Shown here: positions 1 to 62,688 of the stretch, piece by piece
Layout of the letters: each line of letters begins with the position of its first letter
Numbering within the stretch: the first letter of the stretch is position 1
NCBI GenBank assembly: GCA_031405355.1
Contig: JANNIV010000266.1
Span: forward strand, 1 to 62,688
Direction of reading: 5' to 3'
Source of the DNA: Nitrospira sp.
GTDB lineage: Bacteria; Nitrospirota; Nitrospiria; Nitrospirales; Nitrospiraceae
DNA: 62,688 nt
Position numbers and translations under genes: made by a program
Notes under the pieces: model-generated
The model's input: only the letters and a program-made list of their open reading frames with translations
Databases searched by the model: none
What the model was told of the DNA's origin: nothing

Positions 1-19
1 AGTACTTGAGGTTGATCAT
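1..19 (-). CDS. 5' end of a HicB-like antitoxin gene (partial, runs off the window)
   Basis: A minus-strand ATG at 19-17 lies 1 nt after the hicA stop (TAA c ATG ATC AAC CTC AAG TAC = MINLKY...). This is the usual hicA-hicB tandem layout. Only 6 codons are visible. Confidence 0.25.
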
Positions 20-20
20 G

Positions 21-218
21 TTACTCCTCCCGATGCTTGAACCCAGCTGCGCTAAGGATTGCGTGACAAGTCCCGGTCGGCACTTCCCTTGAGCCATGAT
101 AATCAATACGGACCAGACGTTCTATCCCGGGCTTGCCATAATAACGAATGGAGCCCTTTTCCTTGATGAGTGTAAACCCATTGTGTTCCAACATCCTTAC
201 CAGCTCAGAGAACTTCAC
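21..218 (-). CDS. hicA: HicA-family type II toxin (small mRNA interferase)
   Basis: 65-aa ORF MKFSELVRMLEHNGFTLIKEKGSIRYYGKPG...IDYHGSREVPTGTCHAILSAAG. Size and the HG-x-x-E-x-P-x-GT motif are typical of HicA/YcfA toxins. Confidence 0.8.
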   Translation of the reverse strand: MKFSELVRMLEHNGFTLIKEKGSIRYYGKPGIERLVRIDYHGSREVPTGTCHAILSAAGFKHREE

Positions 219-318
219 GAAGAACCTTGGCTCGGTGTTTGGTGGTAACGCGCATCATTCAGAATCTTTCAACGAGTCAACGCATTATGTTCTTCGATCC
301 AAAACCTGTCAATCCGAG

Positions 319-464
319 AGATAGAAGAAGGGGTTCAGGCTGAAGTGGGTAGGCTGAAGTCCGAAGGGATTCAGGCTGAAGGCCGGAGTTCGTGATTCAA
401 AGTTCCGGATACTTCAGCCTTAACCCCTTCAGCCTGTGCCCCTAGTCCCCAACCTATCTACCTG
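319..464. repeat. Mosaic hairpin element, GGCTGAAGG/CCTTCAGCC family, copy 1
   Basis: The left half carries AGGCTGAAG three times (337-345, 351-359, 373-381). The right half carries CTTCAGCCT twice (412-420, 427-435) around a CCGGA...TCCGG centre. It starts with AGAAGAAGGGGTTCAG (323-338, the same 16-mer as 1392-1407). It ends with CCTATCTACCT (453-463), a terminal motif shared with 1562-1572, 5136-5146, 5628-5638 and 7256-7266. Confidence 0.8.
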
Positions 465-557
465 CGGCATCCTACAAATAGAAAGCCTAACCCCAATGGG
501 GGATTTTATGTATTGACCATGCCCTGTAGCATGCGAACTACGAGGCTCTACACAGGG

Positions 558-733
558 TCTAGGTAGAAGGTAACGACTCAGGGGCGCAGGCGAAGACTAG
601 GGGTACAGGCTGAAGGCTGACGGAAGGTCTGTCTGGTCTATTTGGTTTGTTTGGTTTATTTGGTTGAACCAGATAGACCAGATGACCAGACAGACGAGAC
701 AGACCTGCTTTCATGCTGAATCCCTTCAGCCTG
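558..733. repeat. Mosaic hairpin element, copy 2 (GGCTGAAGG-type arms enclosing a 9-bp array)
   Basis: GACTAGGGGTACAGGCTGAAGG (593-614) is the inverted partner of CCTTCAGCCTGTGCCCCTAGTC (426-447). The right end is CCCTTCAGCCT (721-731). The reverse complement of 615-712 matches 5525-5622 at 97 of 98 positions (hand alignment). Confidence 0.85.
626..705. repeat. 9-bp-periodic palindromic array (5 + 4 units)
   Basis: GGTCTGTCT GGTCTATTT GGTTTGTTT GGTTTATTT GGTTGAACC | AGATAGACC AGATGACC AGACAGACG AGACAGACC. The right units are the reverse-complement type of the left units. One unit is 8 nt. Confidence 0.9.
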
Positions 734-764
734 TATTTCGTAGCACTGTATGATGCGAATACAC

Positions 765-1427
765 ATGTCACGATATGCATTGCTGGTGGCTCTGTTGGTG
801 ATGCTCTGTGCCACGGAGACCATGGCCTATACGATTGGATTCGATGGCCTGACCAGATCTAATCTGAGTACGTTCACTGGTTCATACGAAGAAGATGGTT
901 ACACCGTCGAAGCGACAAAGGGTCAATGGTTCGAAGCACATATCTTCGGCAGTTCTATTCCCGCTATTGGCTCCGGCCCACTCTATAGCTCAGATCTAGG
1001 TATGTCGCAGGTTACCATAACCGAGGGCGGGGAGCGGTTCATATTCCAGGGCGTTGACCTTACAAGCAACAGCGCCCTCGGAACCACATACACGATTCAA
1101 GGCTTCCTAGCGACAAGTGGCGAAAATCCGATTTTCACAATACCTGTTGAGGTTGAGGCAATTAATCGCTTCGAGTCGAAACTGTTCAGCAATTTAGAAT
1201 CTGTGGACAAGCTGACCATCACCGGAACTCGCGGCAGGGGTGTCACCTCATTCAATATCGACAACATCCGAGTCGGGCATTACATAGACCCAGGCTCATG
1301 TCCAGGTTCCGATCCCAATTGTCCAGCTGTCCCCGAGCCAGCGTCCATCATGCTCCTCGGCGTTGGTCTGGCTGGGGTTGAGGTCTGGAGAAGAAGAAGG
1401 GGTTCAGTCCGAAGGGGTGAAGGCTGA
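765..1427 (+). CDS. Secreted protein with C-terminal PEP-CTERM sorting signal
   Basis: Signal peptide MSRYALLVALLVMLCATETMA (ATG 765; the ORF opens at 750). The C-terminus VPEPASIMLLGVGLAGVEVWRRRR has the PEP motif, a TM helix and an Arg cluster. The last 12 codons and the stop lie inside repeat copy 3. Confidence 0.85.
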   Translation: MSRYALLVALLVMLCATETMAYTIGFDGLTRSNLSTFTGSYEEDGYTVEATKGQWFEAHIFGSSIPAIGSGPLYSSDLGMSQVTITEGGERFIFQGVDLTSNSALGTTYTIQGFLATSGENPIFTIPVEVEAINRFESKLFSNLESVDKLTITGTRGRGVTSFNIDNIRVGHYIDPGSCPGSDPNCPAVPEPASIMLLGVGLAGVEVWRRRRGSVRRGEG

Positions 1428-1572
1428 GGAAGATAGGCTGAAGGGGGAAGTCGGATTAGCGGAATGGGCGACGGTTCGAGGTCCGAAGTTCGAGGTTCTA
1501 GATTTCAGGAACTTCGAACCGGGAACTTCGAACCCCTAGCCCCCAGCCTGAACCCCTTCAGCCTATCCACCT
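1392..1572. repeat. Mosaic hairpin element, copy 3 (overlaps the 3' end of the PEP-CTERM gene)
   Basis: The left end is AGAAGAAGGGGTTCAG. The 23-mer GGCTGAGGAAGATAGGCTGAAGG (1422-1444) is identical to 5056-5078. The core is GGTTCGAGGTCCGAAGTTCGAGGTTC ... GAACTTCGAACC twice (1509-1520, 1523-1534). The right end is CCCTTCAGCCTATCCACCT. Confidence 0.85.
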
Positions 1573-1634
1573 GAACCCCTGTGAGGAAACAGAAATCTCT
1601 ATGTCGAATCTGAACCAGGCCGTAGCATGAATCT

Positions 1635-1769
1635 GGTCTGTTCGGTCTATCTGGTCTATCTGGTCTCTCTGGTTCATCCGGTCAGTCAGGGTTAACCAAA
1701 CGCACGAGACAGACCCGACAGACCAAACAGACCGAACAGACCGAACAGACCAGATAAACGAGACAGATT
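1635..1769. repeat. 9-bp-periodic palindromic array (7 + 8 units, no phase slip)
   Basis: GGTCTGTTC GGTCTATCT GGTCTATCT GGTCTCTCT GGTTCATCC GGTCAGTCA GGGTTAACC | AAACGCACG AGACAGACC CGACAGACC AAACAGACC GAACAGACC GAACAGACC AGATAAACG AGACAGATT. The array ends 17 nt before the ATG at 1787. Confidence 0.9.
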
Positions 1770-1786
1770 ATCCTGCAAGGAGTTTT

Positions 1787-4078
1787 ATGGTGATGAACCG
1801 CTATTGGCCTATTTCAGCCCTTGTGCTTCCGCTGCTGTTGATGGCCGTGAGCGGGTGCACGAAGGAAACAGCAGCGACGAAGGCGGCTCATCACAAGGAG
1901 CGAGCGATTGCCTATTTCGACAAGGGCGAATATCGCGAGGCGATCGTCGAACTGAAGAACGTCGTGCAAATCGCTCCGGACGATCATGACGCTCATTATC
2001 GGATGGCGCTGTCCCACCTGAAGCTGGGAACGGTCCCGGATCTTCAGCAATCGTTTAAGGAATTGTCCGCTACTGTCGAGTTGAACGCCGGGAATCAGGA
2101 CGCGCAGTTGAAGCTCGGACAGCTTCTGCTTCTGGCCAAGGAACCGGCAAAAGCCCGCGCGCATGCCGAGATCGTCCTGACCTCGGCGCCGGATAGCAAA
2201 GAGGGTGTGATCCTTCGCGGGGCAAGCTTGCTGAACGAAGGAAAAATCCAAGAAGGCATCGCAGAACTGAAGCGGGCGATCGTGCTGGATCCCCAGAACG
2301 TCAACCTCTACATCGATCTGGCCCGGGCCTACGTGCACATCAAAGATTATGGCTCGGCTGAATCGGTGTTGCAGCAGGCGTTGCAGGCCAATCCCCAATC
2401 GATCGAGGCGCGGTTCGCCCTCGGCGATCTCCATCTCATCAACAGGAAAGCCGACCTTGCCGAAGCCGAATACAAGCGCGCGCTCAGCGATGCGCCGGAT
2501 CGGCCGGAACCTCGCGTCAAGCTGGCCGGCTTCTATGCGTCGGTCAATCGCCTTGCCGATGCCGAAGCGACCTACTCAGCCTGGGTCCAATCTAAGCCGC
2601 AAGACGATGCTCCCTTGCTGGCCTTGGGGGATTTCTATCGAGCCACAGACCAACTCGACAAAGCCGCAGCTACGTATCAAAACGCGCTTGCCGTCAATCC
2701 GAAATCGACGGCCTCGCGGGATCGGCAGATTGCCGTACTCATCGCCAGCCACAAGCTCGATGAAGCAGAGCGACAGACCACCGCCATTCTGCAAGCGAAC
2801 AGCAAGGACTCCAGTGGCCGTCTCTTCGAGGCTCAGCTCAAGCTGGCCCGTGGACAGGTCGACAATGCCTTGCCTCTGCTTCAAGCCTTGAGTCAGGAGG
2901 AACCCCGCTCACCGGCCCCGCATCATTTCTTGGGCGTGGTCTATGCGAAGAAGGGCGATCTTCCCCAAGCCGTTCAGGAACTCAAAACGGTCATCGATCT
3001 GGCGCCGAATGCGATCGAATCGCATGCAGTTCTGGCCTCCGTCTATCTCACCCAAGGATCGGCAGACCTTGCCCTCGAACAAGCGCAGGCCGTGCTGCGC
3101 CTCAATCCCCGGAGCGTCCAGGCTGCCACGATCATGGGAGAGTCCTATCTGCGGAAAAACGATACGGCAAAGGCCGGCCAGGTCTTTGAATCGATCATCA
3201 AGGTCTCGCCGAACCATGAGATCGCGCATCACCGGCTGGGATTGATTGCGCGCTCCAACAAGAACCCTGTCGAGGCCCTGGCGCATTTCGAACAGGCGCT
3301 CAAGGCGAAGCCGGATTTCATTGAGCCGCTCGCACAGATTGCCACCATCAAGGCCAGCCAGGGCAAATTGGCCGAGGCGCGTGATCGCATCAAGCAACAT
3401 CGCGAGTTGGTCCCCAAGAACCCGCTGGTCTATAACCTGCTGGGCCAACTGTTCACTGCGACCAAGGAGTATGACCAGGCGGAGGCTTCGTTCAAGCAGG
3501 CGATCGCGCTGAATGACGCGATCCTTGAGTCCTATACCGGCCTTGCAGGACTGTACTTGCAGACGAAACGATTGGACGAGGCGATCCGGGAATATGAAAC
3601 CGCCCTGGCGAAAAATCCCAAGCTGGCCCCGGCCCATATGATGATCGGCATGATTCACGAGTCGCGCCAGCAGTATGATCAGGCGCAGGCACGTTATCAG
3701 GAGGCGGTCCGCATCAATCCACGGTTCGCTCCGGCAGCCAACAACTTGGCCTGGCTCATGGTCGAGCGCGGGGGGAACGTCGATGTCGCCTTGGGGTACG
3801 CGCAGACGGCGAGGGAGGTGACGCCGACCGATCCAAACGTTGCGGACACACTTGGGTGGATCTATTACCAGAAGAAGGTCTATCTAAAAGCGGTCTCCCT
3901 CCTGAAGGAAGCAGCCGATCAACTCCATGAGAATCCGGTGATCTTGTACCACTACGGCATGGCTCAGTATAAAAACGAAAATAAACCTGAAGCCCGCAAA
4001 GCTCTAGAGAAGTCGCTACAACTCAACGCGAACCATCCTGGCGCATCCGAAGCGAAGGCGACGTTGGCGGAGCTTTGA
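1787..4078 (+). CDS. TPR-repeat lipoprotein, PEP-CTERM-system PrsT-like
   Basis: 763 aa. Lipoprotein signal with lipobox LLLMAVSGC. The rest is wall-to-wall TPR units (repeated A..Y..AL.L.P motifs). It sits next to PEP-CTERM substrate genes, as in PEP-CTERM/exosortase loci. Confidence 0.85.
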   Translation: MVMNRYWPISALVLPLLLMAVSGCTKETAATKAAHHKERAIAYFDKGEYREAIVELKNVVQIAPDDHDAHYRMALSHLKLGTVPDLQQSFKELSATVELNAGNQDAQLKLGQLLLLAKEPAKARAHAEIVLTSAPDSKEGVILRGASLLNEGKIQEGIAELKRAIVLDPQNVNLYIDLARAYVHIKDYGSAESVLQQALQANPQSIEARFALGDLHLINRKADLAEAEYKRALSDAPDRPEPRVKLAGFYASVNRLADAEATYSAWVQSKPQDDAPLLALGDFYRATDQLDKAAATYQNALAVNPKSTASRDRQIAVLIASHKLDEAERQTTAILQANSKDSSGRLFEAQLKLARGQVDNALPLLQALSQEEPRSPAPHHFLGVVYAKKGDLPQAVQELKTVIDLAPNAIESHAVLASVYLTQGSADLALEQAQAVLRLNPRSVQAATIMGESYLRKNDTAKAGQVFESIIKVSPNHEIAHHRLGLIARSNKNPVEALAHFEQALKAKPDFIEPLAQIATIKASQGKLAEARDRIKQHRELVPKNPLVYNLLGQLFTATKEYDQAEASFKQAIALNDAILESYTGLAGLYLQTKRLDEAIREYETALAKNPKLAPAHMMIGMIHESRQQYDQAQARYQEAVRINPRFAPAANNLAWLMVERGGNVDVALGYAQTAREVTPTDPNVADTLGWIYYQKKVYLKAVSLLKEAADQLHENPVILYHYGMAQYKNENKPEARKALEKSLQLNANHPGASEAKATLAEL

Positions 4079-4080
4079 AA

Positions 4081-4166
4081 CAGGCTGAAGGGGTAAAGGC
4101 TGAAGTTCTTGGTTCGATGTTCTGGGTTCGAAGTTCCTGAAACCTCGAACTTCGAACCTCGAACCG
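4081..4166. repeat. Mosaic hairpin element, copy 4 (starts 3 nt after the TPR gene stop)
   Basis: CAGGCTGAAGGGGTAAAGGCTGAAG is followed by a perfect 12-bp stem, GGTTCGAAGTTC (4125-4136) / GAACTTCGAACC (4147-4158), with a 10-nt loop. No right-hand CTTCAGCCT arm is present. Confidence 0.75.
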
Positions 4167-4300
4167 GCGCCCGCCCCTGCGCCCCGCGCTGCCCCCGTCA
4201 AATTTCTTTACACCCCTCTTTTAGCCTCGCCCGTTTCGTAACTACTTAATATTCCAGGCAATCACAAAGACCTGTGCGAATCAGTCATAGAGTGAGGCCA

Positions 4301-4337
4301 AGATCTCTGTATAGATTTTTTACAGAGTTTGGATCTC
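4301..4337. promoter_or_regulatory. Imperfect palindrome, candidate enhancer (UAS) for the downstream sigma-54 promoter
   Basis: AGATCTCTGTA-TAGATTTTT-TACAGAG-TTTGGATCT. The inner 7-bp arms CTCTGTA/TACAGAG and outer AGATC/GATCT arms surround an A/T-rich core. It lies about 75-110 bp upstream of the -24/-12 element at 4409-4424. Confidence 0.3.
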
Positions 4338-4407
4338 AGAACAACTCTGACTCGTATGAGAAATTACAACTGCTTGATAATACTACGTAGCGTAGGATGG
4401 AAAGGAT

Positions 4408-4425
4408 CTGGCACAGAGTCTGCTT
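4408..4425 (+). promoter_or_regulatory. Sigma-54 (RpoN) -24/-12 promoter candidate
   Basis: CTGGCAC-AGAGT-CTGCTT matches the consensus TGGCAC-N5-TTGCW. GG is at 4410-4411 and GC at 4422-4423, exactly 12 nt apart. It lies about 95 nt upstream of the ATG at 4518. Confidence 0.5.
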
Positions 4426-4517
4426 AGGGGTTACGTAGTGATACGTGACGAAGCTGTCCATCCTGTTCTGGCGCCGTGACGGGTTTCGCAACGCAGACGC
4501 TTTTAGAAGTGAGAATC

Positions 4518-5075
4518 ATGAAACGGTATCTGTGGCTTGTCGGTCCATTGGTAATGCTTTGGGGTGCTGAGGCAAGGGCGTCGAACATCGAATTCGAAAC
4601 CCATCACAATTCAAAGACAGACGGAGCCTATACTTCGTCCAACCAAGACGATTTCATCGGCAATTGGCCCCAAGGTACATGGCCTTTTGCAGGAAGTCCC
4701 ACCGATACGACGCGCCATATGTATTTCGCCGGCGCAACTGGGCAGTCGCAGGATGCCGAGGAACACCGCACCCACGAGAGGGATAAATTCAAAGATTTCG
4801 AATACAAGGACCGTGGTCGCAATGGGGATGACGATGACAAGTACAAGGTAAAAGGCGACTATCAGTATTCCAAGCACGATCGGGATTCTGGTCGGGATTA
4901 TGACCGGGACGATAAGAAGGACTATGATCGCGATAAGGATTACCCTAAACATCACGATAAATATCCTAAAGATCACCATGAGTATCAAAAAGTTCCCGAG
5001 CCAGCATCCCTCTTGCTCCTCGGCGCCGGGTTGGCTGGAATCGGGATCTGGAGGAGGCTGAGGAAGATAGGCTGA
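4518..5075 (+). CDS. Secreted, highly charged low-complexity protein with PEP-CTERM sorting signal
   Basis: Signal peptide MKRYLWLVGPLVMLWGAEARA (ATG 4518; the ORF opens with GTG 4476). The D/K/R/Y/H-rich body reads ...DRDSGRDYDRDDKKDYDRDKDYPKHHDKYPKDHHEYQK. The C-terminus VPEPASLLLLGAGLAGIGIWRRLRK is a PEP-CTERM signal. Confidence 0.85.
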   Translation: MKRYLWLVGPLVMLWGAEARASNIEFETHHNSKTDGAYTSSNQDDFIGNWPQGTWPFAGSPTDTTRHMYFAGATGQSQDAEEHRTHERDKFKDFEYKDRGRNGDDDDKYKVKGDYQYSKHDRDSGRDYDRDDKKDYDRDKDYPKHHDKYPKDHHEYQKVPEPASLLLLGAGLAGIGIWRRLRKIG

Positions 5076-5146
5076 AGGTTTCGGAACTTCGACCTCCAAC
5101 CTCCAACCTCCAACCTTCAGCCTGAATCCCTTCGGCCTATCTACCT
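5055..5146. repeat. Mosaic hairpin element, copy 5 (overlaps the 3' end of the second PEP-CTERM gene)
   Basis: Contains GGCTGAGGAAGATAGGCTGAAGG (5056-5078), GGAACTTCGACC, the heptamer CTCCAAC three times (5094-5114) and CTTCAGCCTGAATCCCTTCGGCCTATCTACCT. Confidence 0.85.
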
Positions 5147-5166
5147 AAATAGCTACCTTCACGCAG

Positions 5167-5203
5167 CGCCAGTCCTCGCAAGGGGGCTGGCTTTTTGTAT
5201 TTT
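5167..5203 (+). terminator. Rho-independent terminator candidate
   Basis: GCCAGTCC-TCGCAAGG-GGGCTGGC stem-loop followed by TTTTTGTATTTT. It lies downstream of the PEP-CTERM gene and repeat copy 5. Confidence 0.6.
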
Positions 5204-5267
5204 GAGCCGAGGGGGACTGGCTCCGGCTGAGAAGGGGGACAGTCCCGGTGCGGGACAGTCCCCGCCG

Positions 5268-5477
5268 GTGCCTGCAATTCGGCTCACTGCTGAGCGCTGG
5301 ACGCACATCACTGAAGAACACTGTGAATTGGCCGGACTGCGTGCAGATGTACTAGAGACGGTGCTGCGACCAGAGCGTATCCTCCTCGGAGGAGATGAGG
5401 AACTGATCGCGCTCCGTGAATTGGAACAAGGGAAACATCTCGTGGTCGTGTATCGGGAACGGACCGAATCACCCTAA
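5268..5477 (+). CDS. Small conserved hypothetical protein, possibly 3'-truncated
   Basis: GTG 5268 gives (M)PAIRLTAERWTHITEEHCELAGLRADVLETVLRPERILLGGDEELIALRELEQGKHLVVVYRE... I recall this small-protein family normally continuing past the VVVYRE block. Here the frame stops about 25 nt before repeat copy 6. Confidence 0.4.
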   Translation: MPAIRLTAERWTHITEEHCELAGLRADVLETVLRPERILLGGDEELIALRELEQGKHLVVVYRERTESP

Positions 5478-5502
5478 CTACTTCTCGGTTCAACCTCAGA
5501 CG

Positions 5503-5638
5503 GTAGGCTGAAGGGGTTCAGGCCGAAAGCAGGTCTGTCTCGTCTGTCTGGTCATCGGGTCTATCTGGTTCAACCAAATAAACCAAACAAACCAAATAGA
5601 CCAGACAGACCTTCCGTCAGCCTTCAGCCTATCTACCT
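5503..5638. repeat. Mosaic hairpin element, copy 6 (inverted near-identical twin of copy 2)
   Basis: GTAGGCTGAAGGGGTTCAGGCCGAAAGCA + 9-bp array + TTCCGTCAGCCTTCAGCCTATCTACCT. Matches the reverse complement of 615-712 at 97/98 positions. Confidence 0.9.
5532..5611. repeat. 9-bp-periodic palindromic array (5 + 4 units)
   Basis: GGTCTGTCT CGTCTGTCT GGTCATCG GGTCTATCT GGTTCAACC | AAATAAACC AAACAAACC AAATAGACC AGACAGACC. Confidence 0.9.
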
Positions 5639-5723
5639 AGTCGCCGGAGCGCCGAATTCACTCGATTTCGTTGACGGAAACAGCAGGTTCTGCCATCCTG
5701 GCACAAACCGCTGGGGAGGCATC

Positions 5724-7025
5724 ATGGCGCAGAAAAAAGAGCAGGCACGAAAAATTGCAGTTGTTGGACTTGGCTATGTGGGCCTTCCTATTGCTGTCGC
5801 ATTCGGGAAGCAGCAGCATGTGATCGGTTTTGACATCAACAAGGCCAAGATTGCTGAACTACAGAAGGGGCTTGACCGTACAGGGGAAGTGTCTGCCGCG
5901 GATCTGAAAGCGACGGACATTCAATATACCTATCAGCCCAGCGAGCTCAAAGCGGCTGATTTTATCATCGTGGCCGTGCCCACGCCTATTAATGAGGCCC
6001 TTCAGCCGGATTTGACGGCGCTTCGCAAATCGTCAGAATTGATCGGGGCCAACCTGGCGCCAGGATCGATCGTGGTCTTCGAGTCGACGGTCTATCCTGG
6101 AGCCACTGAGGAAGTGTGCCTGCCGATCCTCGAGCAGGCCTCCGGGATGAAGTGTGGAGTGGACTTCAAGCTCGGCTATTCTCCTGAACGGATCAATCCA
6201 GGCGATAAGGAACATCGGCTGGAAACCATCATCAAGGTGGTGTCGGCCCAAGACGACGCATCGCTGGAGATCGTCGCCAAGACCTACGAACTCGTGGTCA
6301 AGGCGGGGATCCATCGGGCTTCTAGTATCAAGGTGGCGGAGGCGGCGAAGGTGATTGAAAATACTCAGCGGGATCTGAACATCGCGCTGATGAACGAGTT
6401 GGCGCTCATTTTCCATCGGCTCGGGATCGATACGAAGTCGGTCCTGGAGGCTGCGGGAACCAAGTGGAACTTTCTCAAGTTTTCACCGGGATTGGTCGGC
6501 GGACATTGTATCGGGGTCGACCCCTATTACCTGACGAGCAAAGCCGAATCGGTGGGCTATCACCCCCAGGTGATTCTCGCAGGCCGGCGCATTAACAATG
6601 GCATGGGAAAGTTTGTAGCAGAGCAGACGATGAAGCGCTTGAGTGAGCTGGCTCGGCCGGTCAAGGAGCTCAAGGTGGCTGTCTTGGGACTCACCTTTAA
6701 AGAGAACGTGCCGGACTTACGCAACAGCAGGGTGCCGGACATTATTCGCGAACTGCGCGAGTATGGGGTGCAAGTCCTGGTGCATGATCCGATCGCGCAA
6801 ACAGAAGAGGCGTTCGAAGAGTACGGGATACATCTAAGCCAGTGGGACGATCTCAAAGATATCGACGGAATGGTTGTGGCAGTCGCGCATCGTAAATATG
6901 TCGATATGGGGATGCAGAAGTTGCTCAAGCCTCTCCGCAGTCAGCAGGAGGGGGTGGTGATCGATGTGAAATGTCTGCTCGATCCGGCGAAATTGCCAAA
7001 GACGCTGAAATACTGGCGGTTGTAG
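5724..7025 (+). CDS. Nucleotide-sugar 6-dehydrogenase (UDP-glucose/GDP-mannose dehydrogenase family; UDP-N-acetylhexosamine dehydrogenase-like, TviB/WbpO type)
   Basis: 433 aa. N-terminal Rossmann motif VVGLGYVGLPIAVAFG and catalytic Cys block GGHCIGVDPYY. Three-domain length typical of the family. Confidence 0.9.
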   Translation: MAQKKEQARKIAVVGLGYVGLPIAVAFGKQQHVIGFDINKAKIAELQKGLDRTGEVSAADLKATDIQYTYQPSELKAADFIIVAVPTPINEALQPDLTALRKSSELIGANLAPGSIVVFESTVYPGATEEVCLPILEQASGMKCGVDFKLGYSPERINPGDKEHRLETIIKVVSAQDDASLEIVAKTYELVVKAGIHRASSIKVAEAAKVIENTQRDLNIALMNELALIFHRLGIDTKSVLEAAGTKWNFLKFSPGLVGGHCIGVDPYYLTSKAESVGYHPQVILAGRRINNGMGKFVAEQTMKRLSELARPVKELKVAVLGLTFKENVPDLRNSRVPDIIRELREYGVQVLVHDPIAQTEEAFEEYGIHLSQWDDLKDIDGMVVAVAHRKYVDMGMQKLLKPLRSQQEGVVIDVKCLLDPAKLPKTLKYWRL

Positions 7026-7044
7026 CAGCCCCCGATCAGGTGTT

Positions 7045-7266
7045 TAGGCTGAAAGCACTAGGCTGAAAGCACTAGGCTGAAGGGATTCAGACTGAAGGCT
7101 GAAGTGTTCTGAACTTCGAACCATGACCTTCCCTGTCCGCCTCTAACTCAGAACTTAGAACCCAGAACTCAGAACTTCTCTGCCCGTCTCGCTCTCGCTT
7201 CACGACCTTCTCGACTCCCACGACCCCTAAAAACCTTCAGCCTAAAAATCTTCAGCCTATCTGCCT
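7045..7266. repeat. Mosaic hairpin element, copy 7 (largest)
   Basis: TAGGCTGAAAGCAC twice in tandem (7045-7072), then TAGGCTGAAGGGATTCAGACTGAAGGCTGAAG and GAACTTCGAACC. A heptamer run follows: CAGAACT TAGAACC CAGAACT CAGAACT (7149-7176). The element ends with CCTTCAGCCTAAAAATCTTCAGCCTATCTGCCT. Confidence 0.85.
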
Positions 7267-7648
7267 GCAATTCCAGATTGGCTCTTGCAATATTGCACGT
7301 GGTTTTGCGTCCATCGCCTCTTTGTTAGGGTCTCCCCCTCCTTAAGCGTCATATACAGTTTCCCTACAAAATACTAATGTTTGCCATGCGTGACGGAGTT
7401 CAGGTGGACCAGGCCCCCGCGATCGGACAAGTGATAAAGGTCTATGTGCCGGCGCCCATCACCGTTGCATAGACTTCGACACTTTCGGAAGCGCGGTGGT
7501 CCAGGAAGTTGCGTGTGGCTGGAACGACGACGCGGGTTACTACTTAGCCAACCGCAAGTTATGTTCTAAGTCAAAGATTGGAATGTGAGTTATGGGGAAA
7601 ACAACAGGCGCTCTGTATGCGGAAGACGGTTCTGAGTTGGGTTACTAC

Positions 7649-8317
7649 ATGAGGTCAGCTATGAGCATGATGACGGGTGTGTGTTCGATCCTCGGCATCG
7701 TGTGTTTGACAGCGACAACGGTGTTGGCAGAACCGACGCCGTCCGTCATGAACCTGCCTAATGAATTTGCACAGGAGAAGCCATCGTTGATCGTGACGAC
7801 GGACTACATCATTGGGCCGGAAGATGTGCTGGATATCACCGTATGGAAAAGCCCGGATCTTTCTAAAACGGTCCAAGTTCGTCCCGACGGCAGGATTTCT
7901 TTGCCGTTGATTGGAGATGTGGATGCAGTCGGCCAAACCAGCGCGCAGTTGACAGAGCGAATTTCTACTCGGTTGAAGGCCTACGTGGAGAGTCCAGCTG
8001 TGTCGATTGTTGTGAAAGAAGTCAACAGCTATGCCATTTTCGTATTGGGCGAAGTCGTCAAGCCGGGACGCTATCCGTTGAAGAGCAAGACGACGTTGCT
8101 TCAGGCTATAACGCTGGCCAGCGGATTTACGCCGGTCGCGTCCAGAAATAAGATCGTCATTTTTCGTTTTCCCAAGGAGGGAGACTCCTTGATGAAGATC
8201 AAGGCAAGTTTTGACGACATTGTCTTGCGGGATGGGATCAATCAGAACATCGAGCTGAAGCCCGGCGATACCATCGTCGTGCCGTCCGAGTCGATGGTGG
8301 TCATGCCAAGCAGGTAG
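7649..8317 (+). CDS. Polysaccharide export protein, Wza/EpsE-like (periplasmic Poly_export + SLBB)
   Basis: Signal peptide MRSAMSMMTGVCSILGIVCLTATTVLA. The ORF opens at 7592, so the start is uncertain. Poly_export block: IGPEDVLDITVWKSPDLSKTVQVRPDGRISLPLIGDVDAVGQT. Confidence 0.85.
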   Translation: MRSAMSMMTGVCSILGIVCLTATTVLAEPTPSVMNLPNEFAQEKPSLIVTTDYIIGPEDVLDITVWKSPDLSKTVQVRPDGRISLPLIGDVDAVGQTSAQLTERISTRLKAYVESPAVSIVVKEVNSYAIFVLGEVVKPGRYPLKSKTTLLQAITLASGFTPVASRNKIVIFRFPKEGDSLMKIKASFDDIVLRDGINQNIELKPGDTIVVPSESMVVMPSR

Positions 8318-8400
8318 CGTGACGTGGTGCTGTATCAACTCAACCAAGAAAGGCCACGACGATCGATGTTACTCAGATCGTTGTGTAAAGGGAAAATCCG

Positions 8401-9000
8401 ATGCGCGTCCTAACGAGTTGGTTTCTTATTGCGGTCTTGGTGGCCGGCACGGCTGGCTGTGTAGGAGACCCGGTCACATACAAGGTCGATATGGTTGCGC
8501 CTAGTGAGTTTCTCTTAGGTCCGGAGGATGTGCTGAATGTGACCATCTGGAAAAATCAGGATCTTTCCCGTGAGGTGGTGGTTCGTCCGGATGGAATGAT
8601 CTCGATGCCGTTGGTGGGAGATATCCAGGCTACCGGGCTCACAGCCAATTTGTTGGCGAAACGTATCGCCGAACGTCTGACCGAATATCTGGCCTCGCCG
8701 ATCGTGTTCGTTCAGGTAAAGGAAGTGAATAGTTACTACATCTATGTCATGGGCGAGGTGGGGAAGCCGGGCAAGTATTCGCTGAAATCCTACGCCAACG
8801 TCATGCAGGGGATTTCTCTCGCCGGAGGGTTCACGCCCTATGCCAAGAAGAACAAGATCAAGGTGCTGCGTGTATCGGCAGAGGGTCCAAATGGCAAACA
8901 TCAGATCGAAATTCCCGTGCAGTATGACGAGATTCTCAAGGGAAACGCGGTTCCTGGAAATTTCTTCCTTCGGATCGGCGACGTGATTGTGGTGCCGTAA
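8401..9000 (+). CDS. Second polysaccharide export lipoprotein, Wza-like paralog
   Basis: Lipobox LVAGTAGC. LGPEDVLNVTIWKNQDLSREVVVRPDGMISMPLVGDIQATGLT is paralogous to the preceding gene. Confidence 0.85.
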   Translation: MRVLTSWFLIAVLVAGTAGCVGDPVTYKVDMVAPSEFLLGPEDVLNVTIWKNQDLSREVVVRPDGMISMPLVGDIQATGLTANLLAKRIAERLTEYLASPIVFVQVKEVNSYYIYVMGEVGKPGKYSLKSYANVMQGISLAGGFTPYAKKNKIKVLRVSAEGPNGKHQIEIPVQYDEILKGNAVPGNFFLRIGDVIVVP

Positions 9001-10344
9001 TTGAGGACCAATTTGCGATATGCGTGGTCGCTGGGCGGGATAGTCGCCGTCATATTCGGGCTCTGTTCCGGTGTCTCTGCGCAACAGCTTGGTGGGGGCG
9101 CCGCGGGGATCGGGGCGGGCACGATTCCGGGCACGCCCTTCGGGGGCGCCGTCGATCCCAGCATGGTGCAGGTCCGCGAGGGCTTCCAGGTGATTCCCTC
9201 GATCTCCGTCGGACAGCGCTACGACAGCAACGTGTTCTTTGTGCGCAAACGCCAGGGGCTCGATCGGGAGGATTTTGTGACCACCGCCGTGCCGCAAGTC
9301 CGCGGCTACTATGTCGGGAATTGGTTCGACGTCAACGCGACGGCGGGCGCGATCGGCGAGTACTACGCCAAGCACCCGAACCTCAATTACGTGGGCGCCA
9401 ATACCGGCCTCGTGCTGAACCTGAGCAAACTGCTGGATCGCTGGTGGCAAGGGGCGACGTTGACGGCCTCGGATACGTACGTCTATTCCCCGCAAGCCCC
9501 GGCGTTTATCGTGGGGAACCTGGCCGGGGCGAGTGCGACGCCCTTCGCGACCGGCTTTCAAGTGGGGCGCGCCAATGTGAGCCGCAATGTGCTGCGCACC
9601 GATCTCGCCGTGCCGCTCACCCAGACGGTCAGCCTGCTAGGGAGCTACGGGAACGGGTTCAACCGCTTTGGGACCTCGGACGTGCAGCAAGCCGGGATCT
9701 TGATCAATAGCACGTACCAGATCTATACGGGCGGGCTCTCGCTGAAGGCGTCGCCGCAGGATCTGCTCACGGTGCATGTGGTCAATACGGACTATAATTT
9801 TAGCACGCAAGCGGCCAGCTCCTTTACCACGCGGGGCGGCACTGTGGGGTGGGACCATACCCTCTCGCCCTTTCTGACCCTGCAAGCCCAGGCCGGGGCG
9901 ACCGTGCTGCAGCGGGACTTGGTGGGCACGAGCACCGCGGCCATCGTCGCCCCCATTGGGCATCTGGCTCTGATCTGGAAGGATCAGACGACCGCCCTGA
10001 CCCTGGCCTACGATCTCGGAGTCAGCCCCTCGTTTCAATTTCAGGCTCAAGCGCTCCGGACGCACGTGGTCTCGGTGACGCTGACGCAACAGACGGCCAT
10101 CCCGGAACTGCTCGCGGTCGCCAATGTGAACTATGGCCGCGGGGATCAGTACGGATCCTCGTCCGGGGCCGGCCTCTCTTATGCGTCGGTCATGGGGACC
10201 GGCGGTGTGGTGTATAAGTTCTCGCCCGAGACCTTTCTGGGCCTGCACTACAGCTACGCGAATGTGGATAACCAGTTCAACGGCAACACGTTTGCCTTCG
10301 ATCGGCACGTGGCGCAGCTCAGTCTGACCCAGGCGTTCTATTAA
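9001..10344 (+). CDS. Outer-membrane beta-barrel protein (EpsL-like, EPS-locus associated)
   Basis: TTG start abuts the previous stop. Signal peptide ...FGLCSGVSAQQ. The body has the alternating-residue composition of beta-strand proteins. The C-terminus LSLTQAFY ends in an aromatic residue, typical of OM barrels. Confidence 0.65.
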   Translation: MRTNLRYAWSLGGIVAVIFGLCSGVSAQQLGGGAAGIGAGTIPGTPFGGAVDPSMVQVREGFQVIPSISVGQRYDSNVFFVRKRQGLDREDFVTTAVPQVRGYYVGNWFDVNATAGAIGEYYAKHPNLNYVGANTGLVLNLSKLLDRWWQGATLTASDTYVYSPQAPAFIVGNLAGASATPFATGFQVGRANVSRNVLRTDLAVPLTQTVSLLGSYGNGFNRFGTSDVQQAGILINSTYQIYTGGLSLKASPQDLLTVHVVNTDYNFSTQAASSFTTRGGTVGWDHTLSPFLTLQAQAGATVLQRDLVGTSTAAIVAPIGHLALIWKDQTTALTLAYDLGVSPSFQFQAQALRTHVVSVTLTQQTAIPELLAVANVNYGRGDQYGSSSGAGLSYASVMGTGGVVYKFSPETFLGLHYSYANVDNQFNGNTFAFDRHVAQLSLTQAFY

Positions 10345-10373
10345 CCCGGAGCCGTTCACGGACTATCAACAAG

Positions 10374-12746
10374 GTGAAAATTATGACTATGCAAGCCGTC
10401 ACCCCCCAAGACCTTGTGAAGATCGTGCTCCAGAGAAAATGGTGGATCCTTGCCAGCCTCGTCATCTGTGTGACGGCGGCCAGCGTGGCATGGACATTTT
10501 CCCCAAAGAATTTCAAGTCGACGGTCGTGGTGACGATTGACAGTCCGAGAATCGCCAAGGAGTACGTCAAAGGGTTATCGCAAGCCCAGGAGGGAAGATA
10601 CAATGATGACCCGATAGCTATCGTGATACAGCAAGTCGCGCTTGGCCTCACAAACAAATCCATTCTCATGCCGGTTCTTGACACTCTGAAGCCTTACTCC
10701 GGTGCAGAGGCTGAAGGACAATCTTCAGACCAGCAGATGAAACGACTCCGCAAATCTCTGGTGGTTGGAAAACCCAAAGAGAAAGATGGGGCCGTGGGAG
10801 TGGGTGTTGCAATATCGTACACCCACCAGGATCCTCATATGGCTCAAGCGGTGGCGTCGCTTTTGGCTGTGAAGCTGCAGGAAGACAATCTCACGCGCCG
10901 TGAAGGGCTCGTGGTGACCACCACGGAATTTATTTCTGTCGAGCTCGATCGGGTGAAGGGCGATCTGGAAGCCAAAGAACGTGCGGTTTCCGATTTCAAA
11001 AGAGCGTACATGGGAGAGCTGCCGCAGCAGATGGAGTCCAGTCTTCGCACCCTTGACCGATTACAGACGGATCTCACGAATTCTACTGAATCGTTGAACA
11101 AGATGGGGGATCGACTGACCGCGTTGGAAAAGTCGATCAGGGAATTTTCTGATAATTCCCTGACCGGGATTGATCGGGATCGGAGAGTGGGCGACACCAG
11201 GCCGATCGATCCTCGGCTCATCAAACTTCGAGAGCTGAAACAAAAGTTGCAAGAACTCTTGGGAACCTACAAGGAGAGCTATCCGGACGTTGTGCAGATA
11301 CGACAAGAGATTCGTCAGATGGAGTTATTGCTGCAGCTCGATGGCAGTCAGCTCGGTGTGAGTGAGACGGCAGCGGGGAAGGCCGATGAGAATGGTGGAA
11401 TCGGCCGCAAGCAGACCGATCCGTACTTGCGCGAGTTGATGCATGAGCGCAGCGAAACGAAGAGGGAGATCGCCGCGCTCAAGGAAAGGCAAGCCAATAA
11501 TATTCGGCAGATCCAGGAAATAGAGGGTCGAGTCGAGCGTATGCCAGGGAGGGAGCAGCGATTGGCGGTGTTGCTCAGAGACCATGAGAATATGCAGAAG
11601 GCCTATCAATCCCTTCTCGATAAACGGACGAATGCCAGAATGTTGGCGAACTACGAAAACCAACAATTCGGCGAACAATATCGAATTATCGAGGCGGCCA
11701 ATTTTCCCGTTTCGCCGGAGCCTCCCAATCAAATCCATTTCCTGCTTGGCGGTCTTCTGGTTGGATGTCTCGTTGGATTTGGATCGGCCATTGGGGCTGA
11801 GTTCATGAAAACCGGGTTCCGGAGGCCGGAAGATGTCGAAAAGTATCTCGGTTTACCGGTCATCGCATCTATTCCCGCATTTGCAAGTGTGACAAGCGGG
11901 ATCGCCATAGGGCAGTCACTTGCTGCGCTGACAGGTCCAAACATGCTGGCGAAATTGCCCGAGGGCGCGCCTTCCTATCACGGCGATCGAAAGAAGGGCG
12001 TCGGCGGGACGTCTGGTGGGAAAAGATACGGCGGCTCTGTACAGAACTTGCCCGCGAAATTCCACTTGATCGCCAAGTGGGTGCCGGCTTCGCTGATGGC
12101 TGAACAATATCGTGTTGGGTCGACGCGGCTGGTCATCATGACCTCAGAGAAAAGAAATGTGGTTACGTTGGTGACTAGCAGCGTGATGGGCGAAGGGAAA
12201 ACAACGACGGCGGTGAATCTCGCGTATATCCTCGCCCACGATTTGAACAAGTCTACCTTGCTGATCGATTGCGACTTTAAACGCCCAATGGTGCACGACT
12301 ATATGGGAATTCCCGCGGGGCCTGGCATAGGGGATGTGCTGCAGGGGGGTGCGATTCTTGAGAACTGTCTTCATCAGTGCGACGGTCTGCCGCTATGGAT
12401 TTTGCCCACCGGCTCTCCCGCTGTCCGTCCGTCCGGTCTTTCGGGCATTCAGTATGTCAAGAAGTTCTTGCCGGCGCTTAGGGCACGCTACGACCATGTG
12501 ATTTTAGATGCGCCTCCGGTTCTTCCGTTGGCCGACGTGAACGCGCTCAGCGGCTTGGCCGACATGACAGTCTTCGTCGTTCGCGCTGGTGGGACAAGTC
12601 AGGACATCGTGAAAAAGGCGTTGGACACGCTTGGCGAGACTGCCGATGCAGCGGGTATCGTTTTGACGCAGGTGGAAATGGAGTATGCGCCGTATCTCAT
12701 GTACACAGCGGCTTACACAAATGAAGATGTCAGAAGTCACGCATAA
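10374..12746 (+). CDS. Fused chain-length determinant (Wzz domain) and BY-type tyrosine kinase (Wzc-like; EpsF+EpsG equivalents in one protein)
   Basis: 790 aa. N-terminal TM, long coiled-coil periplasmic domain and a second TM (FLLGGLLVGCLVGFGSAIGA). Walker A is SSVMGEGKTTTAVNLA and Walker B-like is HVILDAPPVLPLAD. C-terminal Tyr cluster: YAPYLMYTAAYT. Confidence 0.85.
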   Translation: MKIMTMQAVTPQDLVKIVLQRKWWILASLVICVTAASVAWTFSPKNFKSTVVVTIDSPRIAKEYVKGLSQAQEGRYNDDPIAIVIQQVALGLTNKSILMPVLDTLKPYSGAEAEGQSSDQQMKRLRKSLVVGKPKEKDGAVGVGVAISYTHQDPHMAQAVASLLAVKLQEDNLTRREGLVVTTTEFISVELDRVKGDLEAKERAVSDFKRAYMGELPQQMESSLRTLDRLQTDLTNSTESLNKMGDRLTALEKSIREFSDNSLTGIDRDRRVGDTRPIDPRLIKLRELKQKLQELLGTYKESYPDVVQIRQEIRQMELLLQLDGSQLGVSETAAGKADENGGIGRKQTDPYLRELMHERSETKREIAALKERQANNIRQIQEIEGRVERMPGREQRLAVLLRDHENMQKAYQSLLDKRTNARMLANYENQQFGEQYRIIEAANFPVSPEPPNQIHFLLGGLLVGCLVGFGSAIGAEFMKTGFRRPEDVEKYLGLPVIASIPAFASVTSGIAIGQSLAALTGPNMLAKLPEGAPSYHGDRKKGVGGTSGGKRYGGSVQNLPAKFHLIAKWVPASLMAEQYRVGSTRLVIMTSEKRNVVTLVTSSVMGEGKTTTAVNLAYILAHDLNKSTLLIDCDFKRPMVHDYMGIPAGPGIGDVLQGGAILENCLHQCDGLPLWILPTGSPAVRPSGLSGIQYVKKFLPALRARYDHVILDAPPVLPLADVNALSGLADMTVFVVRAGGTSQDIVKKALDTLGETADAAGIVLTQVEMEYAPYLMYTAAYTNEDVRSHA

Positions 12747-13797
12747 GAGGATTCAGGAAGCGCCCGCGCTTCTGTCCAGCTTTTTTCCTGACCGCGCACA
12801 TGTGTCATGGCGCGCGCCAGGTCTCAAGAAGCGTCTGCTCATTCTTGGGACAGGGCAGTTGGCCGTTGACTTGAGTCAGGTCATCCGGTCGAAACCCTGG
12901 TTGATGTTTAATATCGTCGGATTCCTGGACGAGGCTGCTGAGCGAGTAGGCGAACAGCTTGTCGAACCACGCATTATCGGGACGTATGAGCAGTTGGGCC
13001 AGATGGTTCAGCAGTATCATGTGGATACCATCGCCGTGTGTCTGGCGGAACATCGTATGTTTCTGCCGGTTCAGGCGCTTCTCGATTTTAAGACGATGGG
13101 AGTCAACATTCTTGACGGCCACCATCTGTTCGAAACGGCATCGGGGCGTCTCTTGATCGATTCGCTTCGTCCGAGCACGTTAATTTTCTCGATGGGGTTT
13201 CGCCGCGGGTTGATAGCGCTGGTCTGTAAGAGACTCCTCGATGTGGCGGTGTCTGCAGTGGGATTGGTGGCGTTGACCCCTCTCTTGCTCCTCATTGCGG
13301 CGCTCATACGAGTGGACTCACCGGGCCCGATATTGTACCGCCAGATCCGTGTCGGGTTACGCGGACGGCTCTTCTCGATCTGGAAGTTTCGCTCGATGCA
13401 GCACGATGCCGAGAAGTCCGGGCCTCGATGGGCTCAAGCCAACGACCCGCGCGTGTCCCGCATCGGATGGTGGTTGCGAAAGACTCGCCTCGATGAGCTC
13501 CCACAGCTAGTGAATGTGTTCCGAGGGGAGATGAGTCTGGTTGGGCCGCGTCCTGAACGGCCTGAATTTGTGCAGGAGTTGCGGTTGACTATTCCCTATT
13601 ACGATATCCGGTATACGGTCAGGCCCGGCATAACCGGGTGGGCGCAAGTCAGGTATTGCTACGGGGCTTCGCAGGAAGAATCCCACATGAAGCTGCAATA
13701 TGATTTGTACTATGTGAAGAACTTTTCGCTCTTGTTCGACCTGAAAATTTTGATGCATACGGTCCGAGTCGTGATGCTGGGGGAAGGTGCACGTTGA
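12721..13797 (+). CDS. Priming polyprenyl-phosphate sugar-phosphate transferase (bacterial sugar transferase family, WbaP/EpsB-like)
   Basis: C-terminal catalytic block [26 protein letters not shown]...[25 protein letters not shown]-terminal [10 protein letters not shown] nucleotide-binding-like region. The start overlaps the kinase gene by about 26 nt. Confidence 0.9.
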
Positions 13798-14699
13798 TCT
13801 GTTCTGGCGAGATAGCTCAGGGGAAGTTGAGGCATGTTCTGTCGTTTGATGTCGAGGAGCATTTTCAGGTTGCGGCATTCTGGTCGGCTGCGAGAAGGCG
13901 TGAGTGGAATCAGCTGGGGAGCCGGGTCGAGCGCAATACGAGGAAAGTCACCGAGCTGCTATCGGAGCATTCGACTAAGGCTACATTTTTCATTCTTGGG
14001 TGGGTTGCAGAACGGCATCCGGAAATGGTGAGAAATCTGGCGCAACAAGGTCATGAAATTGCGTCGCATGGGTATGGCCACGAACTCGTTCACACACAGA
14101 CGCCTGCTCAATTTCGTGAGGATGTCAGGCGGTCAAAACACATTTTGGAAGACCTGACTGGCAGGCAAGTTATGGGATACCGAGCGCCGAGTTTCTCGAT
14201 TACGTCTCGAACGAGATGGGCCATTTCCATCTTGATTGAAGAAGGGTATCGGTATGATTCGAGTATCTATAACCGATTTCAAGGCACCCAGGGGATCACC
14301 ATGGCCGGGGCTGGACCGTACCAACTTGAGACCGAGACTGGAACAATTTGGGAGGTGTCTCCGTCAACAATGAACGTCTGTGGATTTCAGCTGCCTGTCG
14401 CCGGTGGGGGATATTTTCGCCTCTTTCCCTATGCCGCTTCGAAAATGTTTCTGGAGAATCTTGAGAAGCAGGGATCGCAGCTTGTCATGTATTTCCATCC
14501 TTGGGAACTTGATTCTGAGCAGCCGCGCATGGATGGGCCGTTGCTCTCAAAGGTCCGTCATTATCTGAATCTCAGTAAGACGGAACAGCGTCTAAGGTGG
14601 TTGCTGAGGGATTTCTCCTTTGGCCCCATCAACCAGGTCGTTCAGCATGTTCGGTATATCTTTGAAAAACAGGGGGACCGTTCACATGCAACTGTGTAA
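13794..14699 (+). CDS. Polysaccharide deacetylase, PEP-CTERM/exosortase-locus subtype (NodB domain + DUF3473-like C-terminus)
   Basis: HVLSFDVEEHFQV, FFILGWVAERHPEMV and GHEIASHGYGH blocks. TTGA overlap with the previous gene. An alternative TTG start at 13827 is possible. Confidence 0.85.
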   Translation: MICSGEIAQGKLRHVLSFDVEEHFQVAAFWSAARRREWNQLGSRVERNTRKVTELLSEHSTKATFFILGWVAERHPEMVRNLAQQGHEIASHGYGHELVHTQTPAQFREDVRRSKHILEDLTGRQVMGYRAPSFSITSRTRWAISILIEEGYRYDSSIYNRFQGTQGITMAGAGPYQLETETGTIWEVSPSTMNVCGFQLPVAGGGYFRLFPYAASKMFLENLEKQGSQLVMYFHPWELDSEQPRMDGPLLSKVRHYLNLSKTEQRLRWLLRDFSFGPINQVVQHVRYIFEKQGDRSHATV

Positions 14700-14769
14700 A
14701 AAGAGCGCGGTCGTCCATCTCGACCCCAACAGCGCGAAAGCGAACGATTCGGGCGAGTCGGAATGGGAT

Positions 14770-15264
14770 ATGAAGTGTTGGTATGCGGTGAGTACGAAAA
14801 TGCGCTCTGAAGTCACGGCCTGCGCCAGCCTCGACCGCTTGGGCATAGAAGTCTTTCTTCCGATGCTGAGGGAGCGGAAAGCGCTTCGTGGAGAGTGCTG
14901 TTTAAGGACATCGCCCTTGTTCCCAGGGTATTTGTTCGCGAAGTTTGACGCGTCGAGTCAGTTGCGAGCGGTGGCGTATGCCCAGGGAGTCAAGAGTATC
15001 GTGACATTCGGCAGCGGCCCCTCCATGGTCGATGAGTCGATTGTTCACGCCATTCGTAGCCAAGCCATAAATGGAGCGATTGAATTCTCTGAGAACCGGT
15101 TTATTCCCGGGCAAGTGGTACGAATACAGGATGGACCATTGTGTGGGTTGGAAGCAGTCTTCGAAAAGAAATTAGATGGGGTCAGCAGGGTAGTGCTGCT
15201 CCTGAAGGCCATTTCATTCCAGGCTCGAGTGATCCTTGACTCTCAGCTTGTTGTAAATAGGTGA
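14770..15264 (+). CDS. NusG-family transcription antiterminator paralog (RfaH/UpxY-like)
   Basis: MKCWYAVSTKMRSE...FLPM...SPLFPGYLFAKF forms the NGN domain. GQVVRIQDGPLCGLEAVFEKK forms the KOW motif. The ORF opens earlier (14620/14686), but the family normally starts a few residues before the WYA motif. Confidence 0.75.
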   Translation: MKCWYAVSTKMRSEVTACASLDRLGIEVFLPMLRERKALRGECCLRTSPLFPGYLFAKFDASSQLRAVAYAQGVKSIVTFGSGPSMVDESIVHAIRSQAINGAIEFSENRFIPGQVVRIQDGPLCGLEAVFEKKLDGVSRVVLLLKAISFQARVILDSQLVVNR

Positions 15265-15443
15265 AATTCTAGATGACGCACGCGTACTTGGTAGGGAGTT
15301 TTTGATCGTGGGCAGGAACCCGACTCTGTGCGTGGCCCTGTCAGTCGTGATGTTGGCGGTACGGGAATCTGTTTCACAATAAGAGATGAAAGCCGGCGTG
15401 TGTCGCCGGAATGGCGGCAGCTTGTCAGTGAGGAGGTGAGAGC

Positions 15444-17288
15444 ATGTATATACTTGGCATTTCTGCGTACTACCACGACAGCGCCGCTTGCCTGGTCCAC
15501 GATGGCGAGATTGTGGCGGCGGCCCAAGAAGAGCGGTTTACCCGCAAGAAGCACGATCCGGGATTCCCCCGCCGCGCGGTGGAATATTGTCTGGCCCAGG
15601 CCGGGATCGGCATCAAGGATCTGAAATATGTCGTGTTTTACGACAAGCCGCTGATCAAGTTTGAGCGGCTATTGGAAACGTACGTGGACTTCGCGCCCAA
15701 AGGAATTCAATCGTTCCTGGCTGCCATGCCCGTGTGGTTGAAAGAGAAACTCCTGCTGCGGACCGTGCTGCAAAAAGAAGTGTTGGCCTGTGCGCCCGGC
15801 CTCAGCAAATCGGCCTTGCCGGAGTTCCTCTTTGGCGAACATCATGAGTCCCATGCCGCGTCGGCCTTCTACGCCTCCCCCTACGAGCGGGCGGGGGTGC
15901 TCTGCATGGACGGGGTCGGCGAGTGGGCGACGACGTCAGCGTGGCTGGGGGAGGGCAACAAGCTGACTCCGCTGTGGGAGATTCCCTTTCCGCACTCGAT
16001 CGGGCTGCTGTATTCGGCCTTCACCTATTATACGGGGTTCAAGGTCAATTCCGGGGAATACAAAGTCATGGGGTTGGCGCCGTACGGAGAGCCGAAGTAC
16101 GTCAAGGCCATCTACGAACATCTGATCGATCTCAAGCCGGACGGCACGTTCAGAATGAACATGGAGTTTTTCAACTACTGCACGGGCTTGACCATGACGA
16201 GCCGGAAGTTCGACGGCATATTCGGCGGCCCTCCGCGTAAACCAGAATCCAAGTTCGGGCAGCGGGAAATGGATTTGGCTCGTTCGATTCAGGAGGTGAC
16301 TGAGGAAGTGATGCTGCGGCTGTCGCGGACGATGCACCGGGAAACGGGCGTGGAGCATCTCTGTTTGGCCGGCGGTGTGGCGCTCAATTGTGTGGGCAAT
16401 GGCCGGGTTCTTCGCGAGGGGCCCTTTGCCGGGATTTGGATTCAGCCGGCTGCCGGCGATGCCGGCGGCGCCGTGGGCGCGGCGCTGAGCGTATGGCACC
16501 AGTATGAGAACCAGCCCAGGATCTCGGACAATGTCCACGACAAGATGAAGGGGAGCTACCTCGGCCCGGCCTTCAGCAATGAGGACGTCGAAGTCAGGTT
16601 GAAAGGGATTGGAGCGGTCTATTGTCGAATCGAAGAGACGGAGTTGTATGGGCGGGTGGCCGAGGAGTTGGCCGAGGGCAAGGTCGTGGGGTGGCACCAG
16701 GGACGGATGGAGTTTGGGCCACGCTCGCTGGGCGGGCGCAGCATTCTCGGCGATGCGCGGAACACGAAAATGCAATCCGTGTTGAACCTCAAGATCAAGT
16801 ATCGGGAGTCGTTCAGACCCTTTGCGCCGTCGGTGTTGCGAGAACGGGTGTCGGACTATTTCCAAATGAACTGCGATAGCCCCTACATGCTGCTCGTGGC
16901 GCCCGTGCTTGCGAAGCGACGATTGCCCTTCGATCCTGGGAAGAAGGAGCTCTGGGGCATTGATCTCCTCAATGTGCCGCGTTCGGATATTCCGTCCGTC
17001 ACGCACATCGACTACTCGGCCCGAGTCCAGACGGTTCATGAAGAGACGAACCCACGCTACTATAAGTTGCTCAAGGCGTTTGAGGCGAAGACGGGCTATG
17101 CCACCTGTGTGAATACGTCGTTTAACGTGCGAGGCGAACCCATTGTATGCACGCCGGAGGATGCCTATCGCTGTTTCATGCGGACGGAGATGGATGTCCT
17201 GGTGATCGAGAATTACGTGCTGCGGAAAGAGGATCAGAAGCCCCTGGAAGGGGACTCGGATTGGAAGAAAGAATTCGAACTCGATTAG
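15444..17288 (+). CDS. Carbamoyltransferase (NodU/CmcH family)
   Basis: 614 aa. N-terminus MYILGISAYYHDSAACLV...AAQEERFTRKKHD, plus the C-terminal domain NTSFNVRGEPIVCTPEDA. Confidence 0.92.
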   Translation: MYILGISAYYHDSAACLVHDGEIVAAAQEERFTRKKHDPGFPRRAVEYCLAQAGIGIKDLKYVVFYDKPLIKFERLLETYVDFAPKGIQSFLAAMPVWLKEKLLLRTVLQKEVLACAPGLSKSALPEFLFGEHHESHAASAFYASPYERAGVLCMDGVGEWATTSAWLGEGNKLTPLWEIPFPHSIGLLYSAFTYYTGFKVNSGEYKVMGLAPYGEPKYVKAIYEHLIDLKPDGTFRMNMEFFNYCTGLTMTSRKFDGIFGGPPRKPESKFGQREMDLARSIQEVTEEVMLRLSRTMHRETGVEHLCLAGGVALNCVGNGRVLREGPFAGIWIQPAAGDAGGAVGAALSVWHQYENQPRISDNVHDKMKGSYLGPAFSNEDVEVRLKGIGAVYCRIEETELYGRVAEELAEGKVVGWHQGRMEFGPRSLGGRSILGDARNTKMQSVLNLKIKYRESFRPFAPSVLRERVSDYFQMNCDSPYMLLVAPVLAKRRLPFDPGKKELWGIDLLNVPRSDIPSVTHIDYSARVQTVHEETNPRYYKLLKAFEAKTGYATCVNTSFNVRGEPIVCTPEDAYRCFMRTEMDVLVIENYVLRKEDQKPLEGDSDWKKEFELD

Positions 17289-17309
17289 CTGAACGGGGGG
17301 AGAGAGACC

Positions 17310-17705
17310 ATGGAACAAGCAGCCACAAGGAAAGAGCTTCGTCAGTTTGGGCTATTGGTCGGCGCGGTCTTCACCGTGATCGGCTTCTGGCCGCTCGTCT
17401 TTCGGGGCGAGCCGTTCCGGCTCTGGGCGATCGGCCTCGGTGGGACCCTGATCCTGTTCGGCGCCATACTGCCCCAGGTCTTGGGGCCGATCCACAAAGG
17501 GTGGATGTGGGTCGGGCATATTCTTGGATGGATCAATACACGGATTCTGCTCAGTATCGTGTTTTATGGGATCGTGACGCCGATGGGCCTCATCTTTCGT
17601 CTTCTGGGGAAGAAATCGATGCGGCAGACATTTGCCGAATCGAGCACGACCTACAGAGTGGTTCGAGCTCCGCGACCCCATTCCCATATGAAATATCAAT
17701 TTTGA
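17310..17705 (+). CDS. SxtJ-like small membrane protein
   Basis: 131 aa with 3-4 TM segments (LRQFGLLVGAVFTVIGFWPL...). From memory, it sits immediately after the carbamoyltransferase in other loci in the same way. Confidence 0.65.
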   Translation: MEQAATRKELRQFGLLVGAVFTVIGFWPLVFRGEPFRLWAIGLGGTLILFGAILPQVLGPIHKGWMWVGHILGWINTRILLSIVFYGIVTPMGLIFRLLGKKSMRQTFAESSTTYRVVRAPRPHSHMKYQF

Positions 17706-17731
17706 GCCTAACCAGTGGAAGGAGGTGTGCC

Positions 17732-17884
17732 ATGGGCGAGTTTGTGATGGAACTCTGGGCTTTCATGAGGGAACGGAAGAAATTCTGGCTCCTTCCCATC
17801 GTTACGGTGTTGGTGCTGCTTGGCAGTCTGATAGTCCTGACGCAGGGTTCGGCTGTCGCGCCATTCATTTACACCCTGTTCTAA
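17732..17884 (+). CDS. DUF5989-like small membrane protein
   Basis: 50 aa: MGEFVMELWAFMRERKKFWLLPIVTVLVLLGSLIVLTQGSAVAPFIYTLF. GGAAGGAGG RBS lies 5 nt upstream. Only the tail of the 245-aa track ORF 17147..17884 is coding. Confidence 0.6.
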   Translation: MGEFVMELWAFMRERKKFWLLPIVTVLVLLGSLIVLTQGSAVAPFIYTLF

Positions 17885-18005
17885 CTCGATTGAGTTTGGG
17901 GGCGGGGTACAGTTCGGATCGCGCGCGTCTCGCTCACGAGGTGTCGCTGTCGATCAACAGGTAATGAATGGGAGTGAGTTGTTATTAAAACAAGGAGAGT
18001 GACTC

Positions 18006-18845
18006 ATGATCACCGACACTCATAAATCCAACGGAAAGATCCGGCACACACGCGATTATATGTGTGAGATCGGCGTGGTTGAACTCCCTCCGCTCACCAG
18101 CCCATTTGATCCAGGCTATGATCCGGTCACGCTGGAGAGTCACCTGGAGCAGAGCAGGCATTTGATCTCCTCGCTGAAAATTTCGATGGCCTGCTGGCAG
18201 GTTGCCAGCGAGATGGCGACACGCAAAAAGGTCGATGCGGCGCGGCGCCTCAATGTTCCCGTCTGCACGGGAGGGGGGCCATTCGAGATCGCTGTCTATT
18301 TCAAAAAACTTCCGGAGTTTCTCGACCTCTGCGCCGACATCGGTGTGACGGGGATCGAAGCAGGGGCGGGATTCATCGAGAATGTTCTGAACCCCCACGA
18401 AGTCGTGCGTCTCGCTTCCGAACGCGGGCTTACTGTCCAGTTCGAGATCGGCGAGAAGCATGGAGGAACGTTTACAGAGGATGTAGTGACGGAACTGGTC
18501 GACCAGGGAAAGCGCTGGCTCGATGCCGGGGCGGGCAAGATTGTGGTCGAAGGGCGTGAGAGCGCGCAAGACGTAGGCCTGTTTGACGGAAAAGGCAAGT
18601 TGAACGCGGGATTCGCGGAGCGGTTCGTCGAGGCCTACGGGATGGACCGGACAATCTTCGAGGCGCCGAACAAGCCAAGTCAATTTGCGCTGCTCAATCA
18701 TTTCGGCCCACGTGTGCATCTCAGTAACGTCCGGTTGGAAGAATTGCTGCGGGTGGAGATTTATCGCAGGGGATTGCACTCCGATGCGTTTCAGCAAATG
18801 ATCTTGCGGCCCAAGGGGCCTGCCCAAAACGGTCTATACGCGTAG
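18006..18845 (+). CDS. comA: (2R)-phospho-3-sulfolactate synthase (ComA family)
   Basis: VVEGRESAQDVGLFDGKGKL and TIFEAPNKPSQFALLNHFGPRVHLSNVRLEELLRVEIYRRGL align block for block with archaeal ComA as I recall it (IIEGRESGKGKGLFDKEGKV; VIFEAPQKSQQVAFILKFG..VNLANI...LETLRRGL). AAGGAGAG RBS. Confidence 0.85.
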   Translation: MITDTHKSNGKIRHTRDYMCEIGVVELPPLTSPFDPGYDPVTLESHLEQSRHLISSLKISMACWQVASEMATRKKVDAARRLNVPVCTGGGPFEIAVYFKKLPEFLDLCADIGVTGIEAGAGFIENVLNPHEVVRLASERGLTVQFEIGEKHGGTFTEDVVTELVDQGKRWLDAGAGKIVVEGRESAQDVGLFDGKGKLNAGFAERFVEAYGMDRTIFEAPNKPSQFALLNHFGPRVHLSNVRLEELLRVEIYRRGLHSDAFQQMILRPKGPAQNGLYA

Positions 18846-18919
18846 GAGGCTGCGGAAAAACGTGATTTATGAATAAAGCGTCAGTGAAATCTTACGTATG
18901 GCACTGATGTCACATTAAT

Positions 18920-19046
18920 CACAGAATGCTCAAAAAGGCCATCCAGCAAGGCCGCAGCGAGCGAAGGGGCGAGGCGTACGCTTCGGTACGTTGAGCCTCT
19001 GAGTGATGCGAGAACGCCGCTGGTGGACTTTTTCAGCATCTTGCTA
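18920..19046. mobile_element. MITE-like element, family 2, copy 1 (between comA and comB)
   Basis: Terminal inverted repeats CAGAATGCTCAAAAAGGCC / GGACTTTTTCAGCATCTTGCTA. Core is CAAGGCCGCAGCGAGCGAAGGGGCGAGGCGTAC-GCTTCG-GTACGTTGAGCC. Homologous copies lie at 44493-44795, 53727-53829 and 62519-62646. Confidence 0.8.
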
Positions 19047-19055
19047 GGAGGGAGC

Positions 19056-19793
19056 ATGAGAGGCTCAGTGGTCATCGACTCATTTCCGGAGAGCGCAGAA
19101 CGGTATCGGGAAGGGTATGCCATTGTCGTGGTGGACGTGATTCGAGCGACGACCACGGCGACTACGGCGGTCAATCTTGGACGGAGTGTGTTTCCGGCAC
19201 AGACGACCGATGAGGCGTTCCGTATTGCGTCGAGGCTCAAGGAGCCGCTCCTTGTAGGAGAATTGGGCGGGAATATGCCTGTGGGCTTCGATGTGAACAA
19301 TAGTCCGGCGAAGATTGCAGAACGAACCGACGTGCATCGACCGATGGTGTTAGTGTCCTCGTCCGGAACGCAATTGCTGTTGAATGCGGTCGGAGCCGAG
19401 GCTGTGTATGCCGCATGCTTTAGGAATTTCTCCGCCGTCGCCCGTCATCTGTCCGGTAGGCATCGTCGGATTGCCGTTCTCGGGGCTGGGACTCGAAACC
19501 AGTTCCGCCGAGAGGACCAGATGGGATGCGCCTGGGTTGCCGAACAGCTGGTGGCATCGGGCTATATTCCTGAGACCGAGGCGACGAGCGAGTATATCTC
19601 CCACTGGAGCGGGAAGAGCCCGGAGGAAGTTCGCGGAGGGAGAAGCGCGGCATATCTGAGGCAGTCGGGCCAGGAAGTGGATTTGGAGTTCGTGCTCAGC
19701 CACATCGACGATCTCGACACAGTGCCTTCCTTGGTCAATGGTGGATTGGAGCCTGCCGCAGCGCGCAGAGAGGCGCTCCGTTTGTCGATCTAA
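19056..19793 (+). CDS. comB: 2-phosphosulfolactate phosphatase (ComB family)
   Basis: VVVDVIRATTTATTAV is the ComB signature. ATG 19056 is preceded by GGAGGGAG. The track start at 19023 lies inside the MITE and is probably spurious. Confidence 0.8.
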   Translation: MRGSVVIDSFPESAERYREGYAIVVVDVIRATTTATTAVNLGRSVFPAQTTDEAFRIASRLKEPLLVGELGGNMPVGFDVNNSPAKIAERTDVHRPMVLVSSSGTQLLLNAVGAEAVYAACFRNFSAVARHLSGRHRRIAVLGAGTRNQFRREDQMGCAWVAEQLVASGYIPETEATSEYISHWSGKSPEEVRGGRSAAYLRQSGQEVDLEFVLSHIDDLDTVPSLVNGGLEPAAARREALRLSI

Positions 19794-19849
19794 TCGGGAC
19801 GTTCCTAATCCAAAAGGCGGAAACCACGTTGCGAATTCAGAATACATCG

Positions 19850-21040
19850 ATGCCGGTGGTGGTCGTAAACTGCAAACTTGGGGCGCTGGCCATCATGCGC
19901 AGTCTGGGAGAGCAGGGTGTCCCGGTCTACGGAGTCGATGCCGACCCCCGATCTCCAGGGATGCTCTCACGGTACTGCAAGCAGAGCTTCCTCTATGGAT
20001 ACGATGAAGCCCACCCAGAGCGGTTTCTGGAAGAGCTCCTGAGGGTCGGGAAGGAAGTCGGACGCACATCGATCTTGATCCCGACATCGGATGAGACCGC
20101 TGTCTTTGTCACCGAGTATGCCGAGCCGTTGAGCCGATGGTTTATCTTCCCTGCTAACGCCCCGAGTTTGATGCGGGAGCTGATCAGCAAGAAAGGGATG
20201 TATGATCTGGTTGCCCGGCACGGGGTTCCTACCCCCTTCACTCTGTTCCCTGAACGGCTGGAAGATGTGGAGGCCTCTCTGCACAGAGTCAAGTTTCCGC
20301 TGATGTTAAAAGGGATTTTCGGAAACCGTCTGCAAGCGCGCGGCAAGAAGAAGATGGTCGTAGTCCATTCGGAGAAAGAGTTGCTTGCACAGTATAAGGA
20401 GATGGAGGAGCCGGGCTTTCCCAACCTGATGCTTCAAGAGTATATCCCCGGGGGAGATGACCAAATCTTCATGTTCAACGGGTACTTCAATGGAACTTCC
20501 GATTGCCCGATCGGTCTCACTGGATACAAAGTCAGGCAGTTTCCGATCCACGTCGGCTGTACCTCGCTCGGAGAGTGCCGTTGGAATGAGGCGGTCGGCA
20601 AAGTGACGATGCAGTTCATGAAAGCGATTCATTACCGAGGAGTCCTCGATATCGGGTATCGATTCGATCCCCGCGACGGCCAGTACAAGGTGCTCGACAT
20701 CAACCCGCGGGTCGGTCAGGCGTTCCGTCTTTTCGTCGCCGAGGACGACATGGATGTGGTCAAAGCGCTCTATCTCGATCTTACAGGCCAGAAGCAGCCG
20801 ATGATCATTCCAAGGGAGGGTCGTCGCTGGATGATCGAGGATTTCGATCTGATCTCCTCGAACGATTATTATCAGGAGGGGACCTTATCCTTTGGGGACT
20901 GGTTCCGGTCATTGAAGGGTTTGGAGGAGGCGGCCTGGTTTAACAGGAAAGACTTAAGGCCATTTTTCGTGATGGCCTGGGGGTTGCTCAAGCGGATGCG
21001 TTCATGGTCAGGCAGAACGATCGCTCGCAGGGCATCATGA
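19850..21040 (+). CDS. ATP-grasp carboxylate-amine ligase (COG3919-like)
   Basis: MPVVVVNCKLGALAIMRSLGEQGVPVYGVD is the pre-ATP-grasp domain. FPLMLKG..., MLQEYIPGGDD and VLDINPR are ATP-grasp blocks. Confidence 0.8.
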   Translation: MPVVVVNCKLGALAIMRSLGEQGVPVYGVDADPRSPGMLSRYCKQSFLYGYDEAHPERFLEELLRVGKEVGRTSILIPTSDETAVFVTEYAEPLSRWFIFPANAPSLMRELISKKGMYDLVARHGVPTPFTLFPERLEDVEASLHRVKFPLMLKGIFGNRLQARGKKKMVVVHSEKELLAQYKEMEEPGFPNLMLQEYIPGGDDQIFMFNGYFNGTSDCPIGLTGYKVRQFPIHVGCTSLGECRWNEAVGKVTMQFMKAIHYRGVLDIGYRFDPRDGQYKVLDINPRVGQAFRLFVAEDDMDVVKALYLDLTGQKQPMIIPREGRRWMIEDFDLISSNDYYQEGTLSFGDWFRSLKGLEEAAWFNRKDLRPFFVMAWGLLKRMRSWSGRTIARRAS

Positions 21041-22122
21041 ATAATTCGATCTTAGAGTTCGAAAGATTGGTCTTGCGATTTCGGAAGCTGTGGGAGGAGA
21101 AGCGGAACACGTCGAGCCAGGTGTACTTCGAGCACAGGGTTTCTGAGTATCGAGAGATGTGGGGTGCTATTGCCCATCATCTTGGAGGAACGTTTCATGT
21201 GCTCGCCGAAGACATTTGGGAACTGGATCTTGGCGATCAGGCGATCCGAATCAACAATCATCAGTTAGAGCTCGACAATCCTGTTACGCTGGCTTTGGCA
21301 GGGAAGAAGCCCCTTGTTCATCTCCTATTGAAGCGGCAGGGAATTGCCGTTCCAGACTACATTGTGTTCCAACGAACTAATCTCACTGTAGCCTATCATT
21401 TTCTGGACCGATATCCGAATGGCTGTGTGGTAAAGCCTGCAGACGGCTATGGAGGGAAAGGGGTCACAACCCATATCCAGACAAGGCCTGAATGCCGGAA
21501 GGCCATCATTTTGGCGTCATTGTATAGCAATGAACTATTGATGGAGCCGCAAATTCCAGGGGAGTCTTACCGGATACTCGTCATCGAAGGAAAGGTGGCC
21601 AATATAGTCCGACGGAAGGGGCTTTCCCTTGCGGGGGATGGTAAAAGAACGGTGATAGATCTGATCACGTCGGAAAACAATCGAAGGTGCGAACAACGAA
21701 GAGAGGCGCTGGCCAATGATCGCGACAGCCGGTTCCATCTCAAACACTATGGGCTTTCACTTGAGTCGATCCCTGAGGACGGGTTCAGCTTTATGATTAA
21801 GAGTGTCGATGAAGCCTCAAAACAAACGGTCGAGAATCGTACGGTCTATAACGAGGATGTAACAGACTTGGTATGTGATTCGATAAAAGGCGATGCGGAA
21901 TCAGCAGCGAAGATTATTCGATCCGACTTCCTCGGGGTTGATGTGATTACGACCGATCCCTCTTTGCCGCTTAAAGAAAGCGGCGGTGTCATCAATGAGG
22001 TGAATACGACACCGGCTCTTCATCATCATTATGACGTGAGTAAAGAGCCGTATCCAATGGTCGGCCTGACAGCAGTGGCCGCTCTCTTGAGGAAACAGTG
22101 TGTGAGTACTGGAGCTCGGTGA
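21037..22122 (+). CDS. ATP-grasp ligase (cyanophycin-synthetase N-domain / RimK-like)
   Basis: ATGA overlap with the previous gene. LLKRQGIAVPDY...CVVKPADGYGGKGV...YRILVIEGKV...INEVNTTPAL are ATP-grasp blocks. Confidence 0.7.
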   Translation: MNNSILEFERLVLRFRKLWEEKRNTSSQVYFEHRVSEYREMWGAIAHHLGGTFHVLAEDIWELDLGDQAIRINNHQLELDNPVTLALAGKKPLVHLLLKRQGIAVPDYIVFQRTNLTVAYHFLDRYPNGCVVKPADGYGGKGVTTHIQTRPECRKAIILASLYSNELLMEPQIPGESYRILVIEGKVANIVRRKGLSLAGDGKRTVIDLITSENNRRCEQRREALANDRDSRFHLKHYGLSLESIPEDGFSFMIKSVDEASKQTVENRTVYNEDVTDLVCDSIKGDAESAAKIIRSDFLGVDVITTDPSLPLKESGGVINEVNTTPALHHHYDVSKEPYPMVGLTAVAALLRKQCVSTGAR

Positions 22123-22204
22123 TTCGAGAAGATCGATTCCAGTGTGAGGATGACGCTCGTTACTCCCCTTTCGTGTCGACCACTCTTCGATCCGATCAGA
22201 AAAA

Positions 22205-23158
22205 ATGCAGAAAGAAAGAGTCGTCGCTATAGACCTGCTGAGAGTGATCGCTGTTTCCATGGTCATTCTCTCTCATGCGCTCATCACGCTCAGCTCATCT
22301 TGGCCAGGACCGGGTCAGGCCCACTTCGGACTCTTTCCCTTCTATTGGAATACGTGGGGGGAAATTGGCGTCACAATATTCTTGGTCATCAGCGGATTTG
22401 GACTTGGCTACACATATCGGGGGCAGCGGGTAGACTTGGCGCCCTTTGTCCTGAGAAGAGTCATAAGAATTTACCCGGTTTACTATTTTAGTTTGCTCTT
22501 TGCACTTGCCATCCACATCGGGATTGCAATACGAAGCAGCCTCCTTCACGACAGCCCGTTTAGCGTACTCCCAGGATTCGGATGGATGGATTTCATGTTA
22601 GCCCTCACCGGGCTTAACGCGTTTGCTGGAAAGTGGGGTGGCCCTCTCGTTTGGTCGAGCTGGTTTATCGGGCTGATCATGACGATGTATCTTTTCTATC
22701 CGCTTATCGCTCAAGGGCTGAAACGGTCTCCGTGGTTATGCTTGGGCCTGCTTTTCTGCATCAGCTATATTTCGAGAATTGTGGTTGCAGATTCAGAGAT
22801 ATTGTCCGGTAATCAGATGCATTGGTTCCCCCTCAACAGGGTATTTGAGTTTGGTGTTGGGGTTGCACTCGAGCAATCGATCCCACAAAGTGTGTTCGCC
22901 AGTACAAATGCAGGTTTACGGAATCTCGGATTTTTACCGTTCTGGGGCGATCTTTCCTTCCCGTTGTTCCTCATTCATGACCCCTTGCGTCAAGCTATGA
23001 CATGGGAACCTCGAACGCCTCTTTCCTCGCTGTTAGGGGTTGTTGTTTTTATCGCGGCCTCCGTTCTATTTAGTGTCGCGGCCTTGAAATTCAACGAACG
23101 CATGAAGGTTCTAATTGAGGGAAGATATCCTGCTCTCTCGAAATGCGTGATCGGTTAG
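22205..23158 (+). CDS. Membrane O-acyltransferase (acyltransferase-3 family)
   Basis: 317 aa, multi-TM. N-terminal RVVAIDLLRVIAVSMVILSHA is typical of the family. Confidence 0.8.
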   Translation: MQKERVVAIDLLRVIAVSMVILSHALITLSSSWPGPGQAHFGLFPFYWNTWGEIGVTIFLVISGFGLGYTYRGQRVDLAPFVLRRVIRIYPVYYFSLLFALAIHIGIAIRSSLLHDSPFSVLPGFGWMDFMLALTGLNAFAGKWGGPLVWSSWFIGLIMTMYLFYPLIAQGLKRSPWLCLGLLFCISYISRIVVADSEILSGNQMHWFPLNRVFEFGVGVALEQSIPQSVFASTNAGLRNLGFLPFWGDLSFPLFLIHDPLRQAMTWEPRTPLSSLLGVVVFIAASVLFSVAALKFNERMKVLIEGRYPALSKCVIG

Positions 23159-23292
23159 ATTGTCGTGGCGCTGTGTATGAGGAAGAGCTCGATACGCTCG
23201 AAGCAGTAGGCTGATACACGCGGGCATGGTCGTAACGCTGCTCAGGTGGGTTGCGCGGAAAACTTTGGGCTGAATGGCATAGAACGGGAGTC

Positions 23293-24444
23293 ATGATGGC
23301 GAGTGATCGTACGGCATACCGACTTGTGGCGATGGGCGATGTCATGCTGGATCGGCAGGTCGGAAAACATTTCAAAGAAAATCCCCAGGATTTTCAATTC
23401 GGCGAGCTTCAGACGGTTCTCCGAGACGACGATTTAATTTTTCTTAACCTCGAAAATCCCGTTGGAACAAAAGGCTCACCGAACGCAATTCAAGATCCTA
23501 ATGTTACGTTTCGTTGTCACCCTGAGAGCCTTCAAATACTCAAGAACCTGGGCACTGTGGTTGTGTCGCTGGGGAACAATCACATGCTTGACTATGGGGA
23601 AGGCACGCTCGCTGAAACATTGGCGCATTTGGATGCCGCAGGGATTAAACATGTGGGAGCAGGGCGGGATTATGAAGAAGCTAACCGCCCGCTGGTCATG
23701 GAGTTTAAAGGCAAGAAGATTGCTTTTCTGTCCCATGTTTTTATCTATTCTGCCAGCACGAGACGGGCAAGAAGCAATAGGGCCGGTGTTTCAGACTACC
23801 GGATAGGTAAGATCCTGTCGAAGGTTTCAGCGTTAAAGGGGGCCGGGTATCAGGTCATCGTTTCGCTGCATTGGGGCATTGAATATTGCTTCTATCCGCT
23901 GCCCTATCAAAGAGAACAGGCCAGAGCCATGATCGATCATGGGGCTTCACTGATTCTTGGACATGGGCCTCACTACCCTCAAGGGATCGAGAGATACAAG
24001 CACGGTGAGATCGTCTATAGCCTAGGCAACTTTATTTTCGATGAACCGCATCGATTCTCGAATCGGAGTTTCATTTATGGCGTTGAGATTACCGAAGCTG
24101 ATGATCTGGTAAACCGAATGGTGTGCCCAGTCCAACTCGTGCATCATGTTCCTTCTCTGATGAGGGGGAAAGAAGCGGAGCGATTTCAACGGTTTATTCT
24201 TCGCTTAGAAAATGTGTATAAGGGGAAGTCCGATCTGTTCTGGAAGCGGGTTAATAATATTTACTTTCAAGACATCATCAATCGTATTGTGCGAATGAGA
24301 TCCCTCAAATTTGTCTTCTTGCCACCGCTGTCGTTCTACCTTGGTGTCGGCATTCGGAATTATCTTGCGAAGGTGTCAGTCAAAAATATCGCTTCGACCC
24401 TGCAAATGATTTTCAAGCGTCATATATTTAGAACGGCCGGTTGA
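23293..24444 (+). CDS. CapA/PGA_cap-family metallophosphatase-like protein
   Basis: LVAMGDVMLDR...IFLNLENPV...VVSLGNNHMLDYG...HWGIEY...GHGPH motif series of the CapA (poly-gamma-glutamate capsule) family. Confidence 0.8.
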   Translation: MMASDRTAYRLVAMGDVMLDRQVGKHFKENPQDFQFGELQTVLRDDDLIFLNLENPVGTKGSPNAIQDPNVTFRCHPESLQILKNLGTVVVSLGNNHMLDYGEGTLAETLAHLDAAGIKHVGAGRDYEEANRPLVMEFKGKKIAFLSHVFIYSASTRRARSNRAGVSDYRIGKILSKVSALKGAGYQVIVSLHWGIEYCFYPLPYQREQARAMIDHGASLILGHGPHYPQGIERYKHGEIVYSLGNFIFDEPHRFSNRSFIYGVEITEADDLVNRMVCPVQLVHHVPSLMRGKEAERFQRFILRLENVYKGKSDLFWKRVNNIYFQDIINRIVRMRSLKFVFLPPLSFYLGVGIRNYLAKVSVKNIASTLQMIFKRHIFRTAG

Positions 24445-24506
24445 GCCGATGGTCTGTGGAACTGGTTGCCGATAGAAAGCCGATTATTTTGATTCAGTCA
24501 TCCGAT

Positions 24507-25886
24507 ATGGCCAAGAAGATTCTCCTCATCTCCTATCATTTTCCACCCAGTGCCGAAGTGGGCGGGCTGCGTGCTGCCAACTTTGTTCGGCAACTGCCGC
24601 GGTTTGGTTGGGAGCCTTTTGTCTTGACCTTGAAGGACGATTATCTGGAAAAGAAGGATGACGAGAAGCTGAAGTACGTCGGTTCAGTGAAGATTTCTAA
24701 GGCTGGACGGATGCCCACGCTTTCGCCAATCTATTTGGGACTCAAACGAATAGTCCTGCGTCTGTTCAGACCCTCGAATGCGACGGCAAGTATATCGGGA
24801 AGCGGTTCTCGGCCAGCCATGCCGCCCGGTCGCATGGCAGAGACCCTATCCCGGAAACTTCGGCGGTACATCCTGTCCTTTTTGTCGCTTCCGGACGAGC
24901 AGCGAAACTGGATGTGGCCCGCCGTGTTCCAAGCCGTTCGTCTAATTCGGCGAGAAAAGATCGATTGCATCCTGACCTCCAGTCCGCCCTATTCAGTTCA
25001 CCTGGTCGGATGGGTGCTGAAGTGCCTGACAGGCGTCCGGTGGATCGCCGACTATCGTGACCCATGGATGACGGGCGGTTCCAAGAGGATGTACGTCACC
25101 TGCGCGGCATCGTTGAAAATCGAGCGATGGCTGGAATGGAAGATGGTTCAGAAAGCTGATTTGGTTGTTGCGAATACCGAGATGTTATGTGAGGCCTTTA
25201 AAAAGGCTTACGGATCCAGGTTGACAGACCGGTTTATCTGTATCACGAATGGATTCGATGGGGAGTTTTTCTCGAGTTTCGGTCATGTGGAGAAAGATAA
25301 GGTGTTCACGATCATCTATACCGGAACGCTGTATTTCGGAAGGACACCAGAGCCGGTGTTCAAAGCCGTTCATGAGCTGATCGAAGAAGGCCGGATAGAT
25401 GCCCATGCGATCCGGATCAGGTTGGTCGGCCAATGTCAGTTCATCGACGGCCGGCCGATCGATGGAATGGTTCAGGAATATCGGCTCGGCGGGATTGTGG
25501 AGGTACTGGAGTCGGTGTCCTATAGCCGAGCGATCGAGATGGTTAAACAGAGCCATCTCGCTCTCCTGTTGGCGCCCAACCAACCCTATCAGATTCCAGC
25601 GAAGGCCTACGACTATATGGGAACCGGAACCACGATTCTTGCCATGGCCGAGGCAGGGGCGACACGCGATCTAGTTCATTCCACCAAGGCCGGCGCCGCC
25701 TTCAGCACTTCAGATACGGCTGGGATCAAGGAGTTCATTGTCAGGTCCTTGAATCCGGCCGGCGAATTCGCCCAGACCGGGAAGAACGGTGCGCTTGCTG
25801 AGTATGAGATTCAGTCCATTGCCCGCTGTCTTGCGCAACAGCTCGATCGTCTCAGCGGTTTAGAGGCCGAGAGTCATGCAGCTTAA
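24507..25886 (+). CDS. Glycosyltransferase, GT-B fold (GT4-like)
   Basis: MAKKILLISYHFPPSAEVGG N-terminus. The C-terminal half shows the Rossmann-like pattern. Confidence 0.75.
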   Translation: MAKKILLISYHFPPSAEVGGLRAANFVRQLPRFGWEPFVLTLKDDYLEKKDDEKLKYVGSVKISKAGRMPTLSPIYLGLKRIVLRLFRPSNATASISGSGSRPAMPPGRMAETLSRKLRRYILSFLSLPDEQRNWMWPAVFQAVRLIRREKIDCILTSSPPYSVHLVGWVLKCLTGVRWIADYRDPWMTGGSKRMYVTCAASLKIERWLEWKMVQKADLVVANTEMLCEAFKKAYGSRLTDRFICITNGFDGEFFSSFGHVEKDKVFTIIYTGTLYFGRTPEPVFKAVHELIEEGRIDAHAIRIRLVGQCQFIDGRPIDGMVQEYRLGGIVEVLESVSYSRAIEMVKQSHLALLLAPNQPYQIPAKAYDYMGTGTTILAMAEAGATRDLVHSTKAGAAFSTSDTAGIKEFIVRSLNPAGEFAQTGKNGALAEYEIQSIARCLAQQLDRLSGLEAESHAA

Positions 25887-26901
25887 AGTTGATAGATCGC
25901 CCGGGGCGGAATGGGTTCAATTGATCGAGCGATTCGATGGGAACATTTACCACAGCCAGGAATGGGCCGAGACCTGGCGATCGGACTATGCCGAGCCTCT
26001 GTATTTCCGCGGGCTGGACGAGCAAGGCCGCTGTATTGGGATCGCGTTGGCAAACGAACGACACTCGTCCAGGCCGGTCATTGGGCGTTTTCTCAGACGC
26101 CTCGACTTTGAAACTTTTCCGGCCGTTCAGGCAAACGATCCAGACTTGGCTCGTGCGATGATGGATCGGATAGTCGAGTTCGCAAGGGCAGGGGGATATC
26201 GCGGTCTCACGCTGCAGTCCCATTATTCCGGTGTGCCGCTCTCAAATCTGGACCATCTTGGGCTTGTTGCCACGCCGAGGATTGAATTTATTGTGGATCT
26301 CACGAGTTCCGACGAAGAACGATGGAAGCAGCTCTCGACTCATCATCAGCGGAAGATCAAGAAGGCGGGCAAGCACGGATTGGTGTTCGAGGAGGCCTGT
26401 TCGGTCGAGGCCATGCAGGAGTTACGGCGACTACAGATCGGTTCGCGCGATCGGAGGGTAGAGCGCGGAGAGTATTTTGGTCTTCAAGGCGAAGCCTATT
26501 ATGAACAGATGGGCCGGCGATACTTCGAGAGAAATCTCGGACGTCTATTTTTGATGCGCTACGAAGGTCGGCCTGTTTCGGCCGCGTTCATCTCGATGTA
26601 CTCTGGCCGGGCCTTATACGTGCTCGGTGGCAGCGAGTCGAAGGGATTCGAACTGGACGCGCCGGCATTGCTGTTTTGGAAGGTGCTCAGCCGTTGCGTG
26701 GAACTTGGATGCAGGGAGTTCAATTTCGGAGGTGTCCCAGCTTCGGCCCAGGATTCACAATCGCTCGCGCACGGACTATACCGATTCAAGGACGGTTTCG
26801 GGGGACGCCAAGCTGCAAGGGTGAGTGGGACAGCGGAAAATCTCCAATCGGGCCTCACCGCGCTAGCCGGTACTGTGAAACGTTTACGGCTTTCTGCATG
26901 A
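25876..26901 (+). CDS. FemAB-like / GNAT-fold aminoacyl (peptidyl) transferase, exosortase-locus type
   Basis: 341 aa. Has SQEWAETW..., HHQRKIKKAGKHGL, LFLMRYEGRPVSAAFISMYSGRALYVLGGS and FNFGG blocks typical of FemAB/FemX-like proteins. Confidence 0.7.
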   Translation: MQLKVDRSPGAEWVQLIERFDGNIYHSQEWAETWRSDYAEPLYFRGLDEQGRCIGIALANERHSSRPVIGRFLRRLDFETFPAVQANDPDLARAMMDRIVEFARAGGYRGLTLQSHYSGVPLSNLDHLGLVATPRIEFIVDLTSSDEERWKQLSTHHQRKIKKAGKHGLVFEEACSVEAMQELRRLQIGSRDRRVERGEYFGLQGEAYYEQMGRRYFERNLGRLFLMRYEGRPVSAAFISMYSGRALYVLGGSESKGFELDAPALLFWKVLSRCVELGCREFNFGGVPASAQDSQSLAHGLYRFKDGFGGRQAARVSGTAENLQSGLTALAGTVKRLRLSA

Positions 26902-27056
26902 ACGGATTTACACGAAGCCAGACGTTTCCCTGACAGCGAATCACACACACATACCTGGCGCAATTTCAATCATCGCAGTTCGTGCCGTCTCCTAACTGTG
27001 CCCACACATCTGATCGCGCGGCGCTAAAAACAGCTTGGTGCGCGACTAAGGGGAAA

Positions 27057-28283
27057 ATGGATGTATTAGTAACAGGAGCAGATCAGCGACAAGGCCTCGC
27101 GGTCATTCGCTCTCTCGGTCGGCGCGGCCTCTCAGTTGTGGCGGCCGGACCGGCTATGGACAGCCTGGGATTTTGTTCCCGGTATGCGGCAGCCCGGTGG
27201 GTCTATCCCTCGCCGTTTGAGCAGCCGGAAGCGTTCGTGGACTCGATCTGCGAGGCGGCTAAGCGGTTTCGTGTTCGCCTCGTGATTCCGGTCGTCGAGT
27301 CCACAGTTGCGGTTCTCAACGAACATCGGGACGTGATCGAGGCGATCGCGCCGCTTGCTATGGCCTCCCGCGAGGCGGTGGCGCTGGCCCTCGACAAACG
27401 AGGTCAGTATCTGCTGGCCCAGCAGCATGAGATTCCGATTCCCAAAACGATGGCTCCACGCTCAATGCAGGAAGTAGATGCGCGCATTGGGGGGCTTCAC
27501 TTTCCAGTCGTCGTTAAACCGAATCAGAAACCGCTTGGCACATCAGGATCATCCTATGACTTCAAGGTCACGTTCGCGAACGACGAGGACTCGCTACGGA
27601 AGCTCCTCGGCATCTACTTTCGGCATTCGGTCGTGCCGATTGTGCAGGAGTTCTGTGTGGGGCATGGGATAGGGTTCGGCGTGCTCATGCATGGCGGCCA
27701 GCCGCTGGCCTGCTATCAGTATCACCGCGGTCGGGAGCTTATGCCGACTGGGGGGGTGCCGGTGCGGTACGAAAGCATGCCGATCTGGCCGAAGGTGCAG
27801 GAGTACTCGATCCGCTTTCTGCAAGCCATGGGATGGGAAGGCGTTGCACAGGTCGAGTGGAAGGCTGTGCCGGGCACCCAGGATGTTGTCTTGATGGAGG
27901 TCAACGGCCGTTTCTGGGCCTCCCTGCCCGGTTCACTGCACGCGGGGATGGACTTTCCATTTTGGCTGTATGAAAGCCGACTGGGGAGGCCCGTTCAGCA
28001 CAATCAGGCCTATCGCCTCAAGATTGCCAGCCAGTATCTGCATGCCGATCTCAAGCGGCTCGAACTGGTGCTCCGCGACGATTTTCCTATCAGCAGCGTG
28101 CCATTGCCGCCGAGGTGGAGAGAGTGTGTCGATTTCCTGCTCGATGGTCTTCGCTGGCGGGTGAAAGGGGACATTTGGTCCTGGGACGATTGGTCTCCGG
28201 GTCTTCAGGAAGCTCGAAAGATCTTCATGTATTTCTGGAATCGCGCAAATAAGAGGGCGGTCGGGCCAAAGGCAGAAGGGTAA
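27057..28283 (+). CDS. ATP-grasp ligase (third paralog)
   Basis: MDVLVTGADQRQGLAVIRSLGRRG, FPVVVKP, VQEF, EWK......LMEVNGRFW. AAGGGGA RBS. Confidence 0.8.
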   Translation: MDVLVTGADQRQGLAVIRSLGRRGLSVVAAGPAMDSLGFCSRYAAARWVYPSPFEQPEAFVDSICEAAKRFRVRLVIPVVESTVAVLNEHRDVIEAIAPLAMASREAVALALDKRGQYLLAQQHEIPIPKTMAPRSMQEVDARIGGLHFPVVVKPNQKPLGTSGSSYDFKVTFANDEDSLRKLLGIYFRHSVVPIVQEFCVGHGIGFGVLMHGGQPLACYQYHRGRELMPTGGVPVRYESMPIWPKVQEYSIRFLQAMGWEGVAQVEWKAVPGTQDVVLMEVNGRFWASLPGSLHAGMDFPFWLYESRLGRPVQHNQAYRLKIASQYLHADLKRLELVLRDDFPISSVPLPPRWRECVDFLLDGLRWRVKGDIWSWDDWSPGLQEARKIFMYFWNRANKRAVGPKAEG

Positions 28284-28293
28284 GGTTCATAAA

Positions 28294-29697
28294 ATGTACG
28301 CACAGTTTGTCAAACATGTCAGCTTGCCCTTGTATCACTGGTGGCATGGGTCTGACTTGATGAGGAACATTCGGACCTTCGAGGATTCTCAATGGTTTCC
28401 TGAGGAGCGTCTGAGGGCCATGCAATGGGAGCGACTGAGCCGACTTCTGGAACATGCATACCTGCACGTCCCGTACTACCAGGAAAAATTCAAAGAGATC
28501 GGAGCCGAGCCGCAGGACTTCCGCTCATTGGAAGACTTCGCCAAATTTCCAATCATCACAAAGCGAATGCTTCAGGAGAGAGTTGCAGACCTCATCGCCA
28601 CGAATGTCCCGTCCGGCGAACTGGTCAAGGGAGTCACGAGCGGCTCTTCAGGTCTACCAACCGTCCACTATCGAGACCGTGCGTGCAACCGGATCAGGAC
28701 CGCTGCAGGAAAGCGACTGAACCGGGTAGCCGGTTATGACTTCGGTCTGAAGCTTTTCTCATTCTGGCGCGAGAGCCCGTTTGTCTTTGACGGGATTCAG
28801 GCCAAGCCGGCAACAGGTCCGCAAGAAGAACTTTCTCCTGGCCTGGCAAGATTTAAGCGGACGATGCACGATCGTTTCGGCGTAGAAAACCAAGTCTTGA
28901 GGATCGATCCTACCTTGCTGAGTGAAACGGAGCTGGCCCGAATGTATAACCAGCTCAAAGCGTTCAAGCCGGACATCATTATCTCCTATGTCAGCGCGCT
29001 CTACATACTGGCTCAATATCTGGAAGCCAATTCCCTCAAGGGAATCACACCCCGTTCCGTGATCGTGTCCTCGGAGGCACTCTATCCCCATCAACGCGTG
29101 ACAATGGAGCGAGCCTTCGGATGCCCGGTTTACAATCGCTATGGCCTCAGCGAGACGGGGATTGTCGCCATTGAGTGCCCTGCGCATGAGGGGCTTCATC
29201 TTAATCAGGAGATTCTCCACATGGAGCATGTCCCGGACGGATTCGGCACTACTCAATTGGTCGTGACGGATTTGATCAACAGAGGCATGCCGTTACTTCG
29301 GTATGAGACCGGGGATACGGGTCGACTGATTCAGGAGCGCTGCCTATGTGGCCGAGGACTCAGCCGTATCGGTCACCTCAGCGGACGGGTGATCGATATG
29401 CTTCCGACAAGGTTGGGCGGCCACGTGAATGGCCAGCTGTTTGCGACATTTCATTGGATCGAAGGGGTGAAGCAGTATCAGGTCGTTCAGGAGAAGATCA
29501 ACGCCTTTAAGCTTCGGATCGTTCCTACTTCTTCTTTCACGGAGAGCAACCTTGCTCCGATGATCGAGACTATCAGGGAAAGGTTCGGGCGAGATACATC
29601 GATTGGGCTCGACTACGTTGAAAACATTCCCTTCACCCGAGGAGGGAAATACAAGCTTGTCGTTTCCGAAGTCAAGATGCAGGAGGTGTCACGATGA
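28294..29697 (+). CDS. Adenylate-forming enzyme, CapK / phenylacetate-CoA-ligase (F390 synthetase) family
   Basis: 467 aa. VTSGSSGLPT is the AMP-binding P-loop. Also YNRYGLSETG and LRYETGD. Confidence 0.8.
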   Translation: MYAQFVKHVSLPLYHWWHGSDLMRNIRTFEDSQWFPEERLRAMQWERLSRLLEHAYLHVPYYQEKFKEIGAEPQDFRSLEDFAKFPIITKRMLQERVADLIATNVPSGELVKGVTSGSSGLPTVHYRDRACNRIRTAAGKRLNRVAGYDFGLKLFSFWRESPFVFDGIQAKPATGPQEELSPGLARFKRTMHDRFGVENQVLRIDPTLLSETELARMYNQLKAFKPDIIISYVSALYILAQYLEANSLKGITPRSVIVSSEALYPHQRVTMERAFGCPVYNRYGLSETGIVAIECPAHEGLHLNQEILHMEHVPDGFGTTQLVVTDLINRGMPLLRYETGDTGRLIQERCLCGRGLSRIGHLSGRVIDMLPTRLGGHVNGQLFATFHWIEGVKQYQVVQEKINAFKLRIVPTSSFTESNLAPMIETIRERFGRDTSIGLDYVENIPFTRGGKYKLVVSEVKMQEVSR

Positions 29698-30902
29698 TTA
29701 CGGCTATCGCGCAACGAGCAAAGTATTACTCCTCCTTCATCGATCACGAATTTATCAAAATCTATCTTGCCGGATCGCGTTCTGAAAAGCACGATCCTAT
29801 GAAGCATATCGAGGCCGGTGTCGAGTGGATTTGCCATGCGCAGGATGCATTCAATGGTGGAGGCGTGGCCCGCAGCTATGCACTCATTTATCATCCGTTT
29901 TTTAAACGGAGAGGCTGGTTTGCTCCATATCCCGAAACCACGGGGTATATCATTCCCACGCTCTTCGATTATGCCCGACTGGTCAATCGGCAGGAGTTTG
30001 CCGATCGGGCCGTCCGGATGGCCGACTGGGAATGCCGGGTTCAATTGGACAACGGGGCGGTGCAGGGCGGCATGATTGATCAGCCGCCCTCTCCCGCGAT
30101 CTTCAACACCGGCCAGGTAATTTTCGGGTGGATTCGGGCGTTCCAGGAGACCGCGCAATCGACCTATCTGGTATCTGCGGTCAAGGCGGGAAAGTTCCTG
30201 GTTTCCCAGCAGGATCCGGACGGCGCTTGGAGAAAATCGCTCTCCGACTTCACCATGAACTCTCGAATGAGCTCCTATACGTACAATACGAGGACTGCAT
30301 GGGGTCTGATGGAGCTGGCGCTTGTAACGGGTGACGAAGAGTTTGAAGAAGCGGCGATTCGAAACGTTGAGTTTGCGTTGGGGCAGCAGCTTGAGAACGG
30401 CTGGTTCAGGTCAAACTGTCTGAATGATCCGGCACAGCCGTTGCTTCATACGATCGCGTACTGCATCAGGGGCATCATGGAAATCGGTGCGCTCATGAAG
30501 AACCAAGAGTACCTTGCGAGGGCTCGGAGGGCTGCCGATGCCGTGCTGGCAAGGCAACGGCCGGACGGCAGCCTGGCCGGCCGGTTCGATGAGCAATGGG
30601 AGCCTGCTGTTGCCTGGCGGTGCCTGACAGGAGAGGCCCAGATGGCAGGCATCTGGGGGCGGTTGTACCAGTTAACCGGTCAACCGGAATATCTCGAGGG
30701 GATGAGACGAACCAACGCCGCGCTTAGAACAATTCAGTTTTTGCATACCGATCATCCGGGCCTGTATGGAGGCATCAGCGGGTCTCACCCGATCCAGGGT
30801 GGGTACGGGCGATTCGAAATCCTCAATTGGGCCGTCAAGTTTTTCTTGGATGCGCAGATGCTTGAACGGTCGTTGGCCGCTAGCGGTGATCATGGCGCTT
30901 GA
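29694..30902 (+). CDS. (alpha/alpha)-toroid protein of unknown function (terpene-cyclase/prenyltransferase-like or glycoside-hydrolase-like fold)
   Basis: 402 aa. Shows repeated helix-pair pattern with QxxDGxW-like motifs (QQDPDGAWRK, QQLENGWF, RQRPDGSL). ATGA overlap with the CapK-like gene. Confidence 0.5.
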   Translation: MITAIAQRAKYYSSFIDHEFIKIYLAGSRSEKHDPMKHIEAGVEWICHAQDAFNGGGVARSYALIYHPFFKRRGWFAPYPETTGYIIPTLFDYARLVNRQEFADRAVRMADWECRVQLDNGAVQGGMIDQPPSPAIFNTGQVIFGWIRAFQETAQSTYLVSAVKAGKFLVSQQDPDGAWRKSLSDFTMNSRMSSYTYNTRTAWGLMELALVTGDEEFEEAAIRNVEFALGQQLENGWFRSNCLNDPAQPLLHTIAYCIRGIMEIGALMKNQEYLARARRAADAVLARQRPDGSLAGRFDEQWEPAVAWRCLTGEAQMAGIWGRLYQLTGQPEYLEGMRRTNAALRTIQFLHTDHPGLYGGISGSHPIQGGYGRFEILNWAVKFFLDAQMLERSLAASGDHGA

Positions 30903-32406
30903 AGAAAGCACATTTCGAACCAAGGTTTTCAGAGGATTCCTCTGGCTCAGCGCCGGTACGTTCATCGCCCAATTCATTTCTTGGATTTCGACGATTTTCC
31001 TCATTCGGCTGCTGTCGCCTGCCGATTATGGCCTGATGGCCATGACGGCCGGTTTTGTCGCGTTGCTGACGAGTATCAGTGAACTCGGGATCGGCGCGGC
31101 CCTCATTCAGGCGAAAGAGTTGTCGGAGCGGGAGATCCGGCAGATCTTTACTTGGGTGTTGATCACCGGCCTGATCGGGGTGACTGTCTCGTATGCCTCG
31201 GCGCCGTGGGTGGCCGGATTCTACGACACGCCGGAACTGGCCACGATGATCCGAGTCCTATCTTGTAACATGTTCCTGGCGATGGCCTATGTGGTTCCGC
31301 AGGCCCTGTTCGTTAGGGAGATGAATTTCAAGATTAAGGCCCAGATTGAAGTGTTTGCCAATTCTGCCGCCACCCTACTGACGCTGGATCTTGCTCTGAA
31401 TGGACTAGGTGTATGGTCGTTGATTGTCGGGCAGATGGCGCTGTTCGGAATCAAGGCGCTTGCGTTCAATGTTGCGCGCCCCCGTTGGATCGCACCGCTG
31501 TTTGACCTTCGGGGATCAGGGAGGCTTCTGCGGTACGGTCTGAATGAGACTGGTTCACGGCTACTCTATTATGTGTATACCCAGTCGGACCATATCATCG
31601 TAGGAAAGTTCCTGGGAGGTGTGGTGTTGGGGGGCTACGCTGTGGCTCAATCGTTGGCCGTAATTCCAATGGAGAAGGTGCTGCCGATTATTTCTCAAAT
31701 ATCGTTTGCATCCTATGCCAGGATCCAGGATGACAGGGAACAGATCAGAACAAACATTCTCAGGACCGTCCGTACCATTGCGTTTGCCGGTGTCCCGATT
31801 TTTCTAGGTATGGCGGCTGTGGCGCCGCTGGGTCTTCCGCCGATCCTGGGTCCGAAGTGGGAATCGTTCATTGTTCCCTTCCAGCTGCTTTGCCTGACTC
31901 TTCCGCTCAGGGCCTTGAGTCCGATTCTTTCTCCGGCTGTCTTCGCGATCAATCGTCCCACGGTCAATCTGATCAATATGCTGATCGCCGCAGTCGCAAT
32001 GGGGTCGGCATTTCTCGTCGGGGTTCAGTACGGTGTCATTGGCGTGTGCATAGCCTGGCTGGGGGCCTATCCGGTCGTGTTTGGGATCACGACAATTATA
32101 AACCTTCAGGTGCTTGGCATTCCGGTCCGCGACTACCTAGGCGAAATTCGTTTCCCGTTTTTCGCCGGCGCCATCATGCTCGTTTCACTCTGGCTATTCG
32201 GAAAGATGGTCGTTACTCCGTGGCCGCTCTATTCCCTGGTTCTACAGACCCTGTTGGGGGCCGTGGTGTATCTCTCCCTGACGATGATTTTCGACAGGGA
32301 GCATTTTGCCGAGATCCGACAGCATCTGCGTCGACTCACGGCCCGTCGCACTCATTCGAACGTATCGATCTGGCCGTCAAGTTCCTCCTCGATACGAAGA
32401 GAGTAG
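30892..32406 (+). CDS. Wzx-type polysaccharide flippase (MOP superfamily), copy 1
   Basis: About 12-14 TM segments. N-terminus FRGFLWLSAGTFIAQFISWISTIFLIRLLSPADYGLMAM is typical of polysaccharide biosynthesis (PST) flippases. Confidence 0.8.
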   Translation: MALEESTFRTKVFRGFLWLSAGTFIAQFISWISTIFLIRLLSPADYGLMAMTAGFVALLTSISELGIGAALIQAKELSEREIRQIFTWVLITGLIGVTVSYASAPWVAGFYDTPELATMIRVLSCNMFLAMAYVVPQALFVREMNFKIKAQIEVFANSAATLLTLDLALNGLGVWSLIVGQMALFGIKALAFNVARPRWIAPLFDLRGSGRLLRYGLNETGSRLLYYVYTQSDHIIVGKFLGGVVLGGYAVAQSLAVIPMEKVLPIISQISFASYARIQDDREQIRTNILRTVRTIAFAGVPIFLGMAAVAPLGLPPILGPKWESFIVPFQLLCLTLPLRALSPILSPAVFAINRPTVNLINMLIAAVAMGSAFLVGVQYGVIGVCIAWLGAYPVVFGITTIINLQVLGIPVRDYLGEIRFPFFAGAIMLVSLWLFGKMVVTPWPLYSLVLQTLLGAVVYLSLTMIFDREHFAEIRQHLRRLTARRTHSNVSIWPSSSSSIRRE

Positions 32407-32471
32407 AACGATCGTTTATCGTAGCCGCCCGGCATCAGTCCGCGTTGGCGGTATTTTTCCGAGGATCAGCG

Positions 32472-32506
32472 GCTCCCAGCTGTACGCCGGTGAGGAGCTT
32501 TTTTTT
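32472..32506 (+). terminator. Rho-independent terminator candidate between the two flippase genes
   Basis: GCTCC (32472-76) ... GGAGC (32494-98) stem followed by eight T (32499-32506). The stem is short and the loop long. Confidence 0.4.
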
Positions 32507-32538
32507 ACGCGTACCGGCTGTTTGTATCGGTGGGTCTC

Positions 32539-33990
32539 ATGAAAGATCGTATCGCTAAAGCGGTATTTTGGGTCGGATGGTCGAAAGGATTCGTCCAATT
32601 CCTCTCGTTTCTGAGCACGCTGTACATTGCCAGGCTGCTCGACCCGAACGACTACGGACTCATGGCCATGACCGGTATATGGGTAGGCGCGTTGGCGCTG
32701 TTGGTTGAAATGGGGTTAGGCGCAGCGGTCATTCAATTCAAGAATCTTGATGAACGTGAACTGAACATGTGCTTCTGGGGTACGTTGGTAACGGCTATCG
32801 CCGGTTGCCTGCTCCTCTATGCGGCTGCACCGGCAATTGCGGACTGGTTTGGTGTTCCACTGCTGTGTCAGGTCCTGCGAGTCGTCAGCCTGACCTTGCC
32901 GCTAACCGCCGTCAGGATCGTTCCGGACAGTCTGTTACGCAAAGCGCTGTCGCTGGACAAGACTTCGCAGGCCGAAATCGTGTCTGTCGGTATCGCGTTG
33001 CCGGTGCAGGTCATGCTAGCTGCTTACGGTGTCGGCGTATGGACATTGGTGACGGGCATGTTGTTGATGGCGTTCATCCAGAGTCTCCTCACGTTCAAGT
33101 TTTCTTCGTGGAGACCGGGTATACGGATGGGCAGCCCACGGCTGAAGGCCATCCTGGGATTCAGTTCAGCCAAGTTCGGCGGCAGTATTTGTTGGGCTGT
33201 CTACGACCAAATGGATGCCCTCGTGCTCGGAAAAATTTCAGGGGAGGGTGTGCTGGGTCTGTTTTCAATGGCTAAACAGCTCGCCTTGTTACCCGTGCAT
33301 AAAATCTCGGTCGTCGTGAATCAGCTTGCCTTTCCGGTTATGGCGGGGCTCCAAGACAACGTCGAACAAATGCGTTCGGTGCTCTTGCGGCAAATACGGA
33401 TTGTCTCCTGTTTGACCTTCCCGCTGTGCATCGGGCTTGCGCTGGTCGCCGAGGATCTTGTCTGGGTCGCGTTGACGGAGAAGTGGTTGCCGTTAGTACC
33501 GGTGCTTCAAGTTCTGTGCTGCACCGCGGTATTCCGTTCGCTCGAAACGGTGTTTCCCCCTGTGTTGATCGCGCGGTTTCGTGCCACGGTGTTGTTCTGG
33601 TGGACGGCTGGCCTAGTGCTGGTCATGCCGTTTGCATTTTGGGCCGGCGCAGCCTGGTTTGGCGCCATGGGGGTCGCATTGGTTTGGGCTCTCGTCTATC
33701 CGGCCATGATGGCGTGGATGGTGCATAAGGCTCTCATAGAATTGAGCCTCAGTTGGAGTGCCATTGTGGCTGAGGTGGCGCCGGTATTTAAGGCTACCCT
33801 GGCGATGGCGATTGTCGTGGCGACGTTTCATTCCACGGTTCATGCCGGCGATACCATGAGCCATCTACTTCGCTTGATACTGGCCATCGGAACCGGAGCC
33901 CTTGCCTATCTGGGCCTCATGTACTGGCAAGGGGGGCGGCTGATCGGCGAGGTGATGCAACTGGGGAGATGGGTGCTGGGTAGGGTTTAA
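32539..33990 (+). CDS. Wzx-type polysaccharide flippase (MOP superfamily), copy 2
   Basis: FWVGWSKGFVQFLSFLSTLYIARLLDPNDYGLMAM is paralogous to the N-terminus of copy 1. Multi-TM. Confidence 0.8.
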   Translation: MKDRIAKAVFWVGWSKGFVQFLSFLSTLYIARLLDPNDYGLMAMTGIWVGALALLVEMGLGAAVIQFKNLDERELNMCFWGTLVTAIAGCLLLYAAAPAIADWFGVPLLCQVLRVVSLTLPLTAVRIVPDSLLRKALSLDKTSQAEIVSVGIALPVQVMLAAYGVGVWTLVTGMLLMAFIQSLLTFKFSSWRPGIRMGSPRLKAILGFSSAKFGGSICWAVYDQMDALVLGKISGEGVLGLFSMAKQLALLPVHKISVVVNQLAFPVMAGLQDNVEQMRSVLLRQIRIVSCLTFPLCIGLALVAEDLVWVALTEKWLPLVPVLQVLCCTAVFRSLETVFPPVLIARFRATVLFWWTAGLVLVMPFAFWAGAAWFGAMGVALVWALVYPAMMAWMVHKALIELSLSWSAIVAEVAPVFKATLAMAIVVATFHSTVHAGDTMSHLLRLILAIGTGALAYLGLMYWQGGRLIGEVMQLGRWVLGRV

Positions 33991-34076
33991 GTTAATGCCG
34001 GAGAAGCGGGCCGGAGGGAGTTTGAAAAACGGCCCGGGCCAGTTTTCTCGTCACTGAGAGGGAGCGGGGATATTTC

Positions 34077-35027
34077 ATGAATCAAATAACACGAGGAATC
34101 CACGACGGTTTATGTTTGATCGTGATTCGACTCTTGAGAGGGTACTCGCTGTACACGCCGTTCCGAAAGGGACTTTGGCGGGTCGATGATCTGGTCACAA
34201 GAGCCGCGCGCTTGCTCTCGGATGAGCATCGAATGATTGTTCGTTCCCGTGACGGGAGAAAGTTTTGTGTGGATCCGAAGGAGAAGCAATATCATATGGG
34301 ATTGCTTGGAATGGGATCGTATGAGCCGATAGAGACCAGGGTGGTTACACAATGTCTATCGCAAGGTAATATCGCGATCGACGTTGGAGCGAATATCGGC
34401 TGGTATACCACGCTCCTAAGCCAGCTCGTAGGCCCCCGCGGCGCCGTCCACGCGTTTGAGCCGGTAATCAGCACACATCATGTGCTTGAGACGAACTGCC
34501 GGTTAAACGAGTGCACAAACGTAAAGCTGAATAGCATTGCGCTTGGTGACAGAGACGGTACAGTAACCATGCATTATTTCCCCGATGAGCCCTGTGGCAA
34601 TGCGTCTACCGTCAGGGCGCCGACCACTTCATCGGTTCAATCGACGTGCGATGTCACGACCCTGGACGCGTACGTCTTGAACAACCGTCTGAGCGGATGT
34701 GATTTTATCAAGTGCGATGCCGAAGGCGCAGAAATGGCCTTCATCAAAGGGGCTTCCAGCACCTTGCAAAAGTTTTTCCCGACTATTCTGCTCGAGGTCA
34801 ACCCTGTCATCTTTGCTATGGCCGGATATTCACCGGCAGACCTCCTGCGGAAAATCCGAGAGTATGTACCCTACCGGTTTTTTTCCATCGATAGGGGCGT
34901 GTATGAAGAAATTAAAGGCCTGGAGATGGCCAATCAGGTAGGTGGATATTCTAATGTTCTCTGTGTGCCGGACAGGTCATTGATGCTCGAGCGGATTTTT
35001 TCAATGCCGGAAGCCCTGACGCGCTAA
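34077..35027 (+). CDS. FkbM-family SAM-dependent methyltransferase
   Basis: IDVGANIGWYT, FEP, ...DFIKCDAEGAE blocks. Confidence 0.8.
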   Translation: MNQITRGIHDGLCLIVIRLLRGYSLYTPFRKGLWRVDDLVTRAARLLSDEHRMIVRSRDGRKFCVDPKEKQYHMGLLGMGSYEPIETRVVTQCLSQGNIAIDVGANIGWYTTLLSQLVGPRGAVHAFEPVISTHHVLETNCRLNECTNVKLNSIALGDRDGTVTMHYFPDEPCGNASTVRAPTTSSVQSTCDVTTLDAYVLNNRLSGCDFIKCDAEGAEMAFIKGASSTLQKFFPTILLEVNPVIFAMAGYSPADLLRKIREYVPYRFFSIDRGVYEEIKGLEMANQVGGYSNVLCVPDRSLMLERIFSMPEALTR

Positions 35028-35275
35028 GAACGAGTTGCTGGTGTTTTCTCGATCGACGTTAGATTCGATTCCTGTTGTCTGATTCTCCTGTGTTTGCATC
35101 ATCGTCGTGCAGCTTGCAGGGATCTTCTTTCTACCGAAACGGCATTATTCCGTGCAGGTGATGATTGCACCCTGGCCCAATTCCTACTCTTAGCCGATCC
35201 CGATGATCCGAACAGAGCGGGATGTCGCTGAATGGTTCTATGCGGGAAAATGGTGAGCGAAAGGATTGATCGAAT

Positions 35276-37216
35276 ATGTGTGGGATTGTCGCAGCGATAA
35301 ATTTTGATCGGACTGCCGTGGATAGCCGTCGTTTGGCGGTCATGCGGGATATGCTCCATCACCGAGGGCCGGACGACGAAGGGCTGTATGTCGACGGCCC
35401 TGTCGGCCTGGGGCATCGCCGCTTATCGATTATCGATCTTTCCGAGACCGGCCATCAGCCCATGTCGAACGAGGACGGCTCGGTCCGCGTGGTCTTCAAC
35501 GGCGAGATCTACAACTACCTTGAATTGACGCAAGCGCTGAAAGCGAAGGGCCATCGATTTTCGTCGTCTTCAGACACCGAAGTGATTCTCCATCAATACG
35601 AGGAAGAAGGAGAGGATTGCGTCAACCGGTTCAACGGGATGTTTTCGTTCGTTCTATGGGATCGGCGCCGGCGCCGGTTGTTTTCGGCCCGGGATCGGAT
35701 GGGCATCAAGCCGCTCTACTATTACCTGAGCCCAACGAAGTTGATCCTGGCTTCCGAGATCAAAGCGATCCTTGCGGATCCGGACGTTCCGAGGGCACTC
35801 GATCCCCAGGCGTTGGCCGATTATATGTTCTGCGGCCGGGCCTTGGGGGGCAAGACGATGTTTCGGAATATCCGTGAGGTCGAACCGGGGCATTGGTTGA
35901 GCGTTGATCTGGAGACCGGACGGCCTGTGATTCGGAAATACTGGCAGCTACATTATAACTATGACCGTTCGCGATCGGACGAAGCGGTAAAAGAAGAACT
36001 GCTCTATCGGCTGGACGAATCCGTCAAGATCCATTGTCGAAGTGATGCCGCCTTAGGGGCTCACTTGAGCGGAGGGCTGGATTCCAGCACGGTGGCTGCC
36101 CTGGCCGCGCGGCATCGCCAAGGGCTCAAAACCTTTTCAATCCGGTTTGCCGAAAACGGATTTCTGGACGAGACCCGTTTCGCCAAGGCCGTGGCCAGGC
36201 ATGTGGGAGCCGAATACTGTGAAGGCGAGCCTACTCCCATGGACATGGCCACTCGGCTTCCGTACTTGCTCTGGCATATGGATGTTCCGATGGCATCCCA
36301 GGGAGGCTTCGCCTATTTCATGACCTCCCAACTGGCCCAGCGCCACGTGAAGGTGTCTCTAACCGGGCATGGCGGTGACGAGTTGTTCGCGGGCTACCCA
36401 GCACAATTTCAGGCCAGTTTCGGTCGCACAGATATGTTTTTGCGGATGAACTATTCACATCGCATTGCCAAGGCTCCTATTGAGCGGTCTGTGATCAAGT
36501 CGCTGTTCGACCGCGGCATGGTAGGGTTGTATAGGTCGGTCCAGGACCGGTTGTTCAAACCTGAGAAAAATATCCGAGACCTTTGGATTCAATTGCATTG
36601 CAATCACTGGCCTGGGGGAAATCCGATCTTCGAGACCGATTTCAGGAAGGGGCTCGATGGCTATACTCCTGTCGATGATTATAGCGAGCCCTTTCATGAA
36701 GTCGGTACCGATCAGGTCCTGGATCAATGTCTCTATCATGATCTCGTGACGTACCTTCCCAGCCTGCTGCATCTCGAAGATCGCGTCAGCATGGCGCTTT
36801 CAATCGAGTCCAGGGTCCCCCTTCTCGACCATCGTCTTGTCGAGTATCTCGCTACGGTGCCGCCGGATCAAAAGGTGAGAGGGCTCGTGCCCAAGCATCT
36901 CTTACGACAGGTTGCCTCGGAACTGCTTCCGGAAGAGGTGTCGCAGAGGAAAGACAAATGCAATTTTCCCGTTCCGGATAATTTCTGGATGTCGCGTGAG
37001 ATGAAGGAGTTTACGGAGTCGGTCCTGATTGCCCCGGAAAGCTTGCAACGAGGGCTCTTTAAGCCCGAGACCCTGAAGCAGGCCTGCCATTACGGCGATT
37101 TGACTTGGGCGCTGATGAACGTAGAGCTGTGGTGCAAGATCTTTATCGATCAGGATCCAAATTGGACGGATCGGATCGCTCTGCATGCTACAGCTCATGC
37201 AGCAAGCGACAGATAG
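35276..37216 (+). CDS. Asparagine synthase-type glutamine amidotransferase (AsnB family), copy 1
   Basis: MCGIVAA with Cys2 nucleophile. Also HRGPDD, RRLSIIDL and the SGGLDSS PP-loop. Confidence 0.92.
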   Translation: MCGIVAAINFDRTAVDSRRLAVMRDMLHHRGPDDEGLYVDGPVGLGHRRLSIIDLSETGHQPMSNEDGSVRVVFNGEIYNYLELTQALKAKGHRFSSSSDTEVILHQYEEEGEDCVNRFNGMFSFVLWDRRRRRLFSARDRMGIKPLYYYLSPTKLILASEIKAILADPDVPRALDPQALADYMFCGRALGGKTMFRNIREVEPGHWLSVDLETGRPVIRKYWQLHYNYDRSRSDEAVKEELLYRLDESVKIHCRSDAALGAHLSGGLDSSTVAALAARHRQGLKTFSIRFAENGFLDETRFAKAVARHVGAEYCEGEPTPMDMATRLPYLLWHMDVPMASQGGFAYFMTSQLAQRHVKVSLTGHGGDELFAGYPAQFQASFGRTDMFLRMNYSHRIAKAPIERSVIKSLFDRGMVGLYRSVQDRLFKPEKNIRDLWIQLHCNHWPGGNPIFETDFRKGLDGYTPVDDYSEPFHEVGTDQVLDQCLYHDLVTYLPSLLHLEDRVSMALSIESRVPLLDHRLVEYLATVPPDQKVRGLVPKHLLRQVASELLPEEVSQRKDKCNFPVPDNFWMSREMKEFTESVLIAPESLQRGLFKPETLKQACHYGDLTWALMNVELWCKIFIDQDPNWTDRIALHATAHAASDR

Positions 37217-37313
37217 CGTTCGCACCGCGTAAGCCTTTCTTGGCAAAAGTATCTTTTGACACCCCGGTTCAGAGCATGGTCGGTGGTGTCCTCGTGGAGA
37301 AGGAGTCTGAAGA

Positions 37314-38117
37314 ATGACGGTGAGAAATGGAGGAGTAAAGCACGCGGTCAAAGCGGCGCTCGGCCAGGGGCTTCTCGGCCTACGTGTCCATCGGATGATC
37401 GAGGCGGAACGAGGGCTCATTGTCGTTTTTCATCGGGTGAATCGCTTCCCGACTACGGATGGATTGACTGCGACCCCGGAAAGGTTTGAAGAGTTTTGCC
37501 GGTTCTTCTCCCGCTACTTTAACGTGGTTTCGCTTACGACGTTTATTCAGGCGCTTGAACAAGGGCGATCTGTGGGAGGAATGCTGGCGATTACCTTTGA
37601 CGATGGATACCTTGACAACTATGAAATCGCCGCGCCCATCCTCACGCGCTTGGATTTGCCGGCGACATTTTTCGTGACGACGCGGTTTATTGGATCGGAG
37701 ATCGTTCCTTGGTGGGACCGAGAAATCGGGATGGTCTTTCCATGGATGAATTGGGGCCAGGTGAGGGCGCTCCACGCCCAGGGATTTGAGATTGGAGCCC
37801 ACACGAGAACCCATTCGGACTTGGGTCTGGTCGCAGGCGCTGCGGCTATGGACGAAATTCAGGGCTCTCGCTTCGACCTGGAAGATCAACTCGGCGCACA
37901 GGTTCAGCACTTTGCCTATCCCTATGGTCGTGAACATCAACTCATGGAGTCCAACCGCGACCTCGTCGCTCAGGCGGGATTTCGGTGTTGCTGCTCGTCT
38001 TATGGGGGAAGCAACACGAAAACCACGAGCCCTCTGTTTGTGCGGCGACAGCCTATCTCTTCCTGGTTTTCATCACCGTATGAACTCGGGTTTGAGTTCG
38101 CGGCCCTCAAGATTTGA
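37314..38117 (+). CDS. Polysaccharide deacetylase (NodB homology domain)
   Basis: ITFDDGYLDNY, ATFFV, GAHTRTH, YPYG. Confidence 0.85.
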   Translation: MTVRNGGVKHAVKAALGQGLLGLRVHRMIEAERGLIVVFHRVNRFPTTDGLTATPERFEEFCRFFSRYFNVVSLTTFIQALEQGRSVGGMLAITFDDGYLDNYEIAAPILTRLDLPATFFVTTRFIGSEIVPWWDREIGMVFPWMNWGQVRALHAQGFEIGAHTRTHSDLGLVAGAAAMDEIQGSRFDLEDQLGAQVQHFAYPYGREHQLMESNRDLVAQAGFRCCCSSYGGSNTKTTSPLFVRRQPISSWFSSPYELGFEFAALKI

Positions 38118-38178
38118 AGAGAGTCAGATGTCGTTTGTTGCGTGAATAACAGTGCTGGTTCAACCAGGCAGTAGAAAT

Positions 38179-39219
38179 ATGATTCTTCGAGTAGAGCACA
38201 ATGAAAGGGCCGAAGAAGCCTATCTCTGGGACAGGTACGTTCTGGACCATCCCCTGGGGACTGGATACCATCTGGTCGCTTGGAGAAGCGTAATTGAGAA
38301 ATCGTTCGGGCATTCCACCATCTATCTCATGGCAGTCGACCACAAGAAGCAAGTACGTGGGGTGCTTCCCTTGGTGGTGTTGTCCAGCAAGCTGTTTGGG
38401 CGGTTCATGGTTTCTGTTCCCTTCTTCAATTACGGGGGAATTCTGGCAGACTCACGGCCTGTTGAGGAAGAGTTGCTGTTTGCAGCAGCAGCCATCGCTA
38501 CGGAACAGAAGGTATCTCATATTGAGCTCCGCCAACAGAGCCTCCTGAATCTCGGGCTGCCCTCAAAGGTCCACAAAGTGTCGATGCGTCTCCAGCTTCC
38601 CCAGGATGCCGAGGCCCTCTGGAAGACCTTCCCTTCCAAGCTGCGCAGTCAAATTCGCCGCGGAGAGAAAGAAGGACTGACTGCAAAGCTTGGAGGGCTA
38701 GAGTTGCTCAATGATTTCTATGGCGTGTTCGCAAGAAACATGCGGGATTTAGGAACCCCTGTCTACGGCAAGGATTTTTTCCGTGCGATTCTTCAGACTT
38801 TTCCAAAAGAGTCGAAGGTCTGTGTCGTGTACCACGGAGAGACACCATTGGCAGCTGGTTTTCTCTACGGACATCGGCAAACACTGGAGATTCCTTGGGC
38901 ATCTTCGGATCGGCGCTGGGCACGGTTTGCCCCCAACATGATGCTGTACGGCACCGTGTTGAAGTTCGCTTGTGAGAACGGGTATCGCGAGTTTGATTTC
39001 GGCCGGTCTAGCGCGGACAGCAAGACCTATCAGTTTAAGGCGCAATGGGGCGCAAAGCCGGTTCAGCTTCGCTGGTACTATTGGCTTCAGGAAGGATCGG
39101 ATTTGCCTGAGATCAACCCACAGAATCCGAAGTATCACCTTGCCATTGAGATGTGGAAGCGGTTGCCGGTCGGCCTGACGACGTTGATCGGTCCCCGGAT
39201 ATCCAGGTACCTGCCATGA
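38179..39219 (+). CDS. FemAB-like / GNAT-fold transferase, exosortase-locus type, copy 2
   Basis: LRSQIRRGEKEGL, ...VVYHGETPLAAGFLYGHR.TLEIPWASS and EFDFGRS. Same block order as 25876-26901. Confidence 0.7.
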   Translation: MILRVEHNERAEEAYLWDRYVLDHPLGTGYHLVAWRSVIEKSFGHSTIYLMAVDHKKQVRGVLPLVVLSSKLFGRFMVSVPFFNYGGILADSRPVEEELLFAAAAIATEQKVSHIELRQQSLLNLGLPSKVHKVSMRLQLPQDAEALWKTFPSKLRSQIRRGEKEGLTAKLGGLELLNDFYGVFARNMRDLGTPVYGKDFFRAILQTFPKESKVCVVYHGETPLAAGFLYGHRQTLEIPWASSDRRWARFAPNMMLYGTVLKFACENGYREFDFGRSSADSKTYQFKAQWGAKPVQLRWYYWLQEGSDLPEINPQNPKYHLAIEMWKRLPVGLTTLIGPRISRYLP

Positions 39220-40490
39220 AAATGCAACGCCATCTTCCGCCGACTGCCGCCCCGCTGGCTTTTCAGGATCTTGTAAAAGGAGCGCTGGGGCTGGTCTGTG
39301 CGAGATCGTTTCAGAGGACGCTGGAATCGGAAATCAAGACCTTTTTCGATGTGAAACATGTGTTTCTTCTGACATCGGGGAAAGCCGCTCTGACCACCAT
39401 TCTCAGGGGACTGAAGGCAAACTCATCGCGGTCCCAAGTCATCATTCCAGCCTATACCTGTTTCTCCGTTCCTTCCGCCATACTGAAGGCGGGCTTGGAC
39501 GTCGTTCTGTGCGATGTCGATCCTCACACACTAGACCTAAATCTGCAGCGTCTGCGCGAAACCGTTGGGCCTGACACGCTTGCTATCGTGGTGCCGCATC
39601 TGCTGGGGCAGCCAGCCGACATACCCGCCATTCGGGGGATTGCCGAGCCGGTGGGGGCCCTTATAATTGAAGATGCCGCTCAGGCCATGGGATGCAAGTC
39701 TGAGGGGCGCTGGTTGGGCACCCAGGGCGATATCGGGTTTTTTAGTGTGGGTCGGGGAAAGAACCTGTCTGCCGGGTCGGGAGGAGTCATTGTGACGAAC
39801 TCTGACCGTCTCGCGGAGTCCGTTAGGCGGGAATACGCGAGACTGGCATCCGAACCGATCATGGCGATTATCGGCAACTTTTTGAAGGTTGTGGTGGCAA
39901 CATTGCTTATCCATCCCAAACTCTACTGGATTCCTGCTGGGATTCCAGTCCTTGGGCTGGGCGAGACCAAGTTTTATTCGGACTTTCCAGTCTGCCGAAT
40001 GGATGGGGTAAGAGTCGGGCTACTCTCTTCATGGAGAGGCAGACTGGATGAGTCGAACAGATGTCGAGTTCAGACGAGAAGAAATTTTCTCGATAGGCTT
40101 TCTCAGGCCGCGGAACGATTCCTCGTACACCCATCGGAAGCGGTTCTCAATCTGAGGTTGCCGGTGCTGATGCCAACGGCTCAACAGAAAGAAGCCCTCT
40201 GCGTTGCGGCAAAGCTTAATGGATTGGGGATCAGCGGCTTGTACCCTGCGCCGATTTCGAAAATTTCCGACATTGCCGCGATGTTCGGATCACGCCGATA
40301 TCCTGGAGCCGAGGCCCTATCGGCAAGACTCGTGACGTTGCCGCTCCACCGATTTGTGACGGAGACCGATGTCGATCGAATCTGCGCCGTCGTCGGCCAA
40401 TACTTTGAAGAGTCAGGAGAGACACCTGCTCAAGATTGCCGATCGCACGAAGATAGTCTTCAACGAAAGGTGTTTCCGAGCGCCCGGTAG
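39216..40490 (+). CDS. DegT/DnrJ/EryC1/StrS-family PLP-dependent sugar aminotransferase
   Basis: ATGA overlap. Has SGKAALT, IIPAYTCFSVPSA, IIEDAAQAMG and FFSVGRGKNLSAG (PLP lysine). Confidence 0.85.
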   Translation: MKMQRHLPPTAAPLAFQDLVKGALGLVCARSFQRTLESEIKTFFDVKHVFLLTSGKAALTTILRGLKANSSRSQVIIPAYTCFSVPSAILKAGLDVVLCDVDPHTLDLNLQRLRETVGPDTLAIVVPHLLGQPADIPAIRGIAEPVGALIIEDAAQAMGCKSEGRWLGTQGDIGFFSVGRGKNLSAGSGGVIVTNSDRLAESVRREYARLASEPIMAIIGNFLKVVVATLLIHPKLYWIPAGIPVLGLGETKFYSDFPVCRMDGVRVGLLSSWRGRLDESNRCRVQTRRNFLDRLSQAAERFLVHPSEAVLNLRLPVLMPTAQQKEALCVAAKLNGLGISGLYPAPISKISDIAAMFGSRRYPGAEALSARLVTLPLHRFVTETDVDRICAVVGQYFEESGETPAQDCRSHEDSLQRKVFPSAR

Positions 40491-40666
40491 AGAAATTATT
40501 CTGATCTCCGATGGATCCGAGTTCTGGGGATGGTACTCGGAGAGGAATGAGTCGAGAGATACGACTTGGCGTAATCAGGCGAATGGCAGCCGCCCTTTGC
40601 GAAATCCGACATAAGCGTACGCGCCGGCATATCACTTCTCATCGTGCCGATTAGCTGACTGATTGT

Positions 40667-41803
40667 ATGATTACATTCGAGATCACATTTTGGCTTTCGC
40701 TGGCATTGGTGGGATATTCCTACGTCGGCTACCCATTCTTGCTATGGGTGCTGTCCTTCTTTAGAGCCTACGATGTCGTTCGGGGGAACAGCACTCCCTC
40801 AGTAACCTATATCGTCACCGCCTATAACGAAGAAAAACGGATTGCCGAGAAACTGGATAACACCCTCGCCTTGACGTATCCATCCGCGCTACTCGAGATC
40901 CTCGTGGCGTCAGACTGTTCCTCGGACAACACGGATGCGATTGTTTCATCGTATGCGGGCAGAGGGATCCGGCTAGTCCGCTCGCCGAAACGGAAAGGGA
41001 AAGAGGCAGCGCAGAAGCTGGCGGTTGAGGTAGCGAAAGGGGAGATTCTCGTCTTCTCAGACGTGGCGACGATTCTTCCAAAAGACGCCATCTCCAACAT
41101 CGTTCGTAGCTTTCAGGATCCGACAGTAGGGTGCGTCAGCAGTGTGGATCGCTTCATCGATCAGGATGGCCGGGTCAGCGGTGAAGGAGCCTATGTGAAG
41201 TATGAGATGTTCTTGCGATCGCTGGAAACGCGCGTGAACTCTCTCGTTGGTCTCAGCGGGTCGTTTTTTGCGGCCAGAAGGATCGTCTGTCAGCCTTGGG
41301 CGGACGATTTGCAGAGCGACTTCAGTACGCTCTTGAATTCCATATCCTTGGGGATGCGGGGCGTGTCCGATCAGACGAGTGTAGGCTATTACAAAAATCT
41401 CGCCAGCGAACAGCAAGAGTATCAAAGAAAAGTAAGAACAGTCGTGCGAGGATTATCAGTGCTTGCGCGGAGGCGTGGAATGCTGAATCCGTTGCGCCAC
41501 GGATTATTTTCTTGGCAATTATTCAGCCACAAACTATGCCGTTGGCTTGTGCCCTTCGGGCTTCTTGCTGCGTTGGTCAGTAACCTTGTGCTTGCCTCAC
41601 ACACGAGCTTCTTCATGTGTGCGTTCATTATACAGCTGTGTTTCTATGGCATTGCAACTGTAGGGGTTGTCTCCATCCGTGCGCGTCGATCTATGGTGAG
41701 GTTGGCGGCGTTCTTTGTGATGGTCAATGTGTCGATTCTCGATGCGTGGATTCGATTCTTTCGGGGGCAGAGAGTTGTGGCCTGGGAATCTTCACGGCGA
41801 TAG
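40667..41803 (+). CDS. Family-2 glycosyltransferase with C-terminal TM segments
   Basis: VTYIVTAYNEEKRI, ILVASDCSSDNT and VFSDV (DxD), followed by 3-4 TM helices. Confidence 0.85.
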   Translation: MITFEITFWLSLALVGYSYVGYPFLLWVLSFFRAYDVVRGNSTPSVTYIVTAYNEEKRIAEKLDNTLALTYPSALLEILVASDCSSDNTDAIVSSYAGRGIRLVRSPKRKGKEAAQKLAVEVAKGEILVFSDVATILPKDAISNIVRSFQDPTVGCVSSVDRFIDQDGRVSGEGAYVKYEMFLRSLETRVNSLVGLSGSFFAARRIVCQPWADDLQSDFSTLLNSISLGMRGVSDQTSVGYYKNLASEQQEYQRKVRTVVRGLSVLARRRGMLNPLRHGLFSWQLFSHKLCRWLVPFGLLAALVSNLVLASHTSFFMCAFIIQLCFYGIATVGVVSIRARRSMVRLAAFFVMVNVSILDAWIRFFRGQRVVAWESSRR

Positions 41804-41845
41804 TCCCTCGGAGAAAATCGAGGTTCTTTAGGTAGGGAGGGGAGT

Positions 41846-43210
41846 ATGGAGCTGGGATTTGAATCAATTGGAAATGCAACTATCGTTTGCTACGACAAAG
41901 TTCCTGTCCTGGCTACGGACCCATGGTTGTCAAACACCGCGTACTTTGGAAGTTGGACGATGTCCCATGAAATACCGGAGGAGCAGCGGCAGGCCATTCG
42001 TCGCTGCAAATATGCATGGGTCTCCCATGGACATCCGGATCATCTCTGCGTGGAGTCGCTTAAGCAGCTGGGGGCAGAGTGTATCTTGTTACCGGACCAT
42101 CAAGGGGGGCGCATTCAACAGGATCTCGAAACGCTGGGGCTTAAGGTACGAATCTTGGAAAGCCGAGTTTGGCATCAGATGTCAGACAGGATTCGAGTGA
42201 TGTCGATTGCGGACTACAATCAAGATGCAGTGTTGCTGATAGACGTCGGAGGCCGGCTTATCATGAACTTTAATGATGCCGGAGACCGAGGGTGGGGGGC
42301 ATTTGTGAGGGCGATCGCACGCACGTACCCCGTGAAGTTTCTTCTCAAGCTTGGCGGTTTTGGCGATGCGGATATGATTAACCTATTCGAGGAGAGCGGG
42401 GCGCGTATTGTTCCTCGTTCCAAAGAGCGCGAGCATCTAGGGGAAGCGATGGCCATCGAGGCAGCGTTGTGGGGGGCGAAGTTTGTGGTGCCATTCAGTT
42501 CCATGCATAAGTTCCAGCGGTCGGACAGCATATGGGCCAATCCCTATACGGCCGATGTGGAGGATTATCGAACAGGATTCCAATCGGAGACAAGTGAATT
42601 GCTGCCGGCGTTTATCCGATACGACTGTCTTAAGGATTCGGTCGAGGCCATTAATCCTCCTGAAAAAAGCGTACAGATGCATGAGCCTGAGGAGTTTGGG
42701 GACAATTGGAACGAGCTACTCAATGCCGAAGACGTCAAGATGTTGCAGCAGTACTTCTGCTCTGTTGCGCACCTTCGCGAACACTTTGATTTTATAAATC
42801 TCCGTGTGGGTGGAAAAGACAGTGTTATTGAGCTTTCCACCAGAAAGTTCCATCGGGGCATTACGTTCGAAGTGCCGAGAACCTCGCTAATGACGGCTGT
42901 GCAATATGAAGTGTTCGATGATTTGCTGATCGGTAACTTTATGAAAACGACTTTGCATGGTCAGTTTGGTGAGGAGAGGCTGTATCCTCATTTCAGTCCC
43001 TACGTCGCCAAATACAGCGACAATGGGAAGGCGAGAACCCACGAGGAGCTTGAGGCGTACTTTAAGGCGTATAGAAGACGAGCGCCTCTGGACTATTTCC
43101 GTCATGTTCTTGAGTCGGGAAGCCGGCATGCGGTGATGGCTATATTACGCACCGATTCATCGGCCTATCGGACAATCTCTCGGTTGTATCATTTCATTAA
43201 AGCAGCATGA
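41846..43210 (+). CDS. Metallo-beta-lactamase-fold protein with uncharacterised C-terminal extension
   Basis: WVSHGHPDHL is an HxHxDH-type metal motif. 454 aa, roughly twice the minimal MBL domain. Confidence 0.6.
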   Translation: MELGFESIGNATIVCYDKVPVLATDPWLSNTAYFGSWTMSHEIPEEQRQAIRRCKYAWVSHGHPDHLCVESLKQLGAECILLPDHQGGRIQQDLETLGLKVRILESRVWHQMSDRIRVMSIADYNQDAVLLIDVGGRLIMNFNDAGDRGWGAFVRAIARTYPVKFLLKLGGFGDADMINLFEESGARIVPRSKEREHLGEAMAIEAALWGAKFVVPFSSMHKFQRSDSIWANPYTADVEDYRTGFQSETSELLPAFIRYDCLKDSVEAINPPEKSVQMHEPEEFGDNWNELLNAEDVKMLQQYFCSVAHLREHFDFINLRVGGKDSVIELSTRKFHRGITFEVPRTSLMTAVQYEVFDDLLIGNFMKTTLHGQFGEERLYPHFSPYVAKYSDNGKARTHEELEAYFKAYRRRAPLDYFRHVLESGSRHAVMAILRTDSSAYRTISRLYHFIKAA

Positions 43211-43298
43211 TGAAGCGTGAGCAGCGGGAAGAATCGGAGAAGGCGTCAATCATGCTGCCGGTAAGGTTGTTCTGTCGTTCTTTAGTGAAAGGGAATAG

Positions 43299-44417
43299 GT
43301 GGTGAAGCCATACACCATTCTACATGCCATCGATAGTGAAGGACCTGGGGGGGCTGAAACCGTCGTTCATAACCTTGCCACCCATCTCAATAAAAATGTT
43401 TTTAGGTCTATTGTCTTGGTTCCTCCCAGGTCTTGGTTGAGCGCGCGACTCAAGGAGCAGGGGGTGCATGTCGTTGAAGTGTCTTGGAAGGTATGGTGGG
43501 ATGTGCGGGGACCCTGGAAGATGATCGATGTTGTGAGGAAGTTCGAAGTCGATCTTATCCATTCCCATCTGCCCGCTCAAAATTTCTATAGTTGTATCGT
43601 GGGCGCTGTTACGCAGACGAAGACACTGGCTACATATCATGGCCCTGTCGAGCTTGAATGGTCACAGAGTCTCAAGGGTCGGCTTAGACTCTGGTTCGTC
43701 AAAGTATCCGCAGACGGTGTGATCGTGGTTTGCGATCTCGTGAAGCAGCTACTCGCGCAGCTCGGATTTTCTCAGGATCGCATCGCGATGATTCGAAATG
43801 GGATCGATCCAACGCCGTATACCTCACCGGGAACGCGACAGTTGCGTCGAGAGCTGGGGTTGCCAGTTGAACAAAAACTGGTTGGAATGATCGCAAATGT
43901 CAGGCCATCCAAGGGGTACGACGTCTTTGTTAAAGCATGCGCTGAGGTATGCAAGCGGCACTCAGGCGTTACGTTTCTCGCCATTGGCGACGTGAATGAG
44001 CAAGTAGCCGCTCCTATAAAGCTTCTTCATAGTCAGCTGTCATTAGGCAATCGCTTTCAGTTCTTAGGGTTTCGCTCCGATGTCAGCGATATTTTGAAAA
44101 ATCTGGATGTATTTGTGCTTGCCTCGACAAGCGAAGGGATGCCCCTCGCAATCCTTGAGGCCATGGCTGCGGGTAAGCCTGTCGTATCGACGAATTGTGG
44201 CGGGATTCCTGAAGTGGTCGACCACGAGGCTACAGGATTGTTAGTGCCTCCATCCGATCACGAAGCCCTTAGTGCAGCAATTTCTAGATTGCTTGCCGAT
44301 TCAGATTTTTCAGGCAAAATTGGATGTCATGCCAAAGACAAGTTCTACAAGGAGTTTACGTTGGATGGCATGATCGAGCGATATGAACACTTGTATCTCT
44401 CTCATTTGGCAAAATGA
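43299..44417 (+). CDS. Family-4 glycosyltransferase
   Basis: SEGMPLAILEAMAAGKPVVSTNCGGIPEVV is the E-x7-E GT4 signature. Confidence 0.85.
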   Translation: MVKPYTILHAIDSEGPGGAETVVHNLATHLNKNVFRSIVLVPPRSWLSARLKEQGVHVVEVSWKVWWDVRGPWKMIDVVRKFEVDLIHSHLPAQNFYSCIVGAVTQTKTLATYHGPVELEWSQSLKGRLRLWFVKVSADGVIVVCDLVKQLLAQLGFSQDRIAMIRNGIDPTPYTSPGTRQLRRELGLPVEQKLVGMIANVRPSKGYDVFVKACAEVCKRHSGVTFLAIGDVNEQVAAPIKLLHSQLSLGNRFQFLGFRSDVSDILKNLDVFVLASTSEGMPLAILEAMAAGKPVVSTNCGGIPEVVDHEATGLLVPPSDHEALSAAISRLLADSDFSGKIGCHAKDKFYKEFTLDGMIERYEHLYLSHLAK

Positions 44418-44492
44418 TCGGGCCACGTTTGAAAAAGATCGAACAATGTCTGAGAACCAACTGGAGAAAGACTTGATTAATCGCGAATTTCT

Positions 44493-44795
44493 AGCAGGAT
44501 GCTGAAAAATCCCGCCAGCAGGGGAGGGATGGCCCGGTGAGTCCCCTATGCTCGCGCAACGCGCGGTCTAAGAAGACCCTCGTTGGACGCGCGCAGTGAG
44601 GGACTCATCCGGGCCATCCTGGGCAACGTACACAAGCAAGCTTGGAAGGATCATCCTTGTTCGCTCGCTGCGGCCTTGCTTGGGACAAGGCGCGTCCCTG
44701 GGCGGAGAGGCTGTCTTGGTAGACTCAGGGCGGGAGGGTGAAATAGTCGCCAGGGTTGGACGGGTGAGAAGTCTGGCCATTTTGAGCATCCTGCG
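44493..44795. mobile_element. MITE-like element, family 2, copy 2 (expanded, about 300 bp)
   Basis: Terminal inverted repeats GCAGGATGCTGAAAA / TTTTGAGCATCCTGC match at 14/15. The internal TTCGCTCGCTGCGGCCTTGCTTGG is homologous to the other copies. Both short track ORFs (44568..44789, 44596..44805) lie inside it. Confidence 0.75.
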
Positions 44796-44982
44796 ATTAT
44801 GTTGATCTCGGCGTCATCGGTAAGATGCCATTGGCGGGTTATGTTTAAATCGAGTTTTTCCGCAGCCCGCTAGGTCGCTAAGAAGCAGTAGATGAGGTTC
44901 CGTTAGCATATACGTCCTTCTTGTAGTTGGGATTGTTTCAGAGCCCAAGAGTTGAACCCATAGACATACAGAGGAGAGGATC

Positions 44983-45780
44983 ATGAGTCAATTTGGCAGT
45001 GCCCGCCTCTATCGAAGCGATGTCGGTCTGCTTGAGAGGACATACTTCAGGCTCTTTGGTCTCGCCGACCCAAGCCACTTTATCAGGAGCCACTGTTTCC
45101 GAAGATTCATCAACGGCCTCAGGCCGAGTAAGATTTTGGATGCAGGTTGTGGAGCGGCGGATTACACGTTTTTCATGGCTGAACAGTGGCCACAAGCTCA
45201 CGTGCATGCGGTGGATGTGGATAACGCTCAGATTTCAAAGAACCAAGACACGCTCAGGCGCATGAAGGCGAAGAATGTCGATTTTGGATGTCAGGACATC
45301 ACCTCATTAGCCGACAGCGGGACATATGACCTTATCGCCTGCATCGATGCGTTGGAACACATCGAAGACCAAACAGCCGTGCTGCGCAACTTTCACCGTG
45401 CGCTGAAAACAGAGGGCGTGCTGTATCTGCACATTCCCTTGGTGCGGCCTCGACCGGTGCCATTTAGCAAGCATCTCCACAGCATGCATGAGTGGAGTGA
45501 GCACGAGCACATCGCGCCTATGCGGACTAAAGACGATATTCTCAAGATGGTCGAAGAAGCCGGGCTCCGAGTGAATCAGTGGCAATATACCTTTGCCTAT
45601 CATGCGGGAGAGTTGGCGTGCAGCTCCTTTGCCTTGTTTCACGATGACACGACCATCAATCGAATTGCTCAATTGTTCCTATCTCCAATCACGAGAATGT
45701 TGGCCTATCTCGAGCTAGCCACAATTAGATCCGATAGAACCGAAGGATTTGCTCTCGCCCTGCTGGCTCAGAAAGTATGA
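44983..45780 (+). CDS. Class I SAM-dependent methyltransferase
   Basis: ILDAGCGAADYT is motif I. Also DLIACIDALEHI. Confidence 0.85.
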   Translation: MSQFGSARLYRSDVGLLERTYFRLFGLADPSHFIRSHCFRRFINGLRPSKILDAGCGAADYTFFMAEQWPQAHVHAVDVDNAQISKNQDTLRRMKAKNVDFGCQDITSLADSGTYDLIACIDALEHIEDQTAVLRNFHRALKTEGVLYLHIPLVRPRPVPFSKHLHSMHEWSEHEHIAPMRTKDDILKMVEEAGLRVNQWQYTFAYHAGELACSSFALFHDDTTINRIAQLFLSPITRMLAYLELATIRSDRTEGFALALLAQKV

Positions 45781-45892
45781 GAGATGCCTTGGCCGCGCTA
45801 GCCGGCCACTGTTGGGCCTTGCCTGGCTCGATTCCGCGCTCGCGGCGTAGCGACTGTTCGAATAGTACTAATCGGCGGCAAACGGTCACACC

Positions 45893-46981
45893 ATGAATAT
45901 TGAATCGATGAGCTGTTCCCCTTCGTCCTTAGGAAAACTTTCTGCCGGGCGAGGGAAGATCATCGCCTCCACTGCCCTGCTCGTAGTGGGAAGTCTCGTC
46001 ACGGTCTGTTTGCTCGCGGAGGGGGTGCTTGCCGTATTTCTTCCGCCCCCAATCGCTTGGATGGACCCACAGGAATCTTACAATTTCGACCCGCTTCTAG
46101 GGCATAGGCTTGTGCCCAATCAGACCTCTTTTACGCATTCATTCGCGGTGTCGACGAATTCCCATGGGTTTAGAGATCGGGAAGTGTCTTTGCTGCCGAG
46201 TCCTGGCATCAAGAGGGTTTTGTGTATCGGTGACTCATTGACGTTCGGAGACGGTGTAGCTGCCGGAGATACGTATCCCAAGCAGCTCGAAGTCCTATTG
46301 AACTCAGTCGGAGACCAACGATACGAAGTCATAAACGCGGGGGTGCCCTCGTACGATACGTGGCAGGAGGTGACTTTTTTTAAGACAAAAGGAGTCGAAT
46401 TTAAGCCCGATATCGTGGTGCTTGGATTTTATTCCAACGATGTTGTTCCACGGCCCCCTGCAGTCCGGGCACTGCTTACCGGAGGAGGAACCCTGAGGCG
46501 GCAAGGATTTGGCGGTTTCGTTCCCGATGGCGTGGTTCACCTCCTGAAAAGCAGTCGCCTCGTGCTGTTCTTGAAAGACCGCCTTGGCAAGCTAGTAAAC
46601 GCGTTATATCCATCGTCAGAATTTCTCCATCAGCAGTCGTTATTGGAGGGAATCCCGAACGACTTTGTGGAACAAGGATGGGAAGAGGTTGAGGCTTCTC
46701 TCAGGGAGATGGCAGAGTTGCAGAAGACTCACCAGTTCAGGTTTCTCATCGTGATGTTTCCCATGGCGGAACAACTAATGCGTGAGTATCCGAACGCGCA
46801 ATATCAGGTGCGGCTCAAGTCGATTGCTGAAAAGTACCACATCCCCATGACCGATTTGCAACCGAGTTTTAGTCGAGAGTTTAGGGGATTCGAGTCGTTG
46901 TTTATCGAATGGGATGGGCATCCAAACCCCAAAACCCATCGCTTGGCTGCAGAGGAAATTGCGCGAGTCTTGGGCGGATGA
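45893..46981 (+). CDS. SGNH/GDSL hydrolase-family protein, N-terminally membrane-anchored (paralog 1)
   Basis: VLCIGDSLTFGDG is block I. GFYSNDV is block III. WDGHPNP is block V (DxxH). Confidence 0.8.
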   Translation: MNIESMSCSPSSLGKLSAGRGKIIASTALLVVGSLVTVCLLAEGVLAVFLPPPIAWMDPQESYNFDPLLGHRLVPNQTSFTHSFAVSTNSHGFRDREVSLLPSPGIKRVLCIGDSLTFGDGVAAGDTYPKQLEVLLNSVGDQRYEVINAGVPSYDTWQEVTFFKTKGVEFKPDIVVLGFYSNDVVPRPPAVRALLTGGGTLRRQGFGGFVPDGVVHLLKSSRLVLFLKDRLGKLVNALYPSSEFLHQQSLLEGIPNDFVEQGWEEVEASLREMAELQKTHQFRFLIVMFPMAEQLMREYPNAQYQVRLKSIAEKYHIPMTDLQPSFSREFRGFESLFIEWDGHPNPKTHRLAAEEIARVLGG

Positions 46982-47004
46982 TTCAGAGTAACTAAGGGGG
47001 GAAC

Positions 47005-48255
47005 GTGCAAAGAGAAGGGTCGGCTGCGATTGAAATCAATCCGGTAGGGCTACAGGGCAGAGAAGGGCATCCGAAGCAGAGGGCGCGAGGCTTAACCAAG
47101 CTTGTGGCCTATAGCTTGATGCTTCTACTCGGAGCATCCGTGCTTGAGGTCGCCTCCTGCTCATATCTTCAGGTGTTTGAAGGTTATGATGGCGCGCATC
47201 TGATTACCTATGACTTTGACGAGTATAAGAACATTACTCCCGCGCCCAATTACCATAATACAAAGGGCATTCACCATAATGCGCAGGGGTTTCGGGAAGA
47301 TGTGGATACGCCGCGAGAGAAGGGCGCAAACACCTATCGCATCTTTATCATGGGAGGGTCCACGGCCTATGGCCTCCAATCGATGTCCCGATATGGGCAA
47401 GAGAAGTACTCAGTCCTTCGGAACAGCGAGACCATCGATACGTATTTGGAGGAGTACCTGCGTGGCAAAGTGGGTGATAGGAAAGTCGAAGTGATCAATG
47501 CTGCTATTACCAGCCAGTACAGCCATCATCATTTGATCTACATAAACCAGACCGTTCTGAAATACGACCCTGACATGGTTGTGTTCATCGATGGCTTCAA
47601 TGACTATTTTCAGTATGGGAAGGGATTTGATCAATTTCGTGACTACGGGTATCAGGAGCGGGCGCATCTCTACATGGGACCCCCGACAATCGAAGCTTGG
47701 ATGGGGTATAGCGGCTGGTGGCTGTTCAGAAAGAGTCACTTCGTCCATTTGGCGAGTAAGACGCTGCGCCCTATCTGGATCGCTATAAAGTCGGCAGGCC
47801 AGGATCGGGTGCATATCGATGTGGATAGCGCATTGCATAATCTGGAGATCAATGCCAAGGCCAATTTCATGAAAATGGTCGAGCGGAACTCGCTCATTCT
47901 ACGACATGAAGGGGTGGCCCCGGTGTTCGTCTTGCAGCCGGAGATTGTCTTTACGCAGAGCAAGGTCCTTTCACCATTGGAACGACAGATATACGAAGAG
48001 TTGGATCAGCAGTGGCAGGAGAACTTTGTGGAGTTCAAGAATAAAGCGCGGCCGCGAGTCGTTGAATATTTACAGCAGAGTACGACGCGCACCGGCTCGG
48101 TATTCCTCGATACGACGGATATATTCGGCGGCCTCGAGGAGGACGCCTACACAGACTATTGCCACCTCACGCCGAGGGGGAACAAGCGGCTGGCTGAGAG
48201 AATCGGTGAACGTATTCTTCCTCTTCTACATGCCAAGCCAGGTTCCCACGCCTGA
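47005..48255 (+). CDS. SGNH-like hydrolase-family protein, membrane-anchored (paralog 2)
   Basis: RIFIMGGSTAYG, VVFIDGFNDY, DYCHLTPRGNKRLAE. Confidence 0.6.
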   Translation: MQREGSAAIEINPVGLQGREGHPKQRARGLTKLVAYSLMLLLGASVLEVASCSYLQVFEGYDGAHLITYDFDEYKNITPAPNYHNTKGIHHNAQGFREDVDTPREKGANTYRIFIMGGSTAYGLQSMSRYGQEKYSVLRNSETIDTYLEEYLRGKVGDRKVEVINAAITSQYSHHHLIYINQTVLKYDPDMVVFIDGFNDYFQYGKGFDQFRDYGYQERAHLYMGPPTIEAWMGYSGWWLFRKSHFVHLASKTLRPIWIAIKSAGQDRVHIDVDSALHNLEINAKANFMKMVERNSLILRHEGVAPVFVLQPEIVFTQSKVLSPLERQIYEELDQQWQENFVEFKNKARPRVVEYLQQSTTRTGSVFLDTTDIFGGLEEDAYTDYCHLTPRGNKRLAERIGERILPLLHAKPGSHA

Positions 48256-48450
48256 GTGAAAGCCTGGCGACTTCTTATTCCGTTCTAAAGCAGTGGAGGT
48301 CATTCGAAGAGTCTCCGGTATAGCCGGGTCTTGCGTCCATCTTCTATGAGACTGACATTGACAAAACGACAAGTCGGGCAGCCTGCTGATGTGGGGAGGC
48401 ACACCTCTGACGCTCAAGCGTCAATACTCGAGCAGACGCCGGGCCGAGTG

Positions 48451-49737
48451 ATGTTTGTTTATGTCATGTGGTTCTTCGTGTGGTACGACCCCGACTGGAT
48501 GGTGGAAGCGCTTGGAGCGGGGACCATCCTGGTGAAGTTGTACGCCCTCATGTTTCTTCCTGTGTGTATCTTGCTGATAACCCATTTCCGGAGAGTGGCG
48601 TTGTTCTGGCCCTTTCTGGTGATAATTGGAGTATTTACGGTCTGGGTGCCGTTTGCATTGAATCGAGGTTATCTTCTCAATGGATTCGGCAAGTTTCTGG
48701 AGTATTCGCTGCTTACCGCACTGACCGTGTCTGTTCTCGAAACGCCGAAGCAGGTGGTTCTATTATTGAAACTATTTCTGTTTCATTTCATCTGGTTTGG
48801 CGTTCAGGGGCTGCCTACTGCAGGGGTGCCATGGCACCAAAATCTTTCCAATGACGATTCGTACGGTCCCTTCATGACGATCGGACTAGGGTTTTCATAT
48901 TACGTGGCGATGGGGACAACGGCGAAGAAGTACCGCTATTTGGCATTCCTGTTATGTTTTTTGGGCGTGGTTGGGACAATCATGTCTTTCGCTCGTGGCG
49001 CATTTATCGCACTCTGTGTGCTATTTGCGATGCTGGCAGTCCGCACACCGAGAAAACAGGCCTTTCTCGCGTATGGCACGGTGCTGGTCGTGGCCGGTCT
49101 GATTGTGATCATGGTCATGTTCCCGAACGGAGAGTTCTGGAATGAAATGGCGACGATTACGGAGGAAGGAGCCTCGGCAGGAACCGGGGAGCAGCGATGG
49201 GTAATGTGGCAAGCCGCATGGCAGTTGTTCTTGGCGCATCCAATTTTGGGGGTGGGGCCTGGAAACTTTGGTCCCAACGCCGTTGAGTATTTCACGGAGC
49301 GAGGTGTGACCGATATGGGTAATACCTTTACGAGTCCTGAAAAAATGTACAGTATGGCGTTGCACAACGACTATATGCAGGTATTGGTTGAGCAAGGCCT
49401 TGTGGGACTATTCGCATACGCTGCCGTGTTCATCAATTTTTTTGTATGCCTGAGATTTCTCCGTACAGAGGCTGTCCAAAAGGCGTGGGCAAGCAGTGCA
49501 GGAGGATTTATCGATTCCAGCAACCTGGCTCTTGGCCTGGAAGCAGCCATGATTGCCTGTATGGCCAATTCGGTCTTTTACAATCAGTATTATGTGCCCT
49601 GGCTCTGGTCTCTTGTGATGCTGGCTTATGTTTCAGCTGCTGTGTCGAAAAAGATGCTGGCGGGAGAGGCGTTTGGTGAGAGCCGTCGCTTCTGGAGGAA
49701 TGCGGCGAGTCGAATCAAGTTAGCGAGGCGAGGATGA
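48451..49737 (+). CDS. O-antigen ligase/polymerase-like membrane protein (Wzy_C domain)
   Basis: Multi-TM. SFARGAFIAL is followed by a large loop and WQLFLAHPILGVGPGNF. The start is uncertain (48331/48346/48451). Confidence 0.75.
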   Translation: MFVYVMWFFVWYDPDWMVEALGAGTILVKLYALMFLPVCILLITHFRRVALFWPFLVIIGVFTVWVPFALNRGYLLNGFGKFLEYSLLTALTVSVLETPKQVVLLLKLFLFHFIWFGVQGLPTAGVPWHQNLSNDDSYGPFMTIGLGFSYYVAMGTTAKKYRYLAFLLCFLGVVGTIMSFARGAFIALCVLFAMLAVRTPRKQAFLAYGTVLVVAGLIVIMVMFPNGEFWNEMATITEEGASAGTGEQRWVMWQAAWQLFLAHPILGVGPGNFGPNAVEYFTERGVTDMGNTFTSPEKMYSMALHNDYMQVLVEQGLVGLFAYAAVFINFFVCLRFLRTEAVQKAWASSAGGFIDSSNLALGLEAAMIACMANSVFYNQYYVPWLWSLVMLAYVSAAVSKKMLAGEAFGESRRFWRNAASRIKLARRG

Positions 49738-50939
49738 TCGCAAGATTCTCCAGGCCCATTACCGCTTCCAAGATCGGCCTAAGGCAGGAGGGGGTCGTAG
49801 AAGATTCTCGACCGCGAAAGTCTTCTGTCTACATGCTCCTCTTGTTGCTGATCACCGTGATTGCGACAGAAGGATCTGTAAGGCTATTTGCCTACTTTGG
49901 TGGCGAGCTGGGGACTCGTCTCGCTAGGTACGATATCAGTTCCGAAACAATGCCTATTGAGCTGCATTCGGAGCTGGGATTCCGCCAAAAGCCTAACAGA
50001 ATGTTCCACTACCCGAACGGGACGACCGCACATAGTAACGTAAAAGGTTATCGGGGGCCTCTGGTCAACGACGTGAAGTTGCCAGGGACGTACCGCATCG
50101 TTCTTCTTGGAGGATCAACGACACATGGATACGGTGTCAATGATGGCGAGACCATAGACGCGCATCTTCGAACGCTCTTGTCTGATCGATATCCAGGCAT
50201 TCGATTTGAGGTCATAAACCTAGCCTACGACGGTTATGACGCCTATCAGTTATATTTGCGAATGCAGAGTGACGGAGTTCGATGGAACCCCGATTTAGTC
50301 ATCGTTAATTCTGGGATCAACGATATCCGTAACGCCCATATTTCCGATCTTCGATATCCCGACCCTCGAACTAACCGATGGCTTGAAGTGCTCCGATCGC
50401 TTAACGAGGAGGAGAAGAGGGGAGAGAGTTTATATAAGGTATTGAAAAGGCATTCGTACTTCGTCAGGCTTCCGGCTTTTTTTCTCCTACTCATCGAAGA
50501 GCGAGGGGCAGTAAAAGACCAGCGCGCACTTACAACACCTAACCCCCAAGCCATAGAGCACTTTGATGCGAGCATTCGGGATATTGCCCGTATTGCAGCC
50601 GAGATTCATGTGCCTCTCATCCTGTCTACGCCAGCCTCAGCACTGGAGGTTTTGCACAAGCCGACCGATACCTCAACGCTTTCCTATTGGGTCGTGAATG
50701 CGGAGACGACACAGCAGTATCGTAACGCTCTCGCTGGGCGGCTGGTGAAGATCGTTGAAGAGCTCAAGGATCATGGGCTTCCAGCGGCCTATGTGGCACA
50801 CAAACTGCCTCCCGGAATGTTTCTCGATGATTGTCACCTCACAAGCGAGGGCAATCTTGCAGAAGCGACTAATCTTGCTCAGGCAGCTGCTCCATACATT
50901 GAGTCCGTGTTTCACGGGAAGAACTTGAGCGAACTCTGA
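49734..50939 (+). CDS. SGNH-like hydrolase-family protein, membrane-anchored (paralog 3)
   Basis: ATGA overlap. RIVLLGGSTTHGYG, VIVNSGINDI, DDCHLTSEGN. Confidence 0.6.
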   Translation: MIARFSRPITASKIGLRQEGVVEDSRPRKSSVYMLLLLLITVIATEGSVRLFAYFGGELGTRLARYDISSETMPIELHSELGFRQKPNRMFHYPNGTTAHSNVKGYRGPLVNDVKLPGTYRIVLLGGSTTHGYGVNDGETIDAHLRTLLSDRYPGIRFEVINLAYDGYDAYQLYLRMQSDGVRWNPDLVIVNSGINDIRNAHISDLRYPDPRTNRWLEVLRSLNEEEKRGESLYKVLKRHSYFVRLPAFFLLLIEERGAVKDQRALTTPNPQAIEHFDASIRDIARIAAEIHVPLILSTPASALEVLHKPTDTSTLSYWVVNAETTQQYRNALAGRLVKIVEELKDHGLPAAYVAHKLPPGMFLDDCHLTSEGNLAEATNLAQAAAPYIESVFHGKNLSEL

Positions 50940-51226
50940 GGAGTTCGCCACAATTAATGTTTAGGACGGCACCTTGTCGGAAGTACGCAAATGTGCGGCC
51001 TGGGCTTCGATTCATGCCCTGCGTCAAAAGTATAGGGGCCAGCTTGTCCAGAGACGCGGGACAAGGTGTGCTGTTACATCCCGGCGTAGATCAAGGATCA
51101 ACGCGCCCTGCCAAGATGACGCGGGATATGAGTCGTCCGACCCTGTCCTTCTCGCTCGGGCTTCGTCTGTTTTCCGATTGCTGCGCCATACTTTGGGCAT
51201 AACTCATTCCGGATGACCAAGGAGTA

Positions 51227-52159
51227 ATGGATTGCATGGACTTCCCTAGTGGAAAGCGATTTGCTTTCTCGATCCTTGACGACACAGACGATTCGACCTT
51301 GGCGAACGTCAGGCCGGTCTACGATGCGCTCAGAGAGGCGGGAATGCGGACCACAAAAACCGTGTGGCCTATGAGTTGTCCGGAGGGAAGCCGGCTGTTC
51401 TTTGCAGGCGAGACGCTGGAAAATTTTGCGTACTTGAAGTTCGTACAGGAGCTAGCAGGCGAGGGATTCGAAATCGCTTCTCATGGCGCGACAATGGAGT
51501 CGAGCTTGCGCGAGCGGACGCGCCGGGGACTTGAATTCATCAAGAATGAATTTGGAGCCTATCCGCGTTTGTATTGCAACCATGGATTCAATCGAGAGAA
51601 TCTCTATTGGGGGAGCAAGCGTTTCCAGGGCCCCCTCTTGCGAAAGCTGCTTGCCTGCATCCCCGGTTCCCGTTCTGTCACCTATCACGGCGACGACGAG
51701 AGCTCGCCGTATTTCTGGGGAGATCTGGCCGTCGCGCACATTCAGTACGTTCGCAACTTTACATTTCAGCGGCTGAATATGCTGGAGATGAACCCGGAGA
51801 TGCCCTATCGCTTGCGAGGAACGAAGTACGTCAATTTCTGGTTCTCTACTTCCGATGCGCCCGATGCGAACGCGTTCAATAGCCTTCTCACGCGTGAACG
51901 AATGGATCAACTTGAGCACGACGGTGGTGTCTGTATTATTTCGACTCATTTGGGGAAGGGATTTGCAACAGATGGAAAGCTGAATCAGGAGACGGACAGT
52001 ATTCTGCGGTACTTAGGCCGTAAGTCCGGATGGTTTGTCCCAGTCTCAGAGATTCTCGACCATCTTCGGCGAAAGCAAGGTGGCGGAGAGCTTAGCGGCA
52101 TGGCTCGGCTAAAGCTGGAGTGCCTGTATATCTTGGACAAGCTTCACCTCGCCTCGTGA
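51227..52159 (+). CDS. Hypothetical protein, possibly a deacetylase-like (beta/alpha)-barrel
   Basis: FAFSILDDTDDSTL...GFEIASHG weakly resembles the NodB-type pattern. AAGGAG lies upstream. The assignment is tentative. Confidence 0.4.
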   Translation: MDCMDFPSGKRFAFSILDDTDDSTLANVRPVYDALREAGMRTTKTVWPMSCPEGSRLFFAGETLENFAYLKFVQELAGEGFEIASHGATMESSLRERTRRGLEFIKNEFGAYPRLYCNHGFNRENLYWGSKRFQGPLLRKLLACIPGSRSVTYHGDDESSPYFWGDLAVAHIQYVRNFTFQRLNMLEMNPEMPYRLRGTKYVNFWFSTSDAPDANAFNSLLTRERMDQLEHDGGVCIISTHLGKGFATDGKLNQETDSILRYLGRKSGWFVPVSEILDHLRRKQGGGELSGMARLKLECLYILDKLHLAS

Positions 52160-52166
52160 GAGTGGA

Positions 52167-53399
52167 ATGAGACCACAGACAACGCTGACATCGAACCCCA
52201 TGACCCAGCGCATGGCTCCGTCAACGAGAAGCGAACAGGCCTTGGAAGCAGGCAGGCCCGGTGCGCTTCGGATTTGCCACATAGCCTCAGGGGATTTGTG
52301 GGCAGGGGCAGAGGTGCAAACTGCCCAGCTCTTGACGGAGTTAAATAAGGACCCTGCCCTTCACGTGGAAGCGGTTCTGCTGAACAAGGGTGTGTTGTGC
52401 GACCGTCTTGCCGCCGAGGGAATCAAGACTCATTTGTTCGACGAGGGCCTGCTGGGTTCGTTTGAAATAGCGAGACGCCTCCATCGCTTCAACAAGGGCT
52501 GGCGGCCGGATGTGGTGCATACACATCGAATTAAGGAAAATTGTTTGGGTGGCTTGGCTGCGGCTTGTTCGAATGTTCCAGCAATTGTGCACACAGTCCA
52601 TGGTATCCAGGAGGCTCTTACCGGGTGGGAGCATGTGAAATGGAAGTGCTACTCCGCGGTGTCCAGTCAAGTCACAAGGGTAGTGGCTTCCGGGCTGATC
52701 GGCGTGTCGCTCGAAATCTCGTCGTTTCTGAGGGAGAAGTTTCCAAACGTACGAGTTACCTGTATCCATAATGGGATTATGAACGGCGTTCCGGGCGGAG
52801 CAAACGAGCCGGGCGTGACTCGAAACCACATGGGCCTTGCCAGCTCGGCTTTCGTTGTCGGACTCGTGGGGCGGCTATCTCCAGTAAAAGGAATCGAGTA
52901 CCTGCTCAGAGCAGTGTCCTTGCTTGTGAATGAGCAAGGGATGGAATCGATACAGGTTCTCATCATCGGAGGAGGGCCCCTACAGAGCTCCTTGGAAGCG
53001 CTCTCCGGCAGTCTTGGCATTGCCGCGCATGTCAAGTTTCTCGGGGAGCGGCATGATGTGCCAAGCCTCCTGAGCCTTCTCGATGTTTGTGTCATGCCTT
53101 CTCTCCATGAGGGGATCCCTATAGCGCTTCTCGAAGCCATGCGCGCCGGATGTCCCGTTATTGCTTCTGCTGTGGGAGGGATACCTGAAGTGATTCGGGA
53201 TGGGAAAGAGGGAATGCTGGTACCGTCCAAAGATCCAAAAGCCTTGGCTCAGGCCATCGGTGCGATGTATGCCTCGACGCCAGGCCGGGCGAGGTTTTCT
53301 CGCGCTGGACGAGAACGGGTGGCTGAGGCGTTCGGCTCGGAACGCATGGCATTGCGCACAAAGGACTTCTACCTCGACCTTCTCGGCCGACCAATGTAA
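52167..53399 (+). CDS. Family-4 glycosyltransferase
   Basis: HEGIPIALLEAMRAGCPVIASAVGGIPEVI. The N-terminal extension makes the start uncertain. Confidence 0.85.
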   Translation: MRPQTTLTSNPMTQRMAPSTRSEQALEAGRPGALRICHIASGDLWAGAEVQTAQLLTELNKDPALHVEAVLLNKGVLCDRLAAEGIKTHLFDEGLLGSFEIARRLHRFNKGWRPDVVHTHRIKENCLGGLAAACSNVPAIVHTVHGIQEALTGWEHVKWKCYSAVSSQVTRVVASGLIGVSLEISSFLREKFPNVRVTCIHNGIMNGVPGGANEPGVTRNHMGLASSAFVVGLVGRLSPVKGIEYLLRAVSLLVNEQGMESIQVLIIGGGPLQSSLEALSGSLGIAAHVKFLGERHDVPSLLSLLDVCVMPSLHEGIPIALLEAMRAGCPVIASAVGGIPEVIRDGKEGMLVPSKDPKALAQAIGAMYASTPGRARFSRAGRERVAEAFGSERMALRTKDFYLDLLGRPM

Positions 53400-53726
53400 C
53401 CCCCTCGTTTCCTGCCAAGCCGGTCTATCGATCTTCTTGCAATCTACCGACCATATTTCTTGCCGCCCTCGATGCTCTCGTGAACTGACACAGGGGCTCT
53501 GTGCCCTCGCTCGCCCACACGCAGGCTCGCGAATTTTCATGGGTCGGTACAGGGTACGCTCGAAAGGACGATTAAATTTTGCTTGCAGCATCAGTTGAAG
53601 CAAAATAGCGGTTGCGACAGATTCCCGACCCGCAACTCCTTCTGAGGGGCACAAACCGAGCATGACCTGTCGGGTATGAGCGTAAGGAAAGACTCGGTTG
53701 GAACCTTCCATATTGGCATCGATGTC

Positions 53727-53829
53727 AACAAGGCCGCAGGGAGCGAAGACTGGAGGCGTACCCTCTGGGGTACGTTGAGGGTCTGAGCAATACGAGAACG
53801 TTGCAGGCGGACTATTTCAGCATCCGGCT
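53727..53829. mobile_element. MITE-like element, family 2, copy 3 (left end truncated)
   Basis: CAAGGCCGCAGGGAGCGAAGACTGGAGGCGTACCC-TCTG-GGGTACGTTGAGGGTCTGAGCAATACGAGAACG...GGACTATTTCAGCATCC. Collinear with 18946-19040. Confidence 0.75.
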
Positions 53830-53905
53830 AAAAGTGGGAAATGTGGCCGGTTAGTGATTGCAACTGCGACTGAGAAGCCGAAAACGGTGGAGAACGCTGG
53901 CTGAT

Positions 53906-55111
53906 ATGATTATCTGTCACATCTGGGATGCTGACTATCCGTGGGACGTCCGAGTCGAAAAGATCTGCGACTCGTTGGCCAAGAAACATGAAGTGCATCT
54001 TGTATGCAGGAACTCAAAACGCAGGCCGCGATATGAGTACGCCAAGAGCTTTCACATACATCGCTTGCCGTTCGTATCCGAGCGATTCGGCAGTCTTAAT
54101 CATCTGATCGGATTTCCCGCGTTCTTCAATCCATTCTGGATCTATTCAATCTGGAGAACCATCAAGCGAACCAAGGCAGAGGCGATTCTCGTCCGGGATC
54201 TCCCTCTGGCCTGGACGGCTCTGGGCATCGGGCGCCTTCTCGGCCTTCCTGTGGTACTCGATATGGCTGAGAATTACCCGGCGATGATCAAGGATCTGTG
54301 GGACCGCCAGGGATTTTCATTCGTAAATTTCTTGGTTCGTAATCCGGCCGTTATCGGATTGATTGAGCGTACCACCGTCCGTTGGTGCGACCATATCCTG
54401 GCAGTGGTCGAGGAGTCTCGTGATCGCCTGATTGCGCTCGGGGTTGATCCCGCAAGGGTTTCATTGGTGATTAATACGCCAACCTTGGCCCGTTGGACTG
54501 AGCCGCTTCGCGATGGTGGAGTCAGAGTGTCGCGAGGCCCGCAGAGTCTCGTGCTTGTGTATCTGGGATTGTTGGAATGGGCGCGCGGGATTGAGACGGC
54601 CATTCGAGCGATTCAACCGGTACGGGAACGTCTCCCTGGAGTGAAACTGGTGATTGTGGGATCAGGCCGGCATGAAGGCGATTTTAAGCGGCTCGTAGAT
54701 CAGCTGAAGTTGCAAGATTCCGTGCAGTTTCTGGGATGGCTCGACTATTCCAAGGCGATCGAGGTGATCAGAGAGTCAGATGTGGGGCTGGTGCCGCACC
54801 ATGCCACTGAGAGCTGGAACACCACGATTCCCAACAAGCTCTTCGATTACATGTCGATGGGGAAGCCGGTACTCGTGTCGAACGCAAAACCGACGGAACG
54901 GATTGTTCGGGAAGAGCGATGTGGAATCGTGTTCAAAGAGAGAGACGCGGAGGACCTGGCCCGTGCAATTCTCGCATTGGAACACAAAGCCGCCAGGGAA
55001 GAAATGGGTCGATGTGGCAGAGACTCTGTCGCCAAGAGATATAACTGGGCGGTAGATGAGGAACGGCTTCTCCGGGGGCTGAACATCGCCGCAGAGAGCA
55101 GGAATCGATAA
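53906..55111 (+). CDS. Family-4 glycosyltransferase
   Basis: MIICHIWDADYPWDVRVEKI N-terminus. ESWNTTIPNKLFDYMSMGKPVLVS is the GT4 C-terminal signature. Confidence 0.85.
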   Translation: MIICHIWDADYPWDVRVEKICDSLAKKHEVHLVCRNSKRRPRYEYAKSFHIHRLPFVSERFGSLNHLIGFPAFFNPFWIYSIWRTIKRTKAEAILVRDLPLAWTALGIGRLLGLPVVLDMAENYPAMIKDLWDRQGFSFVNFLVRNPAVIGLIERTTVRWCDHILAVVEESRDRLIALGVDPARVSLVINTPTLARWTEPLRDGGVRVSRGPQSLVLVYLGLLEWARGIETAIRAIQPVRERLPGVKLVIVGSGRHEGDFKRLVDQLKLQDSVQFLGWLDYSKAIEVIRESDVGLVPHHATESWNTTIPNKLFDYMSMGKPVLVSNAKPTERIVREERCGIVFKERDAEDLARAILALEHKAAREEMGRCGRDSVAKRYNWAVDEERLLRGLNIAAESRNR

Positions 55112-55113
55112 CT

Positions 55114-57012
55114 ATGTGTGGCATCGTCGGCATAAGGGACATGCGAGGACGGGCAGTGGCTCCTTCCTGGATCGACTCGATGAACGATTCGATCGTCCAT
55201 CGTGGCCCGGACGACAGTGGAAGCTATGTGAACCGGGGAATTGGAATCGGGATGCGTCGCCTCTCGATCATCGACGTCGCCGGCGGCAAGCAGCCGGTTT
55301 ACAATGAGGATAAGAGTATCTGGGTCGTGTTTAACGGAGAGATCTACAATCATCGTGAGTTGCGAAAGGATCTTGAGGGCGCCGGGCACCGGTTTTATAC
55401 CCATAGCGATTCCGAAACGATAGTCCACCTCTACGAGCAATATGGGGTAGAAGGGGTCTCGATGCTGAGGGGAATGTTTGCCTATGCCCTCTGGGATGGG
55501 AACGCTGAACGGCTACTGTTAGCGCGGGATCGAATTGGAATCAAACCTCTGTTTTATTCCGTCGTCGACGGACGGTTAGTGTTTGCCTCTGAGCTGAAGG
55601 CGTTTTTCCGGCTCCCCTGGTTTACGTCCGATGTGAATCAGTCCGCGGTTCACCGATTTCTTGCCTACCTCTACATTCCTGGGCCCGAGACGATTTATCA
55701 GAACATTGTCGAGCTTCCACCGGCTCACACGCTGGTGTGCGAACGCGGACAAATATCGATTAAGCGGTATTGGAGCTTGCAGTTCCGATCGCAACCGATC
55801 GTGTCGATTCAGGAATGGGAGGAGCGCTTTCTTGCACAGTTTAGAGATAGCGTGAAAAGCCATCTCATCAGCGAGGTGCCCCTCGGCGCGTTCCTGTCGG
55901 GAGGGATCGATTCAAGCGCCATTGTGGGTGTGATGGCGCAGGAGTCGACAAAACCGGTGTTGACGTTTTCAATCGGCCATGAAGGGAAGGGATCGTTTCA
56001 AGATGAACGGGCGTTTGCGCGAATCGTAGCGGAACGATTTCAGACCGAGCATCACGAATTCGTGGTGACCACGGATATCAAGGATCTCTTGCCGAAGCTG
56101 GTGGCCTGCTTCGATCAGCCGTTTGCAGACTCTTCCGCTATCCCGAACTACTATGTAAGCCAGATGACGAGGCAGCACGTGACCGTCGCGCTGTCCGGAT
56201 TGGGAGGGGATGAAATAGGCGGTGGCTACGAACGGTATATCGGCATGCTGTGGGCTGAAGTCTTTAGGAGACTTCCACCTTCGATGCGCGCGGTTCTTGG
56301 AGAGAAATGGGCGCATCTGCTTCCGGACGTCGCAACGGGACACCCCTGGATGAGCCGACTCAAGCGATTTCTTGCTGCGGCTGAAAAGTCGCCCGCAGCT
56401 CGATATGCGGCGTTCATCACGGCGTTTTCCGAGAAGGAGCGGGAGAGTCTGTTGCACAAAGATTTCTTGGGCAGCCAGACTCTTGTGAGTCCTGAAAGTC
56501 TGGTTGCCGATCTATTTGATTCAGGCGATGCCGACGGATTGCTGCATAGTCTGTTGCTTAGTGACATGCACCTGTACCTTCCTGGAGACCTCCTCACGCT
56601 GACGGACCGAGTGAGTATGTACCACTCGCTCGAGGTGCGAGTGCCGTTTCTCGATCATCCGCTGGTCGAGCTTATGGCCCAAATTCCCCCTCGCTACAAG
56701 ACATCTCTGAGCTCCAAGAAGATTCTGTTTAAGCAGGCATTCCGAGACTTGCTTCCTTCGAATATCTTGCACCGTAAGAAGCTTGGGTTTTCTGTGCCGC
56801 TCGGGCTCTGGCTCCGTACAGATCTCAAGCCGATGATGTGCGACATTCTTTCAGATCACATCATCAAGGACATCGGGTTTCTCAATGTGGCCGAGGTGCA
56901 ACGAATTGTGTCCGAACATATTGCGGGAGATGCCAATCATGAGAACAAGCTGTGGGCTTTGATTAACCTGGTCTCCTGGTGGCGAGATGTTCGCCGACCC
57001 CACTCAAGCTAA
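55114..57012 (+). CDS. Asparagine synthase-type glutamine amidotransferase (AsnB family), copy 2
   Basis: MCGIVGI, HRGPDD, RRLSIIDV and the SGGIDSS PP-loop. Starts 3 nt after the previous stop. Confidence 0.92.
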   Translation: MCGIVGIRDMRGRAVAPSWIDSMNDSIVHRGPDDSGSYVNRGIGIGMRRLSIIDVAGGKQPVYNEDKSIWVVFNGEIYNHRELRKDLEGAGHRFYTHSDSETIVHLYEQYGVEGVSMLRGMFAYALWDGNAERLLLARDRIGIKPLFYSVVDGRLVFASELKAFFRLPWFTSDVNQSAVHRFLAYLYIPGPETIYQNIVELPPAHTLVCERGQISIKRYWSLQFRSQPIVSIQEWEERFLAQFRDSVKSHLISEVPLGAFLSGGIDSSAIVGVMAQESTKPVLTFSIGHEGKGSFQDERAFARIVAERFQTEHHEFVVTTDIKDLLPKLVACFDQPFADSSAIPNYYVSQMTRQHVTVALSGLGGDEIGGGYERYIGMLWAEVFRRLPPSMRAVLGEKWAHLLPDVATGHPWMSRLKRFLAAAEKSPAARYAAFITAFSEKERESLLHKDFLGSQTLVSPESLVADLFDSGDADGLLHSLLLSDMHLYLPGDLLTLTDRVSMYHSLEVRVPFLDHPLVELMAQIPPRYKTSLSSKKILFKQAFRDLLPSNILHRKKLGFSVPLGLWLRTDLKPMMCDILSDHIIKDIGFLNVAEVQRIVSEHIAGDANHENKLWALINLVSWWRDVRRPHSS

Positions 57013-57035
57013 GTCCGGAATCGGAGCATATCCCG

Positions 57036-58190
57036 GTGAACAAGAAGTATGGCGTCGCGGTCGTGGCAGTCACGCTCCTCACAGCATTAGGCGTCGCGGT
57101 CGTTCTCTGCGAACTGCTGCTTCGATTCCTTTATCCCCAGACCTTGGGCGTATGGGGTCAGACTCGAGACGGGCTTATTTTGTTGAGGCCGACGTTTGAT
57201 GTGTATCTGGAAAAGTTCGGCACGCACGTGCAGACGAACTCCCATGGATTTCGAGACGGGGAGCACGATCTAGGCAAGAGCGAGGGCACGCTTCGAATTC
57301 TCTTACTGGGCGATTCATTTATGGAAGCCCTTCAAGTCGAGTTCGCGGATGCGTTTCCGTCCCTGCTCGAAACACAGTTGCGTTCGCTCTTAGGTTGCCA
57401 AGTTGAAGTCATCAACGCAGGCGTTAGCGGCTGGGGAACCGACGACGAGGTCACCTACTTAATAAGAAAGGGGAGGGAGTTCCATCCGGATATCGTCCTC
57501 TTTGCTGTCACGCTTCACAACGATATTAGCGATAATCTAGAAGGACGGTATCATACGGAGGAAGAGGGGAAGCTCATCGATAAACCGCTTCTTGTAACAC
57601 CAATGTTGACTCACCTGGGTCTTGAAGTACGCAGCTATCTGGCGTCCCATTCACATCTCTATCAGATCGCATATCAATCGTGGAAGTCTGTAGGGCGGCC
57701 GAGCGCCGGGGTGCGTTTGACCAATCACGTCATCGAGCTGATGCGAAACGACCAAAGCGATGAAGTTAAACGGGGATGGTGGATCACTCAAAGGTTGCTT
57801 GAGAAGGCGGGCAGATTGGCTAGGACAAACGGGTTTAACCTAGCCATGTTCATTATTCCTACAATCTATGCGGCAGACAGTGGGTCATATTCAGAATTAA
57901 TCTCGACGCAACGGTTGGCCGCCAGTGATTTTAATCGGGAGAAACCGGTTGAGACGGTGTTGGATATTTTAGCGCAGGAAGGCATCTGGTCGATCAACCT
58001 GCTGCCAGAGTTCCGATCTCGAAGTACTGCTCCAGGCCAGCAGTTCTACATTCCGGGTGATGGGCATTTCAACAAAGAGGGACATGAGCTGGCTGTGTCC
58101 ATAGTCAGTAGAGAGTTGGCTGGCAAGATAAGGGAGTGGGGCAACGCCGATCAGTGCCACCCAAATAAATTGATGGCGACAGGGAAATGA
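57036..58190 (+). CDS. SGNH/GDSL hydrolase-family protein, membrane-anchored (paralog 4)
   Basis: GTG 57036 (the track ORF opens at 56979 inside asnB-2). RILLLGDSFMEA is block I. Also AVTLHNDI and GDGHFNKEGH (DxxH). Confidence 0.7.
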   Translation: MNKKYGVAVVAVTLLTALGVAVVLCELLLRFLYPQTLGVWGQTRDGLILLRPTFDVYLEKFGTHVQTNSHGFRDGEHDLGKSEGTLRILLLGDSFMEALQVEFADAFPSLLETQLRSLLGCQVEVINAGVSGWGTDDEVTYLIRKGREFHPDIVLFAVTLHNDISDNLEGRYHTEEEGKLIDKPLLVTPMLTHLGLEVRSYLASHSHLYQIAYQSWKSVGRPSAGVRLTNHVIELMRNDQSDEVKRGWWITQRLLEKAGRLARTNGFNLAMFIIPTIYAADSGSYSELISTQRLAASDFNREKPVETVLDILAQEGIWSINLLPEFRSRSTAPGQQFYIPGDGHFNKEGHELAVSIVSRELAGKIREWGNADQCHPNKLMATGK

Positions 58191-58253
58191 CTGTACAGCA
58201 AATCCTGGCACAAGGCTTCTGGAAGGACAAAGAGTCAATTTCGAACCGTAGTC

Positions 58254-59249
58254 TTACGGAACAGTGATCTTCGCTCCTGTCGGCATTGCCGGCGATGTGG
58301 TATCGCCACTGGCGCTGCGTATCGGCCCTACGCGCCTGGTCGCCACCACCACTTGATCGTTATAGACCTCGCCCTTGCATGGCTTATTGCCAGAGACCGG
58401 ACACCAATTCTCCTGGTGAAAGTCGCAGCACTTGATGGCCGCAGTGCGCAAATTGAGCGTGTTCACCCTGAGCCGTAATGTCCCAGATCCGGTGCAGCTC
58501 AGGCCGTCTGTGCCGCAGTCGTCGGCCCAAATCTCGACAAGGCCTGTCTTCGACCCAACGGGATTCAACTTCAGATGCACTTCGAAGTAGTGCCAGTGCC
58601 CGGGGAGAAAGCAGAAGGGTGTCCCTTGATTCTGCGCCACACGAATATCGTCCTTCCACGCATGGATGTCGAAACAGGGAGATCCGAACGGTGTATTGAT
58701 AAGTAATATCTGGGTACTGGCATTGTTCGCGTCGGCTTGGTAAAAAATCAGCTTCTCGTGGCCAAATTCATAGTCTGCGGAAAACTTGATATAGACGCGG
58801 TGATAGATCTCATCGTAGCCGGTTACGACTTGGGGGCCTAACAAATGAAATCCCTGGCCTTGCGCCGCGCCGCCTGACCGCCACGTCGAGGTGGAGGTGC
58901 AGTTCGTCCCGACGGCTCCCTTCTGCCCGCAACGACCATACGATTGCTGCAGGGGATCTGTGTGGTAGATGCTGCCCCACCAGCCGTTGTTGAGCGGGTT
59001 TGATCGGCCTCCTGCCGTGTCGGCATTCGTGACATACCAGGTACCGTCCTCGAAATCGTCGCACATCAGTACCGTGGGGTCGGAGCCGTTACATTGAGGC
59101 TCCGCCGAGTTCAAGAACATATGGGCCGATGCTGAGTTGACCGCGATGAAGAGCGGTGGAACGAGCAGCATCAGGCCGATGACTAACAGCAAAGGCCATC
59201 GGCTCATTCGGGCACAGGGGTCTCGTTCGTGGCCGTCCAGGTTGTTCAT
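58254..59249 (-). CDS. Secreted Cys-rich protein, concanavalin-like fold; putative polysaccharide lyase/glycanase
   Basis: AAGGAG lies 9 nt before ATG 59249. Has an N-terminal signal/anchor (RWPLLLVIGLMLLVPPLFIAVNSASA). GHWHYFEVHLKLNPVGSKTGLVEIWADD resembles the jelly-roll core of the Polysacc_lyase/LamG-like families. About 15 cysteines. Confidence 0.5.
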   Translation of the reverse strand: MNNLDGHERDPCARMSRWPLLLVIGLMLLVPPLFIAVNSASAHMFLNSAEPQCNGSDPTVLMCDDFEDGTWYVTNADTAGGRSNPLNNGWWGSIYHTDPLQQSYGRCGQKGAVGTNCTSTSTWRSGGAAQGQGFHLLGPQVVTGYDEIYHRVYIKFSADYEFGHEKLIFYQADANNASTQILLINTPFGSPCFDIHAWKDDIRVAQNQGTPFCFLPGHWHYFEVHLKLNPVGSKTGLVEIWADDCGTDGLSCTGSGTLRLRVNTLNLRTAAIKCCDFHQENWCPVSGNKPCKGEVYNDQVVVATRRVGPIRSASGDTTSPAMPTGAKITVP

Positions 59250-59980
59250 GTCAGACATCTCCTTGTAAGTGGAACCCACTCGTCACGCTGTTGAATCCGT
59301 CACATACGGTTTCAGTTCCATACCTGCCGGCTTGTCTGTAGTCAGCCCTTCCAGTTCCTTATCTCATCCCTACGACTCTACCGGAAACGGTTGACATGGT
59401 GAGGCCGGCAAGGCCGCTGCCGCCGTGGTGGTACGTCTCAGGCAGGGTGACAGCCGAGGCTCCGCTAGCGTTCCCCGTTACGGTACTATTATAGGTGTCG
59501 ACCGTCAACATTTCGTCACACTTTCGGTTATGGCTCCGTTGGCTGTGTGGGGCGCTGGACTAAGGGGCAGTCGGGTTGCGCCATCACTGGCATTCCCGCT
59601 CAAGGCTTCTCACCGATGTTGATGTGCTGTGCCAGTGGAGAGAATGAGCAAAAGGGGTGCCCAGGCTTCACGCGGGACGGATCGGCTCTGAAATTTTGAA
59701 TTAATATGTCAAAACAATAGCTTGAGATATTCAACCTCCATCATATGTGGGCGAAGGAGAGACAGAACGAGTGAATATACAATGGAAAGAGGTGTTTACC
59801 TGAAGGCTCCAGGCTATACATGATGCGGGAAAATACGAATCGGGCCATTCAACAGCCTTCCAGTTTCTACGACCGTTGGGTTTCCAAACGTCCAGCCTAT
59901 CTACTTGAATAGGTCCATCAATAACTCCGAGAATTTTCATGGTATTTGCGATGCGAGAAGCGTAAAAGAAGATCCATCAT

Positions 59981-60985
59981 ATGCGTATTCTTATTACAGG
60001 CGGAGCCGGGTTTCTTGGAAGTCATCTCTCCGATGTGTTGGTGCAGTCTGGACATTCCGTGATCTGCATGGACAACCTCCTTACCGGACGGGTCGAGAAT
60101 ATCGCTCACCTGATCGGGCAGGAGCGATTTTCTTTTGTCAAATACAATGTGTGCGATTATGTGCATGTGGAGGGTCCGCTGGACGCGGTTATGCATTTCG
60201 CCTCGCCTGCGAGCCCGCAAGACTACCTCGAATTTCCTATTGCCACGCTGAAGGTTGGCGCCTTAGGCACGCATAAAGTTCTTGGACTCGCCAAGGCAAA
60301 GGGGGCGCGGTTTCTCTTGGCCAGCACGTCGGAAGTCTATGGGGACCCGTTGGTGAATCCTCAGCCTGAATCCTATTGGGGCAACGTCAACCCCCTCAGC
60401 CCCCGTGGCGTATACGACGAGGCCAAGCGTTTTGCAGAAGCCCTCACGATGGCCTACCATCGCTATCATGCGGTCGATACCAGAATCGTTCGCATCTTCA
60501 ATACGTTCGGGCCGCGCATGAGGCCGAATGACGGACGCGTCGTGTCGACCTTCATCGTTCAGGCGCTGCAAGGGAAACCGTTGAGCGTCTTCGGCGATGG
60601 ATCTCAGACCAGGAGTTTCTGCTACGTGGACGACTTGGTCCGCGGGATCACCGGGTTACTGCTTCTGGAATCAGATAGGACAGTCGAACAACGGACCGAT
60701 CGCAAGTTCCTCATGACGCAAAAGAAGGACGCCAACGATACCAGCATGCACGATCCTGTGAATATCGGGAACCCACAAGAACTGACGGTCCTAGAGATCG
60801 CAAAATTGGTGTTGAAACTCACCAACTCAGCAAGCCTCATCACCTACCATCCGTTGCCCGCCGATGATCCCAAGGTCAGACGCCCCGATATCAGTCGGGC
60901 TCGTACTCTCCTGAAATGGGAGCCTCAGGTACAGTTGGAAGATGCCCTCATACGCACGATCGACTACTTCAAGAAAGTGATCTAG
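59981..60985 (+). CDS. UDP-glucuronate decarboxylase (UDP-xylose synthase), extended SDR
   Basis: [58 protein letters not shown]. Confidence 0.92.
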
Positions 60986-61000
60986 CAGCATAAGAATGCC

Positions 61001-61096
61001 GTTGTCTGGTCTATCTGGTTTGTTTGGTTGATTTGGTTCATCTGGTTAGTTTCGTTCAACCAAAAAACCAAACAAACCAAATCAACCAGATCAACC
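61001..61096. repeat. 9-bp-periodic palindromic array (6 + 4 units), distal copy
   Basis: (GTTGTCT) GGTCTATCT GGTTTGTTT GGTTGATTT GGTTCATCT GGTTAGTTT CGTTCAACC | AAAAAACC AAACAAACC AAATCAACC AGATCAACC. Lies between the UXS gene and proA. Confidence 0.9.
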
Positions 61097-61174
61097 CTCC
61101 TCCCTGCCTTGACCGCGTTGAAACTCCCGCTGTATCCTGTTCCCGTCCCAACGTCATGAGGTAAGGGTCTTTTT

Positions 61175-62518
61175 ATGCTATCTGACCGAAGTAACCAGAG
61201 TAACCAGGCGGAAGCGGCAGTCGAATCTATTGAATCGGTCGGCGTGGAAGTGGTTGCGCCCATCCCGATTCCTGAATATGTCCACGAACTGGTCACGCGA
61301 GCCAAGGGGGCCGCTGGCCGGCTGGCGACGCTCTCGACCACAGTGAAGAACCGGGCCCTTCTCGCGATGGCAGAGGCGCTGGAAGCGCAGACGGATGCGC
61401 TTCTGGCCGCGAATGAACTGGATCTGGAGGCCTTCGGCACTGAACCGGAGAAGAAGGCGATGGCGGATCGGCTGCGTCTGACGGCCAAGAGGATTGTCGA
61501 GATGGCGTCCGGCCTGCGCGAGGTGGCTGCGCTTCCTGATCCGCTCGGCGACATGCCGAAGATGTGGACAAGGCCGAATGGGATGCAGGTGGGGCGTGTG
61601 CGGGTTCCGATCGGCGTCATTGGAATTATTTATGAGTCCCGTCCGAACGTCACGGCTGATTCCGCCGCCCTCTGCTTGAAGTCCGGGAACGCCTGTGTGC
61701 TTCGGGGAGGGAGCGAGGCGATCCATTCGAATACGGCGATTGCCACGGTCCTATCGGAGGCGGCGGAGAAAGCCGGGATCCCGGCCGGAGCGATCACCTT
61801 TATCGCGCGGCCCGACCGTGAGCTGGTTCCTCTTTTGCTGAAGCAAGATCGCTACATCGATTTGATTATCCCGCGCGGCGGCGAATCGCTGATGCGCGTC
61901 ATCACCGAGCATGCCACGATCCCCGTCGTCAGGCACGATGCCGGCGTCTGTCACATTTATGTCGATGCTGATGCCGATCCCGCTATGGCGGAGCGGGTCT
62001 GCTTCAACGCAAAGGTACAGCGTCCGTCGACCTGCAATGCGATGGAGACCCTCTTAGTCCACCAGGGCATTGCGCGTCATTGGCTTGCTCCCTTCATCGA
62101 GAAGTTGGTGGCGGCTAAGGTCGAGGTCCGCGGCTGCCAGAAAACCTGTCAGCTGTCATCGGCGGCTATAGCCGCAAGCGACGATGATTTCGGAAAAGAA
62201 TTCCTCGATCTCACCGTCGCTGTGAAAGTGGTCAAGAATGTCGATGAAGCGATGGAGCATATTGCCAAGTATGGCTCGCGCCATACGGAAGCCATCGTGA
62301 CATCCGACTATCCAAAGGCCATGAGGTTTCTGCGCGAAGTTGACGCCAGCGCCGTACTGGTGAATGCTTCGACCAGGTTGAACGATGGCTACCAGTTCGG
62401 ACTGGGAGCAGAAATCGGAATCAGCACATCCCGTATCCATGCCCGAGGCCCGATGGGCCTGGAAGAATTGACCTGCTTCAAGTTTATCGTCATGGGGAGC
62501 GGGCAAGTCCGCGAGTAA
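61175..62518 (+). CDS. proA: Gamma-glutamyl phosphate reductase
   Basis: Aldehyde-dehydrogenase-type ProA blocks: VIGIIYESRPNVT, LKSGNA..LRGG, RHTEAI.T and NASTRLNDG..FGLGAEIGIST. Compared with E. coli ProA as I recall it, the N-terminus is about 30 aa longer, so a later start (for example GTG 61244) is possible. Confidence 0.92.
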   Translation: MLSDRSNQSNQAEAAVESIESVGVEVVAPIPIPEYVHELVTRAKGAAGRLATLSTTVKNRALLAMAEALEAQTDALLAANELDLEAFGTEPEKKAMADRLRLTAKRIVEMASGLREVAALPDPLGDMPKMWTRPNGMQVGRVRVPIGVIGIIYESRPNVTADSAALCLKSGNACVLRGGSEAIHSNTAIATVLSEAAEKAGIPAGAITFIARPDRELVPLLLKQDRYIDLIIPRGGESLMRVITEHATIPVVRHDAGVCHIYVDADADPAMAERVCFNAKVQRPSTCNAMETLLVHQGIARHWLAPFIEKLVAAKVEVRGCQKTCQLSSAAIAASDDDFGKEFLDLTVAVKVVKNVDEAMEHIAKYGSRHTEAIVTSDYPKAMRFLREVDASAVLVNASTRLNDGYQFGLGAEIGISTSRIHARGPMGLEELTCFKFIVMGSGQVRE

Positions 62519-62646
62519 GCAGGTTGCTGAAACAGGCCCCCAACTTCGTTCTCAGTCGTTCGAACCCCTCAACGTACCGAATGTGTACGCCTCGGGGTTC
62601 TCTCTCCTTGTGGCCTCGTTGGCTGACCTGTTTGAGCAGCCCGCAG
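62519..62646. mobile_element. MITE-like element, family 2, copy 4 (starts 1 nt after the proA stop)
   Basis: GCAGGTTGCTGAAACAGGCC ... CCTCAACGTAC-CGAATGT-GTACGCCTCGGGG ... GACCTGTTTGAGCAGCCCGC. Same orientation as copy 2. Confidence 0.75.
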
Positions 62647-62688
62647 CATAATTGAGATCATTTCTTGTGAATCCCTCAGCGCTTGCCT

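Follow-up and report, generated by a model that had tools for sequence, protein, structure and literature searches.

MITEs are short DNA segments which, themselves non-coding, depend on a transposase acting in trans for their movement. Those of the Correia (NEMIS), ERIC, RUP and Nezha types are small, non-coding and hairpin-forming; they are often co-transcribed with their neighbours, and some of them alter mRNA processing. Heptamers may also form tandem arrays in intergenic DNA, as do the STRR heptamers of cyanobacteria. The elements that concern us here are likened to the MITEs derived from DDE insertion sequences (ISs), while differing from the Correia, ERIC, RUP and Nezha types in their termini, their duplications (TA for Correia), their parent IS families and the phased 7- or 9-nt structure of their arms, which those types lack. 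The ISs that come closest are those of the ISBst12 group (ISBst12, ISDge4 and an ISGka4-family copy on the Geobacillus plasmid pHTA426). They have in common with our elements the terminal 12-13 nt GTAACTACTCAG(G) and an A+T-rich 8-bp target-site duplication, and at least one IS-like locus also displays heptads just inside its terminus. Unlike these ISs, the elements are only 78-220 nt long, have no transposase gene, fold over their whole length as a long hairpin with arms made of GGCTGAA-type heptads and 9-mers, and are distributed over several phyla.

Three other types of intergenic repeats invite comparison. The REP/BIME (REPIN) sequences of enterobacteria and pseudomonads are, like the elements, intergenic, palindromic, mosaic and found at gene 3′ ends, and both could in principle stabilise the upstream mRNA; REPs, by contrast, lack such terminal inverted repeats and target duplications, and they are spread by RAYTs and largely lineage-specific. 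The ‘global regulator binding sites’ of classes 1-4 in Geobacter metallireducens are intergenic and multicopy, with tandem units of 7, 8 or 9 nt and an opposite-strand partner at variable distance, some classes being associated with insertion sequences; their units differ from ours (MTYCTGA, GTTGCTYN, TCTCCGTS), and neither termini nor target duplications are described for them (Aklujkar et al., 2009, PMC2700814). Finally, the TAACTGA repeats of Beggiatoaceae and Cyanobacteria form intergenic arrays patchily distributed over phyla, as the elements do, and both contain a TGA-bearing 7-mer that stops translation in all three frames, so that arrays overlap only the very ends of open reading frames (MacGregor, 2015, PMC4679880). 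They are direct repeats that have neither a palindromic partner nor target duplications or terminal inverted repeats, and most of them closely precede a start codon.

The window analysed here is a stretch of 62,688 nucleotides of a Nitrospira sp. contig (JANNIV010000266.1), with an EPS locus headed by small genes, among them two PEP-CTERM genes. The motif GGCTGAAG matches it 23 times, both strands taken together, against 2.82 +/- 1.68 in shuffles. Nineteen of these matches fall inside 338-7257. CCTATCTACCT (at most one mismatch) is found 8 times for 0.53 expected, and GAACTTCGAACC (at most two mismatches) 17 times for 6.6. The family is present in each of the six intergenic gaps between 219 and 7591 that measure 80 bp or more, in none of the 18 gaps of the EPS core (8318-53857) and in both gaps beyond 59280 (contrast in occupancy: one-sided Fisher p = 6e-7). 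The sequence-only reading from which we started, which had seen dense mosaic palindromic repeats at the head of the locus and none in the core, is thus confirmed by motif counts and gap test. Its seven elements are all real, and all fold as long imperfect hairpins (z -2.9 to -8.5, using its intervals or sub-intervals of them), but it missed three further members (1620-1767, 59783-59915 and 61005-61096; Table 1). Its claim that no copy exists between 7.3 and 61 kb stands as far as the lone GGCTGAAG matches at 10709, 33140 and 56253 are concerned, their number being that expected by chance, and falls with the decayed copy at 59783-59915, which we assigned by alignment to L080, L110, L019 and L025.

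Table 1. Repeat elements and associated features of the window
Feature	Position	Strand	Composition	Fold
Element A	319..464	.	Three left GGCTGAAG units (338, 352, 374); small GTTCG/CGGAAC-type core; on the right, two CTTCAGCC units (412, 427), CCCCTAG module, CCTATCTACCT end (453-463)	-70.5 kcal/mol, z -6.5
Spacer unit, 105 nt	465..569	+	Between two elements	
Element B	570..745	.	Left terminus GTAACGACTCAGG (570-582, 1 mismatch); GGGGCGCAGG...CTAGGGG module; GGCTGAAGG (608-616); 9-nt-period hairpin (618-713); right arm CCTTCAGCC (723-731)	z -8.3
Element C	1392..1572	.	GTTCGAR heptad core; right end CCTTCAGCCTATCCACCT	z -7.6
Free-standing hairpin, 148 nt, 9-nt period	1620..1767	.	GGTCTRTCT units on one arm, complement on the other; in gap upstream of TPR gene	z -6.9
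Element E	4081..4200	.	Two left GGCTGAAG units; GGTTCGAAGTTC/GAACTTCGAACC heptad hairpins (4102-4165); GC-rich tail in place of right arm	z -3.0
Possible family-terminus relic	4238..4250	+	GTAACTACTTAAT, 3 mismatches (chance level for whole window)	
Element F	5055..5156	.	Right end CCTATCTACCT, then terminus relic AAATAGCTAC	z -4.7
Intrinsic-terminator-like site	5168..5200	+	Hairpin, then TTTTTGTATT; just past element F	
Element G	5474..5640	.	Possible left-terminus relic CTAACTACT (5474-5482); GGCTGAAGG (5506); 9-nt-period hairpin (5531-5612); right end CCTTCAGCCTATCTACCT (5621-5638)	z -8.5
Element H	7036..7266	.	Upstream of EPS export operon; 2.6 copies of TAGGCTGAAAGCAC; more GGCTGAAG units; AACTCAG heptads; right half eroded; end TCTTCAGCCTATCTGCCT	z -2.9
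Decayed copy, ~170-nt Nitrospira subfamily	59783..59915	+	End CCAGCCTATCTACTTGAATAGG; 40-nt internal deletion	
Free-standing hairpin, 9-nt period	61005..61096	.	TTTGGTTNA units; between epimerase/dehydratase-like gene (59981-60985) and next gene	z -7.8

Tandem Repeats Finder returns periods of 7, 9 and 14 in the window elements. The GGTCT... arrays that had been taken for heptamer runs have a period of 9 nt; the true heptads are GGCTGAA, AACCTCG, ACCTCCA and AACTCAG. The perfect 12-bp stem noticed earlier is indeed there (4125-4136/4147-4158), and so is the intimate contact of the repeats with genes. Element E begins 3-4 nt after the stop codon (4076-4078) of prsT, the TPR gene. Both PEP-CTERM genes end within an element: the final 12 codons and the TGA (1425-1427) of the gene at 750-1427 come from the left arm of element C, and the tail RLRKIG* of the gene at 4518-5075, its TGA at 5073-5075, is encoded by the left arm of element F, AGGCTGAGGAAGATAGGCTGA. 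The end of element B lies immediately upstream of, or at, the first PEP-CTERM gene start, while the possible relic at the left of element G includes the TAA stop of the open reading frame 5202-5477.

Complete copies of the family are found elsewhere. A survey of species genomes, made of 8-kb tiles chosen by one terminal 18-mer, placed this 18-mer in at least 117 genome tiles, of which at least about 96 were judged to hold real elements. Among those listed, Nitrospirota account for 32, Desulfobacterota/‘Deltaproteobacteria’ for about 46 and anammox bacteria for 3; Nitrospinota, Methylomirabilota and others appear with single tiles among the matches listed, and misbinned MAGs may explain some of the taxonomic outliers, such as L110, an Aestuariivirga bin in which the Nitrospira subfamily occurs. 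The flanks of the listed loci range from 0.31 to 0.64 in G+C, and the neighbours are unrelated genes. In the surveyed tiles no pair of elements was found more than 421 nt apart, and no recurring transposase gene near elements. The complete copies are 78-220 nt long, with ends GTAACTACTCAGG...CCTGAGTAGTTAC, and they start with GTAACTACTCAGGT(N5)GGCTGAAGG to end with its reverse complement CCTTCAGCC(N5)ACCTGAGTAGTTAC. Conservation runs outward as far as ...CCTGAGTAGTTAC, the real terminus of the family, so that CCTATCTACCT, previously considered as the finish of the elements, falls short of it. Their terminal inverted repeats span 13-28 nt, and they are flanked by 8-bp target-site duplications: in 37 complete copies the flanking direct repeats match at 8/8 positions in 11 cases and at 7/8 in 7, with a mean of 5.27 matches, permuted flanks giving 2.47 +/- 0.22. 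A+T makes up 72% of the duplications.

The pHTA426 copy has ends GTATCTATTCAGCC/GTAACTATTCAGCC and duplication GACGAGTT, and its transposase matches PF03050, zf-IS66 and DUF6444; in ISDge4 the inverted repeats are GTGACTACTCAGCA/GTAACTGCTCAGCA, and the direct repeat measures 8 bp (PMC12898284). From 70 complete metagenome ISs (1.4-2.0 kb, most of them 1.5-1.6 kb), 11 of which have perfect 8-bp duplications, we derived the end consensus GTAACTaCTCAGgC; the exact 12-mer of the MITE starts 42 of their 140 ends, and the exact 13-mer 22. At the IS-like locus L201, of which only the right end was found, the heptads CAGCCTA CAGCTTA CAGCCTA come immediately inside the terminus. Termini and duplication length thus match those of autonomous single-gene ISs of the IS66 family (ISBst12 group), which makes the elements MITEs. 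Most probably, the window repeats are worn-down members of this type, with ISBst12/IS66-type ends, mobilised in trans by an ISBst12-group transposase. A parent with GGCTGAAG heptads was not found among the ISs compared, nor was a pair of filled and empty sites among the loci compared.

The complete members insert at A+T-rich 8-bp targets and duplicate them. Inside the termini, the arms are built of tandem 7-nt (GGCTGAA and others), 9-nt (GGTCTRTCT) or 14-nt units, which replication slippage would add and remove; such slippage, along with a probable nesting of elements and recombination among copies, would account for the interchangeable look of the modules. Inside elements, strains that share 96-99.5% identity with the window depart from it by indels of 14, 7 and 14 nt, and 7- or 14-nt indels between close strains point to slippage as their likely mechanism. 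The difference is one TCGAACT heptad in element E; in the core of element F the window has three CTCCAAC heptads against one in other strains, and in element H one 14-nt TAGGCTGAAAGCAC unit more. Three GGCTGAA heptads put a TGA in each frame, and the element is identical when read inward from both sides, so that an open reading frame entering it ends within a few codons; this allows copies to sit on gene ends, where they supply both PEP-CTERM stops. Copies have piled up between the small genes that head the EPS locus, which are loosely packed and stand apart from one another, and they are excluded from the tightly packed EPS operons; tolerance or selection may be the cause of this local accumulation.

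The copies in the window are old, having lost most of their outer termini and duplications to erosion, and they occupy orthologous sites in other Nitrospira, including RSF3 (79% identity) and ERP119705 (92%). In RSF3 the counterpart of element E keeps both arms, and the L041 orthologue of element H, a shorter sequence, is far more symmetric (z -8.9). At the site of 1620-1767, L001 and L005 have another allele of the 9-mer hairpin. It counts against our interpretation that a single window copy, element B, retains a good terminus, and that no recognisable target duplication surrounds any copy in the window; their MITE origin is accordingly deduced from the homology that their subterminal sequence and architecture show with complete copies elsewhere. 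Comparison of orthologues further reveals that hairpin arms remain well paired though their sequences diverge, which neutral decay alone does not explain.

A complementary proposal bears on consequence rather than identity, and is compatible with a MITE origin: elements and flanking units might serve as recombination substrates for swappable cassettes of small genes (PEP-CTERM, toxin-antitoxin). Positions 1-359 and 457 onward of the window are collinear with L001 549-907 and 3004 onward, L001 having an additional 2.1 kb with BrnT-type toxin-antitoxin genes and two more elements; the breakpoints of this segment fall within element 319-464, yet the junctions are not clean reciprocal crossovers of identical repeats. 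The upstream gene set of L005 differs again. In RSF3 the slot between prsT and the dehydrogenase gene lacks a counterpart of PEP-CTERM gene 2 and is filled by a fragment which, judged by eye from the sequence, resembles a disrupted BrnT-type toxin gene. Units are duplicated locally, too: the 105-nt spacer unit has three copies in L001 and one in RSF3 (L015), and the unit of the terminator-like site is duplicated in RSF3. Variation of gene content between elements thus lends limited support to the earlier idea of a recombination hotspot shuffling PEP-CTERM cargo. The comparison covers a handful of strains, and mobile DNA gathers in variable small-gene regions anyway, so that causality may be reversed; we consider the proposal possible, but doubtful.

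While the MITEs may affect transcripts in some way, a dedicated role is another matter. It could be argued that the hairpins are cis-regulatory punctuation (3′-end protection, processing, attenuators) setting the relative expression of exosortase substrates. Each gene boundary in the head region has a very stable hairpin of the family, which is missing from the core, base pairing is kept in orthologues with changed sequence, and in two other Nitrospira species it is again this region that gives the densest tile (GGCTGAAG matches: 17 in L015 and 18 in L031, the other tiles listed having 1-9). Yet the confinement to genes for exosortase substrates that had been put forward does not survive the survey: at least about 96 loci across phyla lie beside unrelated genes, and among the 117 tiles listed real PEP-CTERM genes adjoin elements only in L015, the orthologue of the window locus. 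Nitrospira RCB has the same pile-up upstream of its EPS export genes, without any PEP-CTERM gene. A family present in several phyla beside all kinds of genes is no PEP-CTERM-specific device. Transcript punctuation, also proposed earlier, fares no better: none of the window elements has a U-tract, and the sole intrinsic-terminator-like site found downstream of a PEP-CTERM gene here (5168-5191) lies outside the elements and the repeat family. Add that Rfam gives no match and that in the window itself erosion has gone far in element H, and this dedicated function becomes quite improbable.

Short tandem units in strict 7- or 9-nt phase might also be read as arrays of binding sites for a DNA- or RNA-binding protein of the host, with two precedents: the G. 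metallireducens sites, in which tandem hepta-, octa- or nonanucleotides are paired across opposite strands and for which binding of a nucleoid protein of the IHF/HU kind was proposed (Aklujkar et al., 2009, PMC2700814), and intergenic TAACTGA heptamers, for which a translational regulator was proposed (MacGregor, 2015, PMC4679880). This we find very unlikely, as no protein is implicated, the units vary between modules and lineages while the termini are the conserved part, and the G. metallireducens supplements (PMC2700814) contain none of the motifs of the element family.

As for the REP/BIME type, short palindromes outside genes that a domesticated Y1 transposase (RAYT) disperses and whose mosaics, in enterobacteria, bind proteins of the host and make transcripts more stable, the mosaic, modular, palindromic and purely intergenic build and the GTAG tetranucleotide within the conserved end CCTGAGTAGTTAC recall them, and the elements had accordingly been classed as BIME-like, but this identity is extremely improbable and must be rejected: GTAG stands outside the 3′ side of the palindrome and not 5′ of a short hairpin, the 724 neighbouring open reading frames include no recurrent Y1-transposase-like family, and the complete copies carry 13-28-nt terminal inverted repeats and 8-bp duplications, hallmarks of DDE transposition and not RAYT products, with termini that match IS66/ISBst12 ends.

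The repeat family at the head of the EPS locus is confirmed here, and extended. In the window, GGCTGAAG occurs 23 times where 2.8 occurrences are expected (19 of the 23 lie within 338-7257), CCTATCTACCT eight times against 0.5, and the core GAACTTCGAACC 17 times against 6.6. The perfect 12-bp stem pointed out in the sequence-only reading, at 4125-4158, is indeed found among these cores. Each of the elements listed in that reading forms, over its whole interval or a sub-interval, a long imperfect hairpin (z between -2.9 and -8.5 relative to dinucleotide shuffles), so that the dense repeats it described stand, with motif counts far above chance. Two details need amending: a 148-nt hairpin at 1620-1767 had been missed, and the GGTCT... 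arrays, described as heptamer runs, have a true period of 9 nt. Considering intergenic gaps of 80 bp or more, family motifs are found in all six between 219 and 7591, in none of the 18 of the EPS core (8318-53857) and in both of those after 59280 (p = 6e-7). Confinement to the head holds against the EPS core and fails beyond 59280. The claim that no copy lies between 7.3 kb and 61 kb is not quite right, given a decayed one at 59783-59915.

The family is by no means restricted to this locus. The dehydrogenase protein gave access to six metagenome contigs of very closely related strains, and these share the elements of the window. Scanning one genome per species for CCTTCAGCCTATCYNCCT gave at least 117 tiles; about 96 among these matches listed were accepted as elements, having heptads on both arms or an extended terminus. 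Still among the matches listed, Nitrospirota account for 32 element tiles, Desulfobacterota or unclassified 'Deltaproteobacteria' for about 46 and anammox Planctomycetota for three, while Nitrospinota, Methylomirabilota, Bdellovibrionota, Dehalococcoidia and others contribute single ones; the G+C content of the flanks spans 0.31-0.64. A few taxonomic outliers are probably binning errors.

What these copies are is told by their ends. Over 92 scored ends, terminal inverted repeats have the consensus GTAACTACTCAGGTgGaTAGGCTGAAGG at both extremities, and conservation continues outward past CCTATCTACCT to ...CCTGAGTAGTTAC, with GTAACTACTCAGG as its mirror on the left. Directly outside the termini are 8-bp direct repeats, such as GATACGAT, GATTATAG, GAACTAAT, GAATATAT or AAATTTAC. 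In the 37 complete copies these flanks are perfect in 11 and match at seven of eight positions in another seven; the mean number of matches is 5.27, where a permuted control gives 2.47 +/- 0.22, and the duplicated target sites are 72% A+T. Terminal inverted repeats together with a target duplication of fixed length are the mark of DDE transposition. The complete copies, 78-220 nt long, have no transposase gene, and clustering the 724 ORFs that neighbour elements in the tiles listed revealed no recurrent transposase or mobility gene; small size and lack of a gene make them MITEs. The window itself retains a single well-preserved terminus (570-582) and no detectable target-site duplication; since the termini of its copies are mostly lost, these are old and largely inherited. 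Each of the six close strains carries all of them, and the differences come down to changes in unit number and one complex 2.1-kb difference. Judged from their sequence, then, the elements of the window belong to a cross-phylum family of MITEs whose ends are of ISBst12/IS66 type, and they have decayed and been remodelled by slippage.

The IS66 family is indicated because the element ends start with GTAA and are accompanied by an 8-bp duplication. Within the ISBst12 group, the inverted repeats of ISDge4 are GTGACTACTCAGCA/GTAACTGCTCAGCA and its direct repeat is 8 bp long (PMC12898284), and a single-ORF IS66-family element on the Geobacillus plasmid pHTA426 has ends GTATCTATTCAGCC/GTAACTATTCAGCC, duplication GACGAGTT, and a transposase matching PF03050, zf-IS66 and DUF6444. 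Homologues of this transposase led to 92 metagenome loci, in which 70 ISs could be delimited in full; they measure 1.4-2.0 kb, mostly 1.5-1.6 kb, and have the end consensus GTAACTaCTCAGgC. The exact 12-mer of the MITE opens 42 of their 140 ends, its exact 13-mer 22, and perfect 8-bp duplications surround 11 of the 70; the terminal 12-13 nt and the length of the duplication are common to the elements and to these 70 autonomous ISBst12-group ISs. In the IS copies inspected the right terminus contains the stop codon of the transposase. At one locus of which only the right end was found (L201), three heptads, CAGCCTA CAGCTTA CAGCCTA, follow directly inside the terminus, hence subterminal heptads also occur beside a transposase gene in the ISBst12 group. 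A parent IS with GGCTGAAG subterminal heptads was not found among the 92 loci, though the terminal 13-mer is present there, nor was one found in the genomes that carry the elements. The group encodes a DDE_Tnp_IS66 (PF03050) transposase, whereas the elements code for nothing: they can derive from this family but do not belong to it as insertion sequences.

At two loci (L135 671-754, L136 515-598) the 42-nt left terminal region of an ISBst12-group IS stands in tandem, with GTTACTGCTCAGGCACACCAGGAAGTTAATCATTCCCTGGTG present twice. In L201 and L197 a conserved coding region (…LTNNTRFLVLPWV…FKGTCYRAANW…) lies about 330 nt upstream of the ISBst12-like transposase ORF, which may point to a variant with two genes or to an insertion context that is fixed. 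In a Desulfobacterota MAG (L109 3340-4287), a classical IS66 transposase gene that is truncated has a GTAAGCGCTCAA-type end and lies 2 kb from an unrelated element of the family; both IS66 subgroups are thus shown in one MAG, and the fragment was rejected as a partner of the elements, its ends being of the classical type.

Other identities fare less well. The sequence-only reading had called the repeats BIME-like. REP/BIME sequences, which are associated with RAYT, are short imperfect palindromes preceded by a conserved GTAG, without terminal inverted repeats or target duplication, while the present family has long terminal inverted repeats and an 8-bp duplication, and its GTAG is placed beyond the 3' side of the arm; the label is not supported. 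Nor did the ORFs of the at least 117 tiles listed include a recurrent gene family that might be a RAYT (Y1 transposase) flanked by repeats. The single candidate for a kilobase-sized copy, a pair of ends 2.9 kb apart (L064), encloses ordinary genes and no transposase: a J-domain-like protein, an HU/IHF-like protein and ligA, which reads through one end. No other pair of ends more than 421 nt apart was found, and solo ends adjoin ordinary genes. One of these (L010 563-580) lies about 25 nt from the start of a gene for a four-helix-bundle '23S rRNA IVS protein' (PF05635; 183-539, minus strand), a pattern which is not recurrent, the similar-looking case in L109 being a dUTPase, so that this gene was rejected as a partner. 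Integron attC sites, considered because toxin-antitoxin cassettes are nearby, do not fit: by inspection, ends GTAAC.../...GTTAC depart from the R''/R' consensus, and no integrase turned up. A comparison with the repeat classes of Geobacter metallireducens gave no sign of the same family: the four motifs compared, two terminal 9-mers and two heptad 9-mers, are all absent from the supplements of that paper.

A literature search with the raw motifs GGCTGAAGG/CCTTCAGCC turned up nothing but primers and unrelated sequences; in the PLSDB plasmid collection the full element had no match and the consensus arm matched at chance level only; Rfam 15, at gathering score, gave nothing in the window and nothing on well-preserved elements of four other loci. 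A description of this MITE family was not found.

Inside their termini the elements are built from tandem units of 7 nt (GGCTGAA, AACCTCG, ACCTCCA, AACTCAG), 9 nt (GGTCTRTCT) or 14 nt. Compared with strains 96-99.5% identical to the window, three unit indels fall inside elements: one 14-nt unit (7059-7072), one TCGAACT heptad (after 4143) and two CTCCAAC heptads (5090-5103). Two close strains (L001, L005) have a different 9-mer hairpin in place of the one at 1630-1760, between flanks about 97% identical; their allele of 1620-1767 is T-richer and resembles the hairpin 61005-61096, and the arms are complementary in both alleles. Orthologous elements in other Nitrospira species differ in module content and still fold strongly (z -8.9, -6.7). 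Slippage would account for the changes in unit number, but not for the complementarity kept between arms. One could imagine that the phased 7- and 9-nt arms are expandable arrays of binding sites for an ISBst12-type transposase or a host protein, each copy adding an all-frame stop and a stable hairpin, and that the Nitrospira pile-up was then co-opted as a set of cassette boundaries for swapping and separately expressing small surface-protein and toxin-antitoxin genes. We think this improbable as a whole. Were it true, genes would in effect be shuffled at the head of the XrtA/EPS locus much as in an integron, though with no integrase, and a family moving among Nitrospirota, Desulfobacterota and anammox bacteria would be an unusually promiscuous MITE.

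The proposed tie to PEP-CTERM genes, with a role at the level of transcripts, is not supported. Among the matches listed, the genes beside elements are ordinary and varied, the biggest neighbour cluster appearing, from one representative sequence, to resemble signalling proteins of the sensor-kinase/response-regulator type. In the same set of matches, true PEP-CTERM genes adjoin elements only in the RSF3 orthologue of the window locus (L015), and a test for the C-terminal motif over all loci listed was positive only in orthologues of that locus. No convincing T-run follows the family hairpins; behind a few low-scoring 6-pair matches to the terminator consensus inside elements there are tails with some T, but weak ones, and matches overall are about as numerous as in shuffles. 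The best and only strong terminator-like site of the region (5168-5191) is outside the elements. Varied neighbours, a cluster in RCB without PEP-CTERM protein and the lack of U-tracts all speak against a PEP-CTERM-specific function.

Contacts with gene ends are real all the same. An element begins 3-4 nt past the stop of the TPR gene prsT, and elements overlap both PEP-CTERM gene ends, as had been noted. Both PEP-CTERM ORFs stop on a TGA within an element; element sequence encodes the last 12 codons and stop of the first, and the tail RLRKIG plus stop of the second. Read from the sequence, (GGCTGAA)3 has TGA in every one of the three frames. The element being a palindrome, either strand meets such heptads when read inward, which explains that copies are able to overlap gene ends. 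MacGregor noted the same all-frame stop property for TAACTGA repeats (PMC4679880). ORF callers also run through the 9-mer hairpins and create spurious N-terminal extensions, for example MVSLVYLVHLVYRVSLVQPNKQDKPNK on the export protein (L031 4224-4300; window 1787 region).

The pile-up at the locus head is special in its density: GGCTGAAG matches number 17 and 18 in the same-region tiles of RSF3 and RCB (L031), against 1-9 in the other tiles listed. The RCB cluster sits, by eye, among genes for a PIN/VapC-like protein and a LuxR-type regulator and another small gene. Gene content between elements varies. At the place of element 319-464, which stands alone in the window, L001 carries 2.1 kb more, including BrnT-type genes. 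RSF3 lacks a counterpart of the second PEP-CTERM gene, and the sequence in that slot reads, by eye, like a disrupted BrnT-type toxin gene. A 105-nt unit and a terminator unit are also duplicated locally. There is limited support for a locus edge that is recombination-prone and cassette-like, in line with the recombination hotspot proposed earlier, which does not imply the elements as its cause.

Genes at the head of the window (first 7.6 kb) and units recurring at the locus edge
Feature	Sequence	Position	Strand	Remark
HicA-like toxin gene	window	21-218	minus	96%-identical counterpart in L001
PEP-CTERM protein, first	window	750-1427	plus	
PrsT, XrtA-system TPR lipoprotein	window	1787-4078	plus	
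PEP-CTERM protein, second	window	4518-5075	plus	
91-aa ORF	window	between second PEP-CTERM gene and dehydrogenase gene	plus	
Nucleotide-sugar dehydrogenase	window	5724-7025	plus	
XrtA-type EPS export and chain-length genes	window	after dehydrogenase gene	plus	
About 105-nt unit	window; L001; L015	465-569; 1-120, 935-1040, 3012-3115; 5463-5556		
Terminator unit	window; L015	5147-5300; 1760-1901, 5649-5691, 6725-6767		

The unit of about 105 nt (…AGAAAGCCTAACCCCAATGGGG…CATGCGAACTACGAG…), without Rfam match, recurs between neighbouring elements in this locus only. The terminator-like hairpin after the second PEP-CTERM gene, with its neighbouring sequence, is repeated several times in the orthologous region of RSF3, and this duplicated unit looks like a cassette-boundary unit. 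Upstream of the first PEP-CTERM gene (window 1-460 compared with L001 1-3004 and L005 1-1750), close strains differ in small genes: HicA, BrnT plus partner, DUF4258. At the corresponding place RCB has, from its sequence, the PIN/VapC-like gene. The HicA-like label in the window was taken from the L001 counterpart because an NCBIfam scan of the window ORF itself gave no match.

The practical use of these observations lies in annotation, with moderate interest for specialists of mobile DNA. Genes running into the elements, both PEP-CTERM genes included, owe to them their odd C-terminal tails and their stop codons. Spurious ORFs read through hairpins are explained as well, and so, probably, are some of the contig breaks and length differences between strains that occur in MAGs of Nitrospira and Desulfobacterota. 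The family connects the very widespread, little-studied ISBst12/IS66 group to small elements of several environmentally important phyla, and its phased heptad arms offer a way into how the transposases of that group recognise the ends on which they act. For work on EPS and exosortases the result is chiefly negative: these repeats do not constitute a signal specific to PEP-CTERM genes, yet they mark a variable, cassette-like locus edge.

Finally, the nearest genome found for the window is an uncultured Nitrospira MAG (about 92% identity). The EPS core is opened by a tandem pair of XrtA-type polysaccharide export (Poly_export/SLBB) genes, at 7592-8317 and 8401-9000, and the operon contains a NusG-domain (PF02357) paralogue (14620-15264, matching L002 13155-13733), possibly a specialised antiterminator for this long EPS operon.

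Follow-up and report, generated by a model that had tools for sequence, protein, structure and literature searches.

The composite elements and their locus

The window (the whole 62,688-nucleotide stretch of Nitrospira DNA that was analysed) carries the four arrays of 9-bp units mentioned in the original prediction, at 615-712, 1621-1773, 5525-5622 and 61003-61100. The first and third form the pair that was singled out there, and the second and fourth differ strongly from them. The neighbouring genes are also as described: the gene at 750-1427 encodes a PEP-CTERM protein (PEP-CTERM gene 1) and that at 5724-7025 a nucleotide-sugar dehydrogenase. Composite copy 1 ends 16 bp upstream of the former, and copy 2 lies about 82-100 bp upstream of the latter. 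Array 4 is found between a gene for an NAD-dependent sugar epimerase/dehydratase (end 60985) and proA (start 61175). The hairpin that follows PEP-CTERM gene 1 encloses a second kind of foldback, built from GTTCGAGG-type 7/14-bp units (1466-1540). No sigma-54 promoter was detected in or beside the element; a site with one mismatch occurs in intergenic DNA at 4409-4424 alone, and such sites are no more numerous than expected by chance. The features are collected in Table 1.

Table 1. Repeats and hairpins of the window
Feature	Position	Strand	Remarks
'Site 1', GGCTGAAGG-type hairpin without array	328-440		holds the composite element in the relative L155
Outer module GACT(C)AGGGG(Y)RCAGGC(K)GAAG, ~20 bp, two tandem copies	575-616	+	the second alone within the shared element
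Composite copy 1	605-734		terminal inverted repeats: stem ACAGGCTGAAGG (605-616) pairs with CCTTCAGCCTGT (723-734)
Nonamer foldback core of copy 1	626-709	+	period-9 tandem rows
GGCTGAAGG-type outer hairpin	1432-1567		begins directly after the stop codon of PEP-CTERM gene 1
Array 2, longer foldback, same family	1621-1773		14 bp upstream of prsT (1787-4078)
CCTTCAGCCTGAATCCCTTCGGCCTATCTACC module	5112-5146	+	pairs with 5502-5530; direct repeat at 5618-5640
Composite copy 2	5505-5642		inverted relative to copy 1; core ~5528-5611, B strand on -
Long hairpin after the dehydrogenase gene	7045-7262		arms: tandem TAGGCTGAAAGCAC (7045-7081), CCTAAAAACCTTCAG (7226-7259)
Array 4, long-centre subfamily	61003-61100		TGGTTAGTTTCGTTCAACCA on + strand

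Direct comparison reproduced the identity of 615-712 to the reverse complement of 5525-5622 at 97 of 98 positions, and the sole mismatch (CCAGATG versus CCCGATG) is the one noted before. A repeat search stretches the pair to 595-732 against 5505-5642, a length of 138 nt that is 93% complementary (129/138 identical). The outer arms are collinear, as claimed, with AGGCTGAAGGCTGACGGAAGG at one end of the pair and CCTGCTTTC(AT/GG)(G/C)CTGAA(T/C)CCCTTCAGCCT at the other. Beyond these limits identity is at background in the 60-nt flanks compared, and the surroundings are unrelated, again as described. The extent given for copy 1, 558-733, needed correction: 595-732 is shared with copy 2, whereas 558-594 lies outside the repeated element, and within it 575-594 merely repeats, in tandem and in degenerate form, the outer module at 595-614 (period-19 row, 575-615, 2.0 copies).

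An open reading frame on the minus strand (559-780) crosses copy 1 (...QPNKPNKPNRPDRP...). It was rejected as a gene since arrays are found in all gene contexts and one arm on either strand would yield such a peptide; units of 9 bp leave frames open, which is the only reason why this one runs through copy 1. As predicted, the pair is non-coding and non-autonomous and arose by copying, and the match is not one of chance or shared coding.

Architecture of the core and the outer module

In the core, 9-bp units form a foldback, with (TGGTYTRTY)n followed by (RAYARACCA)n around the asymmetric centre GGTTGAACC. In copy 1 the left arm is (GGTYTRTYT)x4.5 and the right arm consists of (ACCAGAYAG)-type units, one of just 8 bp. 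The strand with GGTTGAAC at the centre is termed B and its opposite A, and the copy 1 core has B on the plus strand. Family members keep an asymmetric core of ~60 nt, ...TGGTYTRTYTGGTTTKTTTGGTTGAAC(GAAACTA)ACCAGATGAACCAAAY.AACCAGA..., flanked by inverted 9-bp runs that are TGGT-type on the 5' side and ACCA-type on the 3' side. This arm polarity is strict: TGGT precedes ACCA 114 times and the opposite order occurs 0 times. Both an alignment and a centre-anchored listing revealed position-by-position conservation between sites and species, and subfamilies with different termini are visible in the core alignment.

In the subtype found in the window, the core is nested inside a REP-like GGCTGAAGG/CCTTCAGCC hairpin. 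The original prediction regarded these two sequences as the element's own termini, which was not upheld. They belong instead to an independent REP-like module, which also makes hairpins without an array downstream of most genes in the first 7.3 kb of the window; the GGCTGAAGG module was counted 20 times in that part of the window and 49 times in L155. Inverted termini enclosing the 9-bp array do exist in the sense that an outer stem is present (~22 bp in L157), which in copy 1 surrounds linkers and the 9-bp foldback core. The widespread unit, present throughout Nitrospiraceae, is the 9-bp array, and the 138-bp composite is only one lineage-specific subtype. The three bases 5' of GGCTGAAG are ATA (17), TCA (15), ACA (13), GTA (9), GAA (7) and others. 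The A before GGCTGAAG is constant, GTAG is a minority, and no such motif is seen on the 9-bp arrays.

Distribution and genomic setting

A family scan with three 9-bp units against species-representative genomes gave at least 119 loci, 69 of them from Nitrospir* genomes among the matches listed. Among the same matches, hairpin arrays were present in 69 Nitrospir* cases (+8 in ambiguously labelled bins) versus 2 in other taxa, and on this count the 9-bp core family is almost confined to Nitrospiraceae. For the source genome the sequence examined was 62.7 kb, and for the others it came in 8-kb blocks. The density of extra, unseeded arrays is 6.5 per 100 kb in the Nitrospira loci, and the window has 6.4 per 100 kb. 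Arrays are also present in the chromosome of N. moscoviensis NSP M-1 (CP011801, about 2,673,502-2,673,609; L058), which argues against an assembly artefact. Literature searches on Nitrospira palindromic or intergenic repeats, MITEs, RAYTs, stem-loops and the literal repeat sequences returned nothing relevant, and the family of intergenic non-coding foldback repeats in Nitrospira is apparently undescribed.

All arrays with reliable gene calls are intergenic. The genes that flank them are ordinary housekeeping genes, and every gene context is represented, convergent gene ends included. An array often ends within a few bases of the ribosome-binding site or start codon that follows it, or else lies directly after a stop codon. 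A cassette-like organisation was rejected, as the array neighbours are housekeeping genes and not mobile or accessory ones.

Age of the pair and turnover of the family

In 10 of 10 related contigs (95-99% identity) both copies occupy the same sites and differ by the same A/C substitution. The duplication is therefore older than the divergence of these strains, and there is no ongoing homogenisation of the two copies; of the predicted recent duplication, the copying event stands, and its date is recent in a relative sense only. The arrangement of the pair also bears on the possibility that it is a DNA-inversion switch, in which recombination between the copies would flip the 4.8-kb segment with PEP-CTERM gene 1, prsT and PEP-CTERM gene 2 and cause phase variation. 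The inverted repeats are 93-99% identical, 4,772 bp apart and flank surface-protein genes. Yet every related contig spanning the region is collinear with the window (0 inverted), L155 has just one copy, and no recombinase gene was identified close to the repeats in the annotated ORFs of 1-9 kb, which makes such a switch extremely improbable.

Between lineages the positions of the element differ (L155 and L157 versus the window), and the presence/absence polymorphism expected of a mobile repeat is thus real. The pair belongs to a dispersed family, and a further copy, 96.5% identical, is present at a third locus, L157, which is unrelated to the window sites. This copy is located 49 bp upstream of a polysaccharide-export gene that adjoins LuxR-type and PilZ genes. 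Compared with the window, L155 shows 83-88% identity in genes and 79% in intergenic DNA, yet 98.5% in the element. The single L155 copy sits inverted in a different GGCTGAAGG hairpin and is missing from both window sites; the L155 equivalent of the CCTTCAGCCTGAATCCCTTCGGCCTATCTACC module abuts the region upstream of the dehydrogenase, without an array. Altogether the 125-140-bp composite is found at four different sites in three lineages. Among its extra copies, L157 alone is an independent observation.

The arrays themselves are dynamic. Unit numbers at the same site vary between strains (L132/L146/L151 and L133/L144/L156), with arms that differ by whole units. At the array 2 site relatives retain an array, its content replaced and its centre flipped, in contigs ~99% identical elsewhere. 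At one orthologous gene junction L036 has an array and L161 has none. A conserved prsT regulatory element was rejected, as prsT homologues at 80, 70 and 61% identity have no upstream array.

These patterns could be those of a true non-autonomous transposon (MITE, foldback-type or REP-like), mobilised by a RAYT/IS200- or IS110-family enzyme encoded elsewhere. Such an enzyme would recognise the hairpin and bring the element into other hairpins, by cut-and-paste or by copying, with GGCTGAAGG hairpins as preferred targets. The four composite sites are non-homologous and the unit has sharp ends in its outer inverted modules, its conservation is far above that of the flanks (98.5% versus 79-88%), and subfamilies with distinct termini would be expected from master copies. 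Orientation is random, arrays abut gene ends tightly and the genes are intact. An IS110-family transposase gene lies 1.5 kb from the element in L155, and IS110/IS1111 elements often target REP hairpins. However, no shared direct repeat, the mark of a target-site duplication, was found at the flanks of the four copies (two in the window, L155, L157). What separates filled from empty sites is the replaced interior of a GGCTGAAGG hairpin that was already there rather than a clean insertion, the 5' context of GGCTGAAG is mixed (ATA, TCA, ACA, GTA) with no fixed GTAG, and the array-flanked genes are housekeeping. The predicted partner transposase was not found either: TBLASTN searches of 1.16 Mb (window and loci) with IS200 TnpA and E. 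coli RAYT queries detected no RAYT/IS200-type gene, and the weak matches in L138, L026 and L031 are thymidylate-kinase-like (dTMP-kinase-like) genes. A transposon of this kind is therefore considered rather unlikely.

Folding and functional tests

The predicted hairpins are very stable. Copy 1 folds at -82.5 kcal/mol as RNA (z = -12.3) and at -34.3 kcal/mol as DNA (z = -8.2), and other arrays at -36 to -90 kcal/mol. Folding is stronger for the strand with the GGTTGAAC centre and a T-rich 5' arm, owing to G.U pairs at positions where its opposite has A.C. This agrees with the centre orientation of the arrays, 32 versus 7, a ratio that may partly reflect the seed pattern used for locus collection, which favours regular T-rich arms. 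Given this folding bias, a strand-specific single-stranded form could matter.

A functional RNA would account for the stability, for G.U pairs that consistently favour one strand, and for arrays placed close to start codons or right after stop codons. The element would then be a 5' UTR or intercistronic hairpin acting as a terminator or attenuator, an RNase III site or a stabiliser, or else a small RNA. Several results point the other way. Unit numbers of the two arms are uncorrelated (r = -0.01), mirrored units are no more alike than offset units, and permutation of the right-arm units leaves folding unweakened (mean z = +0.08, n = 64). For an alignment of 19 members, the RNAalifold covariation term was -0.4, and 2 of 16 pairs showed changes on both sides. 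At gathering thresholds no Rfam family matched anywhere in the window, and at E <= 1 positions 200-7700 matched sub-threshold eukaryotic miRNA-hairpin models alone, which indicate no more than 'a long hairpin'. The better-folding strand is sense in 16 cases and antisense in 18, so there is no orientation bias relative to genes, and in the window it is antisense to the flanking genes in three of the four arrays. Arrays are also not kept at orthologous sites over larger distances. The uncorrelated arms, neutral permutation and lack of covariation, of an Rfam match, of a T-run and of a sense bias argue that the element is not a selected hairpin or structured RNA, and a functional RNA is very unlikely.

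Other classes were considered in turn. A terminator scan returned only trivial 6-pair sub-stems inside the element, and the long array hairpins have no T-run; an intrinsic terminator was rejected on this ground. The organism does use canonical terminators, one of which lies nearby at 5168-5201. An integron attC site was rejected because GTTGAAC is at the apex and not the base, the orientation is random and the flanks are housekeeping genes; no integrase appeared in the annotated ORFs of 1-9 kb. CRISPR was rejected, as the 9-bp units are contiguous, without spacers, and form two inverted runs. A foldback architecture does match, with inverted arms of tandem units and independent lengths, as a resemblance for which homology is not proposed.

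A proposed explanation for the pair

The four known composite copies are all upstream of PEP-CTERM/exopolysaccharide-locus transcription units, a placement that could mean function. One form of this idea is a cis-acting DNA site, with the 9-bp array binding a nucleoid-associated protein or a PEP-CTERM/exopolysaccharide regulator and the composite serving as an EPS regulatory module. The composites precede PEP-CTERM gene 1, the dehydrogenase-export operon and the L157 export gene, and are unusually conserved between lineages. Units have invariant TGGT.T.T positions, and most of their variation consists of transitions at three positions; tandem binding sites would also explain the absence of register-specific pairing better than a selected hairpin would. 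However, the family at large neighbours unrelated housekeeping genes in any context, convergent ends among them. The position of the composite (16 to about 300 bp upstream) and its orientation vary, L155 has no composite before the dehydrogenase, prsT homologues in other Nitrospira lack the array, and just one extra copy (L157) is independent. A spacing of 9 bp moreover puts successive sites on different helix faces. Such a regulatory site is quite unlikely.

The preferred reading, of moderate confidence, is that the pair represents two copies of one lineage-specific subtype of a large Nitrospiraceae family of intergenic foldbacks, a largely neutral BIME/BOX-like mosaic copied between homologous hairpins. 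In this family, arms would lengthen or shorten by whole 9-bp units through replication slippage, as the unit differences between strains suggest. Since 9 is divisible by 3, such a change should do no harm where the end of a reading frame falls within an array. The element may flip as a whole, or in its asymmetric centre alone, through recombination between its own inverted arms, which would produce the flipped states observed. Elements would also be copied between intergenic hairpins, most likely through gene conversion or ectopic homologous recombination, with the shared GGCTGAAGG modules and 9-bp units as anchors; a less likely route is through an enzyme that acts on the hairpin. The outcome of copying is evident from the same 138-bp unit at four sites in three lineages. 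Gene conversion is suggested by the lack of target-site duplication, identity that ends inside shared modules, and replacement-type filled and empty sites. The window pair would stem from a single such event, which placed the copies in inverted orientation and preceded the divergence of the sampled strains. No specific role is indicated for the two copies, and any effect is probably that of a generic long transcript hairpin, for example as a processing or stability barrier between cistrons.

The cross-lineage conservation of the composite is hard to reconcile with neutral vertical inheritance. At 98.5% and 96.5% identity, against genes that differ by 12-17%, either recent inter-lineage exchange or selection is needed. 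A more speculative reading, which is unlikely, holds that the nonamer arrays are the substrate of a Nitrospiraceae-specific system, and that conservation at the EPS loci reflects selection. The system could be a hairpin-targeting mobilisation without target-site duplication or a reader of 9-nt units, in which a protein, or a single-stranded DNA or RNA form, would read the units. In the latter version the T/G-rich arm TGGTTTGTT would be a 'universal wobble partner' pairing with every variant of the opposite arm, and the hairpin would therefore survive slippage.

Significance for Nitrospira genomes

Nitrospira are the main nitrite oxidisers, and complete ammonia oxidisers, of soils, waters and treatment plants, and their genomes are almost all metagenomic. 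With ~300 copies per genome, intergenic regions would be filled with 70-150-bp hairpins, and the repeat family probably gives rise to contig breaks and local misassemblies. Gene calls are likely distorted because reading frames run into arrays. Since unit numbers differ between strains, arrays are likely usable as strain-typing markers, and the family may be a clade signature that flags mis-binned contigs. It would add a distinct architecture, with an asymmetric core, inverted 9-bp runs and strict polarity, to the few types of bacterial interspersed repeats, and a mobilising enzyme or binding protein, if one exists, would be new. The pair itself is one ordinary copying event in the family and is not special to the PEP-CTERM locus.

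Comparison with known repeat systems

REP/BIME sequences of Enterobacteria and Pseudomonas share with the Nitrospira family an extragenic location, imperfect palindromes, lack of coding capacity and copy numbers in the hundreds. Both occur in either orientation, are packed tightly between genes, form mosaics with other motifs and differ in occupancy between relatives. The GGCTGAAGG module, a small CTGAA/TTCAG hairpin that often follows TAG, resembles a REP unit. However, the Nitrospira core is 70-150 bp of tandem 9-bp units, while a REP is a single palindrome of 20-40 nt; the Nitrospira repeat has no fixed 5' GTAG and no sequence similarity to any REP, and no RAYT gene was found in the 1.16 Mb searched.

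BOX elements of Streptococcus pneumoniae (boxA-(boxB)n-boxC) are similarly modular and intergenic, with an inner module of variable number between conserved modules, which lie at the ends in one case and at the centre in the other. They also have strong predicted secondary structure, no coding capacity and no established mobilising mechanism. The BOX module is 45 bp and runs in one direction, in contrast to 9 bp in two inverted runs, the host clades are unrelated and there is no sequence similarity. Short tandemly repeated repetitive (STRR) sequences of heterocystous cyanobacteria are another case of clade-specific, multicopy intergenic tandem arrays, of 7 bp and not 9 bp, but they are described as one-directional heptamers without a conserved asymmetric centre or strict inverted polarity.

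Bacterial MITEs (Correia/NEMIS, ERIC, Nezha, Chunjie) are comparable in size (~100-150 bp), terminal inverted repeats, intergenic or intra-operon location and presence/absence polymorphism. They have target-site duplications and usually an autonomous IS with the same ends, neither of which was found for the Nitrospira element in the sequence examined, where the IS110 copy of L155 was the sole IS noted, and the arms of MITEs are not tandem arrays. Foldback (FB) elements of Drosophila and other eukaryotes have inverted arms of tandem short units, with independent lengths and possibly a short centre, as the Nitrospira arrays do. They are eukaryotic, kilobase-sized, flanked by target-site duplications and sometimes linked to coding sequences, traits of which none was seen for the Nitrospira repeats.

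The composite pair and its surroundings

The near-identity first noticed in the pair holds, with 615-712 matching the reverse complement of 5525-5622 at 97 of 98 positions. Direct sequence comparison also bore out the collinear arms, and annotation the PEP-CTERM and sugar dehydrogenase genes said to lie beside the copies. In direct comparison and a repeat search the similarity reaches 595-732 against 5505-5642 (129/138); beyond that only background is seen. The window is an XrtA/PEP-CTERM exopolysaccharide (EPS) locus encoded nearly entirely on the + strand.

Hairpins are nested in the 138-bp unit: an outer stem surrounds asymmetric linkers (CTGACGGAAGG on one side, CCTGCTTTCATGCTGAATC on the other). 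In copy 1 the core runs through about 4.5 GGTYTRTYT units, the centre GGTTGAACC, and then complementary ACCAGAYAG-type units. The + strand of copy 1 is predicted to fold at -82.5 kcal/mol as RNA (z = -12.3 against shuffles) and at -34.3 kcal/mol as DNA (z = -8.2). For the opposite strand the predicted RNA fold loses about 21 kcal/mol, since it has A.C in place of the + strand's G.U.

The outer modules, GGCTGAAGG/CCTTCAGCC, had been taken for the element's own inverted ends. However, they also form array-less hairpins 3' of most genes in the first 7.3 kb, some of which hold another foldback, of GTTCGAGG-type units. The outer "termini" are thus a REP-like repeat in their own right. The second foldback kind consists of 7/14-bp tandem units at 1466-1540 and 4111-4172, inside GGCTGAAGG hairpins, and the two are 85-94% complementary to one another.

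Several other features were observed. Downstream of PEP-CTERM gene 2 lies a canonical intrinsic terminator (5168-5201; GCCAGTCCTCGCAAGGGGGCTGGC then TTTTTGTATT), followed by a 91-aa ORF (5202-5477) with no Pfam or NCBIfam match. L155, the orthologous locus in a more distant relative, retains the terminator and some of this ORF, and their order relative to the repeat modules differs. A sigma-54-type promoter-like site with one mismatch (TGGCACAGAGTCTGCT, 4409-4424, +) is found 52-94 bp upstream of PEP-CTERM gene 2; a window scan found none near PEP-CTERM gene 1 and a window-wide count not above chance. Within the EPS gene cluster, a 99-nt inverted repeat with 74% complementarity (18843-18941 and 44774-44872) probably derives from paralogous coding sequence.

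Locations of genes, repeat features and comparison loci (window coordinates unless a locus is named)
Feature	Location	Remark
PEP-CTERM sorting domain proteins	750-1427; 4476-5075	domain annotation
PrsT	1787-4078	
TviB-like nucleotide-sugar dehydrogenase	5724-7025	export genes next
Outer stem of copy 1	605-616; 723-734	ACAGGCTGAAGG pairs with CCTTCAGCCTGT
Copy 1 core of 9-bp units	626-709	
Other arrays of the same kind	1621-1773; 61003-61100	
Array-less GGCTGAAGG/CCTTCAGCC hairpins	328-440; 1432-1567; 4082 onward; 7045-7262	
prsT-upstream array	1621-1773; L001 4186-4282; L005 2931-3018; L002 125-265; L155 ~7190-7340	
Toxin-antitoxin island	21-218 (-); L001 310-2891; L005 93-1636; L155 3154-5773	
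GCTGAAAAAGYCCGCCAGC/GCGCCACAGACCGTGGCGCGTGAAGCGCG modules	L018 ~3340-3400; L149; L158; L029; L023; L096; L033; L042; L142; L143; L150	Nitrospira
Runs upstream of start codons	L035 ~970; L043 ~6268; L048; L086; L089 ~22; L100 ~405; L111	outside Nitrospira
Runs in Firmicutes and others	L107 ~5588; L095, L129, L057; L037 ~4090	L107, Staphylococcus intermedius; L095, L129, L057 (Paenibacillus)

History of the pair

The identical dehydrogenase recurs in ten metagenome contigs whose identity with the window is 95-99%. Copy 1 is present in both contigs that reach its site and copy 2 in 10/10, so that every spanning contig is filled. All their cores are those of the window, with the same A/C difference between the two copies. 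The duplication therefore predates the ten sampled strains and the copies are not being homogenised. The original prediction of recent copying was right about the copying, but not about its recency relative to these strains.

In L155 (genes 83.5-87.7% identical to the window, intergenic DNA 77-79%) there is a single composite copy, 98.5% identical over 136 bp. It sits in opposite orientation in the first GGCTGAAGG hairpin upstream of PEP-CTERM gene 1 (equivalent to window 328-440), while the equivalents of both window sites are array-less hairpins; the presence/absence difference sought among relatives thus exists at both. In a third lineage the composite, 96.5% identical over 143 bp, stands 49 bp 5' of the gene for a polysaccharide-export protein in a different EPS-type locus (L157), which also encodes a LuxR-family regulator, a PilZ protein and a beta-barrel protein. 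The composite is found at four sites in three lineages and is far better conserved than its surroundings.

A mobile or copied non-autonomous element, as originally proposed, is partly supported, by the dispersed family and the turnover of sites. Target-site duplications are absent from all four copies (two in the window, one each in L155 and L157), and a search of the 1.16 Mb of window and loci found no IS200/RAYT-type gene. An IS110-family transposase lies 1.5 kb from the L155 composite, within a toxin-antitoxin island. The main rival explanation is true, enzyme-driven transposition. Comparison of filled and empty sites shows that the interior of a pre-existing hairpin was replaced. Copying between sites probably proceeded by ectopic recombination, or by gene conversion, with the shared modules as anchors.

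The DNA just 5' of the EPS locus is a variable toxin-antitoxin island: the window has a HicA gene there, and relatives have BrnT, DUF4258 and probable HicA/HicB-type genes. Identity to L155 reaches 96% over window 184-338 against 83-88% for the genes beside it, a contrast that suggests recombination between lineages.

A repeat family in Nitrospiraceae

The larger result is the repeat family, which seems undescribed: it is absent from the searchable literature by the names or sequences tried. A pattern of two and a half units (TGGTYTRTYTGGTYTRTYTGGTY), with a chance expectation of zero in the window, occurs at no fewer than 119 loci in 185,579 species-representative genomes. Among the matches listed, 69 are in genomes whose titles read Nitrospira, Nitrospiraceae, Nitrospirota or similar (one being the chromosome of N. 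moscoviensis NSP M-1) and five more are in bins with other labels and the same array kind. Hairpin arrays are nearly exclusive to the Nitrospira group (69 + 8 vs 2 among these matches); the listed matches in other phyla are one-directional runs, some of them coding. Non-seed arrays in Nitrospira loci number 6.5 per 100 kb and the window holds 4 in 62.7 kb (6.4 per 100 kb), which suggests roughly 300 arrays per genome.

The 22-nt centre of the window element was found at 31 loci in metagenome contigs, with differing arms and flanks. Centre-anchored listing and alignment show that positional homology among arrays is real: about 60 nt are conserved (...TGGTYTRTYTGGTTTKTTTGGTTGAAC(GAAACTA)ACCAGATGAACCAAAY.AACCAGA...), fading outward. 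TGGT-type arms come first and ACCA-type arms second in 114 cases, and the reverse order occurs in 0. Subfamilies differ by flanking module, for example GCTGAAAAAGYCCGCCAGC and GCGCCACAGACCGTGGCGCGTGAAGCGCG, or GGCTGAAGG in the window lineage. The short GCTGAAAAAGYCCGCCAGC modules and the small hairpin GCGCCACAGACCGTGGCGCGTGAAGCGCG adjoin arrays in many Nitrospira; their order is fixed, a sign of mosaic subfamilies.

Typical Nitrospira-type foldback arrays were also seen in bins labelled otherwise: L046, L093 (Acidobacteriota), L104 (Streptomycetaceae), L019 and L020 (uncultured bacterium). These bins may be contaminated or mislabelled; if they are, the repeat might be used to mark the clade.

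Runs of the same 9-nt unit in a single direction often lie directly 5' of a Shine-Dalgarno sequence and start codon in Deltaproteobacteria, Syntrophales, WOR-3 and similar bins. By eye, this holds for ~19/76 runs in the ACCARAYAR orientation against ~8/76 in the opposite one, and the former could represent a C/A-rich leader. At some loci at least, the pattern seems to be coding in Firmicutes and some others: an in-frame reading by eye gives repeats of the tripeptide Pro-(Asp/Asn)-(Lys/Arg), within putative surface proteins in L107 and at an ORF N-terminus in L037.

Variation at array sites

Unit number varies between strains at a given site (L132/L146/L151 and L133/L144/L156). The array in front of prsT occupies a common site in the window and four other loci. 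There units are replaced and the asymmetric centre flipped even among contigs ~99% identical elsewhere; either the site is a hotspot of local change or the repeat may have been misassembled. No array precedes the prsT homologues that share 80, 70 and 61% identity.

Array-flanked genes are housekeeping genes. At a deaminase/phosphopantetheinyl-transferase junction, L036 has an 81-bp array where orthologous L161 is empty and the genes overlap. The upstream deaminase frame of L036 enters the array, which supplies its last ~13 residues and stop codon (6045-6572 and 6539-6620). In L157 (4658-4777) an array contains the annotated start of the beta-barrel gene, and a plausible signal peptide follows further downstream. 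Gene calls beside arrays are therefore unreliable. The 9-bp period would be tolerated at gene ends because nine is a multiple of three.

Structure, function and classification

Selection for pairing is absent. The two arms show no correlation in unit number (r = -0.01), and at variable positions mirrored units resemble each other no more than offset ones do. Folding lost no strength when the right-arm 9-mers were permuted (mean z = +0.08, n = 64), and RNAalifold found essentially no covariation (term -0.4). These tests rule out both a structured RNA and a hairpin kept by selection; the potential to form a hairpin is therefore a side effect of having a single unit type in inverted runs. Nor is there a strand bias with respect to genes: the better-folding strand is sense to co-directional neighbours in 16 cases and antisense in 18, ruling out a tie to transcription direction (gene contexts: 39 co-directional, 13 convergent, 7 divergent).

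A functional reading is kept alive by two observations. The strand-specific G.U advantage agrees with centre orientation 32 vs 7, a count in which the seed pattern favours regular T-rich arms, and the composite is highly conserved in front of EPS transcription units. Any effect on expression would be the generic one of a long hairpin.

Other classes were also rejected. Array hairpins lack the T-run of a canonical terminator, whereas the textbook one downstream of PEP-CTERM gene 2 has it; no known RNA family matched; and the arrays do not qualify as CRISPR or attC. They form a dispersed family with a conserved core in which unit numbers vary, centres flip and site occupancy turns over. The evidence best supports classing them as mosaic interspersed repeats of the REP/BIME or BOX type, here built as foldbacks.

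Follow-up and report, generated by a model that had tools for sequence, protein, structure and literature searches.

A putative REP/BIME-like palindromic repeat family that abuts genes at their 3' ends and encodes the last codons of two PEP-CTERM proteins in Nitrospira

Results

Two PEP-CTERM genes and seven repeat elements

The window, i.e. the whole stretch of DNA that was analysed, comprises 62,688 nt of a Nitrospira contig. Seven copies of a repeat (E1 to E7) fill its first 7.3 kb, which also contain two genes for PEP-CTERM proteins. The features are as follows:

323-463, no strand: E1, a non-coding copy upstream of gene 1, with a 16-mer (discussed below) at its left end; z -7.6
570-737, no strand: E2, non-coding; head GTAACGACTCAGG at 570, GGCTGAAGG arms, core of the GGTCTG/GGTTTG type; z -10.3
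750-1427, plus strand: gene 1, PEP-CTERM protein of 225 aa
1398-1580, no strand: E3; left arm of 15/14-nt units (1398-1446) overlapping the end of gene 1, right arm at 1546-1580
1422-1444, plus strand: first copy of a 23-mer, with two cores 14 nt apart; its first TGA (1425-1427) is the stop codon of gene 1
4081-4165, no strand: E4, beginning 3 nt past the PrsT stop codon (4076-4078); left arm and GTTCGA-type core
4518-5075, plus strand: gene 2, PEP-CTERM protein of 185 aa
5056-5156, no strand: E5; left arm formed by the 23-mer (5056-5078), short core; the second TGA (5073-5075) is the stop codon of gene 2
5168-5200, plus strand: intrinsic terminator with a 10-bp stem and a T-run, downstream of E5; the flank is kept in L002-L004
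5504-5639, no strand: E6, intergenic, upstream of a dehydrogenase gene; z -10.7
7038-7262, no strand: E7, beginning 13 nt past the stop codon (7023-7025) of the TviB-like dehydrogenase gene

The PEP-CTERM sorting domain (TIGR02595; Haft 2006, PMC1569441) comprises a PEP motif, a hydrophobic helix of about 14 residues and a basic cluster of about 5 residues, and it forms the protein C-terminus. Both proteins match the TIGR02595 profile (cutoff 16): gene 1 with residues 194-217 of 225 (nt 1329-1400; 20.0 bits) and gene 2 with residues 159-183 of 185 (nt 4992-5066; 25.7 bits). The genomic context typical of such proteins, exosortase/EPS genes and PrsT, was also found at the locus. The TPR protein PrsT is encoded at 1787-4078 (TIGR02917, 382.8 bits versus a cutoff of 312), an EPS cluster follows downstream in the window, and the exosortase EpsH is encoded in the orthologous locus L008.

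Of the seven elements, five lie away from PEP-CTERM gene ends. Copies also come after the PrsT and dehydrogenase genes and occupy intergenic DNA that is not at a gene end (E1, E2 and E6), which the earlier note on this sequence had overlooked. The E1 junction is orthologous in L006 and L008, and the right terminus of E6, CCCTTCAGCCTATCTACCTAG, is invariant in five genomes, among which the core differs. The elements are confined to the regulatory/PEP-CTERM part of the window; none was found in the 55-kb operon despite several gaps of at least 150 nt.

Anatomy and folding of the repeat

The elements are compound, about 90-220 nt long, and have inverted termini. The outer head, GTA(A/G)CTACTCAGG-TAGATA, is joined to arms of tandem 14/15-nt units (GGCTGAAGG-GGTTCA), the complement of which lies on the far side, and the cores are swappable short-period palindromes; that of E3 is of the GTTCGA type. 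The full head consensus, GTA(A/G)CTACTCAGG-TAGATA-GGCTGAAGG, includes GTAG/GTAA and GGTAG, and the units are spaced at 15, 14 or 7 nt. With up to one mismatch, the core AGGCTGAAGG occurs 31 times in the window versus 4.2 expected, nearly always within 300-7260, and 239 exact cores were counted in about 160 kb. The same unit structure is present at non-coding sites, and related heads also occur on a contig of 40 % GC. No Rfam family matched anywhere in the window at the gathering score. The right arm, when translated, yields a spurious 'PEPLQPEP'.

Downstream of the arms lie complementary right arms with which they pair. Across 46 elements the median z was -5.6, and 23 elements from an unbiased metagenome sample had a median of -3.6, although the element definition, which required plus-strand cores followed by minus-strand cores, builds in part of this hairpin signal. 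The whole of E3 folds into a single long hairpin whose stem has the stop codon at its base (-98 kcal/mol, z -5.6). The right arm of E5 ends in the family head GTAGCTATTTAGG-TAGATA (5144-5156, minus strand), and its gene side carries no head. Because the terminator at 5168-5200 follows E5, this element lies in the 3' UTR, i.e. in the interval between stop codon and terminator. That the elements themselves are intrinsic terminators was rejected: the canonical terminator is separate, at none of the outer right ends did the terminator scan flag a T-run terminator, and inside the elements it found only minimal 6-bp stems with weak T tails in E2 and E6 (619, 715, 5618-).

Both genes end within repeat units

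Exactly two identical copies of the 23-mer GGCTGAGGAAGATAGGCTGAAGG, at 1422-1444 and 5056-5078, are present in the window; allowing up to three mismatches added no further copy, and shuffled sequences lead one to expect none. As previously noted, the two genes read it in two frames. Gene 1 ends ...GGT GAA GGC TGA and stops at the first TGA of the 23-mer (1425-1427), and gene 2 reads AGG AGG CTG AGG AAG ATA GGC TGA and stops at the second (5073-5075). Two frames are used because the two GGCTGA cores of the 23-mer lie 14 nt apart, and the 23-mer is an ordinary two-unit arm variant of the repeat. The tail GSVRRGEG and the stop codon of gene 1 (1401-1427) are encoded by repeat units, and the end of gene 2, R-L-R-K-I-G plus stop, by the two units of the 23-mer. 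With up to two mismatches, the 23-mer also follows the PrsT and dehydrogenase genes. The claim that both genes have their final codons, stop codon included, within the repeat, and in two frames, therefore stands.

The earlier note had further proposed that the basic cluster of the sorting signal is repeat-derived in both genes. This holds in part for gene 2, where the repeat supplies R-L-R-K and the CTG of its core accounts for the odd Leu, and it does not hold for gene 1. The first three Arg codons of gene 1 vary synonymously among its orthologues (AGA/CGG/CGA/AGG), and the Arg cluster is therefore native. In distant homologues the basic cluster is kept and the tails are unrelated. The 16-mer AGAAGAAGGGGTTCAG does occur exactly at both 323-338 and 1392-1407 (0.06 expected), and 12 of its 16 bases are plain repeat consensus, a point that had been missed. 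Its AGAAGAA is not a feature of the element: it is absent from unbiased copies, and the usual predecessor of a unit is GGCTGAA.

That all these similarities arose by chance from AGA/AGG Arg codons can be dismissed, since the 23-mer and the cores far exceed chance, the arms pair with right arms downstream and identical units occur at non-coding sites; it holds for only 4 nt of the 16-mer, whose AGAAGAA represents native Arg codons matching one degenerate non-coding copy, and it is refuted for the 23-mer and the stop codons.

Tails vary as the repeat varies

Translated in its three frames, an ideal 15-nt array yields R-G-S-G-stop (G*RGSG*), AEGVQ and LKGFR. These frames explain the tails of about 90 gene-1 orthologues as well as the tail differences between near-identical strains. 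A basic stretch followed by GxG and the stop codon ends 54 of 93 gene-1 orthologues. The GGT GAA GGC codons are near-fixed in orthologues of about 60 % identity, for which only seven DNA tails were available, and in the tails KRLK and RRLRK an exact core is embedded within the basic cluster.

Between orthologues of 95 % identity the stop codon is shifted by TGA to CGA, without an indel; longer tails result from TGA to TGC in L006 and TGA to TGG in L008; and a unit indel separates strains of 98 % identity. In gene-2 orthologues that are 98 % identical, the whole element and the tail are exchanged, with the breakpoint directly after a Trp codon. The stop codon of PrsT is the TAG of TAGGCTGAAGG in L006, L135 and L136.

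The repeat is locally enriched at PEP-CTERM gene ends

It had been argued that a lack of the repeat at the 3' ends of other PEP-CTERM genes would speak against a connection. Such ends do carry it: in 13 related loci, the stop codon lies inside a core or abuts one at 25 of 34 PEP-CTERM gene ends. In related Nitrospira loci a core lies within 30 nt of the stop codon in 24 of 25 PEP-CTERM genes versus 30 of 102 other genes, counts that include orthologous sites and are not independent. Among the 30 other genes, the core overlaps or abuts the stop codon in 12 and starts 4-30 nt downstream in 18; chance would account for about 2 % of the 102.

In the unbiased metagenome sample, the loci of which carry no taxonomic assignment and include one of 40 % GC, none of 24 ORFs flanking an element encoded a PEP-CTERM protein, and 15 of the 24 stopped in an arm. 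Non-PEP proteins of at least 365, at least 491 and at least 922 aa end in an arm in this sample. Its elements were clustered with strict criteria, as cores with one mismatch were too permissive. The proposed dedicated link between element and sorting signal finds no support in these 24 ORFs or in the five of seven window elements that lie elsewhere. The repeat is not dedicated to the sorting signal, and the local enrichment at PEP-CTERM genes is real.

Discussion

A probable REP/BIME-like family that shapes gene ends

We interpret the repeat as a compound palindromic family of Nitrospira-type genomes, REP/BIME-like in character, that abuts genes on their 3' side and shapes their ends, and we assign this reading a probability of about 0.72. 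Copies sit directly 3' of genes in the order stop codon, element, terminator and fold as long hairpins. In two frames the arm tip contains a stop codon, TAG and TGA. Units of 15 nt bring back the TGA in frame, and units of 14 nt shift the frame. With these stops in arm tip and units, any ORF entering an arm is soon closed, after a few codons that read R-G-x-G-stop, AEGVQ or RLKGF. The stop codon moves from unit to unit when a single TGA is lost by point mutation or when units are gained or lost, such that the tails of close orthologues differ. By analogy with E. coli REPs, the hairpins would probably protect the 3' end of the mRNA and, within 15 nt of a stop codon, influence translation termination. 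According to the account of Liang, Rudd and Deutscher (2015) given in PMC5082802 and PMC12306157, REPs no more than 15 nt from a stop codon stall ribosomes.

We infer that the strong enrichment at PEP-CTERM genes in the EPS locus reflects tolerance and gene architecture. The PEP-CTERM tail past the first basic residues is cytoplasmic and probably discarded, so that it would be under little constraint and overlap would be tolerated. The open frames of the repeat are rich in Arg/Lys. Furthermore, PEP-CTERM genes are short and separately transcribed with their own 3' UTRs, which may add to the overlap.

Other readings of the enrichment

The elements could instead be a functional 3'-UTR module of a PEP-CTERM/EPS regulon, in which the stop-embedded hairpin tunes termination, mRNA half-life or co-regulation and unit slippage provides heritable variation of tail length. 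Sites conserved across species at which the cores are replaced by other palindromes suggest that structure is kept rather than sequence, and the near-fixed GGT GAA GGC codons, the absence of elements from the 55-kb operon and the precedent for REP effects near stop codons point in the same direction. However, the same family is present at many unrelated genes, and the tails vary freely between near-identical strains in a neutral-looking manner; we consider such a module unlikely. Also improbable is its more explicit form, namely that selection maintains the hairpin as a 3' module of the PEP-CTERM/exopolysaccharide regulon of Nitrospira, in which the stem-embedded stop codon would couple termination to mRNA stability, while 14/15-nt slippage and stop-codon hopping would vary the length and charge of the cytoplasmic tail seen by the exosortase machinery.

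A mobile element might prefer the ends of PEP-CTERM genes, for instance through recognition of their purine-rich run of Arg/Lys codons, and rebuild the tail each time. The almost full occupation of PEP-CTERM ends in the EPS locus (24 of 25), the exchange of element plus tail right after the Trp codon in gene 2, and a GAAGG micro-homology between the AGA-AGG codons and the unit end would be in line with such a preference. Its probability is nevertheless low, as no unbiased flanking ORF encoded a PEP-CTERM protein, most window elements lie elsewhere, and the gene side of the element has no head, unlike a complete insertion. Moreover, even genomes with only about 60 % protein identity have these sites filled, and the termini are invariant, which indicates that the sites are old. 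Among the five to six orthologous sites compared, all were filled, with no empty site, target duplication or presence/absence polymorphism; no insertion event is thus visible, and mobility is not demonstrated. Neither a cognate transposase nor any other homologue of Y1 transposases was detected in the window or in 12 related loci. A RAYT-like gene in L013 (NF047646, 78.9 bits versus a cutoff of 80) was rejected as the mobiliser: neither heads nor arm motifs lie next to it, and it lacks homologues elsewhere.

Very improbable is the converse, that the family was born from the 3' end of a PEP-CTERM gene, with the Arg-codon run ancestral to the GGCTGAAGG core. In frame 0 the unit does read R-G-x-G-stop, the commonest gene-1 tail, the non-coding E1 begins with the Arg-run-like AGAAGAAGG, and tails such as KRLK and RRLRK embed the exact core. 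However, unbiased copies never carry AGAAGAAGGGG, the distinct head is unrelated to any PEP-CTERM sequence, and related heads are found on the 40 % GC contig. E1 was rejected as a relic of a PEP-CTERM gene end, since no coding remnant of a PEP motif or TM helix precedes it in a matching frame. The DNA of the PEP-CTERM domain diverges synonymously and by gene family, without a trace of co-amplification. Gene conversion of a cassette of domain plus element among paralogues was likewise rejected: domain DNA identity (84 % between orthologues, 75 % between paralogues of the same locus, 77 % between unrelated pairs) shows no co-homogenisation.

With the REP/BIME-like reading, an abundant and undescribed repeat family is added to an environmentally important lineage of nitrifiers. 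It is densest near the PEP-CTERM/EPS genes on which the formation of flocs and biofilms depends, and its hairpins occupy positions at which REPs are known to affect mRNA stability and termination. The C-termini of many Nitrospira proteins (...GEG, ...GVQAEG, ...RLKAESEG, ...RKIG) are repeat-encoded and strain-variable and should not be taken for functional motifs. Stop-codon donation by such repeats is already known in other bacteria, and there is no new principle here that would tie non-coding repeats to protein sorting.

Comparison with known repeat families

In the literature on Nitrospira repeats nothing specific was found, and Nitrospirota is missing from the phyla listed in the survey of GTAG-REPs (PMC3733652). 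The elements share with REPs and BIMEs that they are short imperfect palindromes in many copies, extragenic and mostly 3' of ORFs. Like GTAG-tagged REPs/BIMEs (PMC3733652; Nunvar et al. 2010, PMC2817692), they are high-copy palindromes that mostly lie 3' of genes, with unidirectional or convergent ORFs on either side, and clusters in opposite orientation form larger hairpins. ORFs can receive their stop codons from the termini of GTAG-REPs, and in Thauera arrays of REPs are found on the flanks of EPS genes (Di Nocera et al. 2013, PMC3733652); here, TAG or TGA is donated to ORFs. Unlike GTAG-REPs, they form tandem direct arrays of 14/15-nt units with interchangeable cores rather than a single palindrome of 20-40 bp, and are thus closer to BIME-like composites. 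The head GTA(A/G)CTACTCAGG does hold GTAG/GTAA, but not as a bare GTAG abutting the stem as in classical REPs, and no RAYT gene flanked by cognate REPs was found in the window and 12 related loci.

MITEs such as Correia/NEMIS are similar in being 100-220 nt long and intergenic, in having terminal inverted repeats, and in altering the ends or transcripts of neighbouring genes. They differ in that no target-site duplication or insertion polymorphism was seen at the five to six orthologous sites and that the interior of the Nitrospira elements is modular and repetitive. E. coli REPs that lie no more than 15 nt from a stop codon, as described in the cited accounts of Liang (2015), resemble the arrangement found here, a stable hairpin that begins at the stop codon or no more than a few nt away in 24 of 25 PEP-CTERM genes; in E. 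coli, however, the REP lies outside the ORF, whereas the Nitrospira arm often holds the stop codon and up to about 15 codons. Rickettsia palindromic elements (RPE) and intragenic REPs likewise are palindromic repeats that join coding sequence and add residues to unrelated proteins. RPEs are CGTC-tagged and lie in frame inside genes, whereas the Nitrospira repeat overlaps genes only at their extreme 3' end, where it ends translation.

The ends of two PEP-CTERM genes share a hairpin repeat

The 23-mer GGCTGAGGAAGATAGGCTGAAGG occurs exactly twice in the window, at 1422-1444 and 5056-5078, and no further match was found there even when three mismatches were allowed; none was expected by chance. 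Gene 1 (750-1427) ends with GGT GAA GGC TGA, its stop codon being located at 1425-1427, and gene 2 (4518-5075) ends with AGG AGG CTG AGG AAG ATA GGC TGA, the stop codon being located at 5073-5075. The 16-mer AGAAGAAGGGGTTCAG has exact copies at 323-338 and 1392-1407. Both encoded proteins pass TIGR02595, the PEP-CTERM domain model, and no other PEP-CTERM gene end is present in the window. In gene 1 the domain match ends at residue 217, the final R of RRRR, so that GSVRRGEG is an add-on, and in gene 2 it extends to residue 183 of 185. With copies, stop codons and domains checked, the description of the shared 23-mer and 16-mer in the earlier note was confirmed as written. Apart from a single T to A substitution, the final 18 nt of the 23-mer match the family terminus AGGTAGATAGGCTGAAGG; in the frame of gene 2 this substitution turns TAG into AAG (Lys).

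The core AGGCTGAAGG (at most one mismatch) was found 31 times in the window, versus 4.2 expected, on both strands and nearly all within 300-7260. These copies assemble into seven compound palindromes, E1-E7:

323-463, element E1
570-737, element E2
1398-1580, element E3
4081-4165, element E4
5056-5156, element E5
5504-5639, element E6
7038-7262, element E7

In every element tandem units form the left arm, the centre is a palindromic core of short period, either of the GTTCGAAC type or of the GGTCTG/GGTTTG type, and the right arm is complementary to the left one. The unit spacing in the window and the related loci was 15 nt (n=81), 14 nt (n=33) or 7 nt (n=47). A conserved head, GTA(A/G)CTACTCAGG-TAGATA-GGCTGAAGG, caps the arms in an unbiased set of metagenome copies. 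In the window it lies to the left of E2 (570) and to the right of E5 (5144-5156), and a search of the window for the head motif did not reveal it on the side of E3 or of E5 that faces the gene. No Rfam family matched anywhere in the window, and no element of this kind lies in its other 55 kb, a tightly packed EPS operon on the plus strand. The EPS cluster includes two AsnB-type glutamine amidotransferase/asparagine synthase paralogues (35276-37216 and 55114-57012) and a carbamoyltransferase gene (15444-17288).

E3 was predicted to fold into a single long hairpin (-98 kcal/mol, z -5.6) with the stop codon of gene 1 at the base of the stem. For E5, z was -4.2 when the element was folded alone (5050-5143) and weaker, -2.4, when flanks and terminator were included (5040-5215). 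Across all elements, the median z was -5.6 for related loci and -3.6 for the unbiased copies, values into which the element definition partly builds the hairpin signal. A canonical intrinsic terminator, conserved in relatives, follows E5 at 5168-5200, so that the element sits between stop codon and terminator.

A second palindromic module, with a 9-nt period (GGTCTATCT / GGTTTGTTT plus complement), was observed at 1631-1767, 626-705 (in E2), 5530-5611 (in E6) and about 61005-61092. It forms the core of GGCTGAAGG elements and also stands alone. The copy near 61 kb begins about 20 nt behind the stop codon of an epimerase gene (59981-60985), and in L001, a 95% identical relative, the module at the 1631-1767 site differs in sequence.

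Unit periodicity determines the reading frame of the tails

An idealized 15-nt array translates as G-stop-RGSG-stop, AEGVQAEGVQ and LKGFRLKGFR, one per frame, and a 14-nt unit moves reading into the next frame. In the 23-mer the two cores are spaced by 14 nt, which places its two TGAs in separate frames; gene 1 arrives in frame with the first TGA and gene 2 in frame with the second. The claim that one 23-mer is read in two frames was thus correct, and this reading follows from the unit periodicity of the hairpin repeat. The same logic of array frame and unit length explains the tails of homologues. Among 93 gene-1 homologues from Nitrospira MAGs, 54 end with a basic residue plus GxG-stop, which is one unit in frame 0, and 15 more have other repeat-frame tails, e.g. 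RLKAEGVQVEG, GEGWGFRLKSVG or GLGCGR. The tails of gene-2 homologues switch among RRLRKIG, KRRRG, KRWKG and AMKIEKGV types.

Read in one of its frames, the right arm, (CCTTCAGCC TGAACC)n, encodes EPLQPEPLQP, e.g. in the L135 ORFs ending at 9852 and 15622 and the L136 ORF ending at 4530, and hence gives false "PEP" matches in motif-based PEP-CTERM searches.

Element sites persist while their interior changes

The gene 1 orthologue of L001 (95% identical) shares the element without an indel and stops at GGT TGA AGG (RRRRGLG-stop); the window counterpart of this unit reads GTC CGA AGG, and translation continues for 15 nt to the TGA of the next unit. A single TGA to TGC change distinguishes the 23-mer of L006 (Nitrospira sp. 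ELA165, 62% identity), where the gene stops instead at the TAG of ATAGGCTG, giving the tail GLGCGR-stop. In L008, a TGA to TGG change lengthened the tail to GEGWGFRLKSVG-stop. The gene 2 orthologues of L002-L004 (98% identical) end with AAA AGA AGA AGG GGT TAA and are followed by a longer, different version of the element than in the window; divergence starts right after the Trp codon, and the alignment resumes at the terminator. E6 in L002 has one 14-nt unit more. The element was present in every genome at the orthologous sites compared, and neither an empty site nor a target duplication was found at these sites. All being filled, with an invariant outer terminus CCCTTCAGCCTATCTACCTAG and varying core types, the sites are old and have persisted while their interior turned over rapidly.

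At the left end of the window lies a HicA toxin gene (21-218, minus strand; PF07927, E 9e-12). A changing set of toxin-antitoxin genes (HicA/HicB, BrnT/BrnA, HigB, MqsA-like, HEPN/nucleotidyltransferase) lies between the PEP-CTERM genes in L001, L008, L009, L013 and L134-L138; the locus is here a variable, repeat-dense island.

The basic cluster is repeat-encoded in part

The earlier note had considered the basic cluster of the sorting signal to be repeat-derived in both genes. For gene 2 this was largely the case: the sequence after the Trp and first Arg codons, AGG CTG AGG AAG ATA GGC TGA, is two repeat units, which supply R-L-R-K, the Leu being encoded by the core CTG. Tails of the KRLKAAK/R type include an exact core and are likewise repeat-derived. 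For gene 1, in contrast, the claim mostly failed. The last AGG alone overlaps the GAAGG end of a unit, and the first three Arg codons of the orthologues are AGA, CGG, CGA or AGG, a synonymous variation that marks selection at the protein level. AGAAGAAGGGG is confined to PEP-CTERM gene ends plus a single non-coding site, E1, whose junction is orthologous in L006 and L008; it was never found in the unbiased copies, in which the unit is usually preceded by GGCTGAA. No PEP or TM coding remnant precedes E1, and its AGAAGAAGG may be a decayed terminal core. Four distant homologues (<45% identity) have kept the basic cluster and have unrelated tails. In most of the other Nitrospira PEP-CTERM families the tail is short and canonical (RRKAAR, RRKARG), and the stop codon lies 10-18 nt upstream of the first full core. 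The codons for GxG hardly vary (GGT GAA GGC in 5 of only seven DNA tails), which would fit a sequence conserved as repeat unit, not as peptide. The basic cluster is genuinely repeat-encoded, in part, in gene-2-type tails, and not in gene 1.

Short or uncalled ORFs in L008 (6963-7247 and 15534-15788) and L135 (ending at 14199) contain little beyond the PEP-CTERM domain and a repeat-encoded tail (RRKAAKG, RRLRKIG). Such ORFs may be remnants of PEP-CTERM genes in decay, with the 3'-end and the element still in place.

The repeat is enriched at, but not exclusive to, PEP-CTERM genes

The special link to the PEP-CTERM sorting signal that had been proposed came down to a strong local enrichment (Table), with L139 in agreement, and the repeat was found at the 3'-ends of further PEP-CTERM genes.

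Table. Repeat cores at gene ends. Rows 1-3: 34 PEP-CTERM gene ends, EPS/PEP-CTERM locus of 13 related genomes. Rows 4-5: PEP-CTERM versus other genes, pipeline's own gene calls, 10 loci. Counts and Fisher p values include orthologous sites and are not independent.
Stop in or against core: 25/34
First core 4-30 nt downstream of stop: 7/34
No core within 30 nt of stop: 2/34
Core at most 30 nt from stop: 24/25 versus 30/102, Fisher p 5e-10
Stop overlapping or abutting core: 18/25 versus 12/102, Fisher p 6e-9

Exclusivity, however, was not observed. Five of the seven window elements lie away from PEP-CTERM ends. The repeat is located 2-11 nt behind every PrsT orthologue, and the stop codon of PrsT is the TAG of TAGGCTGAAGG in L006, L135 and L136. 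It was found at +24/25 after the dehydrogenase gene in 9 of the 12 loci examined at this 3'-end, including the window, L006, L007, L008, L011, L134 and L136; L002 and L139 have no core within 30 nt of the dehydrogenase stop, and L009 has only a near-core, 20 nt upstream. Variants of the 23-mer (at most two mismatches) are present after PrsT, after the dehydrogenase gene and in intergenic DNA. For the unbiased sample, metagenome contigs were scanned with an internal arm motif free of gene-tail sequence, and strict filtering yielded 23 elements from 18 loci. Of the 24 convergent ORFs that flank them, none encodes a PEP-CTERM protein, and 15 stop at or inside the arm; ORFs of at least 365, 491 and 922 residues end there with ...SAAG, ...GVQAAG and ...GVQAEG, respectively. 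The contigs mostly have 55-58% GC, as does the window, and one has 40%. The association with PEP-CTERM genes is thus not exclusive.

At 6507-6660 and 9958-10131 of the metagenome contig L129 (40% GC, far below the window) lie elements that share the core and whose head (GTAACTACTCAGGTGGTTAGGCTGAAGG) is related. From these sequences, the family, or one related to it, may reach beyond the Nitrospira lineage of the window.

We favor the explanation that the repeats occupy the 3'-UTRs of separately transcribed genes in the EPS/PEP-CTERM region. Because whatever follows the first basic residues in the PEP-CTERM tail lies in the cytoplasm and is probably removed (Haft 2006, PMC1569441), an arm could creep into the ORF without cost, and the open frames of the repeat are themselves Arg/Lys-rich. 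The enrichment could also stem from a targeting mechanism or from a regulatory role for the PEP-CTERM/EPS regulon. A 3'-cassette, in which domain and element move or are homogenized together, was rejected, as identity over the 57 nt of domain DNA was 84% for orthologues, 75% for same-locus paralogues and 77% for unrelated pairs, with identical codons at 68%, 47% and 50% of identical residues, respectively.

Comparison with known repeats

REPs terminate in GTAG and are mostly located downstream of coding regions, their termini can donate stop codons to genes, and in Thauera sp. MZ1T arrays of GTAG repeats flank EPS genes (Di Nocera et al. 2013, PMC3733652). In E. coli, ribosomes stall at REPs that lie at most 15 nt from a stop codon (Liang et al. 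2015, as cited in PMC5082802 and PMC12306157). By analogy, the Nitrospira family would work like GTAG REPs and stop-proximal E. coli REPs. The family is not a strict REP in two respects: its elements are compound, the arms being built of tandem units, whereas a REP is a single 20-40 bp palindrome, and REP membership needs a RAYT gene flanked by the repeat, which was not found in the window or the related loci. The sole RAYT-like gene, a Y1 transposase gene in L013 (1031-1681, minus strand; NF047646, 78.9 bits, cutoff 80), has no adjoining GGCTGAAGG repeat. Beside it, a 118-aa ORF (1994-2350, plus strand) has kept only the AAA-lid/HTH_8 end of a sigma-54 activator, and the transposase may have disrupted a PrsR-like regulator gene. 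Unlike MITEs, the repeat showed neither target duplication nor presence/absence polymorphism at the orthologous sites compared. No description of such a repeat in Nitrospira was found in the literature. In summary, the repeat belongs to an abundant hairpin family, REP/BIME-like, whose copies lie close against stop codons across the genome, and its proposed special link to the PEP-CTERM sorting signal reduces to a strong local enrichment.
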